From: Thermoproteota archaeon
Lineage (GTDB): Archaea > Korarchaeota > JAOZGF01 > JAOZFZ01
Direction of reading: 5' to 3'
Length of the DNA: 64,000 nucleotides
Assembly: GCA_027492035.1 (NCBI GenBank)
Contig: JAOZFT010000004.1
Location: forward strand, 128,001 to 192,000
The notes under the pieces were generated by a model. The model did not search any database and had not been told where the DNA came from. It saw nothing but the letters and a program-made list of their open reading frames with translations. Positions 1-64,000 of the stretch are shown in pieces. The stretch's first letter is position 1; each line of letters begins with the position of its first letter. The position numbers and the translations under genes were made by a program.

Positions 1-1235
1 CCTCCACCTGGTAGGATTAAGCCATCTTCAATAGAGTCTTTGACAACAAACAAAGCATCATGTAGAGCTCTTTCTGCCTCATCAACCACATGTTCAGCTC
101 CCCCTCTTATCAAAATAGTCATTGCCTTAGGGTTTTTGCAGCCTTCAATGAACACCATTTTGTCGTCCCCTATTTTTCTTTGTGCAACTAAGCCGGCATA
201 ACCCACGTCTCTTTCTGTTAAATTATCTACGTTCGTTACTATTCGAGCACTGGTTGCCTTGGCTAGCCGGTCCATGTCTTTAGAACTTACTCTCCTAACC
301 GCTAAAATTTCTGCTTTGGCAAGGAAATGCTGAGCCATATCATCTATTCCTTTCTGACAGAAAACCACGTTAGCACCTACTTTTTTGATTTTTTCAACCA
401 TTTCTCTTAACATTTTAGTTTCTTCATCCATGAACTGCTTCATTTGAAGGGGGTCTCTTATGTCTATTTCTGCGTCAAATTCTGTCTTCTCTATTTCAAG
501 AGGACTTTTTATAAGAGCTATTTTTGCCTCTTTAACTGTTTTAGGCATTCCTGCATGTACCACTTCTTTATCTAGCACCACCCCTTTTACGAGAAGTGAT
601 TCTTTCAAACTTTTACCTTGTTTTTTCACTAATTTTATCTGGTCTAAGTCAACGAAATATTTTCCATCCCTTTCTTCTGCAACTGTTTGCGCGACTTTGA
701 CCACAATATCTGCAAGGTATTCTCTTTCGGTGGCTGTGCTTTTCCCGTGCATTGCAGTCATTGCAATTTTCTTCAGGGTTTCTGTATCTTCTTTTTTAAC
801 ATGCAGCGACATATTGCGCAAAATTTCTAATGCTTTACTAGAGGCCTTCCTGAACCCATTTATTATTACTACAGGGTGTATGTTTTTGTTCAGTAATTCT
901 TCAGCTTTGCTTAATAGTTCTCCTGCAAGAATAACTACTGAAGTTGTTCCATCCCCAGCTTCATTATCCTGTGTTTTCGACAGTTCAACCATTATTTTTG
1001 CAGCTGGATGCTCTACATCTATTTCATCCAAGATTGTTGCGCCGTCGTTAGTAACTACTACATCCCCCAATGAATCAACGAGCATTTTATCCATTCCTTT
1101 CGGTCCTAAGGTTGTTTTTATTGCTTCGCTTATCACTTTGGCAGCTAATATATTTGCTCTTCGTGCATCTCTACCCCTAATTCTTTGAGTACCTTCTTTC
1201 AAAATGATAACAGGTGTACCTGATAGAGTAGACAA
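1..1235 (-). CDS. ths: Thermosome (group II chaperonin) subunit, 3' part outside window
   Basis: Manual translation from TTG at 1235 after an AGGAGGTG RBS gives [15 protein letters not shown]...[15 protein letters not shown]...TNDGATIL...GDGTT, the canonical chaperonin motifs. Missing from the ORF track because the stop lies outside the window. Confidence 0.96.
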
Positions 1236-1588
1236 CTCTTACACCTCCTTTAAAGATTTTATATTGCTAAGGGCTTTGACCACAATAACGCTAAGGGAAA
1301 ATTGCTCCTTCAAAAAATAAAAGAAGAGACATAAAGTAAGGGGATGAGAATTTTATATTTAAATATATGTACGCTCCTTTTTATATTGTTGCCCTGTACA
1401 TTTAAAAAATTTTGTCTTAACTGCAGTGTTAAACCTAGTTAGAATTTTTAAAAAAGTAATAGTGTTTTCCCTTCTTTAGAAAACAAAGTATTGATAATCG
1501 GTTATATCTGTAATCTTTTTTCAATGAATAAAGCAGCTTTGGGGTTTATTTAGGTTAAAATTTTTGCGGGATGAGGGGTGATTCTGTT

Positions 1589-1735
1589 ATGGAGTTTATA
1601 TGTCCCTGGTGCCATGAAAAGATAAGAGTTTCACCTACTACCATCAAGCATTGCCCAAAATGTAAAATGCCAATTCAAGTAAAAACAAGGATTCAAGGGG
1701 ATAAAATACTTTTCATTATTAAGAAAAAGATATGA
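1589..1735 (+). CDS. 48-aa small zinc-finger protein (CPWC...CPKC)
   Basis: MEFICPWCHEKIRVSPTTIKHCPKCKMPIQVKTRIQGDKILFIIKKKI; GAGGGGTGA RBS upstream; two CPxC motifs; below the ORF-track cutoff. Confidence 0.7.
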   Translation: MEFICPWCHEKIRVSPTTIKHCPKCKMPIQVKTRIQGDKILFIIKKKI

Positions 1736-1838
1736 ATTTAAATACTTCCCAGATTTTCCTATACAAATTGCCTTTGTTCCTTTTGTTTCTTTGATAAATA
1801 AACCTTGAGGGGATTTCTTAAGAGAGAGATGTTAAGGA

Positions 1839-1988
1839 ATGTGCTGTGACAAATGCCCTAATTTTTTAGTTTGCGAAAAAAGCAGCAGTAGTTATCAGTC
1901 GTGCTGTAACATATGTCCCTATTTTGATCCTACACGGAATCCACCCTGCAAGTTAGCTAAAGAAGTAAACTCTATTCTTAAGCTCTAA
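1839..1988 (+). CDS. 49-aa cysteine-rich microprotein (8 Cys, two CCxxCP motifs)
   Basis: MCCDKCPNFLVCEKSSSSYQSCCNICPYFDPTRNPPCKLAKEVNSILKL; non-random Cys spacing; purine-rich upstream sequence. Confidence 0.65.
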   Translation: MCCDKCPNFLVCEKSSSSYQSCCNICPYFDPTRNPPCKLAKEVNSILKL

Positions 1989-2033
1989 CTTTTTAGAGGG
2001 AAAAATTTAAGTAATTCATTGTGTCCTTCCCTT

Positions 2034-2067
2034 CTTTACATTCATTACCATGTAAAGTTTTATATAT
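2034..2067 (+). promoter_or_regulatory. Putative por operon promoter: 8-bp inverted repeat abutting a TATA box
   Basis: CTTTACAT-N8-ATGTAAAG (2034-2057) directly followed by TTTTATATAT, about 65 nt before the porG ATG. Confidence 0.45.
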
Positions 2068-2131
2068 AGGCTGCTATTCAGAAGTGAAGTGAGAAGCTTT
2101 CTCTTTTATTATATAGAGAGGAGAAGAAGGG

Positions 2132-2698
2132 ATGAGTTTAACTGAAGTAAGATTTCATGGGAGAGGAGGTCAAGGTGCTTGGACAGCAAGTCAGTTACTT
2201 GCTTTAGCTGCCCTGAAGGAAGGAAAATATGTTCAAAGTTTTCCAGAGTTCGGTCCTGAAAGAATGGGTGCACCTATTACAGCCTTTACGAGAATTTCAG
2301 ATGAGAAAATGACTATTCATTGTAACGTTTACAATCCAGATGCAGTGTTGGTGCTAGATTCCACATTGATGTCCACAGTGAATGTGTTGAAAGGAGTAAA
2401 GAGAGGAGGCGTCTTAATTATTAACACAAAGGATGACCCTGAGAAAGTCAAAGCTGAACTTAAAAATGTTGAAGGTGTAATGATTGCTACCGTACCGGCT
2501 TCTGAATTAGCTCTCAACATATTAGGAAGAGATATAACCAATACTGCAATTCTTGGTTCTCTGATAAAAGTTAAACCTGTAACCTCCCTTTCTTCAGTGA
2601 TTGAAGTAACAAAACAAAGATTCCCCGGAGAGTTAGGAGAAAATAACGTTGAAGTTATTAAAAAGGCTTACGAAAAAACCTTTATGGGTGAAAAGTAA
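2132..2698 (+). CDS. porG: Pyruvate/2-oxoacid:ferredoxin oxidoreductase gamma subunit
   Basis: EVRFHGRGGQG and FPEFGPERMGAP motifs. Confidence 0.95.
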   Translation: MSLTEVRFHGRGGQGAWTASQLLALAALKEGKYVQSFPEFGPERMGAPITAFTRISDEKMTIHCNVYNPDAVLVLDSTLMSTVNVLKGVKRGGVLIINTKDDPEKVKAELKNVEGVMIATVPASELALNILGRDITNTAILGSLIKVKPVTSLSSVIEVTKQRFPGELGENNVEVIKKAYEKTFMGEK

Positions 2699-2965
2699 AT
2701 GAAGAAAGGATGGAGAGAAATACCAATAGCAGGGATGCCTTGGGTGCCAGCTACAGAATATAAAACAGGTTCTTGGAGGTCCTTTAAACCTGTAATAGAT
2801 CACGGAAAATGTGTGAAGTGCTTAATTTGCTGGGTCTATTGCCCAGAGGGATCTGTAAAATGGGATGGGAATAAGGTTTCAATAGACTATGAGTATTGTA
2901 AAGGATGTGGAATATGTGCAGAAGAGTGCCCAGTTAAAGCTATTGAAATGTTAAAGGAGGAGTGA
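2699..2965 (+). CDS. porD: Pyruvate/2-oxoacid:ferredoxin oxidoreductase delta subunit (2x[4Fe-4S])
   Basis: KTGSWR; CxxCxxCxxxCP twice (YCKGCGICAEECP). Confidence 0.95.
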   Translation: MKKGWREIPIAGMPWVPATEYKTGSWRSFKPVIDHGKCVKCLICWVYCPEGSVKWDGNKVSIDYEYCKGCGICAEECPVKAIEMLKEE

Positions 2966-2969
2966 GGGA

Positions 2970-4193
2970 ATGATTTCGCAACAAGTTTTAGGTATGAATG
3001 GTGATGAAGCAGTAGCCTATGCTGTTAAACAATGTAATGTAGATGTGGTTGCAGCTTATCCAATAACGCCTCAAACAATAATTGTTGAAAAGTTTTCTGA
3101 ATACGTAGCCAACAGAGAAGTTCATACAGAGTTTGTACCTGTTGAAAGCGAGCACAGTGCATTGTCAGCTTGTGTAGGCGCCTCTGCAACGGGTGCAAGG
3201 GTTTTCACTTCAACAGCTGCAAACGGCTTAGCCTTAATGCATGAAATAGTATACATAGCTGCAAGTTTAAGGCTTCCAATTGTCATGGCCGTAGTGAATA
3301 GAGCTTTAAGCGGGCCAATAAATATCCACTGCGACCACAGCGACAGCATGGCTGAAAGAGATTCATCTTGGATACAGATTTACACAGAAGATGCACAAGA
3401 GGCTTATGATTCAGTAATCCAAGCATTTAAAATAGCTGAAAACCATGAAGTGCTTCTTCCAGTTATGGTTACCTTGGACGGCTTCTTTATAAGCCACACT
3501 CTTCAAAACGTGTCAGTTCTTCCTGATAAAGAGGTCTTAAGTTTCATAGGCGAGAGAAGGGTAGTACCTGAGATTGATGTCGGAGGAAAGAAATTCAAAC
3601 TAAAACTTGACCCAGTGCAACCTCTAACCTTCGGCCCCCTTGACCTATATGACTATTACTTTGAACATAAAAGACAGCAGGTTGAAGCTATGAAGAAAGC
3701 ACCTAAAGTAATCGAAAAGGTGAGTAGGGAATATGCATCCTTAAGTGGCAGAAGTTATGGAAACGGGTTAGTTGAGCCTTATAAATTAGAAGATGCAGAG
3801 GTAGCAGTAGTTTGTTTAGGTTCAACAAGTGGCACAGCCAAATATGTAGTTGATGATTTAAGAAAGAGGGGGTTAAATGTAGGATGTTTGAGGGTAAGAA
3901 CCTTCAGACCTTTCCCAGCTGCAGATATAAAAAGGAATTTAACAGGCAAAGAAGTTGTAGGGGTGCTTGACAGGAGCATATCTTTTGGCGGGTTGGGAGG
4001 ACCTGTATTCACTGAAATAGAAGCTTTATTCTCTGACGAAACAGAAAAACCGAAAATTATAAACTATGTTTATGGTTTAGGGGGCCGTGACATGTCGCCA
4101 CAACTGATAGAAAAAGTTTTTATGGAGCTGAATGAGTTGAAGGGTAAACCCTTACCTAAGGATACTTTAAGGTTTTCTGGGTTGAGGGAATGA
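2970..4193 (+). CDS. porA: Pyruvate/2-oxoacid:ferredoxin oxidoreductase alpha subunit
   Basis: AAYPITPQT, VESEHSA, INIHCDHSD motifs. Confidence 0.95.
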   Translation: MISQQVLGMNGDEAVAYAVKQCNVDVVAAYPITPQTIIVEKFSEYVANREVHTEFVPVESEHSALSACVGASATGARVFTSTAANGLALMHEIVYIAASLRLPIVMAVVNRALSGPINIHCDHSDSMAERDSSWIQIYTEDAQEAYDSVIQAFKIAENHEVLLPVMVTLDGFFISHTLQNVSVLPDKEVLSFIGERRVVPEIDVGGKKFKLKLDPVQPLTFGPLDLYDYYFEHKRQQVEAMKKAPKVIEKVSREYASLSGRSYGNGLVEPYKLEDAEVAVVCLGSTSGTAKYVVDDLRKRGLNVGCLRVRTFRPFPAADIKRNLTGKEVVGVLDRSISFGGLGGPVFTEIEALFSDETEKPKIINYVYGLGGRDMSPQLIEKVFMELNELKGKPLPKDTLRFSGLRE

Positions 4194-4196
4194 AAA

Positions 4197-5144
4197 ATGA
4201 ACCTAAAAAAAGTTGCACTTAGAGAAAGCTGGATTTCACCTGGGCATAGATTATGTGCAGGTTGTATGGCACCAGTTATAATTAGGCAGGCACTTTATGC
4301 ACTTGACAAAAAACCTATCGTTACTAACGCAACAGGTTGTTTAGAAGTTGCAACCACTATTTTCCCTTACACAGCTTGGAGAGTACCTTGGATCCATAAT
4401 GCATTTGAAAATGCAGCTGCAACAGCAAGTGGAATAGAAGCAGCCCTTACAGCTTTCAAAAGGAAAGGAGAGTTAAAAGAGGATATACCTGTGATAGCCA
4501 TAGGCGGCGACGGTGGAACTTACGATATAGGGCTTCAAGCATTGAGCGGTGCAATAGAGAGAGGCCATGATTTTCTTTATTTACTATATGACAACGAAGC
4601 CTACATGAACACAGGCATTCAAAGGTCAGGAGGAACCCCCTTTACTGCTTGGACCACTACAACTCCAGTAGGCACTAAAATAAAGGGGAAAGTTCAATGG
4701 AAGAAACCAATAGCAAAAATAGTGGCTGCACATAGACAAATAAAGTATGTAGCTACTGCTTCACCTGCTTATTGGCTTGATTTAATGCAAAAAGTTAAGA
4801 AGGGAGTAGATGTGAAAGGCCCTGCTTTCATCCATGCAATTTCCACATGTCCACGTGGATGGAGGACGGACACAAAGTATAGTGTCAAAATTGCCAGATT
4901 AGCAGTACAAACCTGCTACTTCCCATTGTGGGAATACGAAAATGGGAAATATAAACTATCCACACCAAGTAAAGCAATAGCTTCTAACCCAGAAAAGAAA
5001 CTTAAAGTTGAAGAATTTTTGAAAATGCAGGGGCGGTTTAGACACTTGTTCAAGCCAAGAAAGGACGTTGAAACCCTGAACTATATTCAGGAGGAGATAG
5101 ATAAAGAATGGGAGAAACTGCTTAGGTTAACAGGTGAAGCATAG
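4197..5144 (+). CDS. porB: Pyruvate/2-oxoacid:ferredoxin oxidoreductase beta subunit
   Basis: GHRLCAGC; GGDG...YDNEAYMNTGIQRS TPP-binding motif. Confidence 0.95.
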   Translation: MNLKKVALRESWISPGHRLCAGCMAPVIIRQALYALDKKPIVTNATGCLEVATTIFPYTAWRVPWIHNAFENAAATASGIEAALTAFKRKGELKEDIPVIAIGGDGGTYDIGLQALSGAIERGHDFLYLLYDNEAYMNTGIQRSGGTPFTAWTTTTPVGTKIKGKVQWKKPIAKIVAAHRQIKYVATASPAYWLDLMQKVKKGVDVKGPAFIHAISTCPRGWRTDTKYSVKIARLAVQTCYFPLWEYENGKYKLSTPSKAIASNPEKKLKVEEFLKMQGRFRHLFKPRKDVETLNYIQEEIDKEWEKLLRLTGEA

Positions 5145-5193
5145 TCAGTAAAGGAGGGAAGAAAAAAATGAAAAAGCAGCACAAGGTGAACCG

Positions 5194-6264
5194 ATGCAAA
5201 ACAACCAAAGACAAGTAAACGAAGAAGTTTTTCTTTCCACTTCCAGATCCCTCCCTTTCCTTTTATTAGGGTTTGTTATTTTAGGAATTTACGTTTACTT
5301 CTTTGTGGATTTTAAGAAATTAATTGAAGTGATTACTCGAATCAGTAAAGTTTATCTCTTATTAGCTTTTTTAGCTGGAACACTCGGTCTTATTTGCTAC
5401 GCTACAGCGTGGCACTATTTAACTAAGGCAGTTGGCCTCAAAATAAATTGGAAATTCACCTACCCTTTAACTCTATCAAGTGTTTTTTTTAACGTAATGA
5501 TTCCTTCAGCTGCATTAAGCGGCGAGGTTTATAGAACTTATGTGATTTCAAAAAGCCCTTTACCCTTAGAGGAGGGAATTGCTTCAATTGCTCTACATCG
5601 TGTAATCGCCATCTTACCTTTTATAGCTGGTTTAACAATCGGAACATTTGTAAGTTGGTTTTTCTCCCCTGTTTCAACCCAAATGTTTTTACTCTTAATC
5701 TTCTTAACAATTTTTTCAGCTGCAGTCTTCACCTTGTTTCTTTTATTCATGTTTAAGGCAGAAAAAGCATTAAAAATAATAAAATTTGTTGAAAAAATAG
5801 TAAAAGTAAAAAGAGTCAGAGACAAACTTGAAAAAATAGAGGAAGACTTCCTTGAAAAAATTGAAAAATTCAAAAACAGCCTAAAGAAAGCTGGAAAGGA
5901 AAAGAGAGAATTACTTCTTTCCATAACATATGCCTTCCTTTACTGGTTCCTAGACATAAATGTAATCACTATTCTTTTCTATGGCTTCAATGTAAACGTT
6001 CCATTCTTTGCTGTACTTTTCGTTTACACAGTAACCATACTCCTTCAGAGTGCACCCTTAATGGTTCCTGGAATGATTGGTTTTGCAGACCTTATAAGAA
6101 CAGAATTTTTCAACCTTTTAGGGATACCTGGGGTGACAAGAGAAGTAGCTCTTTCAGTAAGTTTGCTTACAGACGCTATAGTTGTTTTTTACTACTCTTT
6201 AATAGGTTTTTTCGCTTTACTTATTCTTAATTTTCAAGCAAAAAACATAAACCTGGAAAGCTAA
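5194..6264 (+). CDS. Flippase-like membrane protein (UPF0104 / LPG synthase TM family)
   Basis: Multiple TM segments; FFNVMIPSAALSGEVYR and PLMVPGMIG motifs typical of the family. Confidence 0.75.
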   Translation: MQNNQRQVNEEVFLSTSRSLPFLLLGFVILGIYVYFFVDFKKLIEVITRISKVYLLLAFLAGTLGLICYATAWHYLTKAVGLKINWKFTYPLTLSSVFFNVMIPSAALSGEVYRTYVISKSPLPLEEGIASIALHRVIAILPFIAGLTIGTFVSWFFSPVSTQMFLLLIFLTIFSAAVFTLFLLFMFKAEKALKIIKFVEKIVKVKRVRDKLEKIEEDFLEKIEKFKNSLKKAGKEKRELLLSITYAFLYWFLDINVITILFYGFNVNVPFFAVLFVYTVTILLQSAPLMVPGMIGFADLIRTEFFNLLGIPGVTREVALSVSLLTDAIVVFYYSLIGFFALLILNFQAKNINLES

Positions 6265-6301
6265 CTTAAAGGAGCCTAAGAAATTTAAGAGGAAATGAAA
6301 A

Positions 6302-6880
6302 TTGTTTAGAAAAGTTTTTATTACAGGTACTCCGCGAACAGGAAAAACCACTTTAGTTTCCGAAATTATAAAGTGGGCAAATGAAAAAGGGGTAACCGTC
6401 GGAGGAATAATAACACCAGAAATAAAAAAAGGAAATACTCGAATCGGTTTTAAAGTTATTGATGTACTAACTAAAAAAGAAGGAATATTCGCCTATACCA
6501 GAATAAAGAAAGGGCTGAAGTTCGGCAAATATAAAGTTGACATTGAGACCTTTGAGGAAATAAGTCTACCAGCAATTCAAGAATCACTTAAAAAAGCTGA
6601 AATTATTGTTATAGATGAGATAGGCAAAATGGAGCTGTTAAGCGAAAAATTCCACAATATGTTAAGTAAGTTATTGACTGAACGAATGAACATAGCAGGA
6701 GAGAGAATATTAATAGCTACTGTTCATAGAACCCTTAAAAATGAATTTAGTGGGTTAGGAGACATGATCTGGTTAACTAAAGAAAACAGAAAAACAGTGT
6801 ACCTTAAAATCTTAGATATTTTAAAGAAAATAACCAAGAAAAAAGGTGGAGACCCTTTACAAAGCTTAAACAGTAAGTGA
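6302..6880 (+). CDS. Nucleoside triphosphatase (THEP1/NTPase_1 family)
   Basis: VFITGTPRTGKTT Walker A; VIDEIGKMEL; GKYKVD. Confidence 0.9.
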   Translation: MFRKVFITGTPRTGKTTLVSEIIKWANEKGVTVGGIITPEIKKGNTRIGFKVIDVLTKKEGIFAYTRIKKGLKFGKYKVDIETFEEISLPAIQESLKKAEIIVIDEIGKMELLSEKFHNMLSKLLTERMNIAGERILIATVHRTLKNEFSGLGDMIWLTKENRKTVYLKILDILKKITKKKGGDPLQSLNSK

Positions 6881-6886
6881 GGGGGA

Positions 6887-7489
6887 ATGAACGGGAAACA
6901 ATTGAAATTAGAATTTTTCGAAAGGATATCCTCGGAATTAACTGGAATGGAAAAAGAACGTGAAAAAATTTTGCAGAAAATAAGACAGTGGCTAATTGAA
7001 ACACGGAAAGTTTTCAATTTAATAAATGAAGAAAAAACTGAAGAAGCTAATTTAATTTTGCACAAAATATATGAGGAAGTTCGAAAATTTAAAGAAGAAG
7101 TTAAGAATTTTTCAGAATATAAAATTTATTTTCATCCATTGTACAGGGAACTTGCCGAAGCCTTCTGTTTTTTGGGGATAATTAAGTCTGGAGAAGTTAT
7201 CAATCCTTATTTACTTGATTTTCCCATAATTTCTTTCTTACATGGTTTAACTGAGTCTATAGGTGAATTAAAAAGATTTACATTAAATCAAGTCATAAAA
7301 GGGGAAATTAACAAGGCTAAAAAAACCTTTAATTACATGGAGTCTATTTTTAATGCAATTTCTTTATTAACTGAGTTTCCAGATTCGTTAACCCTGAACC
7401 TAAGAAGGAAAATAGATGTAGCCAGGAGAAACGTTGAAGAAACTAGAAACATTATTGCGTATACAACTCTGCACCAAATGAGGGAATAA
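6887..7489 (+). CDS. Translin family protein
   Basis: ELAEA...FLHGLTESIGELKR...LRRKIDVARRNVE pattern. Confidence 0.8.
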   Translation: MNGKQLKLEFFERISSELTGMEKEREKILQKIRQWLIETRKVFNLINEEKTEEANLILHKIYEEVRKFKEEVKNFSEYKIYFHPLYRELAEAFCFLGIIKSGEVINPYLLDFPIISFLHGLTESIGELKRFTLNQVIKGEINKAKKTFNYMESIFNAISLLTEFPDSLTLNLRRKIDVARRNVEETRNIIAYTTLHQMRE

Positions 7490-7490
7490 A

Positions 7491-8198
7491 ATGAGAAATG
7501 AACAGTTGAATTCTCTTTCAAAAATTCTCCTCTTCTACCTTTCAAAAATAAAAGGGGAATCATTTACATCCTTAAAACTTGAACCCTTCTTTGCCTTAAC
7601 GAAAAAAAAGAAGGAAGAAATTAGAACCACCCTTAACTTACTAAAAATATTGGGGTATATAGTTGAGAATTCAGAAGAAGGCCCGCAGCTTAGGGTGTCA
7701 TTAACAGAAAAAGGCTTCAGGTTAGCTTCAACATTAGATAAAAGGGATATCCTACACTTTATTCAACCCTACATTAAAGAGAGAATAGAAATAAAAGGTA
7801 AAGTTTTCACAGGGAAAGGGGAAGGAAGATACTACATGAGATTGCCACAATATGTTCAGCAATTCAGAGAAAAATTAGGATTCACTCCTTACCCAGGCAC
7901 GCTAAACATAAAGATTTCATCGATTAATTTCTTACATTCAGTGATCCTAGATATTTTACCAGGTATTGTGATTGAAGGATTTGAAGTAGATGGAAAAGTT
8001 TATGGCTCCGTTAAATGCTTCCCAGCAGAAATGGATAAAGAGGTGCTTGGTGCAGTGATAAAGATTGAGAGAACAGATTATTCCTCAGAAGTAATAGAGA
8101 TAATATCTCCTCACTATTTAAGGAAGAAATTAAACCTTGTTGACGGTTCAGTTTTGGAAGTAAGGGTTAAAACCAAACCGAGAAGCCGTAATATTTAA
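7491..8198 (+). CDS. ribK: CTP-dependent riboflavin kinase with N-terminal HTH
   Basis: GKVFTGKGEGRYY, LGFTPYPGTLN, IEIISPHYLRKKLNLVDG. Confidence 0.9.
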   Translation: MRNEQLNSLSKILLFYLSKIKGESFTSLKLEPFFALTKKKKEEIRTTLNLLKILGYIVENSEEGPQLRVSLTEKGFRLASTLDKRDILHFIQPYIKERIEIKGKVFTGKGEGRYYMRLPQYVQQFREKLGFTPYPGTLNIKISSINFLHSVILDILPGIVIEGFEVDGKVYGSVKCFPAEMDKEVLGAVIKIERTDYSSEVIEIISPHYLRKKLNLVDGSVLEVRVKTKPRSRNI

Positions 8199-8212
8199 AT
8201 TTACATACAATT

Positions 8213-8671
8213 TTAAGGTTTGCAAAAAATCTGTTTAATTCTCTCCACTATTTTCTTTGTTCTACAAAGAGGAAAATCTTCAAAAGATCTGTTTAATCTT
8301 TTAACTTCTACCTTTAAACCCCTTGCCTCTAAAGCTGCCTTCAACTCATTTTGGTTGTAGGGTTGATCAGGACCAAGTATTAATATGTCAGGCTTAATTT
8401 CTTCTATTATTTTCAGTTTATCCTCACCCTTTTTACCTAATAAAACTTTTTCCACCCCCTTAATTTGTTTGATCATAAACCTCCTTTGGTCCTCAGGGAT
8501 AATTGGATCCCTCCCCCTAAGGGTTCTTACAGTTTCATCCCTTGAAACAACAACCCAAACATCACCGAATCTTTTAGCATAACTTATCAAGGCTACATGG
8601 CCTGGGTGGAGGATCTCAAATGTTCCGGCCACCACCACCTTTCTCCTCTCCTTATTACTCATATAAAACAC
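8213..8671 (-). CDS. ribL: FAD synthase (cytidylyltransferase family)
   Basis: AGTFEILHPGH (HxGH motif); KPDILILGPDQ; adjacent to ribK. Confidence 0.85.
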   Translation of the reverse strand: MFYMSNKERRKVVVAGTFEILHPGHVALISYAKRFGDVWVVVSRDETVRTLRGRDPIIPEDQRRFMIKQIKGVEKVLLGKKGEDKLKIIEEIKPDILILGPDQPYNQNELKAALEARGLKVEVKRLNRSFEDFPLCRTKKIVERIKQIFCKP

Positions 8672-8728
8672 CTTTAAAAAGGGGAAAATGAATTTTATAG
8701 CTTTAAATAAATTTAGAGGGGGAGAGGA

Positions 8729-9502
8729 ATGCTGATTTTAATTGGGTTAGGATTACACAACGAAGAGGGAATGACATTGAGAGGAATCCACCTAGCTAGG
8801 GAAGCTGATGAAGTGTACCTCGAACAATATACTAACAAGATGTTTATAAATAAAAGTAATTTAGACTCACTACTCCATAAGGAAGTGAAAATTGTAGAAA
8901 GAAGAAACCTGGAAGAGGAGTCTGAATGGATAATAGAAAAAAGTAGGAACAAAAAAATTGCTTTACTTATTCCAGGCAATGTTTTTATTGCCACAACCCA
9001 CATAGCTTTGCAAACAGAAGCTTTACAAAAAGGGATAGAAGTGAAAGTTGAACCTGGTACATCTATTTATTGTGCAGCAATAGCTTTAACTGGTTTACAG
9101 ATATATAAATTCGGCCCTGCAGCCACTATTCCACTAGAAGGAAAATCTGAAAGAATTTACACTGTGTTAGAACAAAACAAAGAAAGGGGGCTCCACACTT
9201 TCTTCTTCCTTGACATAAAATATGAAAAAAACAGGTTCTTGACAATACCTGAAGCCCTTAAAAAGCTTTTAGACTTAGAAATGGAAAAAAGAAGGAAAGT
9301 TGTGTTAAAGAATGATTTAGTCATAGGTCTTGCCCACGTAGGAGGGGAGGATTCATTAATAGAAGTGGGAAGTATTGAAGAAGTTATGAAGAAAAATTTC
9401 GGGCCCCCTCCCCAGTGTCTAATTTACCCAGGAAAACTTCACTTTATGGAGAAAGAGTTTTTAGAACTTATCAGAGAGAGGAAAGTGAAAAAAGTCCAAT
9501 AA
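8729..9502 (+). CDS. dph5: Diphthine synthase
   Basis: LILIGLGL, ATTH, GLQIYKFG, GLHTFFFLDI. Confidence 0.93.
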   Translation: MLILIGLGLHNEEGMTLRGIHLAREADEVYLEQYTNKMFINKSNLDSLLHKEVKIVERRNLEEESEWIIEKSRNKKIALLIPGNVFIATTHIALQTEALQKGIEVKVEPGTSIYCAAIALTGLQIYKFGPAATIPLEGKSERIYTVLEQNKERGLHTFFFLDIKYEKNRFLTIPEALKKLLDLEMEKRRKVVLKNDLVIGLAHVGGEDSLIEVGSIEEVMKKNFGPPPQCLIYPGKLHFMEKEFLELIRERKVKKVQ

Positions 9503-10105
9503 AATAGATGGCTCGATAGTATACAATTAAATAATTAAGTGAATCCCATTGCTACTTGCTTGCAAGCCCTTTAGGTTAGAATAAAAATACTTCTTGGATT
9601 TAAGCAGAATTATTGTGGAGGAGTTTGACAAAACATTTCTATTTAAGTAATCCTATTAATGTTATGTGTTTGCATTTACTCAAGCTTAAATAAGGTTTTA
9701 AGTGTCCCTTTAACCTTTAACTATGTAAAGTAAAGGTTTCTGGAAACGACTCTAGTGAGCATTGTGGAATCATCTTTGATGAGAGAAGTAAGTTTAGGGA
9801 CAAAAGTAAACAACAGCACTCTATCCTCCAGTTAGGGATGTGGAGGATGACACCCGCGATGATGCCCCGGCTACAGTTATGAAAAATTATAAAAGTAGCG
9901 GAGAGAGAACCAGAACGGCTTCGTTTCTTAACCTACATAGTTGATAAAGCAGTACTTGGAGAAATGGTTAGACTGGGCCAGGTACTCCTACCATGATCCC
10001 TTTTTCTATGCAACCTTTTTCACGACTTCACTAACATATGGTTTAGATATAACCCTTAGTTAGTTCCGGGATTGAACTAAAGAGTTTTGGCTCTCTTTAA
10101 CAGAA

Positions 10106-10587
10106 ATGGTCCTTAAAGGTCTGAGTTTAAAGATACAGGAAAAAGAATTTTATGCCCTTATGGGACCCAACGGTGCTGGAAAAACAACTTTAGTCGCTAT
10201 CATAGCCTCTGTGATTTTACCTACCGAGGGTAAGGTAGAAATTTATGGGAAGGAACCTCAGTTTATAAGGAAATTTATTGGTTATGTACCTCAAGAAAAT
10301 TTTTCTTCCCCAACGCTTAGTGGTAGAGAGAATTTGATGTACTTTGCTAGACTTGTGGGTATTCAAAGGATAAGGCTAAGGAACTTGTGAACGAAATACT
10401 GGAAAAAAAATTGGTTTGTCTAAGGATGCTGATAAGAGAGTTTCTACATATTCGGAGGTATGAGAAAAAGGTTGGAAGTTGCAACAGCCTTCTTTCCTAA
10501 TATCAAATTTTGATTTTAAGTGAACCAACTACAGGCCTGGACCCCTCGGCAAGAAGAGAATTTTTGGGCTTAATTCAAGATATTCCC
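10106..10587 (+). pseudogene. ABC transporter ATP-binding protein, frameshifted and truncated
   Basis: Walker A GPNGAGKTT in ORF 10106-10390. The sequence continues in other frames as ...ADKRVSTYS/GMRKRLEVA...EPTTGLDPSARREF, with frameshifts and an in-frame stop. Confidence 0.8.
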
Positions 10588-11218
10588 TAAATAAATTTGT
10601 AGTCTGCTCAGGGATGAATGCAAAATATTGATTCCTAGTTTTACTTAAACTCCTTCTAACAACGAGTATCGTCGGTACCTTCTCAAACTCGATGCTGTCA
10701 GCCTTTATCTCAGCTTTAAGAAAATCTCTAAGCTTCAACACATCAGTTCCATCATAGCTTCCTAAGCTCTGAAGCCTTAAACCGAAAAAGCCATCAACGC
10801 TATAGTAATCCTAGCTCTGGGTATAGCCATCCTAATAATCTTATCCAACTCAGCTTTACCTGGAACCCTTTCGTCAGCTATAGTTTGGTGTCTCGTATTA
10901 CTTTAGCAATATTAACCTTAAGCTTGACATCCAATCCGTTAAAAGAAAGCCAGGAACATAGGGCTTTCTTAAACCTAGCTACATATGAACCAGCCTTACC
11001 TTCCGATTCAAGCTCTCTAACGAAATCCATAAACCTATCTCTAAAGAACTTAGTCCCAGCTACCTTAAGCAAAGCCTCAGGATCAGTTTTATTCGATTCA
11101 CAGTAAAGCCCTAGGTCCTAAGGCAAACTGTAGCTGTAATGATGGATTTAGCTGCTAGGTTACCAAACCCACGCTTAACATCCTCATCCTCAAGGAGGTA
11201 AGAATACTTATTCGGCAA
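10529..11218 (-). pseudogene. Site-specific (tyrosine) integrase remnant
   Basis: Fragments MPNKYSYLLEDEDVKR..., ...RDRFMDFVRELESEGKAGSYVARFKKAL..., LKLRDF...PTILVVRRSLSKTRNQYFAF resemble archaeal tyrosine recombinases. Several frameshifts; C-terminal catalytic region absent; lies just 3' of tRNA-Lys. Confidence 0.7.
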
Positions 11219-11284
11219 CTCTTGTTGAGTTGAGTTAAAGGTTGAAACCGTGTTTAAAATTTAAGGGTTCACTTGAAAAGTTAG

Positions 11285-11409
11285 TGGGCCCGGCGGGATT
11301 TGAACCCGCGACCCTCGGGTTGCTCCTCCAAAGGGGAGTACTTCTTTGGGATTAAGAGCCCGGTGCTTTAGGCAAATGAGAGGTTTCTACCTTGCTGAGC
11401 TACGGGCCC
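11285..11409 (-). tRNA. tRNA-Lys(CTT) with two introns (19 nt at 22/23; 32 nt at 37/38)
   Basis: Reverse complement GGGCCCGTAGCTCAGCAAGGTAG^...^AGCACCGGGCTCTTA^...^ACCCGAGGGTCGCGGGTTCAAATCCCGCCGGGCCCA. BHB helices AGGT/GCCT and CTCT/GGAG; spliced length 74 nt. Confidence 0.9.
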
Positions 11410-11462
11410 AGAGATTAAATGTTAAAGGGGTGATTATTAAACCTTTTTAAGGGATTTTTTAT

Positions 11463-12071
11463 TTAAATGTTGCATTCTTTTTGAGTGGAAACTTCAACTG
11501 TAACTATAACTTTTCCTCCTTTCTTGATTTCGTTAATTAGTGCCCTGTTGAAGTCTATAGCTGCTTTATCAGCTAGAATTGCCAGTGTTCTTGAACAAAT
11601 GAATTTGCTTTTCCTTACAACCATATCTTCGTGATGGTTTAGAGGGAGATCGGGGTGTCCATGAGCTTTAATTATTTCTGTTTTGTTTCCAGCTTTCACT
11701 TTTATCTCTATTAACGCATTCTCCTTTCTAATTAAGTCCTTAACTTTTTCATTGAAATGTTTTAAGGCTTTGTTACAGTTAACAGCTATTATGCAGTTCC
11801 CTTTTTCTGTTAGGTAAGGTGCGCAAGTTAGTTCAAATGTTGTTTTATGAGTAGCTGTGACTAGGGGGTGTCCCTTACAAATTATTGTAACTTTTTCTTT
11901 CATCTCTTTACTCCATTCCCTTCTTTTTGAAGAAAGTTTTGTATGCCGATTTTGAAAGGAAGCAATTGTTTCATGAGTCGACAGCTTATTCCTAAAAAAT
12001 TTTGTATTTCCTATTTTTATCTCTTTCTTTCCCCTTTTCTGTTTTGGATTTCCTAAACAATTTTTTAACAA
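11463..12071 (-). CDS. DUF371 domain protein (start may be ATG at 11903)
   Basis: GHPLVTATHKTTFELT, GNCIIAV, MVVRKSKF motifs. Confidence 0.85.
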   Translation of the reverse strand: MLKNCLGNPKQKRGKKEIKIGNTKFFRNKLSTHETIASFQNRHTKLSSKRREWSKEMKEKVTIICKGHPLVTATHKTTFELTCAPYLTEKGNCIIAVNCNKALKHFNEKVKDLIRKENALIEIKVKAGNKTEIIKAHGHPDLPLNHHEDMVVRKSKFICSRTLAILADKAAIDFNRALINEIKKGGKVIVTVEVSTQKECNI

Positions 12072-12130
12072 AGGGTCACCTATCTAAAATATAGATGAAG
12101 GAGATTGTAAGGAAGAGTTAGGGGAAGGAT

Positions 12131-12808
12131 GTGGCTGATTTAGTAGTTGAGAAAGAGAAACTTATCAAGTATTACGTTAGGACAGGAATCTTAAAATCAA
12201 GTAAAGTAATTGAAGCTTTCAGGAAAATACCTAGGGAAGAATTTGTTCTTCCAGAGTATTTTGATGCAGCTTACCAGGATACCCCCTTACCTATAGGATT
12301 CGGGCAAACAATCAGTGCGCCCCATATGGTTTGCATGTACGCTGAAATACTGTCATTAAAGCCGGGATTGAAGGTTTTGGAGGTGGGGGCTGGATCTGGA
12401 TATAACGCAGCCATTTTTGCAGAGCTAGTGGCAAGTTTAGATGTTCCTAAGTCGGAATGGGGGCATGTGTATACATTAGAAATAATTCCGGAACTTTGTG
12501 AATTTGCAAGAAGTAACTTAGCTAAAACAGGTTTCATTGACAGGGTGACTGTGATCTGCCAAGATGGAAGTTTAGGTTTGGCGGAGTACGCACCCTTTGA
12601 TCGAATATCAGTGGCTGCAGCAGCCCCTGACATTCCTACACCTTTAATTGACCAGTTAAGGGAGGGAGGGTTAATATTGATACCTGTCGGGTCATCCTTC
12701 TATCAAAAACTTGTTTTGGGGCATAAGGTTGGGGGGAAATTAATTAGAGAAGAAGTAGCGTCTGTTGCTTTTGTAGCTTTAAGGGGAAGGTATGGTTGGA
12801 AAGAGTGA
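12131..12808 (+). CDS. pcm: Protein-L-isoaspartate O-methyltransferase
   Basis: PLPIGFGQTISAPHM, VLEVGAGSGY, APFDRI. Confidence 0.95.
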   Translation: MADLVVEKEKLIKYYVRTGILKSSKVIEAFRKIPREEFVLPEYFDAAYQDTPLPIGFGQTISAPHMVCMYAEILSLKPGLKVLEVGAGSGYNAAIFAELVASLDVPKSEWGHVYTLEIIPELCEFARSNLAKTGFIDRVTVICQDGSLGLAEYAPFDRISVAAAAPDIPTPLIDQLREGGLILIPVGSSFYQKLVLGHKVGGKLIREEVASVAFVALRGRYGWKE

Positions 12809-12819
12809 ATTCACTTCCA

Positions 12820-13020
12820 GCTTTTTATAGAGGTTCCCTGCCCCAGTCAGAATTGACCTTCTTCCGTTGGGAGTGAAGGTTTCAGTGAGTGAAACCTTTT
12901 CCCTGAAACTCATGTAGAGGAGGTTACAAAAACATGATTTTTCAGCAGGTATAACTTAAGCCTGTCCTTCAGCCCTACACAAGTTCATAGGCAAGCGGAG
13001 AAAATGTATAAAAGGAGCTT
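12820..13020. ncRNA. Candidate structured non-coding element between convergent pcm and fen
   Basis: Dense hairpins (gtca-gaat-tgac; ccttcttcc...gggagtgaagg; aaggtttca...tgaaacctt; ctgaaactcatgt...acatgatttttcag; cagg...cctg) and no long ORF. Confidence 0.3.
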
Positions 13021-13033
13021 CTTCATGACAGAG

Positions 13034-14077
13034 CTAAAACCATTTCTCTAAACCGGTAACTGCGAAGTACTTATTGTAAGATTCAACTAGCCTGTTTAAG
13101 GCTTTCTGGACACGTGAAAGTGAAAAGTCGTGTTTTCTACAGAGGAACTCAATTATTTCTTCAGTTTGAGGCTTCTCCCAACTTATTTTGTAGTTGTCTG
13201 TGACTAATGGTTTTTGGAAAACTTCCATTATTTCCTGTAAGTTCTCAGGAGGCTTCTCCCCCTTCTCCTCATAAATTTTGTTTAAGTCCCCACCGTATTT
13301 TTTAAGTAATTTAACTGCTGTCTTTGCACCACAACCTTTAAGCCCCTTATTAAAGTCTGTCCCGACCAATATCCCACATAGGATTAGTTCATTTAATGTT
13401 AAACTGTTTTTATCAATTAATTCATCTAGAAAAATTATTTCAGGCTGAATTTGAATATATTGTTTTTTCCCCGGCAGTTTACGTCTGCCACTTATCGTTA
13501 AATTTCTTACAAGTCGGGGTGCACCGAAGAGTAAGGCGTCATAATCCTGTGAAGCTACAGCCCAGCAATCGCCTTTCTTTGCCATGTATGCTGCTTGTGC
13601 TTCGCCTTCTTGTGGTGATTTTATATAAGGGATGCCCATGTACCCCAAAAGGGTACATGCACCTTCTACTAACTCGTCTGTGAGTCTTGATGATGCTTGA
13701 GCATATTTACGGGCCAGTTCTAGGTCGCCTATTTCTAACGCCCTTTTCCACAATGTTTCAGCTGATTCTCGACTTTCTTTCCTTCTTTCAAGCTCTTTCT
13801 TCTTAAGTTTAGGTGGAACGCCGTCGAAGACATAGATTGGTTTTATTCCGTTCTCATACAGGTTGATTGTCCTATAGAATAAACCAGAAAGGTGGCTAGT
13901 TACTTTTCCTGTGTGATCCTTTAAGGGGGTTCCGTCAGGTTGCCTTATAATGGCTAGAAATTGGTAAAGAGTATTTGCTGAATCTATACATATTTTTTTG
14001 CCGTTTAAATCCCCAAAAGATATAGGTTTAGGATGTGTTATTCCCCTTAATTTAACCCCCATTTCTTTAGTTTTCAC
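13034..14077 (-). CDS. fen: Flap endonuclease-1
   Basis: MGVKL, YQFLAIIRQPDGTPL, EGEAQAAY, SQDYDALLFG, LVGTDFN. Confidence 0.96.
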   Translation of the reverse strand: MKTKEMGVKLRGITHPKPISFGDLNGKKICIDSANTLYQFLAIIRQPDGTPLKDHTGKVTSHLSGLFYRTINLYENGIKPIYVFDGVPPKLKKKELERRKESRESAETLWKRALEIGDLELARKYAQASSRLTDELVEGACTLLGYMGIPYIKSPQEGEAQAAYMAKKGDCWAVASQDYDALLFGAPRLVRNLTISGRRKLPGKKQYIQIQPEIIFLDELIDKNSLTLNELILCGILVGTDFNKGLKGCGAKTAVKLLKKYGGDLNKIYEEKGEKPPENLQEIMEVFQKPLVTDNYKISWEKPQTEEIIEFLCRKHDFSLSRVQKALNRLVESYNKYFAVTGLEKWF

Positions 14078-14099
14078 CCTCCTAATAAAAATAAGCTTA

Positions 14100-14321
14100 C
14101 TAAATCAGTTCAACTTTACGTTGTTTTTTATTTATCTGAACAAAAGTTATTTTTCGTTTCGTTTCTAGTTCTAAAAGAGTTTTTAAGACAGTGTGCTCCG
14201 AAACGTCAGGGTAATATTGCCTTACATAGTTTAGAAGTTTATCTAAAAGAACTACCCTGTTTTTTTCTAAAAACTCAAGTATAACATTTCTTAGAGGAAT
14301 CGGTCTCCAAATCATTTCCAA
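14100..14321 (-). CDS. Small winged-helix protein
   Basis: 73 aa, closely spaced between cdc48 and fen; wHTH-like pattern (VLKTLLELETKRKITF). Confidence 0.65.
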   Translation of the reverse strand: MEMIWRPIPLRNVILEFLEKNRVVLLDKLLNYVRQYYPDVSEHTVLKTLLELETKRKITFVQINKKQRKVELI

Positions 14322-14325
14322 ATCA

Positions 14326-16527
14326 TCACATAGTCTCTAAGGAAAACTTTTTTAATGAAGGCTTCCTAAAGTTTTTTTCAAAACTTTTGTACCAACTCGT
14401 CAATTCAGGGGATATGGAAGGAGAAACAAGAAGTAGTGCCTCCTCAAAATCTTGCATCCTAACCTTTACAGGTTGCATTTTGTTTTTCCTTAAAGCTATA
14501 AAGCCTGCCTCACGGCAAATAGATTTTATATCGGCACCTGAGTAACCTTGTGTTTTTTCAGCAAGTTTTTCTAAGTCAACATCATTTTTAAGTTTCATCT
14601 TTCTAGTGTAAATTTTGAATATTTCCACTCTTGAGTAGAAGTCAGGCTCGCCTACATATATTAATTTCTCCAGTCTACCTGGCCTAAATAAAGCAGGATC
14701 CACTAAATCTGGCCTGTTAGTGGCTGCTATGACTGTTACGTTTTTTAGTTCCTTAACTCCATCTATCTCAGTTAAAAGTTGACTTACTGCTCTTTCCATA
14801 GCATTATTTAATGAACCACTTCTCTTAGGGGCTATAGCATCTACCTCATCGAAGAAAACAATTGAAGGGGCAGCTAACTTTGCTTTACGGAAAATTTCAC
14901 GTACTGCCCTTTCAGTTTCACCCATCCACATGCTTATTATTTCTGGGCCGTTTATAGCTATGAAATTTGCCTCTGTTTCATTAGCTACAGCCTTAGCAAG
15001 TAAAGTTTTACCGCAACCAGGAGGACCATAAAGTAAAACACCACTAGGAGGCTCAATACCCATTTCTTCAATGACTTCTCGGTGTTTTAATGGCCATTCT
15101 ACAGCTTCTCTTAAGCTTGACTTAGCTTCATGTAATCCGCCGATGTCGCCCCATTTCACATCCGCTTTTTCGAGGATTATTTCCCTTAATGCACTTGGTT
15201 GAACTCTTTTTAAAGCTTTTTGGAAGTCGCAAGCCTTTATTTTTATCTCATCAAAGATTTCAGGTGAGAATTTCCCTTTTTCCGAATCTATTGTTGGTAT
15301 ATATCGTCTTAAGGCTATTATCGCAGCTTCTTTCGCAAGAGCAGATAAGTCAGCCCCTACAAATCCATGGGTTACTTCAGCTATTTCTTCAAGGTTCACA
15401 TCTTCGGCTAAGGGCATGTTTCGAGTATGTATTTTCAATATTTCCAGTCTTTCCTTTTTATCGGGAACTTTTATCTCTATTTCCCTATCTAATCTCCCAG
15501 GTCTTCTTAAGGCAGGTTCCAGTGCATTGGGTCGGTTAGTAGCTGCTATAACTATTACCTTCCCTCTTGTTGAAAGCCCGTCCATTAACGCTAAAAGTTG
15601 GGCCACTACCCTTCTCTCAACTTCACCTGTAACCTCTTCCCTTTTAGGGGCTATAGCATCTATTTCATCAATGAAAATGATTGAAGGAGACTTATTTTTT
15701 GCTTCATTAAATATTTTTCTAAGCCTGCGTTCTGATTCACCATAGAATTTGTTCATTATTTCTGGGCCGTTTATAGCTATGAAATTTGCCTCTGTTTCAT
15801 TAGCTACAGCCTTAGCAAGTAAAGTTTTACCGCAACCAGGAGGACCATAAAGTAAAACACCACTAGGAGGCTCAATACCAAGTTTTTGGAAAAGCTCCGG
15901 GTATTTTAAGGGAAGTTCAACCATTTCCCGGATTCTTTGGATTTCTTCTTTTAAACCACCAATGTCTTCGTAGGTCACATAGGGAATATTGCCGGTGGTT
16001 GAAACTGATTTTTCCCGAAGCACGATTGCAGTATTTGCTTCAACTACTACAATGCCTTTCGGCTTAGTATTTACTACCTTTAGGTTTAGGCTGTGATGAT
16101 AAAAGTTTACAGGTTTTAGGTCTCCTACAACTAAGGGAACTCCTATTAACTTCTTTTTAATATATTTAGTTATGTTTCCTGGTAATTTAGATTGGACAGG
16201 TGCTAAAATTATTTTTTCAGCTTTGCCAGGGTAAGCTTTCTCGACATATACCCTCTCTCCCAAACTGACATCTGCATTCCTCCTTGTTATGCCATCCATT
16301 CTAATTAAGCCTAGGTTTTCATCCTCCGGGTAGGCTCTCCAAACAATTGCTGCAGTGGTTTTTTTGCCTGTAATTTTCACTATGTCTCCAATGTTTAGGT
16401 TAAGTAAACGTCTGGTTGCAGAGTCTAACCTAACAGCTTCCTTACCTACGTCTTCTATCTTGGCATTAGCTACTTTCACAACAACTTTCACTGTTTTCAA
16501 AGGAATCCCTTTCAAAAAAATTAACAA
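14326..16527 (-). CDS. cdc48: CDC48/VCP family AAA+ ATPase
   Basis: N-domain plus two AAA modules ([19 protein letters not shown] twice, RPGRL); start possibly TTG near 16500. Confidence 0.96.
14936..15060. repeat. 125-bp perfect direct repeat, copy in cdc48 D2
   Basis: Identical to 15755-15879 (offset 819 nt = 273 codons). Confidence 0.9.
15755..15879. repeat. 125-bp perfect direct repeat, copy in cdc48 D1
   Basis: attatttctgggccgttt...ggaggctcaatacc, identical to 14936-15060. Confidence 0.9.
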
Positions 16528-16692
16528 GTTTGGGCAATATTTTCTTTAACTTTAAAATGAACAAGTCTTTTAAATGTTTTTCTGAAAAGGAGATATGAAA
16601 AGAAAGGAATTTTTACCTAGAATGAACTTTAAAGAGGTGAATAAACTGGGTTATTATTTAATCTTTCCACTTTTTTAAGGTGTTTGTTCAAT

Positions 16693-16959
16693 TTAAAGGG
16701 CTCTTGATACATTCTCTATATAAACTGAACTCACGTGGTCTATGGCAACAAGCCTTTCTTCGATTTTGTTCATTAGTTCATGTTTTTCTTCAACCAAAAG
16801 AATTAATTCAATTGTGTTGAGGCCAAAAGCTAATGGTTTAAACTGGATCTTGTTTATTACTCCTAGTTTAGAGGCCACTCCTTTAACTTCCTCCTTTAAT
16901 TTACCCATGTCAACTTCTGCAGAATCTGGTGTAACCCTTACTTTCACCAAAACAGACAT
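16693..16959 (-). CDS. ef1b: Translation elongation factor 1-beta
   Basis: 88 aa; VLVKVRVTPDSAEVD, KPLAFGL. Confidence 0.9.
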   Translation of the reverse strand: MSVLVKVRVTPDSAEVDMGKLKEEVKGVASKLGVINKIQFKPLAFGLNTIELILLVEEKHELMNKIEERLVAIDHVSSVYIENVSRAL

Positions 16960-16968
16960 TTTTTCACC

Positions 16969-17145
16969 TCAAGGACCTTCAAATCCACAGTTCGGACATT
17001 TATATTCATTGCCAAATTTTCTGCATACCTCACAACGGAAAATTTCAACTTTTTCACAATTGGGACATTTAAAGGAAACAGCACCTGTCCCTGCCACAAT
17101 TTTTTTCCCGCAACTGGTGCATACATGGAATAATTTGCTTTCCAT
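16969..17145 (-). CDS. Zn-ribbon protein (DUF1610 / HVO_2753-like) upstream of EF-1beta
   Basis: MESKLFHVCTSCGKKIVAGTGAVSFKCPNCEKVEIFRCEVCRKFGNEYKCPNCGFEGP; four CxxC motifs, C-terminal GFEGP, conserved position before ef1b. Confidence 0.9.
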   Translation of the reverse strand: MESKLFHVCTSCGKKIVAGTGAVSFKCPNCEKVEIFRCEVCRKFGNEYKCPNCGFEGP

Positions 17146-17150
17146 TTTTT

Positions 17151-18278
17151 TTAACCCCTGAGCAGTTTCCTCACTTCCTCTGAGACAGTAATTAGGTAAG
17201 TTTTACCAAGTCTCTCCTTCTTTAAAATGTTTCTCATAACAAGTTCAGAAATTACCCTACTTGTTGTGGGCTTTGTTAACCCTACAATTGAGGCCAGGTC
17301 ATCCTGCGTTATTTTTCCCTTTCTCATAACTGCTTTAAAAATTTCTCTTTCATCGTATGTTAAAAATGTATTTAAAAAGTTTTTGATCGGCTGAATTTTC
17401 TTTTGTTTCAGAAAGGAAGTAAGAAATACAAAGGCTATAAGTGCACCTATGGAAAGGCCTAAAAACAGTCTGTAATCTATAAATTCAGAAATTACTGTTA
17501 ATAAAGGTTCGAAGTTGGTTTTGTTTTCCGGAGAGACATAGGAACTGTTCATTGAAACAAGATACGTTTTTTTACCCAATTCTTCAACTTCCTTAAGTAC
17601 TTTATTGGATAAGTTTGTGTCAAGAATGTATATTTCCTTTACTTCAGTGAGATAGTTAAGAATTACTCTTACAGTGCTCTCAGGTAGTTCATCTTTTTTT
17701 ATGTAAAGGACAGGAGTCCCTTTCTCCATTGAAATAGATAATGCAGCAAAAGCAGCAGTTGGGTTATAACCATCAACCAAAACTACAGCTTTGGTTTTTT
17801 CTTTACTCCACAGCCTAGCTGCAACTTCAGCTGAAGTTTCAATCCTTGTTGTGCCCCAAATTCTTTCCACAGAAAACCCCATCTTTTTTAGCTCTAACTC
17901 GGTAGATTTAGGTATAGCTAACTCCTCTCCAAGAATTAAAATGTTCTTTCTTCCTATTAAACATAAACCTGAAAGTAAAGCTTTAGTTATTTCATCTATC
18001 CCCCCTTTTTTAGCCACCATCAAAACAGGAATATTTACTTCATTAGCATAAGATTCTGCAATAACCCAGTCAGCAGGAATGTCACCCCTGACAAGGATTG
18101 CTGAGTAACTACTTTCTTGGGCAAACATATTTAGGGTTGAAAAAAGGATAGGAATAAGAAGTAATGTAAGAAGGAAAGTTGTTTTTGGTATTTCCTTTTG
18201 GAACTTGTTAAGCACCCTAAGAACCTCCTCTCTTCTTAAAACTTTTTGGAAGACATAGGTGAAAAGGGAGAAATACAT
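17151..18278 (-). CDS. Membrane protein: signal/TM + cell-wall-binding-2-like repeats + TM + C-terminal winged HTH
   Basis: ILILGEELAI...VERIWGTTRIETSAEVA is CWB2-like; TM FLGLSIGALIAFVFL; LTYDEREIF...ITQDDLASIVGLTKPTTSRVISEL is an HTH. Likely GTG start at 18215 after GAGGAGG. Confidence 0.75.
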   Translation of the reverse strand: MYFSLFTYVFQKVLRREEVLRVLNKFQKEIPKTTFLLTLLLIPILFSTLNMFAQESSYSAILVRGDIPADWVIAESYANEVNIPVLMVAKKGGIDEITKALLSGLCLIGRKNILILGEELAIPKSTELELKKMGFSVERIWGTTRIETSAEVAARLWSKEKTKAVVLVDGYNPTAAFAALSISMEKGTPVLYIKKDELPESTVRVILNYLTEVKEIYILDTNLSNKVLKEVEELGKKTYLVSMNSSYVSPENKTNFEPLLTVISEFIDYRLFLGLSIGALIAFVFLTSFLKQKKIQPIKNFLNTFLTYDEREIFKAVMRKGKITQDDLASIVGLTKPTTSRVISELVMRNILKKERLGKTYLITVSEEVRKLLRG

Positions 18279-18367
18279 AGAATAAAAGATTTTAAAAAGA
18301 CAGTTTTAAAAGTATACCTTTTAAAGCCTTTCTTTTTCGTTTCAGAAATTTCTGGTTAGAAAATAAT

Positions 18368-18454
18368 GGGCCCGTGGCCTAACATGGATAAGGCGTCGGC
18401 CTGCGGTTTTTAGAAGAAAGCCGGAGGATGCGGGTTCAAATCCCGCCGGGCCCG
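18368..18454 (+). tRNA. tRNA-Arg(GCG) with 12-nt intron at 37/38
   Basis: GGGCCCGTGGCCTAACATGGATAAGGCGTCGGCCTGCGG^TTTTTAGAAGAA^AGCCGGAGGATGCGGGTTCAAATCCCGCCGGGCCCG. Confidence 0.92.
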
Positions 18455-18670
18455 TTTTTTACATACCTTGAACTAAGTTAAAGATGGATCTTGAAAAGTA
18501 AAGCGTGAAAAAAGGGAAAAATGAACCTTGCAAGTTACAGCTTTTAAAAAGATGAAAGTGCCAATTCTTTGAGGAGAATATTTCTAGAATTTTATTTTTA
18601 ATAACCTTTTAGAGCCTAAAATAGAAGAGAAATATGCGGTATTCGTAAAAAAGATGGTTGGTGATTTAGT

Positions 18671-19780
18671 CTGAAAGTACTTTTTCTAGGTAGTTATTTC
18701 CCTAAACCAGCAGGTGCAGAGGTTTACTGCTTTGAGTTAAATAGGGAATTTTTAAGCATGGGAATCAAAACAGAAGTAATAACTTACAGCTACGCTAAAG
18801 GTGTGTATGGCGAGAAAGTAACTAGGTTGAAAACTTTAAATTACCCTTTCCTGCGCGGTTTCTCATTTATCATGTCCAGTTTTTCACATTTATTAAGAAG
18901 AAAAGATTTAGAGGTGAGAGATGCCGTTGTTAATGCACATTTTGCTCTTACATCTGGTTTTTCAGCATCCCTAGCTAGGTTTTTTAGGGATTTCCCTCTA
19001 TTGACAACATGTCACGGCTCTGATATTTATTTAGCGAGGAACGACATTAAATACCGGCGAGTTATGTCATTAGCTTTTCAGAGAACGGATAAAGTGATTA
19101 CAGTAAGTAATTTCTTGAGGAAAGAAATAACAAAAATGAAATTAACTAAGAAGAAACCTTTAGTGATCCATGGAGGGGTTAATAGGGAAAGGTTCAATGA
19201 AAAGATTTCTAGGAAGGAATCTAAACATAGACTTAAGCTTAATTTAAATAGGGAATACTTGCTTTTTATAGGAGGCTCGAGAGAAATAAAGGGGCTGAAG
19301 TTTTTGTTAGAAGCCTTTAACAGAATTATTTACAAGTATCCGAAAATTGATCTTTTAATAGTGGGGAGGATAAGGAAAGACAAATTAGTAAAGAGTCACA
19401 AAGAGAGAATTAAGGTTTTAGGAGTGCAACCCTATGAAAACATGCCCTATGTTTTTCGAAGTTCAAAAGCATATATCTCTGCTTCTTTATTTGAAGGTTT
19501 CGGGTTATCTGTGTTAGAGGCTTTAGCTTCTGGAGTACCTGTAGTTTCAACAAAGGTTGGAGGAGTTATGGAAGTTACTGGAAGCAAAACTGCTCTACTT
19601 ATTCCCCCCAGAGATTCTGCGGCGATATACGACGCCTGTGACGAAATAATTTCAAATAAAGATTTAAGAAAAGAATTAATTGAGAAGGGTGTGGAGAGAT
19701 CTAAACAGTTCCCTTGGAGCAAAACAGCAAACGAAACTTTGAAGACAATGGAGGAAATATTGAGGGATGGAAGAAGTTAA
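18671..19780 (+). CDS. Glycosyltransferase family 4 (probable CTG start)
   Basis: EGFGLSVLEALASGVPVV motif. The frame extends upstream of ATG 18758 as (M)KVLFLGSYFPKPAGAEVY, a typical GT4 N-terminus, to CTG 18671 after a GGTGA RBS. Confidence 0.88.
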   Translation: MKVLFLGSYFPKPAGAEVYCFELNREFLSMGIKTEVITYSYAKGVYGEKVTRLKTLNYPFLRGFSFIMSSFSHLLRRKDLEVRDAVVNAHFALTSGFSASLARFFRDFPLLTTCHGSDIYLARNDIKYRRVMSLAFQRTDKVITVSNFLRKEITKMKLTKKKPLVIHGGVNRERFNEKISRKESKHRLKLNLNREYLLFIGGSREIKGLKFLLEAFNRIIYKYPKIDLLIVGRIRKDKLVKSHKERIKVLGVQPYENMPYVFRSSKAYISASLFEGFGLSVLEALASGVPVVSTKVGGVMEVTGSKTALLIPPRDSAAIYDACDEIISNKDLRKELIEKGVERSKQFPWSKTANETLKTMEEILRDGRS

Positions 19781-20138
19781 ACAGGTAATAGTGTTAAGAA
19801 CAGACTTAGAAATTAGTGCCGGAAAATTAATTGTCCAAGCTTGCCATGCTTCATGCTCTTCTTTACTAAAAGCCGAAAAAACTGAGATAATTGACAAATG
19901 GGTAAGGGAAGGAAGTAAAAAAGTTATTTTGCAGGTGAAAAGCGAAGAAGAACTTAAAAAACTTTACTTTAAAGCCTTAAGATTAGGCTTACCATGTTAT
20001 TTAGTACAAGATGCAGGACTAACTGAGTTGAAGCCTGGAACCATCACGGCTCTTGGAATAGGTCCAGAGTCTTCATCATTGATAGATAAGGTTACTGGCT
20101 CCATTCCCTTGCTTAAGGGGGAAATAGCCTTTGTTTAA
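19767..20138 (+). CDS. pth2: Peptidyl-tRNA hydrolase Pth2
   Basis: KQVIVLRTDL, GKLIVQACHAS, QDAGLTEL.PGTITALGIGP. Confidence 0.95.
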   Translation: MEEVKQVIVLRTDLEISAGKLIVQACHASCSSLLKAEKTEIIDKWVREGSKKVILQVKSEEELKKLYFKALRLGLPCYLVQDAGLTELKPGTITALGIGPESSSLIDKVTGSIPLLKGEIAFV

Positions 20139-21336
20139 CGAATTACTAGGAAAGATAGGTATAAGATTTCGTAATTTTAGTATGAGTAAATTTAACGGTT
20201 CAATAAGGACATTGCCTGAAGACTTTGTTGTAGTAGAGGTAATGGAGAACATTGATTCATTAAGTAATACCAGCAAGTTTTTCTTACACTGCCTGCTCAA
20301 GAAAGAGGGAATTGATACATTTTCAGCCTTCCAAGCAATGTCGAGAAGGTTAAGAGTGAGAATTAGTGAGGTGGGGTTCTCTGGAACAAAGGACAAGAAA
20401 GCAATTACTTTTCAGAGAGTAAGTTTACCCAGCAGAGTCAACATCACCGCCTCTTTAACCTTATTACAAGGAAAAATCAAACTGTATCCCCTAGGTTTTT
20501 ATAAAATTAGGCTTTACCTAGGGATGCATAAGGGAAATTACTTTAAAATAAGAATCAGAGGTTTATCTGGCGTTTCTTACTGGGAAAAAACATTAAAAGA
20601 AATTGAGGGTAAGGGTGATGAGATCTACTTCCCAAATTTTTTCGGTAGCCAAAGATTTGGAGAAAGAGCACCTTTTAACCACGAGATAGGGAGATTAATT
20701 GTTAAAAAGAAATTCAAGGAAGCTGCCTTGCTTATAGCATCAAAATCACCATTTAAGGAACACTCTAATAATTTTGAAGCTACATATGAAGAGAAAGTGA
20801 AAAAGTATTTAGAAAACAACCCCACTAATTACTTGAATGCCTTAAAAAGGGTTCCTTTGTTCATATTAAAATTTTTTGTGGCTGCTTACCAATCATATCT
20901 CTTTAATTTGCTTCTTTCAAAGAGAATTGAAATGAGCTACCCCTACAACAGGCCATTAATAGGCGACTTGGTTTTCTCGAAAAAAAAGAACTCATTTCTT
21001 TTTTATTCACCCGCTCAAACAGTAAATGAAACTGAAAAAGGTAATTATGACGTTTATTTGCCTTTACCTGGTTATATGTTGAAATTTCGCAGCGGGAAAA
21101 GTTGGAAACTATTAAAAGAAATTTTTCAAGAAGAGGAAATTTCCCCAGAAGATTTCTTTGTAAAACAGATCCCTCAAATCAGTGCAGCAGGAGGATTTAG
21201 GCCATCAAGTTCTGGTGCAAAAAATTTCCATTACAAGCTAGACAAAGAGCAGAGAAGGGTCATTTTGAATTTTTTCTTACCTAAAGGGAGTTACGCAACA
21301 GTGTTTCTTAAATTCTTCATGACAGGCAATTTTTAG
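20131..21336 (+). CDS. truD: tRNA pseudouridine(13) synthase TruD
   Basis: PEDFVVVE, GTKDKKAITFQ, PNFFGSQRFG, LPKGSYAT. Confidence 0.93.
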   Translation: MFNELLGKIGIRFRNFSMSKFNGSIRTLPEDFVVVEVMENIDSLSNTSKFFLHCLLKKEGIDTFSAFQAMSRRLRVRISEVGFSGTKDKKAITFQRVSLPSRVNITASLTLLQGKIKLYPLGFYKIRLYLGMHKGNYFKIRIRGLSGVSYWEKTLKEIEGKGDEIYFPNFFGSQRFGERAPFNHEIGRLIVKKKFKEAALLIASKSPFKEHSNNFEATYEEKVKKYLENNPTNYLNALKRVPLFILKFFVAAYQSYLFNLLLSKRIEMSYPYNRPLIGDLVFSKKKNSFLFYSPAQTVNETEKGNYDVYLPLPGYMLKFRSGKSWKLLKEIFQEEEISPEDFFVKQIPQISAAGGFRPSSSGAKNFHYKLDKEQRRVILNFFLPKGSYATVFLKFFMTGNF

Positions 21337-21349
21337 CTGTTAACAGGGG

Positions 21350-21898
21350 TCAGGGGGATAATTCAACATAGCTTACTCCAGTAATTTCTTTTATTAAGTC
21401 TTCATAAACTTCTTTCTCTTTTTTTATTTTGTTAAAATCTCTTTTGTCAATCTTAATTGTTAGAACTACAAAGTCGCCCGGGTAATATACGGTGTTAAAG
21501 TTTATGATGGGTATGGGTAAAAGTTCCCTAATCATTTCATTTTCATCTTTCGAGTACTCTAAAACTCTTATTTTGCGATTCAATGTTTTTTCCAGTTTCT
21601 TAATAAGTTTAAAACCCCCATGTGAGAAGAAATCCCCCAAGCTTCCCTTACCAAAAATTAAAACAAGTAAACCGTTTTTTTCAATCGATTTTTCGAAAGA
21701 AAGGTTATTGATCCCTGTTTCTTTCCCAAAAAAGTTTAAGATTTCTTTGCAGACTATTAAATCTGTGGTGGAGTATTTACCGCTTTCTATTTTCTGTTCA
21801 CAGACACCGCAAAGCACGCCTGTTTTTATACATGTCTTGCAAAAGGGAAGCTTAATTTGTTTCAAAACAGGAACCTCCTTAACCCTCCTTCTTTCCAC
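21350..21898 (-). CDS. NusA-like KH-domain protein with N-terminal Zn motif
   Basis: KLPFCKTCIKTGVLCGVC followed by a KH-like region; resembles the second archaeal NusA paralog. Confidence 0.7.
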   Translation of the reverse strand: MERRRVKEVPVLKQIKLPFCKTCIKTGVLCGVCEQKIESGKYSTTDLIVCKEILNFFGKETGINNLSFEKSIEKNGLLVLIFGKGSLGDFFSHGGFKLIKKLEKTLNRKIRVLEYSKDENEMIRELLPIPIINFNTVYYPGDFVVLTIKIDKRDFNKIKKEKEVYEDLIKEITGVSYVELSP

Positions 21899-22169
21899 CA
21901 GCCCTTTTTCTTTTCCTTCCTTTATTTTTTACCTGTACTTCTTCATTACCTTCTTTATTTCCCAAACCTTCTTTTGTTAGAAGGCTGAAAAATCTGTAGC
22001 CCCCATGCATTGTTTCTTTTACTACTTCCTTCTCTTTAAGAGCTTCTAAGGCTTTAATTATCTGCTCAGGTTCTCCCGGCACTCTTTGAATTATTTTTCT
22101 TAAATGAATAACCTTCTTTTTCTTAATTAAGGAAACAAGTATTTGCTCAAGATCCTCTTGATTAGACAT
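21879..22169 (-). CDS. Hypothetical protein (winged-helix-like)
   Basis: AGGTG RBS; helical HTH-like N-terminus; overlaps the next gene. Confidence 0.55.
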   Translation of the reverse strand: MSNQEDLEQILVSLIKKKKVIHLRKIIQRVPGEPEQIIKALEALKEKEVVKETMHGGYRFFSLLTKEGLGNKEGNEEVQVKNKGRKRKRAGGKKEG

Positions 22170-22330
22170 TGCGACACCTGTTCAGAAGGTTGTGAGTATT
22201 AAAAATGTGGAGCAAATATATAAAGGTTTTCACACAGGTGATTGGTAAAGTGAAGAAACGAAAAATTTTTATTGGCATGGAAATAGAACACAAAAGAACT
22301 ATATTTAAAGTAAAAAGGGGTTGAAAGAGT

Positions 22331-22495
22331 ATGAGTCGAGTTGAAAGTGAAGATTTATCGGTAGCTTATAGTCATTTATTAAACTATAAAATTTGCAGGA
22401 AATGTGGAAGCAGAAATCCCCCAAGAGCAACTAAGTGTAGGAGATGTAAAAGCAAAAATTTAAGGATGAAAAAGAGATATGTTAAGAAGAAGTAA
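22331..22495 (+). CDS. rpl40e: 50S ribosomal protein L40e
   Basis: MSRVESEDLSVAYSHLLNYKICRKCGSRNPPRATKCRRCKSKNLRMKKRYVKKK; below the ORF-track cutoff. Confidence 0.95.
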   Translation: MSRVESEDLSVAYSHLLNYKICRKCGSRNPPRATKCRRCKSKNLRMKKRYVKKK

Positions 22496-22501
22496 ATTAA
22501 A

Positions 22502-22592
22502 TGGGCCGGGTGGGATTCGAACCCACGACCTCCGCCTTTTTCCAAGGAACAAAACGTGAAGGCGACGTCATAACCATCTAGACCACCGGCCC
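22502..22592 (-). tRNA. tRNA-Val(CAC) with ~17-nt intron at 37/38
   Basis: Reverse complement GGGCCGGTGGTCTAGATGGTTATGACGTCGCCTTCACG^TTTTGTTCCTTGGAAAA^AGGCGGAGGTCGTGGGTTCGAATCCCACCCGGCCCA. Confidence 0.92.
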
Positions 22593-22724
22593 ATTAAGGT
22601 GGTTCTGAATTTTTGTAAAGAAAAGTTAAGTTACAATTTAAAAGCTTTTTTAGTTGGAATATAAATATAGTATTTTTTTACCTTTAATTTTGGGTTAAGA
22701 ACTTGTTCGGGGCTGATTAATAAA

Positions 22725-23021
22725 ATGGAGATATATGCACATAAACTGAAAGATAAACCTATACTTAGTGATCTAGGCTATGAAATAGGATATATTAGGG
22801 ATTTAATATTGGATGAAAGAACTGGCAAGGTTTTATTTTATCTCTGCATTCCTCCTGACGTTGAATTGGCAGAGATGCCGGAAACTGTAAGGAATTTGCC
22901 TAAAGACAAAGAGGGAAGAATTTTAGTACCAGCCCACTCCGTAAAAAGTATAGGCACAGTTGTTGTAGCTCAGGATAGGCTGTTAAAGCTTTTCATCATG
23001 AAACAAAGCAGAAAAATTTAA
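22725..23021 (+). CDS. PRC-barrel domain protein
   Basis: LKDKPILSDLGYEIGYIRDLILDERTGKV...ILVPAHSVKSIGTVVV. Confidence 0.85.
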   Translation: MEIYAHKLKDKPILSDLGYEIGYIRDLILDERTGKVLFYLCIPPDVELAEMPETVRNLPKDKEGRILVPAHSVKSIGTVVVAQDRLLKLFIMKQSRKI

Positions 23022-23072
23022 TTAAATTTAGTATTTATAATATTTTCTTTATATACAGAGGAAACAGTAAAG

Positions 23073-23840
23073 ATGAATAGAAAACTTGAAGCTCAGTATT
23101 GTGAGGAAGAGGGAGCAATAATTAAATATTTAGCGAAGATTCCTAGATCAAAAAATTCTTTTGTAGTGATGGGAGTGCCAAGTTTATTTGATCTTGGAGC
23201 CAACACTGTCCGCTTCTTAGTTGACACCTTTGAAGCTGAAGAAGTAGCTGAGATATATTTTCACGGTTTTGCTAGTTTTGTCTCGGTTATGCCAGACGGC
23301 ACTGTTTTCATTCCCCACATGAACCTTTACCACAAGGAAATGAATGGAAACAAGCATCTCTTCTTCTTGTTTGGGAGTGGAGTGCTAGAAAACCAGGATT
23401 TCTATGATTTCTCAAAAGTTATTTTAAAACTTTTAAAAGAAATAAAACCGAAATTAACAATTGTACTAGGAGGCGTAAAAGGTTTAACCACAAAAATGGA
23501 AATTTCAGGAGCTGCTTCAGATAAAGGATCTTTCCGTTTGCTTACCCAAAAAAATGTGAAACCAATGAAGGGAAGATTTGCAGGGGTGGAGGGACATATT
23601 TTAACTTTGTCAGGTGAAGAAAAGATAAACTCCATTGTTTTATCCTTAAATTACCAGCCTGATAGAGAAATAGAAGCAATGAAAAAATTAATCTCAACTT
23701 TAACTGAATTCATCGGAGTAGAAATTAATTTAAGGAAGTTAGATGAGTTAGGTAGAAAAGCTAAGGATATGAGTGAGAAATTTTCTGAAATAATAAACCA
23801 GGTTTACCTCAAAAAGGAAAGGGGGATGGAGGTAATTTAA
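23073..23840 (+). CDS. PAC2 family protein (proteasome assembly chaperone-like)
   Basis: VVMGVPS..G, IVLGG, GRFAGVEGHIL, PDRE..A pattern; size about 255 aa. Confidence 0.65.
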   Translation: MNRKLEAQYCEEEGAIIKYLAKIPRSKNSFVVMGVPSLFDLGANTVRFLVDTFEAEEVAEIYFHGFASFVSVMPDGTVFIPHMNLYHKEMNGNKHLFFLFGSGVLENQDFYDFSKVILKLLKEIKPKLTIVLGGVKGLTTKMEISGAASDKGSFRLLTQKNVKPMKGRFAGVEGHILTLSGEEKINSIVLSLNYQPDREIEAMKKLISTLTEFIGVEINLRKLDELGRKAKDMSEKFSEIINQVYLKKERGMEVI

Positions 23841-24253
23841 GACTGATTTCCTTTCACAATTTTTTCATATATTGCTCTCACTCTATCAGCTACAGGCCCT
23901 GAGCCTTCAACTCCGTTTTTTGTGACTTTTATCCTTTTCATCACTAGGATAACTCCTGCTTCTTCATACAATTCAACCATGTTTGGGAACTGCTTTTCCA
24001 TTTCTTCAGCAATTTTTTTGAGGTCAATAGCTCCTTCCTCCCTTAAGATTTCTAGAATGTTGCCGCCAGAAATAAATATTCTGTGATATTTCCGGTCCTT
24101 TGTTTTAACATTAGCTAAGCATATACTGAAAGTGTCGGAGTCATATCCTAGGAGAGTACCAGTATATTCTCCATCTTTAGTTTTAACCGTTACAACTGAA
24201 TCTAATAGTTTAATTAATTCAGAATTGAACCTTCTTTCCGGAATACTACTCAT
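23837..24253 (-). CDS. Sm-like protein with C-terminal domain (SmAP3 / Lsm_C type)
   Basis: Sm fold (YTGTLLGYD...ICLANV) plus C-terminal FPNMVELYEEAGVILVMKRIKVTKNGVEGSGPVA. Confidence 0.85.
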   Translation of the reverse strand: MSSIPERRFNSELIKLLDSVVTVKTKDGEYTGTLLGYDSDTFSICLANVKTKDRKYHRIFISGGNILEILREEGAIDLKKIAEEMEKQFPNMVELYEEAGVILVMKRIKVTKNGVEGSGPVADRVRAIYEKIVKGNQS

Positions 24254-24275
24254 TCAGAATCAATCCTCTCTTTAT

Positions 24276-25256
24276 TTATTCAGCATCTCTAACACCTTCC
24301 TCAGTGATTTTAAAAAGTGTTTCTGAGGAGGGGAGGATGGGGCTGTCAACTATCTTTGCAGCCCTTAAATTTTCTTTTCTTTTAGTTAAGAAGACCCTGG
24401 TGGTTACGGTATGTGCAACAATATTTCCGCCGGCAGGTATTAAGGGATTACCGTAAAAAACGTCGGGTCTAGCGATTACTTGGTTTGTTACAACTACTGC
24501 ACAATCATAGATATCGCTTAATCTTAAAAGGTCATGAAGGTGCTTATTAAGTTTCTGTTGCCTTTTCACTAGGCTTTCTCTTCCAGGGAATTCACTCCTG
24601 AAATGGGAAACTATTGAGTCAATAATGACTAGTTTTATGTTTGAAGAGGTTATGACTTCATCCAGATTTTTAACTAAGAAAAGCTGGTGATCTGTGCTGT
24701 AGGCCCTGCCATATATTATATTGGACAAGGTCTTCTCTGGGTCTAAGTTTAGACTGAGAGCCATTTGTTCGATTCTTTCGGGTCTAAAAGTGCCTTCTGT
24801 GTCAATATACACTGCTCCAGCGTTTAAGCCACCCTTGTCTTGCGGTAGTTGAACAGTGACTGAAAGTTGATGACAAATCTGAGTTTTGCCTGTAGCATAT
24901 TCTCCAAAGAATTCGGTAATGCCCCTAGTTTCTATACCCCCTCCTAAAATGTTGTCTAAGTTACTGGAACCAGTGGTTATCTTATAAATTACCCTTCTTT
25001 TATCTAGAAGCTCTTTTGCAGTCATAAATTGTATTTTCAAAAGAGATTGTGCAGCTTTTATTATTTTTCTCGCTGTTGATTCACCTATTTCCACAGATGC
25101 AGCTAGTTCAGCTGCTGTGGCAACAGCTATTGATTCAATAGTGGAAAAACCACTTTCCCTAAGTTTATTAGCGATAGCAGGGCCAACTCCCTTTATTTTT
25201 TCGATTTCAGAACTTATATTCTCCTCTTCTTCCTCCAATTTAACCAAGCACCTCAA
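24276..25256 (-). CDS. radA: DNA repair and recombination protein RadA
   Basis: HhH N-domain; GGGIET; GEYATGKTQICHQL; YIDTEGTFRPERI. Confidence 0.96.
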   Translation of the reverse strand: MRCLVKLEEEEENISSEIEKIKGVGPAIANKLRESGFSTIESIAVATAAELAASVEIGESTARKIIKAAQSLLKIQFMTAKELLDKRRVIYKITTGSSNLDNILGGGIETRGITEFFGEYATGKTQICHQLSVTVQLPQDKGGLNAGAVYIDTEGTFRPERIEQMALSLNLDPEKTLSNIIYGRAYSTDHQLFLVKNLDEVITSSNIKLVIIDSIVSHFRSEFPGRESLVKRQQKLNKHLHDLLRLSDIYDCAVVVTNQVIARPDVFYGNPLIPAGGNIVAHTVTTRVFLTKRKENLRAAKIVDSPILPSSETLFKITEEGVRDAE

Positions 25257-26394
25257 TTCTTCTTCTATTTATTTGTTCAACTATGTCAGGGTTTATTCTG
25301 TACATTCTTCCCTTTCTATGGATAATATCCATATCCGCCAGTTCCTCTATTCGGAAAAATTCTTTCTCTAGAGGGATACCCATAACTACTGCTGCTTGTT
25401 CCAATGTGAATTGTTCATTTTGGAAAGTGTTAAAGAGGAGTCTAAGTTCCCTTTTAAGCGTGTAGGGCAAGTCCCCCAATTCTTCTATAGGCTCTTCCAG
25501 GTAAAGGAATGCGTTAAAAATTTCTTCAGTGACTTTTACTATCCTCTTCCTCAAAGCTATTTCTATACATAAATTAAGAACCCTCATCAGTTCTAAAGGT
25601 ATCCCTTTCGAGAAATTGTTTGCCCTCTCTATTATTTCCTCATTAAAAGGGAACAATGCATCCCCTGTAGGGTGGATACGAAGTCTAGCTAACCTTTTCT
25701 GCGTAAAGGCCAGTGCTTCATCAACGTTGAATGGATTTACCTCCATAAATGTGTGAATTCTGGAAGTAAAGGCTGAATAATCTCTCTCAAGCAGCTCATA
25801 TGCTTGGGGGGTAACTGCTAAAACAAATAAAACTCCTTCAGGCATGCTGCTCACTAAATGCCTTAACATTTCTATTAAATAAAACCTCCACTCAGCTGAA
25901 GAGAAATATATGTTTTGCAAGTCATCTATGAGGATGGCAGCTGGGAAATTCGTTTTAAAAGAATTGATTACTATTTCAGCTGCGTCTGTAGGGGATAAGC
26001 TACCGTCACTTAGCCCTTCAACCTTTGCATAAATTGGAAACCCTAATTTCCTCTTTAGTCTGGAAACAAAACTTTTTTCAGCGTTTATAGATTCAATTAA
26101 TACTTTCCTTATTAAGTTACTTACTACACCAGGTTCCGCTTTATTAAATGAACAAAAGGCCTCCCTTACAGTGAAGAAGTTCCTAATTCTCATTAACCTG
26201 GTGGTTTTCCCGAATCCTTTCTCCCCAATTAAAAGGATTAAACCTGACCCTTCCATAGCGGCAGATTCGTTTACTATTTCATCTAAGACATAATCCCCTC
26301 TAGTCTTGACAAAAACCGATTCTACATCAGGAAACCAAAGTTCACTTATTTCTTCAAATGGGTTCCCTTTTAAATTAAGATCAGCTAGTGACAT
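25240..26394 (-). CDS. Uncharacterised P-loop AAA+ ATPase (ExeA/Cdc6/STAND-like) with C-terminal wHTH
   Basis: LNLKGNPF N-terminus; Walker A GEKGFGKTT; Walker B ILIDDLQN; SKGIPLEL lid; C-terminal HTH-like segment. Confidence 0.75.
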   Translation of the reverse strand: MSLADLNLKGNPFEEISELWFPDVESVFVKTRGDYVLDEIVNESAAMEGSGLILLIGEKGFGKTTRLMRIRNFFTVREAFCSFNKAEPGVVSNLIRKVLIESINAEKSFVSRLKRKLGFPIYAKVEGLSDGSLSPTDAAEIVINSFKTNFPAAILIDDLQNIYFSSAEWRFYLIEMLRHLVSSMPEGVLFVLAVTPQAYELLERDYSAFTSRIHTFMEVNPFNVDEALAFTQKRLARLRIHPTGDALFPFNEEIIERANNFSKGIPLELMRVLNLCIEIALRKRIVKVTEEIFNAFLYLEEPIEELGDLPYTLKRELRLLFNTFQNEQFTLEQAAVVMGIPLEKEFFRIEELADMDIIHRKGRMYRINPDIVEQINRRRIEVLG

Positions 26395-26665
26395 AGTTTT
26401 TTGAACCTCGAATCTCTTTTTAATATTTAGAGTGAGGGTTTACAGGTTTGAAAACATCTTCTTAAACCCTTTAAGATTTAAAAAGGAGTTCCAATTTTTT
26501 AAAAGGAGGGAAGGAGTAAATTACTCTTTACTTAAGTTTAAGATTTTTAAAAATTAAAGTCTTTCCTTTAACTTGAAAAACGAACAAAGAAAGGAAAAGT
26601 TAAAGAAAAGAATCTTTAAAAATAAAATTCTCATTTCCAAGTGAAACTTCAGGTGAAAATTTATA

Positions 26666-26872
26666 ATGAAACCGAATTTTAGAAAGAGAAGCAATGCAGT
26701 TGTAATATCAGTTTCCATGCCTTTAAAATATGTGAAAGCCATAGACGCTTTAGTAAACGAAAAAATTTATTATTCAAGAAGTGATTTAGTGAGGGATGCT
26801 TTAAGGAATTTCTTTATTTCTAAATTTCCTGATTTGCTTGGGAAACAGGAAAAAACTTTTCCAGAAGAGTAA
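26666..26872 (+). CDS. Ribbon-helix-helix (CopG/Arc) protein
   Basis: VISVSMP...IDALVNEKIYYSRSDLVRDALR. Confidence 0.85.
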   Translation: MKPNFRKRSNAVVISVSMPLKYVKAIDALVNEKIYYSRSDLVRDALRNFFISKFPDLLGKQEKTFPEE

Positions 26873-26974
26873 ATAACGGCGACCCTTAATGCAAATATTT
26901 AAATTAAAAGGAGGCTGCACTTTTAGGATACTGAAAGAAAAAATTACGAAAATACATTATATGCAGGTGCTTAT

Positions 26975-29176
26975 ATGCCAAGGATAGAGATTGAATCCCT
27001 AAGAGAACTTATGCAGCAAAAGGAGAGAATAAGGAACATAGGAATAATTGCCCACATTGATCATGGAAAAACCACTATGTCAGATAGTTTATTAGCTGCT
27101 GCAGGTATTCTCTCACCCAGAATAGCTGGAGTAGCTAGAAAATTAGACTACTTAGAAGTTGAGCAAAAAAGAGGAATAACAATAAAGAGTGCTAACATCT
27201 CCCTCTTGCATGAAGTGAATGGGAAAAAATATGTCATAAACTTAGTGGATACACCGGGACACGTTGATTTTACTGGACATGTAACCAGAGCACTTAGAGT
27301 TATTGACGGAGCTATTTGTGTTGTTGATGCCGTAGAGGAAGTGATGGTTCAAACTGAAACTGTTACGCGGCAAGCATTAGAGATGCGAGTTAAACCTACC
27401 CTCTTCATAAACAAGGTTGATAGGTTAATTACGGAGCTTAAACTTAAACCCCAAGAAATCCAGAAGAAGATAGAAAGGATAATAAAGAGCTATAATAATT
27501 TAATAGATATTTATGCGGAACCTGAATATAAGGAAAAGTGGAAAATTAATTTTATGGAAGGCAATGTTTCATTCGGTTCAGCACTTGATAAGTGGGGCTT
27601 AACTTTTGATATAACCCAGAATAAGGGGATAAAGTTTTCAGATATAATAAAGGCTTACGAAGAAGAGAAAGTAGGTGAACTTCAAGAGAAGTTACCTCTT
27701 CATGAAGCAATACTTGACATGGTAATAAAACATTTACCGAATCCGGCTGAAGCCCAAAAGTACAGAATCGAAAGCCTTTGGAAGGGGGATTTAAATAGTG
27801 AACTTGGACAAGCTATGCTTAATTGCGACGAGGATGGACCTTTGGCAATAGCTGTCAATAAAATTAACATAGACCCACATGCAGGTGTAATAGCTACAGG
27901 CAGAGTGTTGTCAGGCACTGTTAGAGGGGGGGATGAAGTGTTTCTGTTAATGGCCAGAAGTAAACATAGAATTCAACAAGTTTCACTTTACATGGGTGCA
28001 GATCGTGAAATAGTGGACGCCATACCAGCCGGAAACATAGTTGCATTGCTAGGCTTGCCAACAGCACGGGCTGGAGAAACTATAGTGACACCGCAGTACT
28101 CAGATTACCCTCCATTTGAAAAAATAAAATATGTAACAGAGCCTGTTGTTACTGTAGCTATCGAACCTAAAAGACCTGCAGATTTACCTAAACTTATAGA
28201 TCACATAAGAAAAGTGTCAATTGAGGACCCTAACTTGGTTTACACAATTAATGAAGAAACAGGCGAAACCTTGATTTCAGGAATGGGAGAGCTTCACATG
28301 GAAATTGTTATAAATAATATAAGGGAATCTGGAATCGAGATAGTGACGTCGCCACCCGTGGTTGTGTACCGCGAGACAGTGAAAGGAAAATCTTATCAAC
28401 CAGTACTTGCGAAATCACCAAATAAACACAACAGATTTTGGCTAGTTGCAGAGCCATTAAATCAAGAAACAATTAAGCTGCTTGAGACAGGAGAAGTAAC
28501 TGATGAAATGGCTTGGAGAAAAAGAGCTAAAATTTTGAGAGAGAAGGCTAATTGGTCAGCTGAGGATGCACGTAACATTTGGGTGATTGACGAGTACTTA
28601 AACATTTTTGTAAACAAAACTTCAGGAGTTCAGTACCTTGAAGAGGTGAAAGAAATGATAATAAGTGCTTTCAGATGGGCTACGAAGGAGGGCCCTTTAT
28701 GTAGGGAACCTTTGAGAGGGGTGAAAGTGAACTTAGTTGACATTCAAATTCATGAAGATCCTGTACATAGGGGACCTGCTCAAGTAATGCCTGCCATTAG
28801 AAGATCAGTTTACGGTGCAGTTTTATCTGCTCAGCCATGTTTACTAGAACCTATTTACAAAATACAAGTTACAGTTCCTCCGGACATGGTTGGTAAAATC
28901 ATAGGGGTTCTTACCACGAAGAGAGGGAGAGTTGAGAAAATAGAGGAAAGAGGGCATCTTTCGGTCATTCACGGCTTTATCCCAGTAGCTGAAACCATAG
29001 GCTTCGCTAGTGTAATGAGGCAAGCATCAAGCGGCAAGGCTTTTTGGCAAAATACATTCTCACATTGGGAGTTGCTTCCCGAAAAATTAACAAGGGATTT
29101 GATAATTAAGATAAGGAAAAGGAAAGGACTGAAACCAGAGGTTCCACGCGCTGAGGAATATATGGATAAACTTTAA
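26975..29176 (+). CDS. fusA: Translation elongation factor EF-2
   Basis: IAHIDHGKTT, RGITI, DTPGHVDF, NKVD; diphthamide loop HEDPVHRGPAQ. Confidence 0.97.
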   Translation: MPRIEIESLRELMQQKERIRNIGIIAHIDHGKTTMSDSLLAAAGILSPRIAGVARKLDYLEVEQKRGITIKSANISLLHEVNGKKYVINLVDTPGHVDFTGHVTRALRVIDGAICVVDAVEEVMVQTETVTRQALEMRVKPTLFINKVDRLITELKLKPQEIQKKIERIIKSYNNLIDIYAEPEYKEKWKINFMEGNVSFGSALDKWGLTFDITQNKGIKFSDIIKAYEEEKVGELQEKLPLHEAILDMVIKHLPNPAEAQKYRIESLWKGDLNSELGQAMLNCDEDGPLAIAVNKINIDPHAGVIATGRVLSGTVRGGDEVFLLMARSKHRIQQVSLYMGADREIVDAIPAGNIVALLGLPTARAGETIVTPQYSDYPPFEKIKYVTEPVVTVAIEPKRPADLPKLIDHIRKVSIEDPNLVYTINEETGETLISGMGELHMEIVINNIRESGIEIVTSPPVVVYRETVKGKSYQPVLAKSPNKHNRFWLVAEPLNQETIKLLETGEVTDEMAWRKRAKILREKANWSAEDARNIWVIDEYLNIFVNKTSGVQYLEEVKEMIISAFRWATKEGPLCREPLRGVKVNLVDIQIHEDPVHRGPAQVMPAIRRSVYGAVLSAQPCLLEPIYKIQVTVPPDMVGKIIGVLTTKRGRVEKIEERGHLSVIHGFIPVAETIGFASVMRQASSGKAFWQNTFSHWELLPEKLTRDLIIKIRKRKGLKPEVPRAEEYMDKL

Positions 29177-29190
29177 ATGAAAGGATACCT

Positions 29191-29889
29191 ATGAAACCTC
29201 AAGCTGAAAAAATAATAAGGGAAGTACTAGATTCAGGAAGAAAGAACTTAACTGAACATGAGTCAAAGGAACTGCTTAGAGCATACAACATCCCAGTTTC
29301 AGTAACGAAAGTAGCTAAAACAGCATCAGAAGCAGTAAAAATAGCTGAAGAGATAGGTTATCCAGTGGTGTTGAAGGTACTATCTCCAAAAATCATCCAT
29401 AAATCAGATATTCAAGGCGTACAGGTCAATCTCCGAAACAAAGGAGAGGTGCTCCAAGCTTTTAAGAGAATAATGGAAAATGCAAAACTGAAAGTTGCAG
29501 AAAAAGAAATCTGGGGAGTGACGGTTCAAAAGTATTACCTTAAAGGAAGAGAGGCAATAGTTGGGGTAATAAATGACCCACAATTTGGGCCAACTTTAAT
29601 GTTTGGGCTAGGGGGTATTTTCGTCGAAATCTATCGCGACGTTTCCTTCAGAGTTTTACCTGTAACTTCAGAGGATATAGAAGAAATGATAAAGGAAGTT
29701 AAGGGATACAAAATTTTAGAGGGGTACAGAGGAGAAAAACCTATTGATTTTTCTTTATTAAAAGACCTTCTGTTTAAAGTTTCAGAAATGGCGCTCAATA
29801 TTCCTTTAATAAAAGAAATGGATTTAAACCCTGTTGCACTTTATGAAAATTTAGTTGTAGTATTGGATGCACGCGTAGTTTTGAAATAA
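29191..29889 (+). CDS. Acetate/acyl-CoA ligase (ADP-forming) beta subunit
   Basis: LTEHESKELL, GYPVVLKVLSP.IIHKSD, DPQFGP.LMFGLGGIFVE, EMDLNP. Confidence 0.92.
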   Translation: MKPQAEKIIREVLDSGRKNLTEHESKELLRAYNIPVSVTKVAKTASEAVKIAEEIGYPVVLKVLSPKIIHKSDIQGVQVNLRNKGEVLQAFKRIMENAKLKVAEKEIWGVTVQKYYLKGREAIVGVINDPQFGPTLMFGLGGIFVEIYRDVSFRVLPVTSEDIEEMIKEVKGYKILEGYRGEKPIDFSLLKDLLFKVSEMALNIPLIKEMDLNPVALYENLVVVLDARVVLK

Positions 29890-29910
29890 AAGAAAAGGGG
29901 GGGATAAGAA

Positions 29911-30120
29911 ATACCTATAAAAGCATCAACCCTATATGATAAAGAAGTATATACTTTAAATGCAGCATTTGTGGGTGTTGTAGATCACTTGATTTTTGAC
30001 ACAGTCCAAGGTCGTATTTCCTCTCTGGAGGTAATAACTAAAGATAAGAGAAGAGCGAAAATACCTTTCCATCTGGTTTCGAAAGTAAAAGATATTATTC
30101 TTCTCAAGTCAGCCCTATAG
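29911..30120 (+). CDS. PRC-barrel domain protein (probable ATA start)
   Basis: (M)PIKASTLYDKEVYTLNAAFVGVVDHLIFDTVQGRISSLEVITKDKRRAKIPFHLVSKVKDIILLKSAL. In-frame TAA at 29905; G-rich RBS before ATA 29911; fills the gap between two genes. Confidence 0.75.
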   Translation: MPIKASTLYDKEVYTLNAAFVGVVDHLIFDTVQGRISSLEVITKDKRRAKIPFHLVSKVKDIILLKSAL

Positions 30121-30146
30121 CAGTTAAGCAGTACACGGGGACCAGG

Positions 30147-31016
30147 ATGCTAGAGGAATATTATAAACAGTTGGATATTTTACAAGACAAACTTTTGGGA
30201 CAAAAAGAAGAAAGAGAAAAGCATCTTAAAGAATTGAAAGAAATAAGAAAGAAAGAAAAGGAATTGAAAGAAAAATATAAAGAAATGCTTAAGAAAGCTT
30301 TGGAAATGAAGGAAAAAAGGGATGCCTATAACGAACTCGTAAAAAAGGCTAAAGAGAAAAGAGAGAAAGTAAAGGAAAAGTTAAAGGAAATATTAAAAAA
30401 AGCCAGAGAACATAAAGAGCAGTATAGGGATTGTATAAAAAATATCAAAACCCCGGGGAGAGTATTGAGGTCAAAAATAGATAAGATAGAATGGTTAATC
30501 CAAACAAATCCCTTGACTCAAGAACAAGAAAAGAAATTAATTGACCAGCTTAGTAAACTGCAACAAACTTATAAAATGAGACTTGAAGCAAATGCATTGA
30601 AACAAAAAGCATTTGAATACTATGCGGAAGTTGGAAAATTGAAACTGGAGGATAACAAGTTCCATCGAGAGGTGCTGGAAAAAGCAGAATTAGCTCAGAA
30701 GTGCCATGAAACAATGAAAAAATATTTTAAAAAGGTCGACGAAATAAAGGAGGAAATTGATAAAGTAAAAAAGGAAATGCAACCATATATAGAAAAAGTT
30801 AATTACTATCAACAAGAAATGGACAAGATTAGGAACAAAATCCGTGAAATAAGGGAGAAAATACAGGAGGAGAAAAGAAAAATAAAAGAAAAAGAGCAAA
30901 AAACAGTGGAGGACATGAGAAAAAAGAAGTTAAAGGAAGCACTTGAAAAATTAAACAATAAAGAAAAGATATCAATGGAAGAGTTTTTTCTATTGGTTAA
31001 AGAAGGATATTTATGA
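30147..31016 (+). CDS. Archaeal coiled-coil protein (COG1340-like)
   Basis: K/E-rich heptads; IEWLIQTNPLT..QEKKL; C-terminal EKISMEEF; sits next to DUF373. Confidence 0.8.
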   Translation: MLEEYYKQLDILQDKLLGQKEEREKHLKELKEIRKKEKELKEKYKEMLKKALEMKEKRDAYNELVKKAKEKREKVKEKLKEILKKAREHKEQYRDCIKNIKTPGRVLRSKIDKIEWLIQTNPLTQEQEKKLIDQLSKLQQTYKMRLEANALKQKAFEYYAEVGKLKLEDNKFHREVLEKAELAQKCHETMKKYFKKVDEIKEEIDKVKKEMQPYIEKVNYYQQEMDKIRNKIREIREKIQEEKRKIKEKEQKTVEDMRKKKLKEALEKLNNKEKISMEEFFLLVKEGYL

Positions 31017-32038
31017 AAACGAAAACCTTAATTATTTGTATAGATAGAGATAATGACGTAGGCAAAAAAACAGGTAAGTCAGGGCCAATAATTGGAAGAG
31101 ATGCAAATATAAAGGTAGCTACAGATCTTTTGTTGCAGGATCCAGCTGAATCTGATGCTAATGCCATATTTGCTGCAGTGAAAGTGTATGACAACTTAAA
31201 AAAGGAAGGTGAAGATGTAGAAGTAGCTACAATTACCGGACATGAAAAGAAGGGGTTGGTAGCCGATAAAATTATTAATGAACAATTAAATAAAGTTTTA
31301 TTGGGTTACAATGCAGAAAGAGCTATTGTAGTGACAGATGGAGCTGATGATGAGTTTATTTTACCAATCGTTCAATCCAAGATACCTATATACTCTATGC
31401 AGAGAGTAATTGTTCAACAAAGTCAAGAAATAGAAACTACAGTTATTATATTAATGAATTATATAAAAAGATATGCTAGGATTGTTTTAGGCATTCCAGG
31501 GATTTTTTTCATTGCTGCAGCTATTCTTTATCTCTTGAATCAATTGCAATATCTCTCATCAATGTTCCTGCTTTTAGTTGGTAGTACATTAGCTATTAAA
31601 GGTTTTAAGCTAGATACTGCAGTAAAGAAAATGTTAACCGGAAGAATCGAGTTCTTCACAATGGTTTCAGGGTTAATAATAATTTTTTCAGTTCTTTTCG
31701 CGATTTACCAATCTATATTTACAAAAACAAACCTGTCACTTTCCACCCTCTTAATTGAAACCTCATCCACTTATTTATGGTTAATTATTTTAGGTTTTGT
31801 TGTTTGGTTCTCCGGTGGAGTTGTAGAGGCTTTAATAAAGGGGTCGAAAGTTGTCTGGGATAGAGTAACTCTTATAGTTACAACTGTAACATTGTACCCG
31901 GTATTATTGAATTCCCTACCTATACTCTTATTTGGTTACTCGCCAGAGAGACTTTTAAATTTACTAATTTATGTCATGCTCGGGATGGTGGTAGTATCAA
32001 TTACTTTCCTCATTGCTTGGAAGAAAAAGAGAGTTTAA
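31013..32038 (+). CDS. DUF373 family membrane protein
   Basis: LIICIDRDNDVG.K, DPAESDAN, VTDGADDE, followed by TM helices. Confidence 0.88.
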   Translation: MKTKTLIICIDRDNDVGKKTGKSGPIIGRDANIKVATDLLLQDPAESDANAIFAAVKVYDNLKKEGEDVEVATITGHEKKGLVADKIINEQLNKVLLGYNAERAIVVTDGADDEFILPIVQSKIPIYSMQRVIVQQSQEIETTVIILMNYIKRYARIVLGIPGIFFIAAAILYLLNQLQYLSSMFLLLVGSTLAIKGFKLDTAVKKMLTGRIEFFTMVSGLIIIFSVLFAIYQSIFTKTNLSLSTLLIETSSTYLWLIILGFVVWFSGGVVEALIKGSKVVWDRVTLIVTTVTLYPVLLNSLPILLFGYSPERLLNLLIYVMLGMVVVSITFLIAWKKKRV

Positions 32039-32047
32039 TGTTTCCAT

Positions 32048-32323
32048 TCAGCCGTTGTCCCTCTCCATTTCTTGCAAAAATTTAACGAAAAGAGAAACCT
32101 CGCCTCTTTTAAGATTTAAACAGTACTTACGGGGACGGTAAGGGAAAGTTTTGAGCCATTTCACCTCCTCAAGGTCTTTCAAGTACTTTCCTAAAGTTTT
32201 TGAGTCAATACCTAAACTTTTTCTAATTTGGTACTTGGTGTAAAGTAGTGAAGGATTTTTAGCGAGGAAACGAATAAGTTGAACTTTTCGGTAACTTCCT
32301 AACACTTTCTTAATTTTATCCAT
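32048..32323 (-). CDS. Winged-helix protein divergent from cdc6
   Basis: VLGSYRKVQLIRFL...TKYQIRKSLGIDSKTLGKYLKDL HTH. Confidence 0.7.
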   Translation of the reverse strand: MDKIKKVLGSYRKVQLIRFLAKNPSLLYTKYQIRKSLGIDSKTLGKYLKDLEEVKWLKTFPYRPRKYCLNLKRGEVSLFVKFLQEMERDNG

Positions 32324-32491
32324 GAATATGAACCTGAAGTTTTGTAGTATTTATTTCTTTTGAACGATTAGAGTTAGAGAAATAACCAGCAAAGAACTTA
32401 GAACAATTATTTACCCCCCCTCCCCCAAAAAAACAACCCCACAATATAAAAAGTTGATAAAATGAAGAAATTTCAAGGAGGGGGTTGAGAC

Positions 32492-33679
32492 ATGGGAAGC
32501 AATTTTTTAACTTTAAAGGGGTGGCATTCACCCATTTTCAGGGATGAAACAAAACTTTACTTAGAGTATGTCCCTAAAGATCTTCCTCACCGAGAGGATA
32601 CAATGAAAAAACTAACCTATTTATTTTGGCCAATTATTTCCTCTACTGGAAATTTTTCAGCTAGTGCCTGGATACATGGGGCTGTAGGAACAGGTAAAAC
32701 CGCTGTTTCTAAGAAGTTTGGATTTCTCTTTGAGAAAATCAGTAAACAGAAATCATTTCTTTTAAAGTATATTCACATAAATTGTAAACAGAAAAGAACA
32801 GGCTCTAATGTGATTTTATCCATCTTGGATAATTTAAACGTGACAGTGCCTTCTAGAGGACTTTCTTTTCAAGAATTAGCCTCAATACTTAAAAAAATTC
32901 TGTTCAAGAAGAAAAGATATATCCTTTTAGTTTTGGATGAGGCAGGTTATCTTTTGAAAAAGGAAGGATCCGACATTATTTACAGCCTTGCACGGCTAAC
33001 AGAGGAAGAATTTAATCAGAGGCCTTTATTCTCATTTATTTTTACCTCTAAACAAGGTAGAGATGCCTTTCTTCTAGATCAAAGTACAAGAAGTTCACTT
33101 GCACCAACTAAAATTCATTTACCAAAATACAATAAGAATGAGTTAAAAGATATACTAACTCTAAGAACTGAGGAAGCTTTAAGAAAGGGAGTGATAAAGG
33201 AGGAAGTAATAGATTTAATAGCAGAAATTGCTTCTTCAAAAGGAGATGCTCGATATGCCATAGAGCTCTTGTGGAAAGCTGGTAAAGAAGCTGAAATGGA
33301 GGATTCAAAAGAAATACTTCCCTCTCATGTCCACAAAGTTAATTTATCTATTATGGAACCTAGACAATATGAGGAGATAAATAACTTGCCGAGACATGAA
33401 AAGATGGTTTTGTTAGCGATCATAAAAGAAAATCTGAGTGGAGAGAGGAAATATGCAAGGATTAAAAGGATAGTGGAGAGGTACAGGGGCATTTGTAGAA
33501 AATATGGTGAAGAACCTAGGTCCTATACTAGGGTTTGGCAATTCATAAAGGATTTACAGCACGCAGGGTTAATAGAAGTTAATAGGTTAAGTGAAGGTGA
33601 AAGAGGAACCTTAAAGATAAGGGTTACCCATGAAGAACTAAACAGTTTGGAGGGAGTAATAAAGGGGCAACTTTGCTAA
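32492..33679 (+). CDS. cdc6: Orc1/Cdc6 replication initiator
   Basis: YVPKDLPHRE, GAVGTGKT, LVLDEA, KGDARYAIELL, C-terminal wHTH. Confidence 0.93.
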   Translation: MGSNFLTLKGWHSPIFRDETKLYLEYVPKDLPHREDTMKKLTYLFWPIISSTGNFSASAWIHGAVGTGKTAVSKKFGFLFEKISKQKSFLLKYIHINCKQKRTGSNVILSILDNLNVTVPSRGLSFQELASILKKILFKKKRYILLVLDEAGYLLKKEGSDIIYSLARLTEEEFNQRPLFSFIFTSKQGRDAFLLDQSTRSSLAPTKIHLPKYNKNELKDILTLRTEEALRKGVIKEEVIDLIAEIASSKGDARYAIELLWKAGKEAEMEDSKEILPSHVHKVNLSIMEPRQYEEINNLPRHEKMVLLAIIKENLSGERKYARIKRIVERYRGICRKYGEEPRSYTRVWQFIKDLQHAGLIEVNRLSEGERGTLKIRVTHEELNSLEGVIKGQLC

Positions 33680-33990
33680 AATCTACGGAGAGGTGTTTTC
33701 TAGTGCCTACTCTCCCACAAAAAATTAGTTTAGAGGAGGTATTCTCAACAAAGGCCCGAGTACGAATTATTAAATTGCTTATTTCAGAGGGAGAGATGAA
33801 CATTACCCAGTTAACTAGAAAAACATGTTTAAATCACAAAATAGTTTCTTCAAACATTAAAGTTCTGTCAGAGAAAGGAATAATCTCTACAGAAAAAATA
33901 GGAAGAATTAGAACTTGCAAAATAAATAAATCAAACCCAAGAGCTAAATTATTAGCTAAATTTATTTCAGAATGGCAAAAAAGGCTATGA
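33673..33990 (+). CDS. ArsR-like winged-helix protein
   Basis: EVFSTKARVRIIKLL..EGEMNITQL; follows cdc6; alternative GTG start near 33703. Confidence 0.75.
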   Translation: MLKSTERCFLVPTLPQKISLEEVFSTKARVRIIKLLISEGEMNITQLTRKTCLNHKIVSSNIKVLSEKGIISTEKIGRIRTCKINKSNPRAKLLAKFISEWQKRL

Positions 33991-35181
33991 AAGATGTATT
34001 AACTTTTTAACTTCATCTCTACCTAGTGAAAGGTAATTTATGACTTCTTTCCTATATTTACTCTGTTTCTGAACAAGCAATTTAATGAAAGGCAAATACT
34101 CAGAAATTACTTTTTTGCTTGAAACATGACATTTGCTTGAAATCTTAGCCACTAATTCTTTTTCTTCACCCCTATCTTTCCTAGAAGAACTGATCTTCTT
34201 CAAGTAGGTGGGGAATTTAAAGGGGATGAATTTTTTCCTTTTTCCTACTGAAACAAAAGCCACCGTACCAAACATTAAATCAAAAAAATACTTTAGAAGA
34301 GACCAGTTTCCTTCCTTCTTTATTCTTCCAAGAAAAATGTCGGCTTTTGAGAGTTTCTCATAAGCCATGACTAAACCACGAGGTTCATTATAGATGAGAG
34401 GGAGGTTTTCAGCAACCCATTGAAAGAGAAGAGGGTAGTCTATTTCCAATTCTTCAAACACCCTTAGACCTTCTTCGAAACTTTTAGCCCTTAATAATTT
34501 ATTAATTGCGGCAAAAACATCTATTTTAATGTCACGTGCATGAATTTGCGTTTTATAGAGGAGAATACTTTGTAAATCGTTTAAAGCAGCCCTTACATCA
34601 CCTTTTGCATTCTCCGCTATTGCATTAAGAATTTTATTATCTACATGACCCCCTTCTAACTGAACTACCCTTTTTAAGTAATGGAGGATAGTGGGTTTAG
34701 GTATTCTTCGAAATTTAATGGTTTCACTTTTCAAACGGATATCCCTAAGTCCCAAAGCGTAAGCGTTATTTGCAATCAACACTATTGGATATTTAGATTT
34801 CTCAATGACATGGATAAGGAAGGAAATGAATCTTGGAAAAAGGCTTCTTAACCCTTCTACTTCATCAATTAATATTATTTTTCCCTGGGAACCAAATAAA
34901 CTAGTTGACGTCAAAGTGGAGCTCAGTGCTCTACAAAGCTCCTCAAAAGAGGAAATGGATACGGGGTCGATTTTTACTAGCTCAAAACCTAGTTCTTTGG
35001 CCTCTAACTCAACTAGAAGCGTTTTACCTGAACCTGAAGGCCCGAAAAGCAATGCAGGCTTACTAGTTTCTCCTTTAATAAATTTTTTAAGCCAAGTATT
35101 GAATTTTTCAGTAGCTTCTTTTTGATCCAAGTACTCAGATAAACTTTTGGGTTTGTATTTTTCAATGAAAAGAGTGGACAT
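33985..35181 (-). CDS. rfcL: Replication factor C large subunit
   Basis: EKYKPKSL, LLFGPSGSGKT, ILIDEVEG, GDVRAALNDLQ; downstream of rfcS. Confidence 0.9.
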   Translation of the reverse strand: MSTLFIEKYKPKSLSEYLDQKEATEKFNTWLKKFIKGETSKPALLFGPSGSGKTLLVELEAKELGFELVKIDPVSISSFEELCRALSSTLTSTSLFGSQGKIILIDEVEGLRSLFPRFISFLIHVIEKSKYPIVLIANNAYALGLRDIRLKSETIKFRRIPKPTILHYLKRVVQLEGGHVDNKILNAIAENAKGDVRAALNDLQSILLYKTQIHARDIKIDVFAAINKLLRAKSFEEGLRVFEELEIDYPLLFQWVAENLPLIYNEPRGLVMAYEKLSKADIFLGRIKKEGNWSLLKYFFDLMFGTVAFVSVGKRKKFIPFKFPTYLKKISSSRKDRGEEKELVAKISSKCHVSSKKVISEYLPFIKLLVQKQSKYRKEVINYLSLGRDEVKKLIHLS

Positions 35182-35187
35182 TCCTGA

Positions 35188-36177
35188 TCACACAGCACCG
35201 AAAAGGGAAAATTTAGCTAGAAGAGCACTTAGCTGGACATCTGGATGTGCTCCTTCACTTAACCTAAAGTCAACTTCACCTACGTAGTCTAGTAAGGCCG
35301 TCTTTCTTTCTTCTTCTATATCCATGTTAAGAATTTCTCTATGAACTTGTTGCAAAATGTCAGAAGCAGAAACTCCATACCTTGTCATCAAATTGTAAAG
35401 GGTATCACGTGCCTCCTTGAATTTACCTTCTAAAGAGAGAGTCAACATTTTCCTTATTTCAGCAGGGTGAGCCCTGCCAGCTACCTTAAAGACTATTTCT
35501 TCAGTAATCTCTTCATTAAGAGCTGCAGAGGTTTGTAATAAATTTATTGCCCTCCTTAGGTCGCCTTCAGTGATGTAAACTATTGCATCAAGCCCCTTTC
35601 CAGAAATCGAAACCTTCTCCTTCTCAGCAATATAGAGGAGTCTTTCTTTAATCTTCTCTTCACTGATTCTTTGAAACCTGAAAATAGCACATCGTGACTG
35701 TATAGGTTCAATTATTTTAGAAGAGTAATTACAAATTAATATGAATCTGCAATTGTGTGAAAAAATCTCCATTGTTCGCCTTAATGCCTGTTGAGCATCG
35801 CTGGTTAAATTATCAGCTTCATCTAGACAAATTATTTTATAGGGGAACTCTCCTATTGGAGATGTTCTTGCAAAATCCTTAACTCTGGTTCTAATTGTCT
35901 CTATACCCCTTTCATCTGATGCATTCAACTCAATAAAGTTGGATCTAAAACTCCCTGGACCGAACAATTCTTTAGCTAAACAAATCGCAGCAGTAGTTTT
36001 TCCGGTTCCTGGAGGACCTGCAAATAACATATGAGGAATTGATTTAGTAGCTACGAACCTTTTTAACCTTTCAACTGTCTCCTCTTGGTCAGTAATTTCT
36101 TTTAAAGTCTGAGGCCTATATTTCTCGGTCCAGATGCCATTAGCGCTCATCAAAACAACCTCTAAACCCTGAACCAA
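35188..36177 (-). CDS. rfcS: Replication factor C small subunit (likely ATG at 36150)
   Basis: WTEKYRP, GPPGTGKTT, ELNASDERG, LDEADNL, PIQSRC. Confidence 0.96.
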   Translation of the reverse strand: MVQGLEVVLMSANGIWTEKYRPQTLKEITDQEETVERLKRFVATKSIPHMLFAGPPGTGKTTAAICLAKELFGPGSFRSNFIELNASDERGIETIRTRVKDFARTSPIGEFPYKIICLDEADNLTSDAQQALRRTMEIFSHNCRFILICNYSSKIIEPIQSRCAIFRFQRISEEKIKERLLYIAEKEKVSISGKGLDAIVYITEGDLRRAINLLQTSAALNEEITEEIVFKVAGRAHPAEIRKMLTLSLEGKFKEARDTLYNLMTRYGVSASDILQQVHREILNMDIEEERKTALLDYVGEVDFRLSEGAHPDVQLSALLAKFSLFGAV

Positions 36178-36335
36178 AAATTTAAAATACCTTTCAAAAA
36201 CAATGAACTACTATATTTATTTAATGCCCCTTATAAAAAATAAATGCTCAGCTATAACAAAAAAGTTTTCTTCTTAAGAGAAGAAAACTTTTCACGGCAG
36301 AAAACAGAGAAAACAGAAGAAAAAGCAAGAGGGAT

Positions 36336-36875
36336 ATGGAAGGAGAAGAGTGGGAGTTGGAAACAAAAACTAAGAAAAGAATAAAGAATCAATATAATCT
36401 CTTAAATGATGCCCGAGTAAAATCAAAAAGGGGCTTCTACCTACTGAATGAGGAAGGAAACAAGGAAGAAATTAAAAAAGATGAAATTATTAATGTACCG
36501 GTTTGGCAAGCTGAATTCTTGATAAGGGAAAACCTTGCAGAACCCATATATGAGAAAATAAATAATGAAACCTTAATGAGGATTCTTTCACTTGAGCAAC
36601 TGAATACGTTTTCGTTGTATGAATTACCAAAAGATTTTTACCTTAACTGCCTACATACATTGGAACAATTAAAAAAGAGTAAGGATAAAGCAGCAAATGA
36701 CTTCCTGAACCGACTAGAAAACTTAATAACGCTTAGGTTACAGAAGATACTTAAGATGGCGGCTAAGAACTTAGAAAAAAGAAAAGAAAGGGAAAAGATG
36801 ACAGCTGAGGAAGAACTGCTGTATGATTGGGTAAGGAAATTAGTAAATGATTGGGTTAAATCATTAATAGTTTAA
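36336..36875 (+). CDS. GINS subunit (Gins23/Psf2-like)
   Basis: VPVWQAEFL, LYELPKDFY, RLQKILKMA, MTAEEELLY; immediately upstream of mcm. Confidence 0.75.
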   Translation: MEGEEWELETKTKKRIKNQYNLLNDARVKSKRGFYLLNEEGNKEEIKKDEIINVPVWQAEFLIRENLAEPIYEKINNETLMRILSLEQLNTFSLYELPKDFYLNCLHTLEQLKKSKDKAANDFLNRLENLITLRLQKILKMAAKNLEKRKEREKMTAEEELLYDWVRKLVNDWVKSLIV

Positions 36876-36892
36876 GTAACTTAGGGAGAGGT

Positions 36893-38974
36893 ATGGAATT
36901 GCAACAGCTAAAAATATCACAAGAAACTTTAATCAAGACATTCCAAGATTTTCTGCTTAGCTTTCAAAGTGGAGGCAGAAAAGGATATTATGAACAACTT
37001 AAAGGTTTACCTGAAACAGGAGGAATTTCGATAAACGTTAATTACAGCGATGTTTTAATGTACAACCCAGAAATAGCGAATACTTTATTAGAGAAACCAG
37101 AAAAAATAATTAAGTCAGCATCTGAAGCACTTAAAAGAACAATCTCCCAAATAGACCCTGAATATGCTAGATATAAGAAAAGATTTTACGTGAGGTTTCA
37201 TAATTTACCCTATAAATCAGCTATAAGAGATCTACGTGCAAGTCAGATAGGGAAACTAGTGGAAATAGAGGGAGTGGTAACGCAGGCCTCAGCAATTCAA
37301 GCCCAGATGATAACAGCAACATATGAATGTAGGAGTTGCTCCTCTATTTTTGAGGTTCCAATAGATGAAGATAACCCAAGTTTCCAAAAAAGTGTTTTAA
37401 TTTGCCCAAATTGTGGAAGAAAAGGCCTACACAAGCTACAGCTGGAAAACTGTACTTTCATGGACTGGCAAAGTATAAGGCTGCAGGAGGACCATGAAAA
37501 CCTTCCTCCAGGTAGGTTACCTCGATCAATATTATGTATTCTAAAGGAAGATTTAGCTGATAAAGTTAGGCCGGGGGACCATGTGCAACTTGTAGGTATA
37601 CTAAAACCTATAAGGTTAATCCGCAAAGGGGAAGTAAGTAAGCTAAATTATTCCATTTATTTAGAGGGAAACTATGTAAAAGCATTAGGTGAAGAAGTAG
37701 AGACTGAGGAATTAAGTGAAGAAGACATTGAAAAGATAAAATCTTTAGCAAAAGACCCAAATATAGCAGAAAGAATAGTAAACTCCATTTCTCCTTCGAT
37801 ATATGGCTTAAGCGAAGTTAAAAAAGCAATAACTTTACTGCTTTTTGGTGGAAACCCAAAACATTTAGAAGGAGGAGGAAAAATAAGAGGGGATCTAAAC
37901 ATATTGTTAGTAGGTGATCCTGGAACTGGCAAAAGCCAAATATTAAAAAATGTAGCGAGAGTAGCACCAAGAGGATTATACACTACGGGTAAAGGATCTA
38001 CAGCTGCAGGGTTAACGGCAGCTGTAGTTAAGGATTCATTGACAGGGAATTGGAGTCTGGAAGCAGGGGCTTTAGTTTTAGCTGATAAAGGAGTTGCATG
38101 TATAGATGAGTTTGATAAAATGAGCAACAATGACAGAGTTGCAATTCATGAGGCTATGGAACAACAAACTATTTCGATAGCAAAGGCAGGCATAGTTGCG
38201 ACTTTAAACGCTAGAACATCAATATTAGCGGCAGCCAATCCTGCTTGGGGCAGGTATGATGAAGATAGAAGCCCAGCTGAGAACATAAATTTGCCAGTTA
38301 CGATACTGTCAAGATTTGATTTGATATTTCTAATTAAAGATGCGCCTGAGGCTCCAAAGGATAAAAATGTAGCCGAATTCATCCTTAAACTTCACGCTGG
38401 CAGAGGGGAAAATAATCAAGACTTGATAGAGCCTGTTCTCCTGAAAAAGTATATCCTTTACGCAAGAAAAAACATAAAGCCCCGTTTGACAAGGCAAGCT
38501 TTAGGAAGAATAAAACAGTTTTATTTAAAATTAAGGAAGGAAAGCGAAGAAAAACAAGTGATTGCGATAACGCCTAGGCAATTAGAGGCAGTAATTAGAA
38601 TGAGTGAAGCAAGGGCGAAAATGGAACTTAGAAAACAAGTAAAAGAAACAGATGCTGAATTCGCAATCAATTTAATGGAAGAGTTCCTTAACCAAATAGG
38701 CTACGAAAGGAAAGAGGGTGCATACGATATAGATAGAGTAATCACAGGAGTGTCCTTCTCAAAAAGAAAAAGAATATTAGCCCTTGAATCTTTAATAAAG
38801 GAACTTTATGAAGACAATGGAAAAAGGCCTGTTGAAATATCAACCGTTATAGATACTTTTAAAGAGAAACATGGAATACAGGAGACATTAATAAGGGAAG
38901 ATCTTGCCAGACTAAAGAAGGAGGGAAGAGTACTCTTTCCAAAAGAGGGATATGTGATACCTCTCGGATCCTAA
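36893..38974 (+). CDS. mcm: Replicative helicase MCM
   Basis: Zn finger; GDPGTGKSQ; IDEFDKM; HEAMEQQ; LSRFDL; no intein. Confidence 0.97.
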   Translation: MELQQLKISQETLIKTFQDFLLSFQSGGRKGYYEQLKGLPETGGISINVNYSDVLMYNPEIANTLLEKPEKIIKSASEALKRTISQIDPEYARYKKRFYVRFHNLPYKSAIRDLRASQIGKLVEIEGVVTQASAIQAQMITATYECRSCSSIFEVPIDEDNPSFQKSVLICPNCGRKGLHKLQLENCTFMDWQSIRLQEDHENLPPGRLPRSILCILKEDLADKVRPGDHVQLVGILKPIRLIRKGEVSKLNYSIYLEGNYVKALGEEVETEELSEEDIEKIKSLAKDPNIAERIVNSISPSIYGLSEVKKAITLLLFGGNPKHLEGGGKIRGDLNILLVGDPGTGKSQILKNVARVAPRGLYTTGKGSTAAGLTAAVVKDSLTGNWSLEAGALVLADKGVACIDEFDKMSNNDRVAIHEAMEQQTISIAKAGIVATLNARTSILAAANPAWGRYDEDRSPAENINLPVTILSRFDLIFLIKDAPEAPKDKNVAEFILKLHAGRGENNQDLIEPVLLKKYILYARKNIKPRLTRQALGRIKQFYLKLRKESEEKQVIAITPRQLEAVIRMSEARAKMELRKQVKETDAEFAINLMEEFLNQIGYERKEGAYDIDRVITGVSFSKRKRILALESLIKELYEDNGKRPVEISTVIDTFKEKHGIQETLIREDLARLKKEGRVLFPKEGYVIPLGS

Positions 38975-38979
38975 GGTGT

Positions 38980-41553
38980 GTAAAGATAAAGGAACCTAAT
39001 CTCCCGGAAAAAGTTGCACAAGCAGCTGCGAAATTAGGCATAAGGGCCCTTTTCCCGCCTCAAATAAGAGCTATAAAGAAGGGAATTCTAAAGGGTAAAA
39101 ATTTCGTCATAGCTACACCTACAGCTAGTGGAAAAACATTTATAGCATTAGCTGCGATAATAACCAAGTTAAATAAACACAGTGATAAAGCTATTTATTT
39201 AGCACCTCTACGGAGTATAGCATCGGAAAAATACAGTGAATTCAAAGAATTATTTGATGAATTAGGGTTAAGGACGGCTATTTCCACCGGTGACTTCGAT
39301 CTTTCACCCGACTGGTTGAAAGGATATAACATAATTATTTCCACGAATGAAAAAATTGACTCAATCATTAGACACAACCCAAAGTGGTTACAAGACGTAA
39401 AGGTAGTTGTAGTGGATGAAGTGCACCTTATTGACAGTTTGAAACGTGGCCCAATAATCGAACTCTTAATCGCTAAACTAAGGAAGAAAATAGAAAACCC
39501 ACAAATTTTGTGCTTAAGTGCAACAATTAAAAATGTGAAAGAACTAGCGGAATGGATTAATGGAACATATATAAGCAGCAACTGGAGACCCGTAGAACTC
39601 AGGGAGGGAGTATTTTATGATTACAAAATCTATTGGAGCAATGGAACAAAAAACGTAAGGAAAATTAAGGGGGAGAAATACACAGACCTCTGTCTAGATA
39701 CATTAAAGGAGAAAGGGCAGGTACTTGTTTTTTTAAACACCAGAAAAAACGCAGAAAACACCGCAGAAAAAGTAAAGAACGCTATTTCCAACACTCTTAC
39801 TGAAGAAGAGAAAAAGGAACTTAAAAAAACAGCTAGAAGGATTATTTCAGAAGGAGAACAAACTAAACTTTCGAAAAAACTAGCTAACCTAATAATGAGT
39901 GGAGTTGCATATCATCACGCAGGTTTAAGGCATATTCATCGTGCAATAGTAGAGGAAGCATTCAGAAGTAATTTTCTAAAAGTTATTTGTGCAACCCCCA
40001 CCTTAGCTGCAGGAGTTAACCTCCCAGCTAGGAGGGTAATAATAGGGCAAATTCATAGATTTTCAAAGGGAAAAGGAAGTCAACCTATTTCTGTAATGGA
40101 GTACAAACAAATGTGTCTGCCGTATGACACGCTGATCTTAACAGAAGAAGGGGAGATAGAGATAGGGGAGATAGTTGAAAAGAGAACTCCAAAAAAAGTT
40201 GTCAGTTTAGATCTTGAAACCGGTAAAGTAACCTTGAGCAAGATATTATCCTTTTTTGAAAGGAAAACTAATTTTTTGGTTAAACTCTTTTTAACTACTG
40301 GCTTAAACCTAGAACTGACACCTAACCATCCATTGCTGGCAGTTAAAAACGGAAGGTACGGATGGTTACTTGCAAAAAGAATACGGAGAGGCGATGTTGT
40401 ATTTACGTTAGATAAAGGGCTAATGAGAAAGATAAAAGTGAAAAAGGTAAAAAGAATAAACTTAGATAGCCCGATCACTGTCTTCAATTTGAAAACAGAA
40501 AAGGAAACCTTTTTTGCGGAAAGAATTGTATTGCATAATTGTGGACGGGCAGGTAGACCAAAGTATGATGAAATAGGGGAGGCGGTTCTTATAGCAAACA
40601 CTGAAGAAAGAAAGGAAAAGTACTTAAAAAAGTACGTGAACTCGAAACCAGAAAAAATAAAATCGAAACTGGTTGATTCACCTGCCCTAAGAGCGCAGAT
40701 TCTGTCACTAATAACTTCTAATTTGGCATTCACTCCTGAAGATATGAGGGACATATTTAAGTTGACTTTTTATTACAGCCAAACTAAAGAGAAAAAGAAA
40801 ATAGAGAGAAAGATTAAAGAAACATTAGATTTCTTGTTACTTAACGGATTTATAAAGAAAACAGGGGACTTGCTTCATGCTACAAAGTTAGGAAAAAGGG
40901 TTTCTTTACTTTATTTAGATCCTCTTACAGCAATAATTTTACTTAAAGGAATGGAAAAACTAGAAAAGAAGAAAGTCACTCCTCTTTCATTACTAACACT
41001 GATCTGCCTCACTCCAGACATGGAAACACTAAGTTACCGTAAGGCATTCTATCACGAAATGAACAACTTACTTAAAGAAAGAGAGGAAGAACTACCCCTA
41101 GAAGTTTATTATACTTCAACCTATTACTTGCTCGATCAAGACTGGCTGCAAGCAATATGGACTGCAAATATGCTTGAGAAATGGATAAATGAAGAAAATG
41201 AAGACACTTTAAACTTTAAGTACGGAGTTGGCCCAGGAGACATAAGAAGAGTAAATGAAAGTGCTGATTGGCTCCTCTACTCCATGCAGGAATTAGCCAA
41301 AACGTTTAAACATGAGAATTACATTCCTTTAATTGAAGAACTAAGGCAAAGAATAAAATATGGAGTGAAGAAGGAACTAATTGAATTAACTACCATAAAG
41401 GGTATTGGAAGGGTAAGAGCCAGAGTCCTCTACAATAAGGGATACAAACGTTTAGAAGATTTGAGTAAGGCGTCTATAAATGAACTTGCTAAACTTCCAG
41501 CTATAGGCGAAGCCTTAGCAAAAAGTATTAAAGAACAACTAAATGAGGAATAG
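38980..41553 (+). CDS. hel308: Hel308/Ski2-like SF2 helicase containing an intein; non-canonical start
   Basis: The frame is open upstream of the track start: VKIKEPNLPEKV...LFPPQ (Q motif)...TPTASGKT...APLRSIASEK. Also DEVH, LSAT, HHAGL, GRAGRP and a C-terminal HhH. Start uncertain (GTA 38980 or ATA 38986). Confidence 0.9.
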   Translation, partial: VKIKEPNLPEKVAQAAAKLGIRALFPPQIRAIKKGILKGKNFVIATPTASGKTFIALAAIITKLNKHSDKAIYLAPLRSIASEKYSEFKELFDELGLRTAISTGDFDLSPDWLKGYNIIISTNEKIDSIIRHNPKWLQDVKVVVVDEVHLIDSLKRGPIIELLIAKLRKKIENPQILCLSATIKNVKELAEWINGTYISSNWRPVELREGVFYDYKIYWSNGTKNVRKIKGEKYTDLCLDTLKEKGQVLVFLNTRKNAENTAEKVKNAISNTLTEEEKKELKKTARRIISEGEQTKLSKKLANLIMSGVAYHHAGLRHIHRAIVEEAFRSNFLKVICATPTLAAGVNLPARRVIIGQIHRFSKGKGSQPISVMEYKQMCLPYDTLILTEEGEIEIGEIVEKRTPKKVVSLDLETGKVTLSKILSFFERKTNFLVKLFLTTGLNLELTPNHPLLAVKNGRYGWLLAKRIRRGDVVFTLDKGLMRKIKVKKVKRINLDSPITVFNLKTEKETFFAERIVLHNCGRAGRPKYDEIGEAVLIANTEERKEKYLKKYVNSKPEKIKSKLVDSPALRAQILSLITSNLAFTPEDMRDIFKLTFYYSQTKEKKKIERKIKETLDFLLLNGFIKKTGDLLHATKLGKRVSLLYLDPLTAIILLKGMEKLEKKKVTPLSLLTLICLTPDMETLSYRKAFYHEMNNLLKEREEELPLEVYYTSTYYLLDQDWLQAIWTANMLEKWINEENEDTLNFKYGVGPGDIRRVNESADWLLYSMQELAKTFKHENYIPLIEELRQRIKYGVKKELIELTTIKGIGRVRARVLYNKGYKRLEDLSKASINELAKLPAIGEALAKSIKEQLNEE
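40114..40539 (+). mobile_element. Mini-intein (142 aa, no homing endonuclease) in Hel308 motif VI
   Basis: EYKQM|CLPYDTLI...LELTPNHPL (block B TxxH)...VFNL...IVLHN|CGRAGRP; splicing restores QMCGRAGR. Confidence 0.93.
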
Positions 41554-41583
41554 TGGAAGGTAAGGGTGAGTTGGTGGTAGCAT

Positions 41584-42987
41584 ATGTCTGTTTGCCCAAT
41601 TGACACCGGAAGATATGGAAGAGAACCCTTAAAGAAAATTTTTACTGAAGAGGGACGTATAGAAAGGCTGCTAAAAGTTGAAGCCACCATAGCCAAAACA
41701 CATGCTGAAATAGGAATCATACCTAAGGAAGCAGCACAAGAGATAGAGAAGAAGGCTTCCTTAAAATATGTAAAAATAGAGAGGATAAAGGAGATAGAAA
41801 AAGAAATACACCATGAAACAATGGCGATGGTTCTTGCGTTAGCGGAACAATGTGGGAAATATGGGGGATACGTGCATTTAGGTTTAACAAGTAGTGATGC
41901 TTTAGATACTGCACTAGCAATCCAAATAAAGGATGCATTAAAAATAATTGAAGGCAAGCTAGAGAAATTGATTCTTAAACTAGTGGAGAAAGCTTTAAAG
42001 TATAAAAGTTTACCTATGATCGGAAGAACCCATGGACAGCATGCAATACCTATAACTCTCGGTTTTAAATTTGCCCTGTTCGCTTCAGAGTTTCATAGAC
42101 ATTATGAAAGATTACAAGAAATAAAATCTCGAATTTTAGTTGGGAAAATCTCCGGTGCAACAGGTACGTTTGCAGCTTTGGGTAAAAAGGGCATCTTGAT
42201 ACAAAAGAGAACGTTAGAGAAATTGGGGCTGGGTGAACCCTTAATTACGACACAAATAATACAGAGAGATAGACATGCTGAACTAATTTTTCTGCTTGCA
42301 TTAATAGGTACTTCTTTAGATAAGTTAGCAACAGAGATAAGGAACTTACAAAGGACAGAGATAAGTGAAGTCTCTGAGCCATTCAATAAACAGCAGATAG
42401 GTTCCAGCACAATGCCTCAGAAAAGAAACCCTACGAAATCAGAGAGAATAACAAGTTTATCCCGACTTTTAAGATCAATGGTTTACCCAAGTCTAGAAAA
42501 TATTGTCACGTGGCATGAAAGAGACCTAACCAACTCAGCAAATGAAAGATTTACAGTGCCTGAGTCATTTATTTTGCTAGACGAGATGTTGACTGAGATG
42601 ATTGAAATAATAGAGAAAATCAAGGTTAACAAAGAAAAAATAAAGGAAAATCTTCACTTAACAAAAGGGTTAGTGATGTCGGAAAGAATAATGATGGCAT
42701 TAACCAAAAAGGGGATGGGTAGACAGGAGGCCCACCAAACGTTGCGAAAAATAGCACTCAAATCGGTAAATGAAAACAAAGAATTCAGAATTACTCTTCT
42801 CCAAGACAAAGAAATAAAGAAGAAATTAACCAGGAAAGAAATAGATGAACTTTTGAACCCTGAAACTTACACAGGTTTAGCAGAGAAAGTAATTGAAAGG
42901 ACAATTCAGGCAATAAACAACTCGTTAAACAAAAAAAGAGGGGAGGGGTTGGGAGAAGCTGATGCTATTCTTTTTAAACGCCTCTAA
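41584..42987 (+). CDS. purB: Adenylosuccinate lyase
   Basis: HLGLTSSD, GRTHGQHA, GSSTMPQKRNP. Confidence 0.96.
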   Translation: MSVCPIDTGRYGREPLKKIFTEEGRIERLLKVEATIAKTHAEIGIIPKEAAQEIEKKASLKYVKIERIKEIEKEIHHETMAMVLALAEQCGKYGGYVHLGLTSSDALDTALAIQIKDALKIIEGKLEKLILKLVEKALKYKSLPMIGRTHGQHAIPITLGFKFALFASEFHRHYERLQEIKSRILVGKISGATGTFAALGKKGILIQKRTLEKLGLGEPLITTQIIQRDRHAELIFLLALIGTSLDKLATEIRNLQRTEISEVSEPFNKQQIGSSTMPQKRNPTKSERITSLSRLLRSMVYPSLENIVTWHERDLTNSANERFTVPESFILLDEMLTEMIEIIEKIKVNKEKIKENLHLTKGLVMSERIMMALTKKGMGRQEAHQTLRKIALKSVNENKEFRITLLQDKEIKKKLTRKEIDELLNPETYTGLAEKVIERTIQAINNSLNKKRGEGLGEADAILFKRL

Positions 42988-43180
42988 CAGCCAATTTAAC
43001 GTCTTCTTCGAGAACTGTTTTCCTACCTGCATGTTTAGCGAAGTCTGCAGCTCTCCGGCTGAGTTTTTCGGCGTAATTTTCAACCACGTCCCTTAACACT
43101 AACCTTGCATTCTCACTTACTCTGACCGCACCGGCTTTCCTCATAATTTTATCCAAAGGAGCTAATGGTAATTCAGCCAT
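42974..43180 (-). CDS. Archaeal histone (HMf family)
   Basis: MAELPLAPLDKIMRKAGAVRVS...AKHAGRKTVLEEDVKLA; AGGTGA RBS; TATA-like TTTAAATATAAA upstream. Confidence 0.96.
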   Translation of the reverse strand: MAELPLAPLDKIMRKAGAVRVSENARLVLRDVVENYAEKLSRRAADFAKHAGRKTVLEEDVKLAVRGV

Positions 43181-43449
43181 ACAAAACTCACCTAACGAAA
43201 AAACTTATACAAATTTATATTTAAATCTTCCCTTTTTCTTAATGCTCCATTGACCACAAACCACGAAACAAATCAAAAAAGTTACTGCCATTAAGTGACA
43301 TAAGGGAAACCCTAGCAAAAATTTTGCGAAAAAGGAAGAAAAAATCAAATAATTTTAGGAAAATATTTCAAAAATTCGCGAATAAGAGAAAGGGAATAAA
43401 ACAAAACAAAAAAATTTAAATTATGCTGATTAACATAATATAAAGAGAA

Positions 43450-43571
43450 GGGGCCGTAGTCCAGCCAGAGGGAAGCCTAGATATGGGCTTTTCAGGCAAG
43501 GTAGGATGCCTGCCTGGGGAAATTAGCCGGAACGCAGGTGGTCCCGGGTTCAAATCCCGGCGGCCCCACCA
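43450..43571 (+). tRNA. tRNA-Pro(GGG) with two introns (32 nt in D-loop near 18/19; 13 nt at 37/38) and encoded CCA
   Basis: GGGGCCGTAGTCCAGCCAG^...^GTAGGATGCCTGCCTGGGG^AAATTAGCCGGAA^CGCAGGTGGTCCCGGGTTCAAATCCCGGCGGCCCCACCA; spliced length 74 nt plus CCA. Confidence 0.9.
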
Positions 43572-43649
43572 TTCCCAGCTTTTAAAATGTAGAGACGTAA
43601 AGAAGGGAATAAGTATTTTTTGAGTATAACTCTTTGGAGAAAAGAAACT

Positions 43650-45101
43650 TTAAACCCAAACTTTTTCGGTTAAAACTCCCGAAAGGAAAAGGCTGAGGCC
43701 TTTCTTATATACCCCCTCGATCTGCTCACTCCCCAAAATTTTGAAAGAAGAGACTAAGTTTTTCTCAACCATGGATTTTCTGTTTAACTTCTTCTTTATA
43801 ATTTGGGACAATATCTCTTTAACTGAAGTTTCCTCTCTTTTTAAGTCAACTACTAAACGCTGTCCCTCCAAATAGGGACCTTTCAGAACCAATTTGTTGT
43901 TTTCATACTTTTTTAGGAAACTTATAACATTTTCTTTGCTCTTTTGAAGAACCGGTGGACCATAATGTTTTTTGATAGGTAACAACCTCTTTGTAACTGT
44001 TTCAAAGATTATGCAACATTTGGTTTGCTCATTAGTCCAGTAATACTTCCCAATTATTTCTACCCCTTCTTGGCTCATAAGCATAGCTAATTTCTTTGTC
44101 GTTTTTTTAAGCTGAGGCCAGATAATATCTGGAGACTCTTCTTTTTCTAAACTGAAATCTATAAATAGCCAATAAGAACCTCGTCTCAATACTTTCCTGT
44201 TAATTTCATTTAAAGATAAAATTTGAGTTTTACCAGGGAAAAAGAAGGATAAACTAGGTTTTTTTAAGAAATTAATTGCAGAAATTATGAATTTACTCAA
44301 ATTTTTATCTGAAACAGCTGCAGCTACATTTCTTTCCTTATCAACAGGGTCTATAACGATCAAAGAGCCAGGAAAACTAGCAATTAATTTTTCAGTTAAA
44401 GGAAATCTTTCAATGTTTATTATTTCTCGTTGAGACCACTTTATAGATTCTTGAAGAAGTTTTAAGAAATTGCCATAGTGTAAAATGAGAAGCTCACAAA
44501 GATAACCAGAGAAACCTTCAGTTTTTGCGTCAGCCCCATAAACCGCTATCCCCTTCATAAACTGTTTCAGAATCCTTACTTCAGCAGCTTTTTCCTCTGT
44601 AATTTTCCCTTTCAAGTACCTATTGTGGAAAATTGTTCTATCAACAGAAGATTTTTTCTCTTCTAAACTTTTTATTTGAAAACAAGGCACTAGATCAATT
44701 TCGTAAGAGTTAATAATTAACCGGGCATAAGGGTGCTCCGCATACTTTATAATTAAGTTTTGTGTTATTTCTTTAGCTATTTTCACTGTTTCATTCTCTA
44801 ATTCTTCTTTACTGAATGATAAGGGGAAAGACAAGAAAATATCTATGTCTTTGTCACCTTTTAGCCAAGTATTTCTTGCAGTTGAACCCACTAACTCTGG
44901 TTTTGCAGGAATATTTCTTTCTTTACAAATTTCTTTTATTTTGCAGAGTAACTTGCTCGTGAACATCTTAACATATTCTATTTCTTTTTTAGAAGGCTCT
45001 ACCCTATTCAAAACATTTTTAAGGATGTCTTCAATGAGTTTTCTTTTATTACTGGAAAATGCCTCTTCAACTAGCCAATTTGACTGAAAATAAGGTTTCA
45101 T
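43650..45101 (-). CDS. cca: CCA-adding enzyme (class I)
   Basis: LVGSTARNTWL..DKDIDIF, YAEHPY, VDRTIFH, GFSGYLCELL, DPVDKERNVAAA; exact start uncertain. Confidence 0.95.
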   Translation of the reverse strand: MKPYFQSNWLVEEAFSSNKRKLIEDILKNVLNRVEPSKKEIEYVKMFTSKLLCKIKEICKERNIPAKPELVGSTARNTWLKGDKDIDIFLSFPLSFSKEELENETVKIAKEITQNLIIKYAEHPYARLIINSYEIDLVPCFQIKSLEEKKSSVDRTIFHNRYLKGKITEEKAAEVRILKQFMKGIAVYGADAKTEGFSGYLCELLILHYGNFLKLLQESIKWSQREIINIERFPLTEKLIASFPGSLIVIDPVDKERNVAAAVSDKNLSKFIISAINFLKKPSLSFFFPGKTQILSLNEINRKVLRRGSYWLFIDFSLEKEESPDIIWPQLKKTTKKLAMLMSQEGVEIIGKYYWTNEQTKCCIIFETVTKRLLPIKKHYGPPVLQKSKENVISFLKKYENNKLVLKGPYLEGQRLVVDLKREETSVKEILSQIIKKKLNRKSMVEKNLVSSFKILGSEQIEGVYKKGLSLFLSGVLTEKVWV

Positions 45102-45630
45102 AAACAGGACCCTTTGGCGTAAGTACAGATTTCTTTAACTTAATTTCATTAACCTCTAACGGACCGAAATCCATGTTTTTGAGGGTTAAAAGCGCACTAA
45201 CTAAGCTTTTCTCCTTAACGAAACGTTTAACTCTACCCAATGTTATATGGGAAGTAAACTCTTTTCCCAAGTCATAATTTATGTCTTTCCCAAACGAAGA
45301 AAGTAAGGCGTTGTAGACCTCCCTTATTTTTTCGTTATTTTCAGAAACTCCCACCCAGATTACTCTGGGTTTTTTCATGTTTGGAAATGCCCCTACACCA
45401 CTTAACTTTACAATGAATGACTTTATATCTGAGAGAGGCTTCATCCGTTCCTTTATTAACTTTATTTCTTCATTGTTTTTTTCTCCTAAAAAAATTAGGG
45501 TGATATGCAAATTCTGAGGCTCTACCAATTTTATAGGAATGTTTAAAGAAGCTAATTTATTTTGAACAGTCATTATTTTATTTCTCACTTCTTTATCAGT
45601 AACATCAATTGAAATAAAACAACGAACCAA
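45067..45630 (-). CDS. thpR: RNA 2',3'-cyclic phosphodiesterase (2H family)
   Basis: RCFISID; two HxT motifs (LHITL, SHITLGR); GPVYE. Confidence 0.93.
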   Translation of the reverse strand: MVRCFISIDVTDKEVRNKIMTVQNKLASLNIPIKLVEPQNLHITLIFLGEKNNEEIKLIKERMKPLSDIKSFIVKLSGVGAFPNMKKPRVIWVGVSENNEKIREVYNALLSSFGKDINYDLGKEFTSHITLGRVKRFVKEKSLVSALLTLKNMDFGPLEVNEIKLKKSVLTPKGPVYETLFSVKLAS

Positions 45631-45752
45631 GCTTTCGCCACCTTCCTATAAAGTTTTATTAAATTTAAAAATAAAGAACAACGTGGAAAATTTAAGTTTG
45701 TAACAGATTAAAAAATTTCTTTAAAAGAGATTTATTGAAAAGATGAAAAGCC

Positions 45753-46154
45753 TTGCTTGTAAGGGCATACACGCGAGTTAATCCAACTGAAAGCCGAGAG
45801 AAAGTAGAGAAAGCTCTAAAAAATATAGTCTCGAAAGGAAAAATTCGTTGTTTCAGAAAGGGAGATGTAGATGTACTGGAAATAGAGGGATATGGTGAAG
45901 AAAGTCTTGAAACAATTTTTTACAAGATAAGACAGAAAAAAATAGTTGATTCCTTCCGAAAGTTACTTCGCCGTAATAGAGGTGGAAATGAAACAGTTAT
46001 CATGCTTAACAAACAGTCAGCCTATGTTGGTGTGATAACAGTTTGTGAAACAGAAAAGGAATCCCCTTTAGGTCCTGTGTTTTTGCAAATAAAATCTCAA
46101 AATCAAAAAATAGAAGAAATAATTGACTGGTTGGCACCTGAAACTAAAGCTTAA
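45753..46154 (+). CDS. Predicted RNA-binding protein (DUF54/UPF0201)
   Basis: VNPTES.EKVEKALKN, LNKQSAYVG, SPLGP, IIDWLAP. Confidence 0.85.
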   Translation: MLVRAYTRVNPTESREKVEKALKNIVSKGKIRCFRKGDVDVLEIEGYGEESLETIFYKIRQKKIVDSFRKLLRRNRGGNETVIMLNKQSAYVGVITVCETEKESPLGPVFLQIKSQNQKIEEIIDWLAPETKA

Positions 46155-47094
46155 CTTTTTTATTGGGAAGGAAAATTTCCGGTTCCCCCTTTTCCGGGTA
46201 AGGTATGTGAACCTTCAAAAAATCTTCAGCGATTATCACCTTTTTAGGCAATGAATCTAAACCTTTCATATATTCTTCTTGGGTCGCATATCGGTTACTT
46301 ATGTGGGTAGCAACAACTAACTTAGTACTTGTTTCTTCCGCTAACTTTACCACGTCTTGGATTGTAGAATGCGATTTCTCTTCTGCATGCTGTAAATCCT
46401 TCGCTGAGAAAGGGGCGTTGTAGATTACTAAATCTGAACCCTGTGCAATTGAAATTAATTCCTCAAAAAACACGGTATCTGGTATATAAACTATTTTTCT
46501 TCCTTTCCTAGGAGGACCTATTATGTCAGAGGGCTTAATTATCCGCCCTCCCCAAGTAATTGTTTCACCTTTGATTAAAAGAGGCCTTAAATTGTTTGGA
46601 ATACTGAGTTTTTGAGCTTTTTCCCCATTGAACTTCCCTCTTCTATTTTTCTCTAAAAGAGCAACCCCTAGACAGTCAATAGAGTGCTTCACTCCAAAAA
46701 AGTTCAAGAAGTATTCATCATAAGAGTAAATGCTTCCGTCGGAAATAGGAAGAAAGGTTACTTCAAAGTTTGGATTAAGCTTGAAAAAATTTGCATGAAA
46801 AAGCAGGAAACTTCTTAATTTCTTAGGTCCAAACAGTTCTAGCTGAGTTTTGCGTCTAAACATTTTCATTGATTGAAGTAATCCTGGTAAGCCGAGTATG
46901 TGGTCCCCGTGTACATGAGAAACAATTATTTTCATTGGTTTACAGAAACCTAATTTAGATTTAGCTAGAAGGAATTGTGCCCCTTCAGCCGGATCAAGCA
47001 TAATTAGTTCCTTTTTTCGCTTAATCACTACGCAGAAGGGGTTCCTGTTCCCTAAAGAGGCTGAAGCGCCTGTTCCTAGAAAGTACACATCCAT
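46144..47094 (-). CDS. rnz: Ribonuclease Z
   Basis: FLGTGA; SHVHGDHILG MBL motif; exosite GP.RKGRKIVY; THISNRY. Confidence 0.9.
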   Translation of the reverse strand: MDVYFLGTGASASLGNRNPFCVVIKRKKELIMLDPAEGAQFLLAKSKLGFCKPMKIIVSHVHGDHILGLPGLLQSMKMFRRKTQLELFGPKKLRSFLLFHANFFKLNPNFEVTFLPISDGSIYSYDEYFLNFFGVKHSIDCLGVALLEKNRRGKFNGEKAQKLSIPNNLRPLLIKGETITWGGRIIKPSDIIGPPRKGRKIVYIPDTVFFEELISIAQGSDLVIYNAPFSAKDLQHAEEKSHSTIQDVVKLAEETSTKLVVATHISNRYATQEEYMKGLDSLPKKVIIAEDFLKVHIPYPEKGEPEIFLPNKKVKL

Positions 47095-47142
47095 TTTCTA
47101 TCATTCTCTCAGGTAAGTTAATTCTAAAAGAAAATAGTATTA

Positions 47143-48183
47143 TTAGGGTTTAAAGTAAAGGTCCACTTTGCGTATAAGGTGACGATGTAGGTAAACATTA
47201 AAAGAAGCAACAAGTTTAAACCCTATCTCTTCAGCATATTTGTGAATATTTATTCTGTTAGGGTAGGAGATACACATATATTTTCCTTTTTTCAAGGACT
47301 TAAAGGCAGATGGGATAAATTTTTTCAACAGCTCAATAAGGGATCTACCATAAGAACTTGTTGAAATGGAATAAGGAGGATCTGTTACTATAGCATCAAC
47401 TTTTTCATTTAATGAACAGGCATCACCTACCTTCACCTCAAAATCTGTTTTACCTGTGAAAAGTAGGTTTATTTTGGCTAATTCCACAATTTGAGGGTTT
47501 AGGTCAATCCCTATTGCCTTGCAATTTATGTTTAGGGCTTCAACAAGTATTCCACCTGGTCCACAGAAAGGGTCCAAGACAACGTCGCCTTTTTTGACAT
47601 GTGCTAGGTTTACCATAGCCCGGGCTAATGCAGCGTTCATCATTCCGCTTCTAACAATAGGTAGAGAAACCCCTCTCCCGAAAAGTAGTTTAGTTCTATC
47701 CACTTCCTCCAACTTTTTACCAAAAATAAATTTGTTTTGGATAAGAAGACCTAAATAAGTGATTTCAGGTCTTTCCAGGTTAACTTTAAAGGTGCTTTTC
47801 TTAGATTTAATTATAGCCCCTATTTCTTTGGTTAATAGTTGAGTTGAAACGTGTTTCGAGCTTCCTCTCACCCTAATGATTTCAACTTTAAAACCTAATT
47901 CGCCCTTGTTCGAGTTAATTTCTAATTTTTTGGTTGCTTCAAGAATTTTCTTCTCCTCCGAAGTACAAGCGAAGTAGAGCTCACTGATTATTTTTGTGAA
48001 TGCGGCCCGGTTTGAAATAGAGGCAACTGATTGTTCATTTGACTCAAAAACTAGGCACTGAGGCAGAGAAAGGAGTTCACGATATGGTTTATTTTCTCCT
48101 TTAAGTATTGATTCAACTTCTAAGGCTGCTAATTCAGGATTTTCACCTGAAAGAAAACAAAAGAAATTCTTCACTGACCTCAC
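47143..48183 (-). CDS. trmG10: tRNA (guanine-10-N2) methyltransferase (THUMP + MTase)
   Basis: LSGENPELAALE, VLDPFCGPGGIL, IVTDPPY, YLHRHLIR. Confidence 0.8.
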   Translation of the reverse strand: MRSVKNFFCFLSGENPELAALEVESILKGENKPYRELLSLPQCLVFESNEQSVASISNRAAFTKIISELYFACTSEEKKILEATKKLEINSNKGELGFKVEIIRVRGSSKHVSTQLLTKEIGAIIKSKKSTFKVNLERPEITYLGLLIQNKFIFGKKLEEVDRTKLLFGRGVSLPIVRSGMMNAALARAMVNLAHVKKGDVVLDPFCGPGGILVEALNINCKAIGIDLNPQIVELAKINLLFTGKTDFEVKVGDACSLNEKVDAIVTDPPYSISTSSYGRSLIELLKKFIPSAFKSLKKGKYMCISYPNRINIHKYAEEIGFKLVASFNVYLHRHLIRKVDLYFKP

Positions 48184-49121
48184 TCTTTTTTCATAAAGTT
48201 ATTAATTTGCTGAACAAGTTGACAGGCCTTACAAATGTCATGTGACGAAGGTTCGCCACATATTTCGCAAGTTTTAAGCTCTATTTTTCCTATGAACCTT
48301 TTTTTCATGAGTGAAAGAGTATTTAACATGTAATTGTAAAAGTTAATTTTTGCGCCAGGCATAAAATTTTCAACTGAATTTATAGTTTCTCTCATGAGAT
48401 TCCTCATTCCTTCCCAAGAATAGGGGCATTCACCAAAATACACGGGGATTTTCTTTAACAGGACATAAGCTGCTATTTCTTTTTCAGGAATGTTAGCGAG
48501 AGGTTTTATCCTTTTCACAAAGGATTTACTTATCTTTCTTTCAGGGTAGGATTTCAATATTGACTTTACATCACCTCTCACCACGTTCATAAAAAGGGTT
48601 TGTATATTATCATCTAAGTTGTGCCCCGTTGCTATTTTAGTTGCATTCAATTCACGTGCAGTGTTATTTAAAATTCTTCGCCTAAACACACCACAGAAGG
48701 TACAGGGACTTCTAGGCTCTTTGAGAGTATCCGGCCAAGAATTAACTACTTCATCCAAACTAAAACCGAAAAAATCTTTAAATGAAACTATGTGATAATT
48801 TACGCCGAGAAATTCGCAATTTCGAACAGCTAACTCTATGCTTTTCTCTCTGTACCCCCTTATTCCTTCATCCACAATCAACGCAAACAGTTCAAATTTT
48901 TCTTTTTGTCGCAGATTATTGAGAATATAAAGAGTCAACGTGCTGTCTTTCCCACCCGATAAAGCAACAGCTACCCTGTCATTTTTACTTATTAACCTTT
49001 GCTGAACAAAGGTTTTTCTTATTTTCTCCTGGAAGTAATTAAAGAAACATTCTTTACAAAGAACTTGACCCAAGTACCTTATACTTATGACCCCTCTCCC
49101 CCCGCATTTACTACATTCCAA
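48180..49121 (-). CDS. ttuA: tRNA 2-thiolation protein (TtuA/NcsA family)
   Basis: SGGKDS PP-loop; CTFCGVFRR; ATGHNLDD; CPY; terminal Zn fingers. Confidence 0.9.
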   Translation of the reverse strand: MECSKCGGRGVISIRYLGQVLCKECFFNYFQEKIRKTFVQQRLISKNDRVAVALSGGKDSTLTLYILNNLRQKEKFELFALIVDEGIRGYREKSIELAVRNCEFLGVNYHIVSFKDFFGFSLDEVVNSWPDTLKEPRSPCTFCGVFRRRILNNTARELNATKIATGHNLDDNIQTLFMNVVRGDVKSILKSYPERKISKSFVKRIKPLANIPEKEIAAYVLLKKIPVYFGECPYSWEGMRNLMRETINSVENFMPGAKINFYNYMLNTLSLMKKRFIGKIELKTCEICGEPSSHDICKACQLVQQINNFMKKE

Positions 49122-49129
49122 AGTCTTTC

Positions 49130-49339
49130 TTAACCTCCACTGATAACTTGCAAAATTTCGACTTCATCCCCATCAGTGACATATTCTTCTTCAGGGGTTA
49201 ATTCACCATGAACCAATACCAGAACAGTCTCTCGATCTATTCCTAAATCCTCAAGTATGTCCATAATTCTAATTTTACTCTTTTTAAATTGAACATTAAC
49301 TTCTTTTTCTCCTGGAACAAGTTTAACTTTAACTTTCAT
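49130..49339 (-). CDS. Ubiquitin-like sulfur carrier (ThiS/MoaD/SAMP, TtuB-like)
   Basis: 69 aa ending VISGG; directly upstream of ttuA. Confidence 0.9.
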   Translation of the reverse strand: MKVKVKLVPGEKEVNVQFKKSKIRIMDILEDLGIDRETVLVLVHGELTPEEEYVTDGDEVEILQVISGG

Positions 49340-49448
49340 AGCGTTTTCATCTCTATCTACACAAGAAAGGAAAAATAAGAATTATAAAGTTTAAGGAGGA
49401 GGTATATCATAAAAGGTTATAGGGGCTATAGGGGCTTGAGGTTATTCC

Positions 49449-49697
49449 GTGAAAGGTGAAATTAAGGAAATATTCAGTAAAGCGAAATGGGACCCATCCT
49501 TTAAAAACAGAGAAATTGAAATAGTAATAATTGATCGTTTAGTTAAAAATGGAAGGCGAATAATTAAATTTAGTGAAAAAATAAAGGTCAAGGATTCACT
49601 AATAATAGAAGAAAATGGCAATTGGATACCGTTCCATAGAATTTTAGAAATAAGGGACAAAAATACCGGTGAAGTGTTTTGGAGGAAAAAACTGTAA
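49449..49697 (+). CDS. DUF504 / MJ1316-like RNA-repair domain protein
   Basis: AKWDP...IIDR...WIPFHRILEI...FWRK. Confidence 0.8.
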   Translation: MKGEIKEIFSKAKWDPSFKNREIEIVIIDRLVKNGRRIIKFSEKIKVKDSLIIEENGNWIPFHRILEIRDKNTGEVFWRKKL

Positions 49698-50704
49698 TTT
49701 CTTTTAAAAATATTCCGCCAGTGCTTTCAGCAGAGAAAATAATAGACAAGGCATTCCGTAAAGCGTCTAGATCAGCAAAAGCAATCAATGTAAGAGGCTC
49801 TCCTTTAAGAAAAGCAGAAATTAGAGAAAAAAATAGAGTTACTGTTGCATGGCAAGTAATGGACAATGAACTCACCAAAATTGTAAATAATTTTCCAAGG
49901 CTATCAGAGTTACCTAGATTTTATTTTGACTTAGTGGATCTGTTAATAGGTATAAGGAAGTTGAAAAAATCTTTTGCAAGCTTAAATTGGGCTCGAAAAA
50001 CGATGAAGCGAATTGTTCTAGCTGAAATGAAGAAAATAAAAACAGTTAAATCCCCAGAAGAAGCCGGTAAAGTGCGTAGACATGTTTTCGGCAGAATAGC
50101 TTCCATAATGAATCAAATTGATGATAAATTGACCTTCCTTGAGGAAACAAGATTAAGAATAAAAGAAATACCTTCCGTAAAGGAAATGTTTACAGTAGTG
50201 GTAGCAGGTTACCCCAACGTCGGGAAGTCAACATTCGTTAGAAACATCTCTTCCGCTGAACCGAAAGTAGATGTGTACCCCTTCACTACAAAAGAGATAC
50301 ATGTAGGTCACACTTACCTTGAAGGAAAAGGCTCCATCCAAATAATTGATACTCCCGGCATTCTCGACAGACCAATTTCTAAAAGGAATAAAATAGAGAA
50401 ACAAGCCATACTTGCGTTGAAACATCTTGCCAATTCAATAATTTTCCTTTTAGATCCTTCTGAAACCTGTGGTTATAGCTTAAAGAACCAGTTACATTTA
50501 TTTCATGAAATCAAAAAATTATTCAAGGAGGTGCCTTTAGTACCAGTATTAAACAAAATAGACTTGAGCGAAAGAAGTAAAGTTGAGAGATTAGTGAAGG
50601 AATTAGATGCTTTAACAACAATCTCCGTACAAAGGAAAAGGGCAATAGAGACTTTCAAAGCTTGCATGTCAAATATTTTAGTTATAAAGAAGAACAGAAA
50701 GTAA
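49679..50704 (+). CDS. NOG1 family GTPase
   Basis: IIDKAFRKA, GYPNVGKS, YPFTTK, DTPGILDRP, NKID. Confidence 0.93.
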   Translation: MEEKTVISFKNIPPVLSAEKIIDKAFRKASRSAKAINVRGSPLRKAEIREKNRVTVAWQVMDNELTKIVNNFPRLSELPRFYFDLVDLLIGIRKLKKSFASLNWARKTMKRIVLAEMKKIKTVKSPEEAGKVRRHVFGRIASIMNQIDDKLTFLEETRLRIKEIPSVKEMFTVVVAGYPNVGKSTFVRNISSAEPKVDVYPFTTKEIHVGHTYLEGKGSIQIIDTPGILDRPISKRNKIEKQAILALKHLANSIIFLLDPSETCGYSLKNQLHLFHEIKKLFKEVPLVPVLNKIDLSERSKVERLVKELDALTTISVQRKRAIETFKACMSNILVIKKNRK

Positions 50705-50715
50705 AGAAGGTTTAT

Positions 50716-51324
50716 TTATGGTTTGGGTAAAGTCAACTGACTAATATTTTCAGTTTGAACCCTTATACCTTTTTGAGTTATTACCATGATATCTATATTG
50801 GCCCCTGTAATGGCATCCCTTTTCATGGAGGCAAACAAAGCCTTTTTTGCCAGGTTCACTCCTTCATCAATTGAAAACCCTTTTCTGTATTCCTTTTCCA
50901 TTACTCCTAGGGACACTTGGGTCCCTGAACCTACTGCAGCAAAGTTATCGAACATTGCAGAACCCACAGGGTCTAAACTGTATAATTGAGGACCTTTTGA
51001 ATCTACACCACCGACCAGAACTTGAACGTAGAAGGGATTAAGCCTCCTTGAAAAAAGGATTAAACTTAAGAGGTTTACAGCTCCTTTAACTGAAATCTCT
51101 CCCTTTTTTTCAGCGGCGTAAAGTTCTATATTGATTTTTAGATAATCAATTGCTTTTTTCATGTCTGCCATTAAACCTGCACAAGCAGCACCTATTTTGT
51201 CGGTTACTTTAAAAACTTTTTGTCCTCTCTCACTGACAATGTAAGCACCGTAACTTATTCTTTTGTCAGCAGCTAAAACCACAGAGTCTTGACAAATTAA
51301 GCCTACAGCAGTTGCTCCGAACAT
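50716..51324 (-). CDS. psmB: Proteasome beta-type subunit (Thr1 replaced by Ala; probably non-catalytic)
   Basis: MFGATAVGL, VVLAADKR, AGLMAD, LDPVGS, AVGSG, KRDAITG. Confidence 0.9.
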   Translation of the reverse strand: MFGATAVGLICQDSVVLAADKRISYGAYIVSERGQKVFKVTDKIGAACAGLMADMKKAIDYLKINIELYAAEKKGEISVKGAVNLLSLILFSRRLNPFYVQVLVGGVDSKGPQLYSLDPVGSAMFDNFAAVGSGTQVSLGVMEKEYRKGFSIDEGVNLAKKALFASMKRDAITGANIDIMVITQKGIRVQTENISQLTLPKP

Positions 51325-52221
51325 CTGCAGAAACCTCCATTAAAAATTTTTCTCACACGAATGTAGAGACAGATTTATATTTAAATTTCTCTTTTTCCTT
51401 TAAACTTTATAAAAGGGAGAAAAAGATACGTGTGAATGCGCTGAGGCTACCTTCCACTCAGTATTTAGCCCATCTTCATTTCTGGAAAACCTAAAGAGTG
51501 TTTGATTGCAGATAAACATGGGATAGACATTTGTTGTCATAAGGTGACCGTATTACTTGACTATATTTTCTTTCCCTGATTGTTCATGGGAAATGGAAAC
51601 CCTTTGTGTCACCATCTTTTGGAGTTGATTTAGATGCTTATGCATTTTTACAAATAGATTTTTATTTACCATTCAGCATTTTTGTCATGGGCATTATTAC
51701 TCAACTCTCTTAGAATATTTAACGTATTTGAGATTACCTTTTCCCTTCTCCCTTTACAAGATTGTACAACTAAATTGCACAATTATTGACATATTTGCGA
51801 TACTTACCGTGGACAACTTTTATCATTACTTTACTACATACACCTATACTCTTATTGGGGAAAAAGTATTACTGTGCAGTGAGCATAATATCAAAATATT
51901 TATAAATTGAAACTTTCGGGAAAAGTAGTTAGCAACTTAATAGCGGCGGTTGTATGGATTGCAGTCTGTGGAATGTCTTGGAAGTAGATGTTGGAGTTAG
52001 TAAAGGGCATGACGGATTTGGATACTCAGTAATGTTTCGCATCTTGTCCTTATTTAGGTTACTTAACAAGTGTGTACCTGGTTTGGGCTTTCAGCTCTCA
52101 CCCAAATTATTTGCAGCGACTTCAGATACCAGCCGGACGTTATGCTAACAAGAAATTAACAGAACACTTTTTCTGGTCTCTCTTTAAATCAAGTTTTTCT
52201 AAAGAAATAAAGGGGTTACTT

Positions 52222-53274
52222 ATGTTGGAAATAGATGGTTCATTTCTTGAAGGTGGAGGTCAGATATTAAGGACAGCGATAGCTCTTTCAGCTGTGTTGA
52301 ACAAAGATGTAAAGGTTGTGAATATAAGGTCGAAAAGAAAGAAACCTGGCCTTAAACCTCAGCATTTCGCTTCAGTAAACATGGTTGCTAAGTTAACTGG
52401 AGCAGAAGTTGAGGGGTTAAGAATAGGTTCCAAAGAAATAGTGTTTAAACCTAAGACAATAAAGGGCGGGAGTTTCATAATGGACATAGGCACAGCTGGC
52501 AGTGTTACTTTAGTTCTGCAAACTCTTCTTCCTTTCATAATTTATGCACCCACAAAACTTAATTTAGTCATAAGGGGAGGAACAAATGTGGCTTTCTCCC
52601 CTCAAGTAGATTACTTCATAAACGTGTTTACCCGTTGGGCCAAAAGTATAGGAGTGGAAATGGAGCTAGAGTTAGTTAAAAGAGGAACATACCCAAAGGG
52701 GGGAGGAGTGGTTAAAGTTTCTGTTAAACCATTAAAAACAATTCAGGGATTCTCTTTCCTGGAGAGAGGGGAAGTGAAAAAAATAAAAGGGATTTCTTGG
52801 TGTGAAAACTTACCGTTACACGTATGCAAGAGACAAAAAGAATCAGCTGAAAAATTACTTTACCAAGCCGGATATGAAGATGTAGAAATTGCAGTTCAAG
52901 CTGGAAAGATGAGTAGAAGCCCAGGAAGCGGGGTAGTGGTGTGGGCTGAAACAACAAACAAAGCCTTCATTGGGGCTGATTCCCTTGGAGAAAGAGGTAA
53001 ACCTGCAGAGAAAGTTGGTAGAGAAGCAGCTAATAAACTTTTGACAGAGTTAACATTGAAAGCACCCCTAGATAAACATATGGGAGACCAAGTTATTCCC
53101 TTTATGGGTTTAGCTCAAGGAACATCTCAAGTTAAAGTTACAGAGATAACTCGCCACACTAAAACAAATATTTTCGTTACAGAAAAAATTTTGAAAGTGA
53201 ATTTTGAGGTGGAAGATGATAAACCAGGGTTGATAAGGGTTAAGGGCATGGGTGCACAAAACAAATTTATTTAG
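52222..53274 (+). CDS. rtcA: RNA 3'-terminal phosphate cyclase
   Basis: MLEIDGSFLEGGGQILRT, KPGLKPQH, YPKGGG, DKHMGDQ; true start ATG 52222 rather than 52072. Confidence 0.95.
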   Translation: MLEIDGSFLEGGGQILRTAIALSAVLNKDVKVVNIRSKRKKPGLKPQHFASVNMVAKLTGAEVEGLRIGSKEIVFKPKTIKGGSFIMDIGTAGSVTLVLQTLLPFIIYAPTKLNLVIRGGTNVAFSPQVDYFINVFTRWAKSIGVEMELELVKRGTYPKGGGVVKVSVKPLKTIQGFSFLERGEVKKIKGISWCENLPLHVCKRQKESAEKLLYQAGYEDVEIAVQAGKMSRSPGSGVVVWAETTNKAFIGADSLGERGKPAEKVGREAANKLLTELTLKAPLDKHMGDQVIPFMGLAQGTSQVKVTEITRHTKTNIFVTEKILKVNFEVEDDKPGLIRVKGMGAQNKFI

Positions 53275-55460
53275 ATTTTTCTGCGCCCAATAAATACCAA
53301 CAAAGCTAGAATCAACACATCCAACCCTACTAAAGCTGCAATAACCAAATCTCTACTTTCTAGACCGAGTAGAGGAAATATGGTAAAAGTTGGTGGAACA
53401 AGAATTTTTACAGTTGCAGAATCCAAGACTAACCCCTGATTGCTTAATTGCGCATTTAATGCTTGATAACCTTCTTTTTCAGGAATAACGGAGAATAGGT
53501 AAGTCGCTTGTTCCCCTGGCTCTATTTCAATATCCCTTTGGTGAGGGTTAATTGAGAAATTAACTGATTCTAATGTCACAGTAAAAGAGGATTTAGTTTC
53601 ACCAGTATTTCTTACTGTTAAGTTAATTATGCCTGGGCTATTTAGTTTGAGGGTTTGGGGGGAATTTATTTTGACAAATTCAGCTTTCGCTTCATAAACT
53701 AAAATTTTTGCTTCTTTCCTGGTCTGTTGACCTAAATAACTAAGTACTATGGACAATTTTTTTTCACCTCCTCCTTTTGGTCTAATGTGGAAAGATAGAG
53801 CTGTTGCTTCATCAGGTTTCAAAGTTGCTTTTTTTTGGTTAGGGGTTATTTCAAAATCAGGTGATGACAATGAAACGTTAAACTCGGTTTCGATGCCTCC
53901 ATCGTTAGTTACTACCACGGTTACTTTTCCTTCTGAACCCAATGACATTTCGGAGGGTAGTTCTGAAATAGTGAAGTAGCCGTGAGCAGAAAGTACATCG
54001 ATCTCCACTGTTTGCGTTGTGGTTTTATCGCCATAAGTTAGGGTAAATTGCACCGTTTTATGTCCTTCTTTTAAAGGTGTTAACTTAAGGTAAATGGTTT
54101 TTTTGCCTTTAGGTGGGATAGAGTAGGTTTCGGTGCTTATAGAACTATTGAAATCTGCAGCTGAAACTTTTAGTAGAAAATTGCCGGATGTTTCACTTGG
54201 ATTTTCAATTTCAATGCCGATTTGGTAACTTTTCCCTTTAATCATTTCTTTGGGGTAATCTATGACGTTCAAGTTTCCTTGGAGAGAATATTCTACTTCC
54301 AAAGTGATTTGTAAGTAATTTACATAACTGTTACCTAATTCATCGTAATAACTAACCCTGATCTGTATCAAGTGGTAGCCTGTTTCAACAGCTTTTAAAT
54401 GAAATGCAACTGACTCTTTGTCTCCTGGATCTAAATTAACTATTTTTGCTATAGGGTAAGGTGCTTCAAAACCTGGTGCAGCAGTAATTTCTAAGTAGAG
54501 ATTTTTAGCAGTAGATTCTCCATCGTTGGTTAGAGTTACATAGAGATTAAAGTCTTCACCGTATTTCACAGTTGAAGGGAAACTATACCAAAGACTAATT
54601 GGCCCCGGCTTAAGCGATTTCACATTAACAGTAACTGTTTCTGTATCTATCAATCTCGAGTAGCTGTACAGCTTAAAGGTGATGGGTATACTGCCCGTCA
54701 CAGTGGGTGTGACGGAAAAACTAAGTGTTGTATCTGAGTATGGAGGTAAAGAAATTGTTTGGGAGGGAGTAGATGTCGTGAACCCGTTTCCTGAAAAATA
54801 CACTGTGAACACTTTTGAAAAATACATTAAATTCCTTACATTAACTTCAACTGTGTATCCTTTGTTAACCCACATTGGAGATGGAGCATTAATGATCGTT
54901 AATTCACCTTCTTCCAAGTAATAGTTATGATAATAAAATTGTAATTCTTGGTATCCTATTAAGTGAGAGCTTGAATCCTTTAAAGTGACATTCCAGAGAT
55001 AGTAACCTTCAGAGTCGTGGCTTCCAGGGATGAAGGGGCCTATTCTGTAGGAGCCTGAGTTTGGTAAACTAATTTCCGATATGAGGGAGTAGGTGGAGGG
55101 AGGGTAAGGGTAGTTTTCTAGTATAGAGAGATAAGTGTTTGAGTGGTTAGTGGCCACGAACAACCAAACTTCATCTCCTTCATAGAAGGAGGTAGTAATT
55201 TGTCCATAACTATTTTCTAACCAGCAAGTTAAGTTAGAGTTATAATGAAAAGGACTTACATAAATTACCTGAAGGTGAGGGGAATAAAACTTACTGTTAG
55301 CGTCGGGTCTCGTTGAAATACCGTAAGCTTGTGGAACAAAAAGGGAGGTGCCGGAAAAAAGGAAAACAAAAATTAAAGATGTAACGGCGGTTTTAATTGC
55401 AGAACGTTCCTTAAAATGTTTTTCGTCCATATTCCTCCCTCCCACGAAAAAAGCCTTCAT
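53271..55460 (-). CDS. Secreted/surface protein with tandem Ig-like (CARDB/COG1361-like) domains and C-terminal TM anchor
   Basis: Signal peptide (LIFVFLFSG...QAYG); about five repeats of V.V.N.G...F...L.P.E...F.V.P; C-terminal TM followed by GRRKI. Confidence 0.75.
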   Translation of the reverse strand: MKAFFVGGRNMDEKHFKERSAIKTAVTSLIFVFLFSGTSLFVPQAYGISTRPDANSKFYSPHLQVIYVSPFHYNSNLTCWLENSYGQITTSFYEGDEVWLFVATNHSNTYLSILENYPYPPSTYSLISEISLPNSGSYRIGPFIPGSHDSEGYYLWNVTLKDSSSHLIGYQELQFYYHNYYLEEGELTIINAPSPMWVNKGYTVEVNVRNLMYFSKVFTVYFSGNGFTTSTPSQTISLPPYSDTTLSFSVTPTVTGSIPITFKLYSYSRLIDTETVTVNVKSLKPGPISLWYSFPSTVKYGEDFNLYVTLTNDGESTAKNLYLEITAAPGFEAPYPIAKIVNLDPGDKESVAFHLKAVETGYHLIQIRVSYYDELGNSYVNYLQITLEVEYSLQGNLNVIDYPKEMIKGKSYQIGIEIENPSETSGNFLLKVSAADFNSSISTETYSIPPKGKKTIYLKLTPLKEGHKTVQFTLTYGDKTTTQTVEIDVLSAHGYFTISELPSEMSLGSEGKVTVVVTNDGGIETEFNVSLSSPDFEITPNQKKATLKPDEATALSFHIRPKGGGEKKLSIVLSYLGQQTRKEAKILVYEAKAEFVKINSPQTLKLNSPGIINLTVRNTGETKSSFTVTLESVNFSINPHQRDIEIEPGEQATYLFSVIPEKEGYQALNAQLSNQGLVLDSATVKILVPPTFTIFPLLGLESRDLVIAALVGLDVLILALLVFIGRRKI

Positions 55461-55607
55461 GAAAATTTTTCACTTACATTAGTTTTTTATTTTAAAGCCT
55501 CAGAAAGAATATTAAATTTAATTCTTTTCCCCGGGAAAAAAATAAATGTTTTTTTAAGTTAAAAAGTTTGAAATGCTTTTTTGTAGATAGTTTCTTTTTA
55601 ATTGTAG

Positions 55608-56897
55608 GTGTTGTTATTGAGCGTGAAGGATGCTTTTGTTTATGGAGAAGATTATGGCACATCAAAGTTTAAGTTTGGACCCGTTTTCCTCCATGAAAAA
55701 CCTGAAATGATAGATAATAGAGGATACTTCCCTTCACCTTCACAACTTTTACCTCATATGATGGAGGAAGAAGTAAAAGAAGTTGTTGTGGGAGAAGAGG
55801 TTCAGAAGTATCTGGAAACAATAGAAGATTTATCTACTAAGTTGATTTATCCAATGAGGAAGGGAGTAGTTAGAAAAGACGATAAAAAAGCTTGGAAAGT
55901 CATAAAAGAGATAACTAAATATGGATTGTTGAAGTTCTTCCCAAAAAGAATGAAAGAATTCAACGGATTCTATGTTGTCTCCTCGCTTGCCGCTCAATCA
56001 CCACGTTACATGTACGAAAGAATTTTTGAAGTGCATAAGGAAATAAATGAAGAAGAGAATGTACCCCTTGTAAATTCCATAACAATAATTCCTCAACCAT
56101 TGGCTGTAGCTATTTCACATAAGGCAGTTACTTGCACCGTAATAGAGAGTGGTCACGGGAACACCCAAATCACACCAGTTAGTAGAGGATTAATAAGAGG
56201 TGCAATAATAGCTTTGAACAGAGGCGGAAGCGATGCAAATGCAATTACTGCCCAAATCCTTAAAGATATTGGATATAGTGACTTAGCTAGGGAAGAAAAA
56301 TTTGTTACTTTATTTAAAGAGGAAGTAGGCTTACTTCCACTGGATTTGAATATGGCAATAGATAAAGCTAAAAGGAATCCTGAAAGATTTGGGGTTATTT
56401 TTAAAGTTCCAGGGACATCAATAGAGGTTGAACTGAAAGAGGATTCATGGCAGCGTTTCTTGATAGGGGAGTATATATTTAATCCTCAGCATGAAATTTT
56501 TGAATCATATTACCAAAGGGGGTTCACTAAGCCTAGGGATACTTATATAGCTGGTGAGGAAGTTATTCCTGGTTTAGCCTCTCTTTCTGAAGTAATAATA
56601 AAATCCGTTGAGAAATGCCCGACAGAGATTCAGCCTATGTTATACCGGGACATAATTCTTTCAGGTGGAAATTTCCTTTGGAGAGTGCCCCTAAGTATGG
56701 TAGATGTTGCCACGAATTCTCAAACCAAGATAAAGTTGATGTTAGAGGAAAAGGGAATTCCTGATGTAATAGTACGGGCTGCTGAAAATCCTCAATATAG
56801 TGTTTGGAGAGGGGCTATAGTTTATGGGTTATCCTTCCCAGAGGAGGTGGAGTGGAACTGGGAAAAAATGGAAGGCTGGCTTAAGTTAATAAACTAG
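55608..56897 (+). CDS. Crenactin (archaeal actin)
   Basis: YGEDYGTSKFKFGP (phosphate 1), YPMRKGVV, IPQPLAVA, IESGHGNTQITP (phosphate 2), IILSGGNF, PQYSVWRG; 429 aa. Confidence 0.92.
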   Translation: MLLLSVKDAFVYGEDYGTSKFKFGPVFLHEKPEMIDNRGYFPSPSQLLPHMMEEEVKEVVVGEEVQKYLETIEDLSTKLIYPMRKGVVRKDDKKAWKVIKEITKYGLLKFFPKRMKEFNGFYVVSSLAAQSPRYMYERIFEVHKEINEEENVPLVNSITIIPQPLAVAISHKAVTCTVIESGHGNTQITPVSRGLIRGAIIALNRGGSDANAITAQILKDIGYSDLAREEKFVTLFKEEVGLLPLDLNMAIDKAKRNPERFGVIFKVPGTSIEVELKEDSWQRFLIGEYIFNPQHEIFESYYQRGFTKPRDTYIAGEEVIPGLASLSEVIIKSVEKCPTEIQPMLYRDIILSGGNFLWRVPLSMVDVATNSQTKIKLMLEEKGIPDVIVRAAENPQYSVWRGAIVYGLSFPEEVEWNWEKMEGWLKLIN

Positions 56898-59332
56898 TTC
56901 TCTAATTCACTGACTGAACTGAAACCATTTATTTTCTTAATATGGAGGAGTTTACAGTTGACCCCTGCCTTTTTAGAGATTTTTAAAATTTTCCCTTTCA
57001 GAATATTATCTTGTGTTGCAACTAAAACTTGATGGAATACATTGCTTTTTAAAAGGGTTGAAAGGAAGACTTCCTTACATAGTTCATCTGTACCTGGTAA
57101 GGGGTCATCAAAAGCTATGAAACCTAAATTGTGGGGGCTTAAGGTGTATGAAGCAAGCAGGATAGACAGTGTTACTATTATTTTTTGACCGTCACTTAGT
57201 TTCAACGTAAATGGAACTACTTCTTTATCCCGAGTTTTCACAACTAAAAACCTATAGATGCTTCTCTTGCCCCTTTTGTCCTCTATTTCTTCTATTTTAA
57301 TAAGGATTTGAGAGAGGTCATTGTATGGGTAAATATGGTTGAAGAAACTATTTGCTGTTGTATTCAAGTTAGATACCACCTTCTTCCTCAATTCTGTTTG
57401 AATTGCGCGATAGCTTTCTCTGATAGAAATTAATTCGGTAAGAAATTCTGACAACCTTTTTTCTTTGTCTCTTAATTCTTTAAGTTTACCTTTGATTTTA
57501 ACGAGATGAGGTATGTTCTTTTGTAGCGTTAATATTTGTTTTCCTATGTTCCTTCTTTCATTTTTCAAAGAATTCAGTTGTTGAGTATTGAGGGAAAGCT
57601 CTTCAACTGTTTCCAAGTACTCTTCTTCATTAAAATTAAGCATTTCTATTCTTTTTTCAACTTCGCTCAAATTTGTTTCTATCTCAGAAAGTTTCTCCTT
57701 TAGCATTTCTATTTCCTTTATCTCCAGAGAGATAGTGTCTAACTTCCTTATTTTTTGTAGGCATATGTTTCTCGATTTTATTTTTTCGTTTATTTCATCC
57801 AGTTTCCTTTTTTCGTTTTCTACCCTAATTTCTAGCAATTTTTTGTCGTTAGTCAGTTTCTCCAGTTCTTGATTTACTTTTTTGAGGTTTAGAATGTCTA
57901 GACTTAATTTTTCAAGTCGATCTTTGGCGTCTGTAAGTTCAGTGTGGAGTTCATTGAGCTCAGAAAACCTAGCAGTTATTTTCATTATTTTCTTTTCATT
58001 TTCCCTTATTTTAGTGTTTAGTTTATCTATTTCTGACTTAGTTACTTTATGGCCGCAAACTAGGCATTCAGTTTCATTTGTTTTCTGTAACTCGTTTGTT
58101 AGAGTAGATAGTATCTTATTTACTGCCTTAACTTCTTTTTCTTTTACTTCCAGAGTTGAAAGTTCTTGCTCTATTTTCTTAATTCTTTTCTCTATTTCGG
58201 GGAGGGAACCATACTTCATTGATAATTTTTCAGCTTCCTTCCTTAGAGATTCAGCTATTACCCTTTTCTTGGTTAAGTTATCAATTTCTCCTCTCTTCTT
58301 TTCAGCTTCTAAAGTTAATTCTTTTATGTTCCTTTCCAGTAACATCTTTTCCTCTTCAAATTCCCTTATTTTTTTATGTATTACTTCCAGTTGAAAGGGC
58401 CCCGAAGAAAATGCGTTTTCATTTATTGGTGTTAAATTGATTTCATGAAACCCAGAACAAAGTTCTCTCGTTTCTTTTATCAAGTTATCTCTTTCAGAAA
58501 CTAAGTTTTCAATGTTTTTCCCACCCAAGTGTAGCAGAATTTCTTCTTTCCTGACTTCAAGGTTGGTTTTTTCCCTTATTAGACTAAAGTACTCTCCTTT
58601 ATCTTTTTCTATTTCTTCTTTCTTTTGCAGCAAAGTATTGCAAATTTTTTGCAGTTCCCTTTCTTCAGCCGCCAGCTCTTCTTCCTTTTTTAAGAGGTTT
58701 TTTAATGTTTCTTTCTTTCCGGGTAAAGATTTTACTTCTGGATAGGTAGTAACCAATTCGTTTATTTTTTGTTTAAGCTTTTCAAGTTCGTTCTTCACCG
58801 TTTTTACTGGAAAAGACTTGTAAAGGTTTTCTAATTCTGAAATCCCCATTAAGCGATCCATGATAATTGTCCGCTCAGAATCAGAACCGAAAATTAACGT
58901 TTGCAGCTCATGGTTCCTCACCAGCACATGTTTTGAGAATTCATCTGGAGTTATTTGAACTATGGCGCCTATCTTTTTCTCCACGTTTTTCTTGATTTCT
59001 TTACCTTTAAGAATTAATTTTGTCCTTAATGGGTTCCTTAATTTTTTTGTTCTAAGGATTTCAAGAACTGTTCCCTCCTCGCTAAAAAGTTCAAGTTCTA
59101 CATCCATTTCCGTAGAGCCACTGAGCATCAGGTCATCCACCTTCATTTCTCTTAGTTTCCTGGTTTCGTATGTATCCCCGAAAAGGGCAAATTCAATAGC
59201 GTCAAAAATAGTTGTTTTTCCTGCACCTGTTCTACCGTACAATAGAATTAAGCCAGGGCTGAGATTAATTACAGTTTTATTTTTAAAAGATTTAAAGTTC
59301 CCGATTGCTATTTTCTTTATGGTGTAAGCCAT
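56894..59332 (-). CDS. Rad50/SMC-like ATPase with zinc hook (arcadin-4-like)
   Basis: IGNFKSF; Walker A GRTGAGKT; long coiled coils; central CLVCG hook; LSDGQ signature; IAFDDP Walker B. Confidence 0.85.
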   Translation of the reverse strand: MAYTIKKIAIGNFKSFKNKTVINLSPGLILLYGRTGAGKTTIFDAIEFALFGDTYETRKLREMKVDDLMLSGSTEMDVELELFSEEGTVLEILRTKKLRNPLRTKLILKGKEIKKNVEKKIGAIVQITPDEFSKHVLVRNHELQTLIFGSDSERTIIMDRLMGISELENLYKSFPVKTVKNELEKLKQKINELVTTYPEVKSLPGKKETLKNLLKKEEELAAEERELQKICNTLLQKKEEIEKDKGEYFSLIREKTNLEVRKEEILLHLGGKNIENLVSERDNLIKETRELCSGFHEINLTPINENAFSSGPFQLEVIHKKIREFEEEKMLLERNIKELTLEAEKKRGEIDNLTKKRVIAESLRKEAEKLSMKYGSLPEIEKRIKKIEQELSTLEVKEKEVKAVNKILSTLTNELQKTNETECLVCGHKVTKSEIDKLNTKIRENEKKIMKITARFSELNELHTELTDAKDRLEKLSLDILNLKKVNQELEKLTNDKKLLEIRVENEKRKLDEINEKIKSRNICLQKIRKLDTISLEIKEIEMLKEKLSEIETNLSEVEKRIEMLNFNEEEYLETVEELSLNTQQLNSLKNERRNIGKQILTLQKNIPHLVKIKGKLKELRDKEKRLSEFLTELISIRESYRAIQTELRKKVVSNLNTTANSFFNHIYPYNDLSQILIKIEEIEDKRGKRSIYRFLVVKTRDKEVVPFTLKLSDGQKIIVTLSILLASYTLSPHNLGFIAFDDPLPGTDELCKEVFLSTLLKSNVFHQVLVATQDNILKGKILKISKKAGVNCKLLHIKKINGFSSVSELEN

Positions 59333-59340
59333 GTAAACAC

Positions 59341-59502
59341 CTATTTTGAAAGCTTCGTTAATATTTCCTTTATTTCTTCCTCGACTCCACTAACTCCCTT
59401 ACGTAAGTAGATCTCGAAAAGTTTAAAAGCCAAGTCACGTGTATGCTTATTCTCCTTAAAATATTCGTTTAATAATTTTTTTACCTCCTCTTTTACACTC
59501 AT
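59341..59502 (-). CDS. 53-aa helical protein upstream of the SMC-like gene (possible arcadin-3-like partner)
   Basis: MSVKEEVKKLLNEYFKENKHTRDLAFKLFEIYLRKGVSGVEEEIKEILTKLSK; its stop overlaps the AGGTG RBS of the SMC gene 8 nt downstream. Confidence 0.7.
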   Translation of the reverse strand: MSVKEEVKKLLNEYFKENKHTRDLAFKLFEIYLRKGVSGVEEEIKEILTKLSK

Positions 59503-59546
59503 AACTTTCTTACCTGCAGAAAATTGTTTTTTGGTTTAAGTGAGAA

Positions 59547-60086
59547 GTGATGACTGAGAGAGGATTGTTTGTGGGAAGATTTCAACCTTTTCATTTAGGC
59601 CACAGTTTTGCCATTAAATATATTTTAGAGAAAGTTAATAATTTAATAGTTTTGGTGGGTAGCGCCCAGTTTAGCTATACATGGAGAAATCCTTTCACTG
59701 CTGGAGAAAGAATTGAAATGATTTACAGGTCTTTAGATAAACATGATTTAGAGAAAGTGTTAATTATTCCGGTTGACGATACCTATGAGAGAAATTATAT
59801 CTGGGTTAGACATGTAGAAAACTACACGCCTAAATTTAGTGTTGTGTTTTCAAACGATTTTTTAACAAGAAGACTTTTCTTGGACGCGGGGTATAGTGTT
59901 TTAAATGTACCTTTTTACAACAGGAAAGAAGTTTCAGGGACAAGGATAAGGCAACTTATGGCTGAGGAGAAAGAATGGAAAAATTTAGTTCCTAATGGAA
60001 GTAGAGAAGTTATTGAGGAAATAGGGGGAGAAAAGAGAGTAAGAATGATTTTTCAATCACGTAGAATTGAGAATTTTTCCTATTAA
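59547..60086 (+). CDS. nadM: Nicotinamide-nucleotide adenylyltransferase
   Basis: GLFVGRFQPFHLGH, NPFTAGERIEMI, SGTRIR. Confidence 0.95.
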   Translation: MMTERGLFVGRFQPFHLGHSFAIKYILEKVNNLIVLVGSAQFSYTWRNPFTAGERIEMIYRSLDKHDLEKVLIIPVDDTYERNYIWVRHVENYTPKFSVVFSNDFLTRRLFLDAGYSVLNVPFYNRKEVSGTRIRQLMAEEKEWKNLVPNGSREVIEEIGGEKRVRMIFQSRRIENFSY

Positions 60087-60253
60087 CAGATTTCCTTGTT
60101 TAGCAAAGAGTTTTCGCAGTAGAAAAGGAGAATAGTTGGTTTTAGGATGTAATACATTTTTTGCAACCTTATTTATAAAAGAAAGGAAACTTTAAAATGT
60201 CAATGGAGTTAATGAAATTTTCTTGCGAATTAAGGTTTTAACTGGGGATATAA

Positions 60254-60532
60254 TTGCTTTTGAAATGTCGAAAATGTAAAAAAATTTTTAAAGAGGAAGA
60301 ACTGAAACTAGAGGGGAATCAATATATTTGCCCTAATTGTGGCTATAATTTATTCAGTGTAGTGAGGCTGCTTGATACAGTTAAAAGGTTGCAAGGTACT
60401 GTGGAGGAGAGAGAACCCTTAGAAGAAGCATTCAAAGAATTCGAATTTGAAAACATTAAAGAAGATAAAGAATTAAGTGGTTCAAAGAGGGAAAAAGCTA
60501 AGGCTAGGGAAGAAGAACTTCCTTTACTTTAA
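60254..60532 (+). CDS. Zn-ribbon protein with acidic C-terminus
   Basis: CRKC...CPNCG motifs. Confidence 0.65.
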   Translation: MLLKCRKCKKIFKEEELKLEGNQYICPNCGYNLFSVVRLLDTVKRLQGTVEEREPLEEAFKEFEFENIKEDKELSGSKREKAKAREEELPLL

Positions 60533-60537
60533 AAACT

Positions 60538-60819
60538 TTAATCCAGAAGCCCTGCTAAACCTTCTGTTTCCTTTTCTCTTTCTCTTTCGATTTTTTCTAT
60601 AACCAATTTAGCTGTTTCTTCATCAACACTCTTTAACTTAGGCATTTCTTTCTCTATTTCCTTCATTTTTTCTTCTGAAGCATCAACTAAAATAAAATAC
60701 CCTATTTCTTCAAAATCATTTTTCAAGTTGGTAGCAGGAATGAAGTCAAAGCCTATTCTTTTTAGTAAATCATTCCTTTCCAGATATTCTAAGTCTTTAA
60801 CAAAATAAATTTTTCTCAT
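60538..60819 (-). CDS. Hypothetical protein resembling a conserved small archaeal family
   Basis: GYFILVDASEE...IEKIEREREKETEGLAGLLD pattern; purine-rich RBS. Confidence 0.65.
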   Translation of the reverse strand: MRKIYFVKDLEYLERNDLLKRIGFDFIPATNLKNDFEEIGYFILVDASEEKMKEIEKEMPKLKSVDEETAKLVIEKIEREREKETEGLAGLLD

Positions 60820-61013
60820 TTTCTTCTTACCTTACTCCCTACTAATTTTATTCAGTGTTGCTTCAATTTGACGCGTCAAATTTAAAGTGCAGTTAAGTAA
60901 TAGTGAGCATAGGATGATATAAAAGTATTTAAAAAAGGAAAGGTATTTAAAAAGTTAAAATTTTACCGCAAATTAAATATGGTGAAAGAGAAAATTTAAA
61001 CATTTAACAAGAA

Positions 61014-61355
61014 GTGGTTGAAGTGAGGAGGCGAAGACAGAGAACAACTGTGAGCTTTTTTTTAAGTGAAGCACTTTATGGAGTCGCTTTAAGCTTAATT
61101 ACGATAGCGACATCCTTTTTGATTTCTGAGTTCGGTGTATGGGTTTTTACTCAATGGTTATTTACAAGAGATGCTTTACTTTACATTTTCTTAATTTTGA
61201 ACTTTACAATTTCTGGGACGATAATTTTCGTCCCATTCTATAACAAAAGATTTGTACAAGCTATTGTTGCAGTACTATTTACTACATTTTTTTGGTTTTT
61301 GCTCTTTCAGTTTTACGGCTTTCACCCTGTGGACACCTTGCTAGGTTTAATATAG
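61014..61355 (+). CDS. Small membrane protein (about 3 TM helices)
   Basis: Basic N-terminus then hydrophobic helices; ends 9 nt before tRNA-Glu. Confidence 0.7.
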   Translation: MVEVRRRRQRTTVSFFLSEALYGVALSLITIATSFLISEFGVWVFTQWLFTRDALLYIFLILNFTISGTIIFVPFYNKRFVQAIVAVLFTTFFWFLLFQFYGFHPVDTLLGLI

Positions 61356-61364
61356 TCCCAGAAA

Positions 61365-61439
61365 GCCCCGGTGGTGTAGCCCGGTTAAGCATAATGGCCT
61401 CTCGAGCCATTGACGCGGGTTCAAATCCCGCCCGGGGCA
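61365..61439 (+). tRNA. tRNA-Glu(CTC), intronless
   Basis: GCCCCGGTGGTGTAGCCCGGTTAAGCATAATGGCCTCTCGAGCCATTGACGCGGGTTCAAATCCCGCCCGGGGCA. Confidence 0.95.
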
Positions 61440-61518
61440 TTATTTCTTACTTATAGAAGGTTCAGCTTAATGACAATACTTAAAATAATTTGGTTTATGC
61501 ATGTTATAAAGTTTTTAC

Positions 61519-64000
61519 TTAGAGCTTTAAGGCTTGTTCAAGAAACTCTAGTATTTCTTTCCGTTGAGAAGCAAAGAATAGCACTGAATTATTAGTTTTG
61601 AACGGAATTTTGAGCAAGTTTTCTTTATATGGTGGCTGCGTTATCGAAAGATCCCTTAGTAATACCAGGATTTTTATCCTTGTTCCATCGTCAATTATCT
61701 CTTTTAGATTACTTTCACTTAGAGAAGCGTTGAGGGAAGTTGGTGCAATGAATTCAACCTCTACCTTCCCATCGATCAAGAGTCCGTTTCCCTTTAATTC
61801 AATTGGTACAGCGTTTTCAAAACAGAAATCAAAAAGGTAATCTGTGACCATTTGTTTCAACAACTTTCCCTTATTGAGCAAAGTGGCAACTTCCATTGTT
61901 GATCCGTCAACGCAGACTTTCCATATTTTAACGGCGCTATCGGTTTCAATTAATTGTGTTATTATGTTTAGGGGGAGGCCTATAATATCGCGTAACTCTT
62001 TTAAAGTAAAGTATTTATATCTTTGGATTATTTGGAGGATTTCTTTTTTCACTGCCTGCCTAAAACCATGTTTTCCTTTATTTTTCAACAAGTTTAAGTA
62101 TTTTCTCAGTTCTAAATTGGAGACGGGTTCCCAATTTTTATTTCCTATAGTTTTTATTAGGAAGGGCTCATTGTAAGTAGGAGAAAAAAGAACCGCTTCG
62201 AACTTACCTAATTTAGGAAATATTTCCTTTTGAGTTTCATCTAAACCCATATTGTTAGCCATTATTGCTTTGTCTTTGTTGTCTACTGTCCTGAAACAAA
62301 TTTTGGTAGAAGTGTTTCTAATTACGTAACTACTTAGTATTGTGGGGGAAGGAGAAATGAATAACATCCCCACCCCTACTTTACGCAAATAATCCACTGC
62401 CTTCAATACTGCACTAGATTCATTACCGTTCTCAGGAACAATTACCTGCGCCTCATCCATTACAACAAGAAGTTTGAAGTTGTTCGAGATTTCTTCTGGT
62501 TTGTAATAGTGTTCAAAAACCTTTTTAAGAATAATAGCGGCGATTACTTGTTTCGAATTTCTATTAACTAATTTAGAGAAATCGAAACTGACAAGTCCGT
62601 ATTCGTCAAGGTAGTTAAAGAGATCTATCTCCCTTTCTGTATTGAGCACTTCACCTAGTTCTCCCTTCACTAAGAGATGCAGTCTCCTTATTAAGGCGTT
62701 TTTAATTTGTACAGAGGCACTATCCTCTGGCTCATATTCTAAAAGGAGATTGAGAAGTTTTCTAAATGAAACTTCATGTTTATTTTCCCTATAAAGTTTT
62801 TCAAGTAGTATTCTTAAAAATTCAGAGGTGGGTTCCGATAACTTGAGCTCTTCCGAAAGGAAGGAATGAACCCAATTGATGTGTTCATTTAAGTTATTTC
62901 CCTTGAAATTTAGGATGTTCAGGGTTAAGGGAACTTCTTCATCATTTACAACAAAGATAAAACCTAAATTTTTCATTATGACTGACCTGTACTCGCCGCT
63001 TTGATCAAGCACGATCACTTTGATTTTTAATTCGTTAAAAAGATTGTTTATGATGTTTTTAGCCAACGTGCTTTTACCGAACCCTGTACAACCTGTAATT
63101 AAGCACCTGGCTAGTAAGTCATGAATTGATAAATAAATTGGAAAGTGCCCCCTTCCTTTATAAAGAGAATAACCTATCGATATACTATTTACGGGTTTTT
63201 TGGGTGTAGGAAGAGGAAAAACATCTTCTTCCATTATTTTTATCCCTGAGGAGCTAGGAGGTAAAGGAAATAGAAGAGATGCTTCAGGAAGGGTAAGGTT
63301 CAGTAACTTTTTTCTTGGTACACGAAAAAAAAGTTCTTTCCAGGCCAGTAAAAGCTCTTTACCTTTGAGTTCTTCGAGTTTGATGCCAGGCAGCATAGCT
63401 TCAAACACGCTCCTAACCACTTTAAGCTTTTTGTCCATTTCAATTAACTGTCTTGAAAGAGTTTGCTCCTCACAAATGTTTTGTAATACTATAAAGAGAG
63501 ATGTTTCAACGAACCCTTTTGATAGACCTGTTTTTAGTCTAATAGCTTCGGTTAATTCTTTGTCTTCAGGTGGAAGCTGCGAAGTTAGATCCTCCTTTTT
63601 AGATATGGCTATATGATTTTCTAAATTCTTTAACTCGCGTAGCGCCCTCCCTTTTAGTTCTTTTGCGTTAGTGACAGGTCTTGCAAATAGGGAATAGGTA
63701 CAAGGTATTTCTAGCTCTTGAATCCTTGAGAGAGCATCTTGCAATCTTGAGAAGAAATTTATGAAGTTCATTACCTTTTGAGTCAAGTATGCACCATTTT
63801 TTTCTTCTAAAAGAGGAAACTTTGGTCTTTCAACCATATTTAGTATAGAATAAATCACAATTTTATTGTTTATACGCATTAAAAGGAAAGTGTTTAATGT
63901 TCTGATGTTAAGATTCAAATTTTCGTTGTTTTTAGAATACTTTAGTAAAATATTTCTTTCGGTGGTTAAGGTTATTACTTTCCCTTTCTTAAAATAAAGA
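61519..64000 (-). CDS. HerA/VirB4-like (DUF87) ATPase, 5' end probably outside window
   Basis: CLITGCTGFGKST Walker A; IVLDQSGEY; VVMDEAQ Walker B; LRKVGVG; RNTSTKICFR. The frame stays open from 63918 to the window edge. Confidence 0.85.
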   Translation of the reverse strand, partial: LYFKKGKVITLTTERNILLKYSKNNENLNLNIRTLNTFLLMRINNKIVIYSILNMVERPKFPLLEEKNGAYLTQKVMNFINFFSRLQDALSRIQELEIPCTYSLFARPVTNAKELKGRALRELKNLENHIAISKKEDLTSQLPPEDKELTEAIRLKTGLSKGFVETSLFIVLQNICEEQTLSRQLIEMDKKLKVVRSVFEAMLPGIKLEELKGKELLLAWKELFFRVPRKKLLNLTLPEASLLFPLPPSSSGIKIMEEDVFPLPTPKKPVNSISIGYSLYKGRGHFPIYLSIHDLLARCLITGCTGFGKSTLAKNIINNLFNELKIKVIVLDQSGEYRSVIMKNLGFIFVVNDEEVPLTLNILNFKGNNLNEHINWVHSFLSEELKLSEPTSEFLRILLEKLYRENKHEVSFRKLLNLLLEYEPEDSASVQIKNALIRRLHLLVKGELGEVLNTEREIDLFNYLDEYGLVSFDFSKLVNRNSKQVIAAIILKKVFEHYYKPEEISNNFKLLVVMDEAQVIVPENGNESSAVLKAVDYLRKVGVGMLFISPSPTILSSYVIRNTSTKICFRTVDNKDKAIMANNMGLDETQKEIFPKLGKFEAVLFSPTYNEPFLIKTIGNKNWEPVSNLELRKYLNLLKNKGKHGFRQAVKKEILQIIQRYKYFTLKELRDIIGLPLNIITQLIETDSAVKIWKVCVDGSTMEVATLLNKGKLLKQMVTDYLFDFCFENAVPIELKGNGLLIDGKVEVEFIAPTSLNASLSESNLKEIIDDGTRIKILVLLRDLSITQPPYKENLLKIPFKTNNSVLFFASQRKEILEFLEQALKL

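Follow-up and report, generated by a model that had tools for sequence, protein, structure and literature searches.

The Arcade cluster of Thermoproteales consists of crenactin, an archaeal actin, together with arcadins 1-4 (Ettema et al., 2011, cited in PMC5173319). As described in the latter source, crenactin forms filaments and arcadin-2 acts as a depolymerizer, while arcadin-4 is Rad50-like and arcadin-3 is small (PMC5173319). Published trees place the arcadin-4 clade nested inside Rad50, with the ASRP proteins separate from the Rad50/arcadin-4 group (PMC9389158). In Thermofilum adornatum, arcadin-4 is the only SMC-like protein according to a review, which gives its function as unknown and in which a link between arcadin-4 and chromosome organization already appears as an open question (PMC11946384).

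The locus described here lies within a 64-kb window, the whole stretch of DNA that was analyzed, from an uncultured Thermoproteota lineage. It is probably (roughly 0.6) a reduced and rearranged Arcade cluster, in which crenactin is accompanied by an arcadin-3/arcadin-4 operon that converges on it. The four ORFs listed in the first-pass annotation and the 4-bp tail-to-tail overlap that it reported were all confirmed, and because every one of the four either has homologues or matches a known family, the locus is not a product of chance:

53271-55460, minus strand: surface protein ORF, 729 aa, with CARDB/Ig repeats and a membrane anchor
55461-55607, no strand: AT-rich divergent spacer between the surface protein gene and crenactin (sequence and motif scan)
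55608-56897, plus strand: crenactin (archaeal actin), 429 aa, GTG start
56894-56897, no strand: shared CTAG, a 4-bp palindrome where crenactin and arcadin-4 converge and their stop codons overlap
56894-59332, minus strand: arcadin-4-like protein (the SMC-like ORF), 812 aa, an ABC ATPase derived from Rad50 that has a coiled coil and a zinc hook
59341-59502, minus strand: arcadin-3-like small protein, 53 aa, first gene of the arcadin-3/arcadin-4 operon
59503-59546, no strand: 44-bp spacer between arcadin-3 and a divergent NMN adenylyltransferase gene

The NMN adenylyltransferase gene (59547-60086), divergent from arcadin-3, is likewise a neighbor in locus L001, one of the two nearest relatives. 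By sequence and position, the three genes of the putative module are crenactin, arcadin-4, and arcadin-3. The crenactin product matches NCBIfam NF053560 over its full length (E 6e-177; aa 7-424 on model positions 2-421 of 422) with 588.7 bits, 41 under the curated equivalog cut-off of 630, and the next NCBIfam model, MamK, reaches 27 bits. In a PDB search it scores 365.9 bits to solved crenactin versus 37 to Arp3/actin, with the Pyrobaculum calidifontis crenactin entries 4cj7, 5ly3, and 5mw1 matched at E 2.3e-108. It carries every one of the 97 columns that are invariant among 18 aligned crenactins, itself one of the rows; these include D15-G17-T18, E180-G182-H183-G184-N185-T186, and S352-G353-G354, which we take to be the phosphate and adenosine motifs, the conserved nucleotide-binding residues of the actin fold. 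It is orthologous to, and 52-60% identical with, the crenactins of loci that contain arcadin-2 only. A Shine-Dalgarno-like AGGTG lies at 55606-55610, and the true start is possibly 55623, where the public version P0005 begins.

The ORF that converges on crenactin, described as a Rad50-like SMC in the first-pass annotation, groups with arcadin-4 rather than with canonical Rad50 or ASRP/ClsN. On Rkd4, a narrow NCBIfam model, it reaches 285.5 bits (aa 3-756, model positions 1-744 of 747), below an equivalog cut-off of 860 that a Thermofilaceae arcadin-4, L043, also falls short of at 349.1, versus 121 bits for Rad50_Sulf, the best Rad50 model, 77.5 for ASRP (aa 483-729), and 70.6 for SMC. For the Rad50-like protein P0126, used as a control, the order is reversed (Rad50 234, Rkd4 160). 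A family profile built here also places the 812-aa protein with 13 other arcadin-4 genes that adjoin crenactin. An alternative is that this protein serves double-strand-break repair as the canonical Rad50 of the organism, the 53-aa ORF next to it being spurious. In favor of such a reading, its closest sequence matches in the PDB are to Rad50 heads (3aux, E 1.7e-43), and the top fold match of its model is a Rad50 chain (7zr1_D, E 1.3e-22). However, the lead of Rkd4 over all Rad50 models exceeds 160 bits, with P0126 the opposite; no Mre11 gene adjoins it, nor is there an Mre11-like nuclease among the 70 ORFs of the 64-kb window; its SDGQ, ATQD, and DD motifs stand against SGGE, ITHED, and DE in P0126; and the 53-aa ORF belongs to a conserved family and has a confident predicted fold. 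Contradicted by model scores, motifs, and the existence of the arcadin-3 family, this alternative was rejected as extremely improbable.

The arcadin-4 assignment can be followed through the motifs of the protein:

59210-59236, minus strand: Walker A, GRTGAGKTT (arcadin-4 aa 33-41)
58055-58066, minus strand: zinc-hook CxxC, CLVC, at the coiled-coil apex (arcadin-4 aa 423-426)
57185-57199, minus strand: ABC signature, arcadin-4 variant LSDGQ (aa 712-716)
57101-57118, minus strand: Walker B, IAFDDP (arcadin-4 aa 739-744)
57008-57025, minus strand: H-loop position, LVATQD, with Gln replacing the Rad50 His

The AF2 model (pLDDT 79.3) is arranged as head, coiled coil, hook, coiled coil, and head, ending in a C-terminal ABC head, and the hook is carried on a β-hairpin (aa 419-431) between helices 312-418 and 432-562. 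Its cysteines, C423 and C426, are invariant in a 13-row arcadin-4 alignment. Rad50 proteins typically have an SGGE/Q signature and an H-loop His, and the comparison was made with the Rad50-like P0126 (SGGE, ITHED, DE). Among the 12 family rows that reach the C-terminal head (L067 does not), [LM]SDGQ is present in nine, the others being MSEGQ in L070, LSSGQ in L001, and LSTGQ in L002, and Gln occupies the H-loop position in all except L002, which has Phe (LTFN). At the position of the catalytic Glu in Walker B, the window protein has Asp (DD), whereas the 11 other members covering the motif have DE; this is not a read error, because P0125, a public variant 98% identical to the window protein, also has DD. 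Of the catalytic set, Walker A is thus present and the family-type Walker B D-E is absent, a substitution that questions normal ATP turnover rather than membership in the arcadin-4 family.

Immediately upstream of arcadin-4, the 53-aa ORF, which earlier had been raised as a candidate relative of arcadin-3, is a genuine gene that is best read as a divergent arcadin-3, judging by position and by profile homology within a 13-member family. Its match to NCBIfam Rkd3 (NF053562) is near full length at E 0.0027, and at 17.7 bits it lies below the cut-off of 90, so that all three genes of the module fall under their curated NCBIfam equivalog cut-offs. A phmmer search with this ORF alone recovers six counterparts that occupy the same place upstream of arcadin-4 (best E 2.8e-07), and iteration extends the family to its 13 members (12 other loci and the window), every one of them just upstream of arcadin-4. 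Searching a public protein library with the resulting profile yields 68 cluster representatives, 66 of which are 46-79 aa in size; 29 of these 66 match Rkd3 at E ≤ 0.01 (best 8.1e-12), and a sequence identical to the 53-aa ORF exists in the library. The gene ends 8 nt before the arcadin-4 ATG, with AGGTG 6 nt ahead of that ATG, a spacing that shows the two genes to be arranged as an operon, and with longest-ORF starts the pair overlaps or lies no more than 8 nt apart in 13 of 13 loci.

AF2 predicts a three-helix bundle for arcadin-3 (pLDDT 96.4) for which the PDB contains no structural counterpart (best E 9); for this reason, its putative role as a partner of arcadin-4 is without precedent. 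Co-folding of the two proteins gave a score of 0.58 over three runs (0.58, 0.58, and 0.59), the best of three controls being 0.00, with 100% contact agreement, partner pLDDT of at least 81, and no interface returned. Of 157 solved complexes, 116 attained the mark set for such scores, as did 2 of 215 mismatched pairs, counts that are valid only roughly here because the analysis used its own alignments; scores of 0.60 or less came from only 18 of the 157 solved complexes and from both mismatched pairs that passed. Co-folding thus weakly suggests that arcadin-3 binds arcadin-4.

In 11 Thermofilaceae-type loci (L005 to L073), crenactin, arcadin-2, arcadin-3, and arcadin-4 are co-directional. The window differs in its convergent arrangement, a variant layout that the first-pass annotation had recognized and that is kept in its two nearest relatives, L001 and L002. 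The order common to all three is crenactin followed by arcadin-4 and arcadin-3 on the opposite strand (the L002 contig stops short of arcadin-3), and the crenactin/arcadin-4 junction is tight in the relatives as well, with a gap of 4 nt in L001 and 3 nt in L002. These three loci form one clade in both the crenactin tree (SH-aLRT 83, and 97 for the window with L001) and the arcadin-4 tree (SH-aLRT 99). The arcadin-3/arcadin-4 operon is inverted and so now converges on crenactin, an orientation that rules out its co-transcription with crenactin; what ties them at this locus is adjacency. That adjacency recurs in 14 of 81 sources, spanning two separate crenactin clades, despite the inversion. In the other 67, no arcadin-4 occurs within the locus DNA examined, which implies that crenactin does not need arcadin-4 nearby.

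Arcadin-2, already reported as missing from the immediate neighborhood, is absent from the whole 64-kb window: there is no Rkd2 match among its 70 ORFs and no match of a 53-member arcadin-2 profile built here, and the motif [DENGQ]N[PE]W... is absent from all six frames of the window, L001, and L002. The gene may reside elsewhere in the genome, outside the window. Scans of NCBIfam and Pfam brought up no model for arcadin-1, and no arcadin-1 match came from the PDB, which was searched with a pair of small ORFs nearby and with three neighbor-family profiles, the queries including no arcadin-1 sequence.

On the other side of crenactin, the 729-aa protein contains CARDB/Ig-like repeats (Pfam CARDB 1.3e-16, plus other Ig-like families), an N-terminal hydrophobic segment (aa 24-43), a C-terminal membrane anchor (aa ~703-725), and seven N-x-S/T sequons; in the Atlas it resembles CARDB clusters from archaea (score 0.91). 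The 147-bp spacer that separates the two genes has 21% G+C versus 36% in the window, with TATA-like runs in both directions, and probably holds two back-to-back promoters. With the later starts of the public versions (P0005 for crenactin and P0194, which begins 10 residues later than the 729-aa ORF, for the surface protein), it may extend to ~190 bp. This AT-rich region in common is what speaks for the idea that crenactin belongs to a single co-regulated module with the SMC-like gene and the Ig-repeat surface protein, coupling envelope, cytoskeleton, and chromosome. Yet the co-regulation entertained in the first-pass annotation finds no support among relatives. No homologue of the surface protein is found in any of 80 related crenactin loci, and the search for public relatives yielded just one, a 99% twin. 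In place of the surface protein, L001 has RtcA, separated from crenactin by a 309-bp gap and with no Ig-repeat gene, and in L002 the divergent neighbor of crenactin is an NYN-domain gene. Across the wider clade, 20 loci have RtcA ahead of crenactin, a pattern suggesting that the insertion took place in the lineage of the window. In addition, only five residues follow the C-terminal anchor, leaving the surface protein almost no cytoplasmic part with which to touch a filament. A co-regulated module is thus very improbable. Because the surface gene is lacking in the loci of relatives, the shared spacer appears to be a lineage-specific accident of gene insertion, and the surface protein, from these gene-content comparisons, is a chance neighbor outside the actin module.

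The remaining genes probably act together as follows. Crenactin would form ATP-dependent, actin-like double filaments, as does the Pyrobaculum protein, and arcadin-4 would be a Rad50-derived rod that pairs through its zinc hook and ABC heads. Three-helix arcadin-3, expressed from the same transcript, would serve as its stoichiometric partner. The two would form a long bridging or tethering complex beside the crenactin cytoskeleton, with a role in cell shape, division, or nucleoid handling; the neighboring surface protein would play no part. By what holds for ABC ATPases in general, Asp in place of the Walker B Glu would slow hydrolysis, and the substitution seen here suggests slow ATP turnover, befitting a static cross-linker more than a cycling machine.

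Alternatively, arcadin-3 and arcadin-4 might constitute a DNA-directed, SMC-like machine for chromosome-arm alignment, condensation, or repair that works independently of crenactin, their adjacency being inherited synteny. Arcadin-4 is Rad50-derived and retains the SMC/Rad50 fold, Walker A, and the zinc hook (PMC9389158 for its derivation), and Thermofilum adornatum is described as lacking clear homologues of SMC complexes while the halves of its chromosome are nonetheless juxtaposed (PMC11946384). The convergent orientation of arcadin-4 and the many crenactin loci without it also fit such independence. Against this, the adjacency outlasts an inversion and is seen in 14 loci from two crenactin clades, the window contains no Mre11-like nuclease, the H-loop His is lost throughout the arcadin-4 family, and the Walker B Glu is lost here as well. 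Immunostaining in Pyrobaculum, as relayed in a Culexarchaeia preprint, is reported to place arcadin-1, -3, and -4 in accessory roles for cell division and shape. A crenactin-independent DNA machine therefore seems unlikely, though it deserves weight. A combined possibility, in which arcadin-3 and arcadin-4 make up a self-contained two-subunit SMC-like complex that, together with crenactin filaments, positions or aligns chromosomes in archaea lacking canonical SMC, is quite doubtful and more speculative still. If it is true, the 53-aa arcadin-3, which has no solved structural analogue, would be the three-helix adaptor of a Rad50-derived hook ATPase, the lineage would represent a minimal working set of crenactin, arcadin-3, and arcadin-4 that dispenses with arcadin-2, and the Walker B Glu-to-Asp change would keep its ATPase locked towards engagement.

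Read as a reduced Arcade cluster, the locus can be set beside several known systems. Like the ASRP family (ClsN/coalescin, Sph), its arcadin-4 is an archaeal SMC-superfamily ATPase with coiled coils; unlike these proteins, it scores far better on Rkd4 than on the ASRP model. With archaeal Rad50 it shares an ABC head, an antiparallel coiled coil, and a CxxC zinc hook, but it has no Mre11 neighbor, carries SDGQ in place of SGGE/Q and Gln in place of the H-loop His, is accompanied by a 53-aa three-helix protein, and is matched by Rad50 models far less well than by Rkd4. Loci with crenactin and arcadin-2 only, which account for 42 of the 81 sources (Bathyarchaeia, Culexarchaeia, Brockarchaeota, and Caldarchaeales), keep an arcadin-2 with the C-terminal crenactin-binding tail LPSF.KDNPW and have no arcadin-3 or arcadin-4 nearby, the reverse of the window. 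Relative to the Arcade cluster of Thermoproteales, the window operon has been turned around so that it converges on crenactin and the two stop codons overlap, arcadin-2, found between crenactin and arcadin-3 in 11 of 11 Thermofilaceae-type loci, is missing from the 64-kb window, arcadin-1 was not detected in scans of the window, and Walker B reads DD rather than DE. What the two share is the set of crenactin, arcadin-3, and arcadin-4 itself, with arcadin-3 directly upstream of arcadin-4 and arcadin-4 adjoining crenactin.

The crenactin locus consists of four reading frames, and the ORF list matches exactly those named by the first-pass annotation.

Genes of the crenactin locus (coordinates in the window, strand, product)
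53271-55460, minus strand: Ig/CARDB surface protein, 729 aa
55608-56897, plus strand: crenactin, 429 aa, GTG start
56894-59332, minus strand: arcadin-4, 812 aa
59341-59502, minus strand: arcadin-3-like protein, 53 aa

Crenactin and arcadin-4 converge with the 4-bp overlap claimed earlier, which arises because both stop codons share CTAG (56894-56897). The assignment of crenactin itself is likewise upheld: the NCBIfam crenactin model is matched along the full length (588.7 bits, E 6e-177, below the curated cut-off of 630), and a PDB search returns the solved Pyrobaculum crenactin at E 2.3e-108, with eukaryotic actins and Arps at about 1e-8. A public twin of this crenactin is encoded on a contig of 133 kb.

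The convergent SMC-like gene, previously likened to both arcadin-4 and Rad50, is arcadin-4. Its product aligns end to end with Rkd4, the NCBIfam arcadin-4 model, at 285.5 bits, versus 121 for the best Rad50 model, 77.5 for ASRP and 70.6 for SMC; this model is narrow, with a Thermofilaceae arcadin-4 (L043) scoring just 349.1 against a cut-off of 860. A Rad50-like protein found by chance (P0126) serves as a control and reverses the order, at 234 bits for Rad50 and 160 for Rkd4. The AlphaFold model (pLDDT 79.3) comprises a head, a coiled coil, a hairpin with CLVC, a second coiled coil and a head, and its top fold match is a Rad50 chain (7zr1_D, E 1.3e-22). Among the 12 arcadin-4 alignment rows covering the C-terminal head, nine carry the ABC signature SDGQ, the exceptions being SEGQ in L070, SSGQ in L001 and STGQ in L002, and 11 have Gln at the H-loop position occupied by His in Rad50, with Phe in L002. 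In contrast, P0126 has an SGGE signature and ITHED.

A further peculiarity resides in the Walker B motif, which reads FDDP in the window protein (57101-57118, minus strand), versus DE in the other 11 members covering the motif. The DD is shared by a public variant that is 98% identical (P0125), whose 18 differences all lie within the coiled coil. In ABC ATPases the Walker B Glu is the catalytic base, so ATP hydrolysis would be slowed in the window arcadin-4. A word-indexed search with the whole protein was swamped by coiled-coil words and is uninformative on family distribution, only 2 of 7998 scored candidates passing (the 98% twin and a Rad50-like protein). In two Caldarchaeales loci, an SMC-like ATPase encoded some 8 kb ahead of crenactin (L056 3-1802 and L049 3-1805, plus strand) matches the arcadin-4 profile and was rejected as a different SMC-like type in which the hook is absent.

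Immediately upstream of arcadin-4, the 53-aa ORF matches Rkd3, the NCBIfam arcadin-3 model, weakly (E 0.0027). As a lone query, it retrieves six small ORFs situated just upstream of arcadin-4 elsewhere (best E 2.8e-07), and iteration yields a family of 13 members, each in that same position. Searched against 1.84 billion representative proteins, the 13-member profile finds 68 at E<=0.001; 66 of these are 46-79 aa long, and 29 of the 66 match Rkd3, which indirectly supports the assignment as a divergent arcadin-3. The predicted fold is a three-helix bundle (pLDDT 96.4) with no analogue in the PDB (three matches, best E 9), and an Atlas search gave no usable match. In the window, 8 nt separate arcadin-3 from arcadin-4, and an AGGTG motif precedes the arcadin-4 ATG by 6 nt; with longest-ORF starts, no more than 8 nt lies between the two genes in any of the 13 loci, some pairs overlapping. 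This spacing shows that arcadin-3 and arcadin-4 form an operon, and the locus and its relatives show them to be a fixed two-gene unit.

Co-folding of the two proteins lends weak support to a possible binding of arcadin-3 to arcadin-4 and returned no interface. The pair, run with custom alignments to which the calibration applies only approximately, scored 0.58 in three runs versus 0.00 for the best of three controls; in the calibration, that mark was attained by 116 of the 157 complexes of solved structure and by 2 of the 215 mismatched pairs, with scores of 0.60 or below in just 18 of those 157 complexes and in both passing mismatches. Contacts were 100% consistent across runs, and partner pLDDT was at least 81.

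Comparisons with relatives place this arrangement in context. A one-genome-per-species scan with a profile of 18 crenactins gave 228 loci, the best 80 of which were kept with flanks of up to 10 kb (no Pyrobaculum locus is among these 80), and every ORF of these loci and of the window, 81 sources in total, was scanned with our own arcadin profiles. Arcadin-2 lies beside crenactin in 53 of the 81 and arcadin-4 in 14, with arcadin-3 just upstream of arcadin-4 in 13. Eleven Thermofilaceae-type loci display the co-directional order crenactin, arcadin-2, arcadin-3, arcadin-4. In three sources arcadin-2 is missing and crenactin runs convergently towards arcadin-4 and arcadin-3: these are the window and its two nearest relatives, L001 (68% crenactin identity) and L002 (60%; its contig ends before arcadin-3). 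The L001 arcadin-4 is 34% identical to the window protein over 564 aa (E 4e-79), retains the hook and contains a masked run of 263 N; it is preceded by a 69-aa ORF that shares 31% identity with the 53-aa ORF.

These three sources group as a single clade in a quick crenactin tree, in which branch support is SH-aLRT alone (83; window plus L001, 97), and also in the arcadin-4 tree (support 99). Their sister clade comprises 20 loci from vent-derived Thermoproteota MAGs, and in the flanks examined (up to 10 kb) no arcadin-2, arcadin-3 or arcadin-4 lies next to crenactin there. As judged from gene order, the arcadin-3/4 unit is separable from arcadin-2 and has remained a neighbour of crenactin despite an inversion. 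Most likely, the pair would form a hook-dimerised rod complex that acts alongside crenactin filaments. In the main rival reading, arcadin-3/4 would work on DNA without involving crenactin, a possibility raised for Thermofilum in a 2024 review, which finds no clear homologues of SMC-complex subunits there and terms the function of arcadin-4 "completely unknown" (PMC11946384). The rod complex beside crenactin is the reading that we propose.

The C-terminal tail of arcadin-2 (LPSF.KDNPW..IL) has been shown to bind the crenactin groove (PMC5173319). It is strongly conserved, being present by eye in 51 of 53 C-termini, the other two of which are cut by contig ends. As a regular expression, applied solely to sequences lacking arcadin-2, this tail has no match in the six frames of the 64-kb window, in L001, in L002 or in 21 other loci without arcadin-2. 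Rkd2, the arcadin-2 model, is also unmatched among 70 window ORFs, consistent with the earlier remark that no arcadin-2 is recognisable near crenactin. A gene of about 210 aa just before crenactin in the sister clade was considered as a hidden arcadin-2 and rejected, as the NPW motif is absent; it carries a PCHR motif, which we take to be the mark of an MGMT-type methyltransferase. For arcadin-1, indirect searches turned up no match: a candidate upstream of crenactin in Thermofilaceae-type loci is cyclophilin-like (PDB 2nnz, E 1.8e-11; Pfam Cyclophil_like), a second upstream family there gave no arcadin-1 match in the PDB, a family of about 180 aa described below has no PDB match, and two window ORFs (61014-61355 and 60538-60819) gave chance matches alone. 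A further five crenactin-neighbour families are absent from the window, L001 and L002.

Other small families accompany crenactin elsewhere. A Cys-rich protein of about 92 aa (CPED...C..CP.F) follows arcadin-2 in L003 (11882-12148, plus strand), with counterparts in 15-20 loci; it belongs to Bathyarchaeia/Culexarchaeia-type crenactin loci, occupies the position of arcadin-3 in Thermofilaceae-type loci and has no window counterpart in the neighbour-family search. Directly before crenactin in L003 (9264-9989, plus strand) and in 13 counterpart loci (Bathyarchaeia, Brockarchaeota, Culexarchaeia) is a family of about 180 aa, with no PDB match, that may be a further crenactin companion. In L005 (9596-9838, plus strand) and five other Thermofilaceae-type loci, crenactin is closely preceded on its own strand by the gene for a highly charged helical protein of about 76 aa.

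On the other side of crenactin, the 729-aa product is a typical archaeal CARDB/Ig-repeat protein, with an N-terminal hydrophobic segment, seven sequons and an anchor that ends five residues short of the C-terminus. The intervening spacer (55461-55607) is 147 bp long, has 21% G+C versus 36% for the window and contains TATA-like runs on either strand; because both flanking proteins start slightly later in their public versions, it may be about 190 bp. A scan with bacterial promoter and terminator models, which is uninformative for an archaeal host, found 15 sites versus 18 expected and 1 terminator versus 6 expected. No homologue of the surface protein occurs in the 80 crenactin loci, and the public protein set yields only a 99% twin. 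In L001 the order is RtcA, crenactin, arcadin-4, arcadin-3 and NMN adenylyltransferase, that of the window minus the surface-protein gene; in L002 an NYN-domain gene is the divergent neighbour of crenactin; and across the wider clade 20 loci have RtcA ahead of crenactin. These gene orders point to insertion of the surface-protein gene in the window lineage, and the shared spacer is thus no evidence of the co-regulation with crenactin that had been suggested.

The gene content of the window is otherwise that of an ordinary archaeal core genome, including pyruvate:ferredoxin oxidoreductase, Cdc48, FEN1, RadA, aEF-2, Orc1, RFC, GINS, MCM, histone and a proteasome subunit. Orc1/Cdc6, the RFC large and small subunits, Gins23 and MCM cluster at 32492-38974, near which a replication origin may lie; an ORF for an OapC-like zinc ribbon (60254-60532) is separate from this cluster. 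An intein interrupts a Hel308-type helicase gene (39316-41553, plus strand), its NCBIfam N-terminal region covering aa 267-341 and the helicase halves flanking both sides. A 94-aa ORF (10106-10390, plus strand) may be a gene fragment, its matches being confined to the N-terminal region of ABC-transporter ATPases. Rfam places four tRNA genes at 11285-11409 (minus), 18368-18454 (plus), 22502-22592 (minus) and 61365-61439 (plus), only two of which ARAGORN reports; three span 87-125 nt and so probably carry introns. At 30147-32038 (plus strand), the frame of a 289-aa coiled-coil protein (DUF7121) runs into the beginning of that of a 341-aa membrane protein (DUF373), a pair without known function. 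The stretch 61519-63918 (minus strand), up to the window end, encodes a large ATPase resembling CedD/HerA (NCBIfam CedD, 146 bits; Pfam DUF87).

Arcadin-3 and arcadin-4 are essentially uncharacterised so far, and with crenactin they constitute a compact three-protein set for a biochemical test of an actin/SMC-like partnership. Other TACK lineages with mixed sets of crenactin and arcadins have already been described in the Culexarchaeia preprint. As known components reshuffled in an uncultured lineage, the locus is useful for comparative studies and will not surprise specialists. The window locus is the known Arcade system of crenactin and arcadins 1-4, rearranged and reduced, rather than a new kind of system, and its arrangement differs from the standard described layout.
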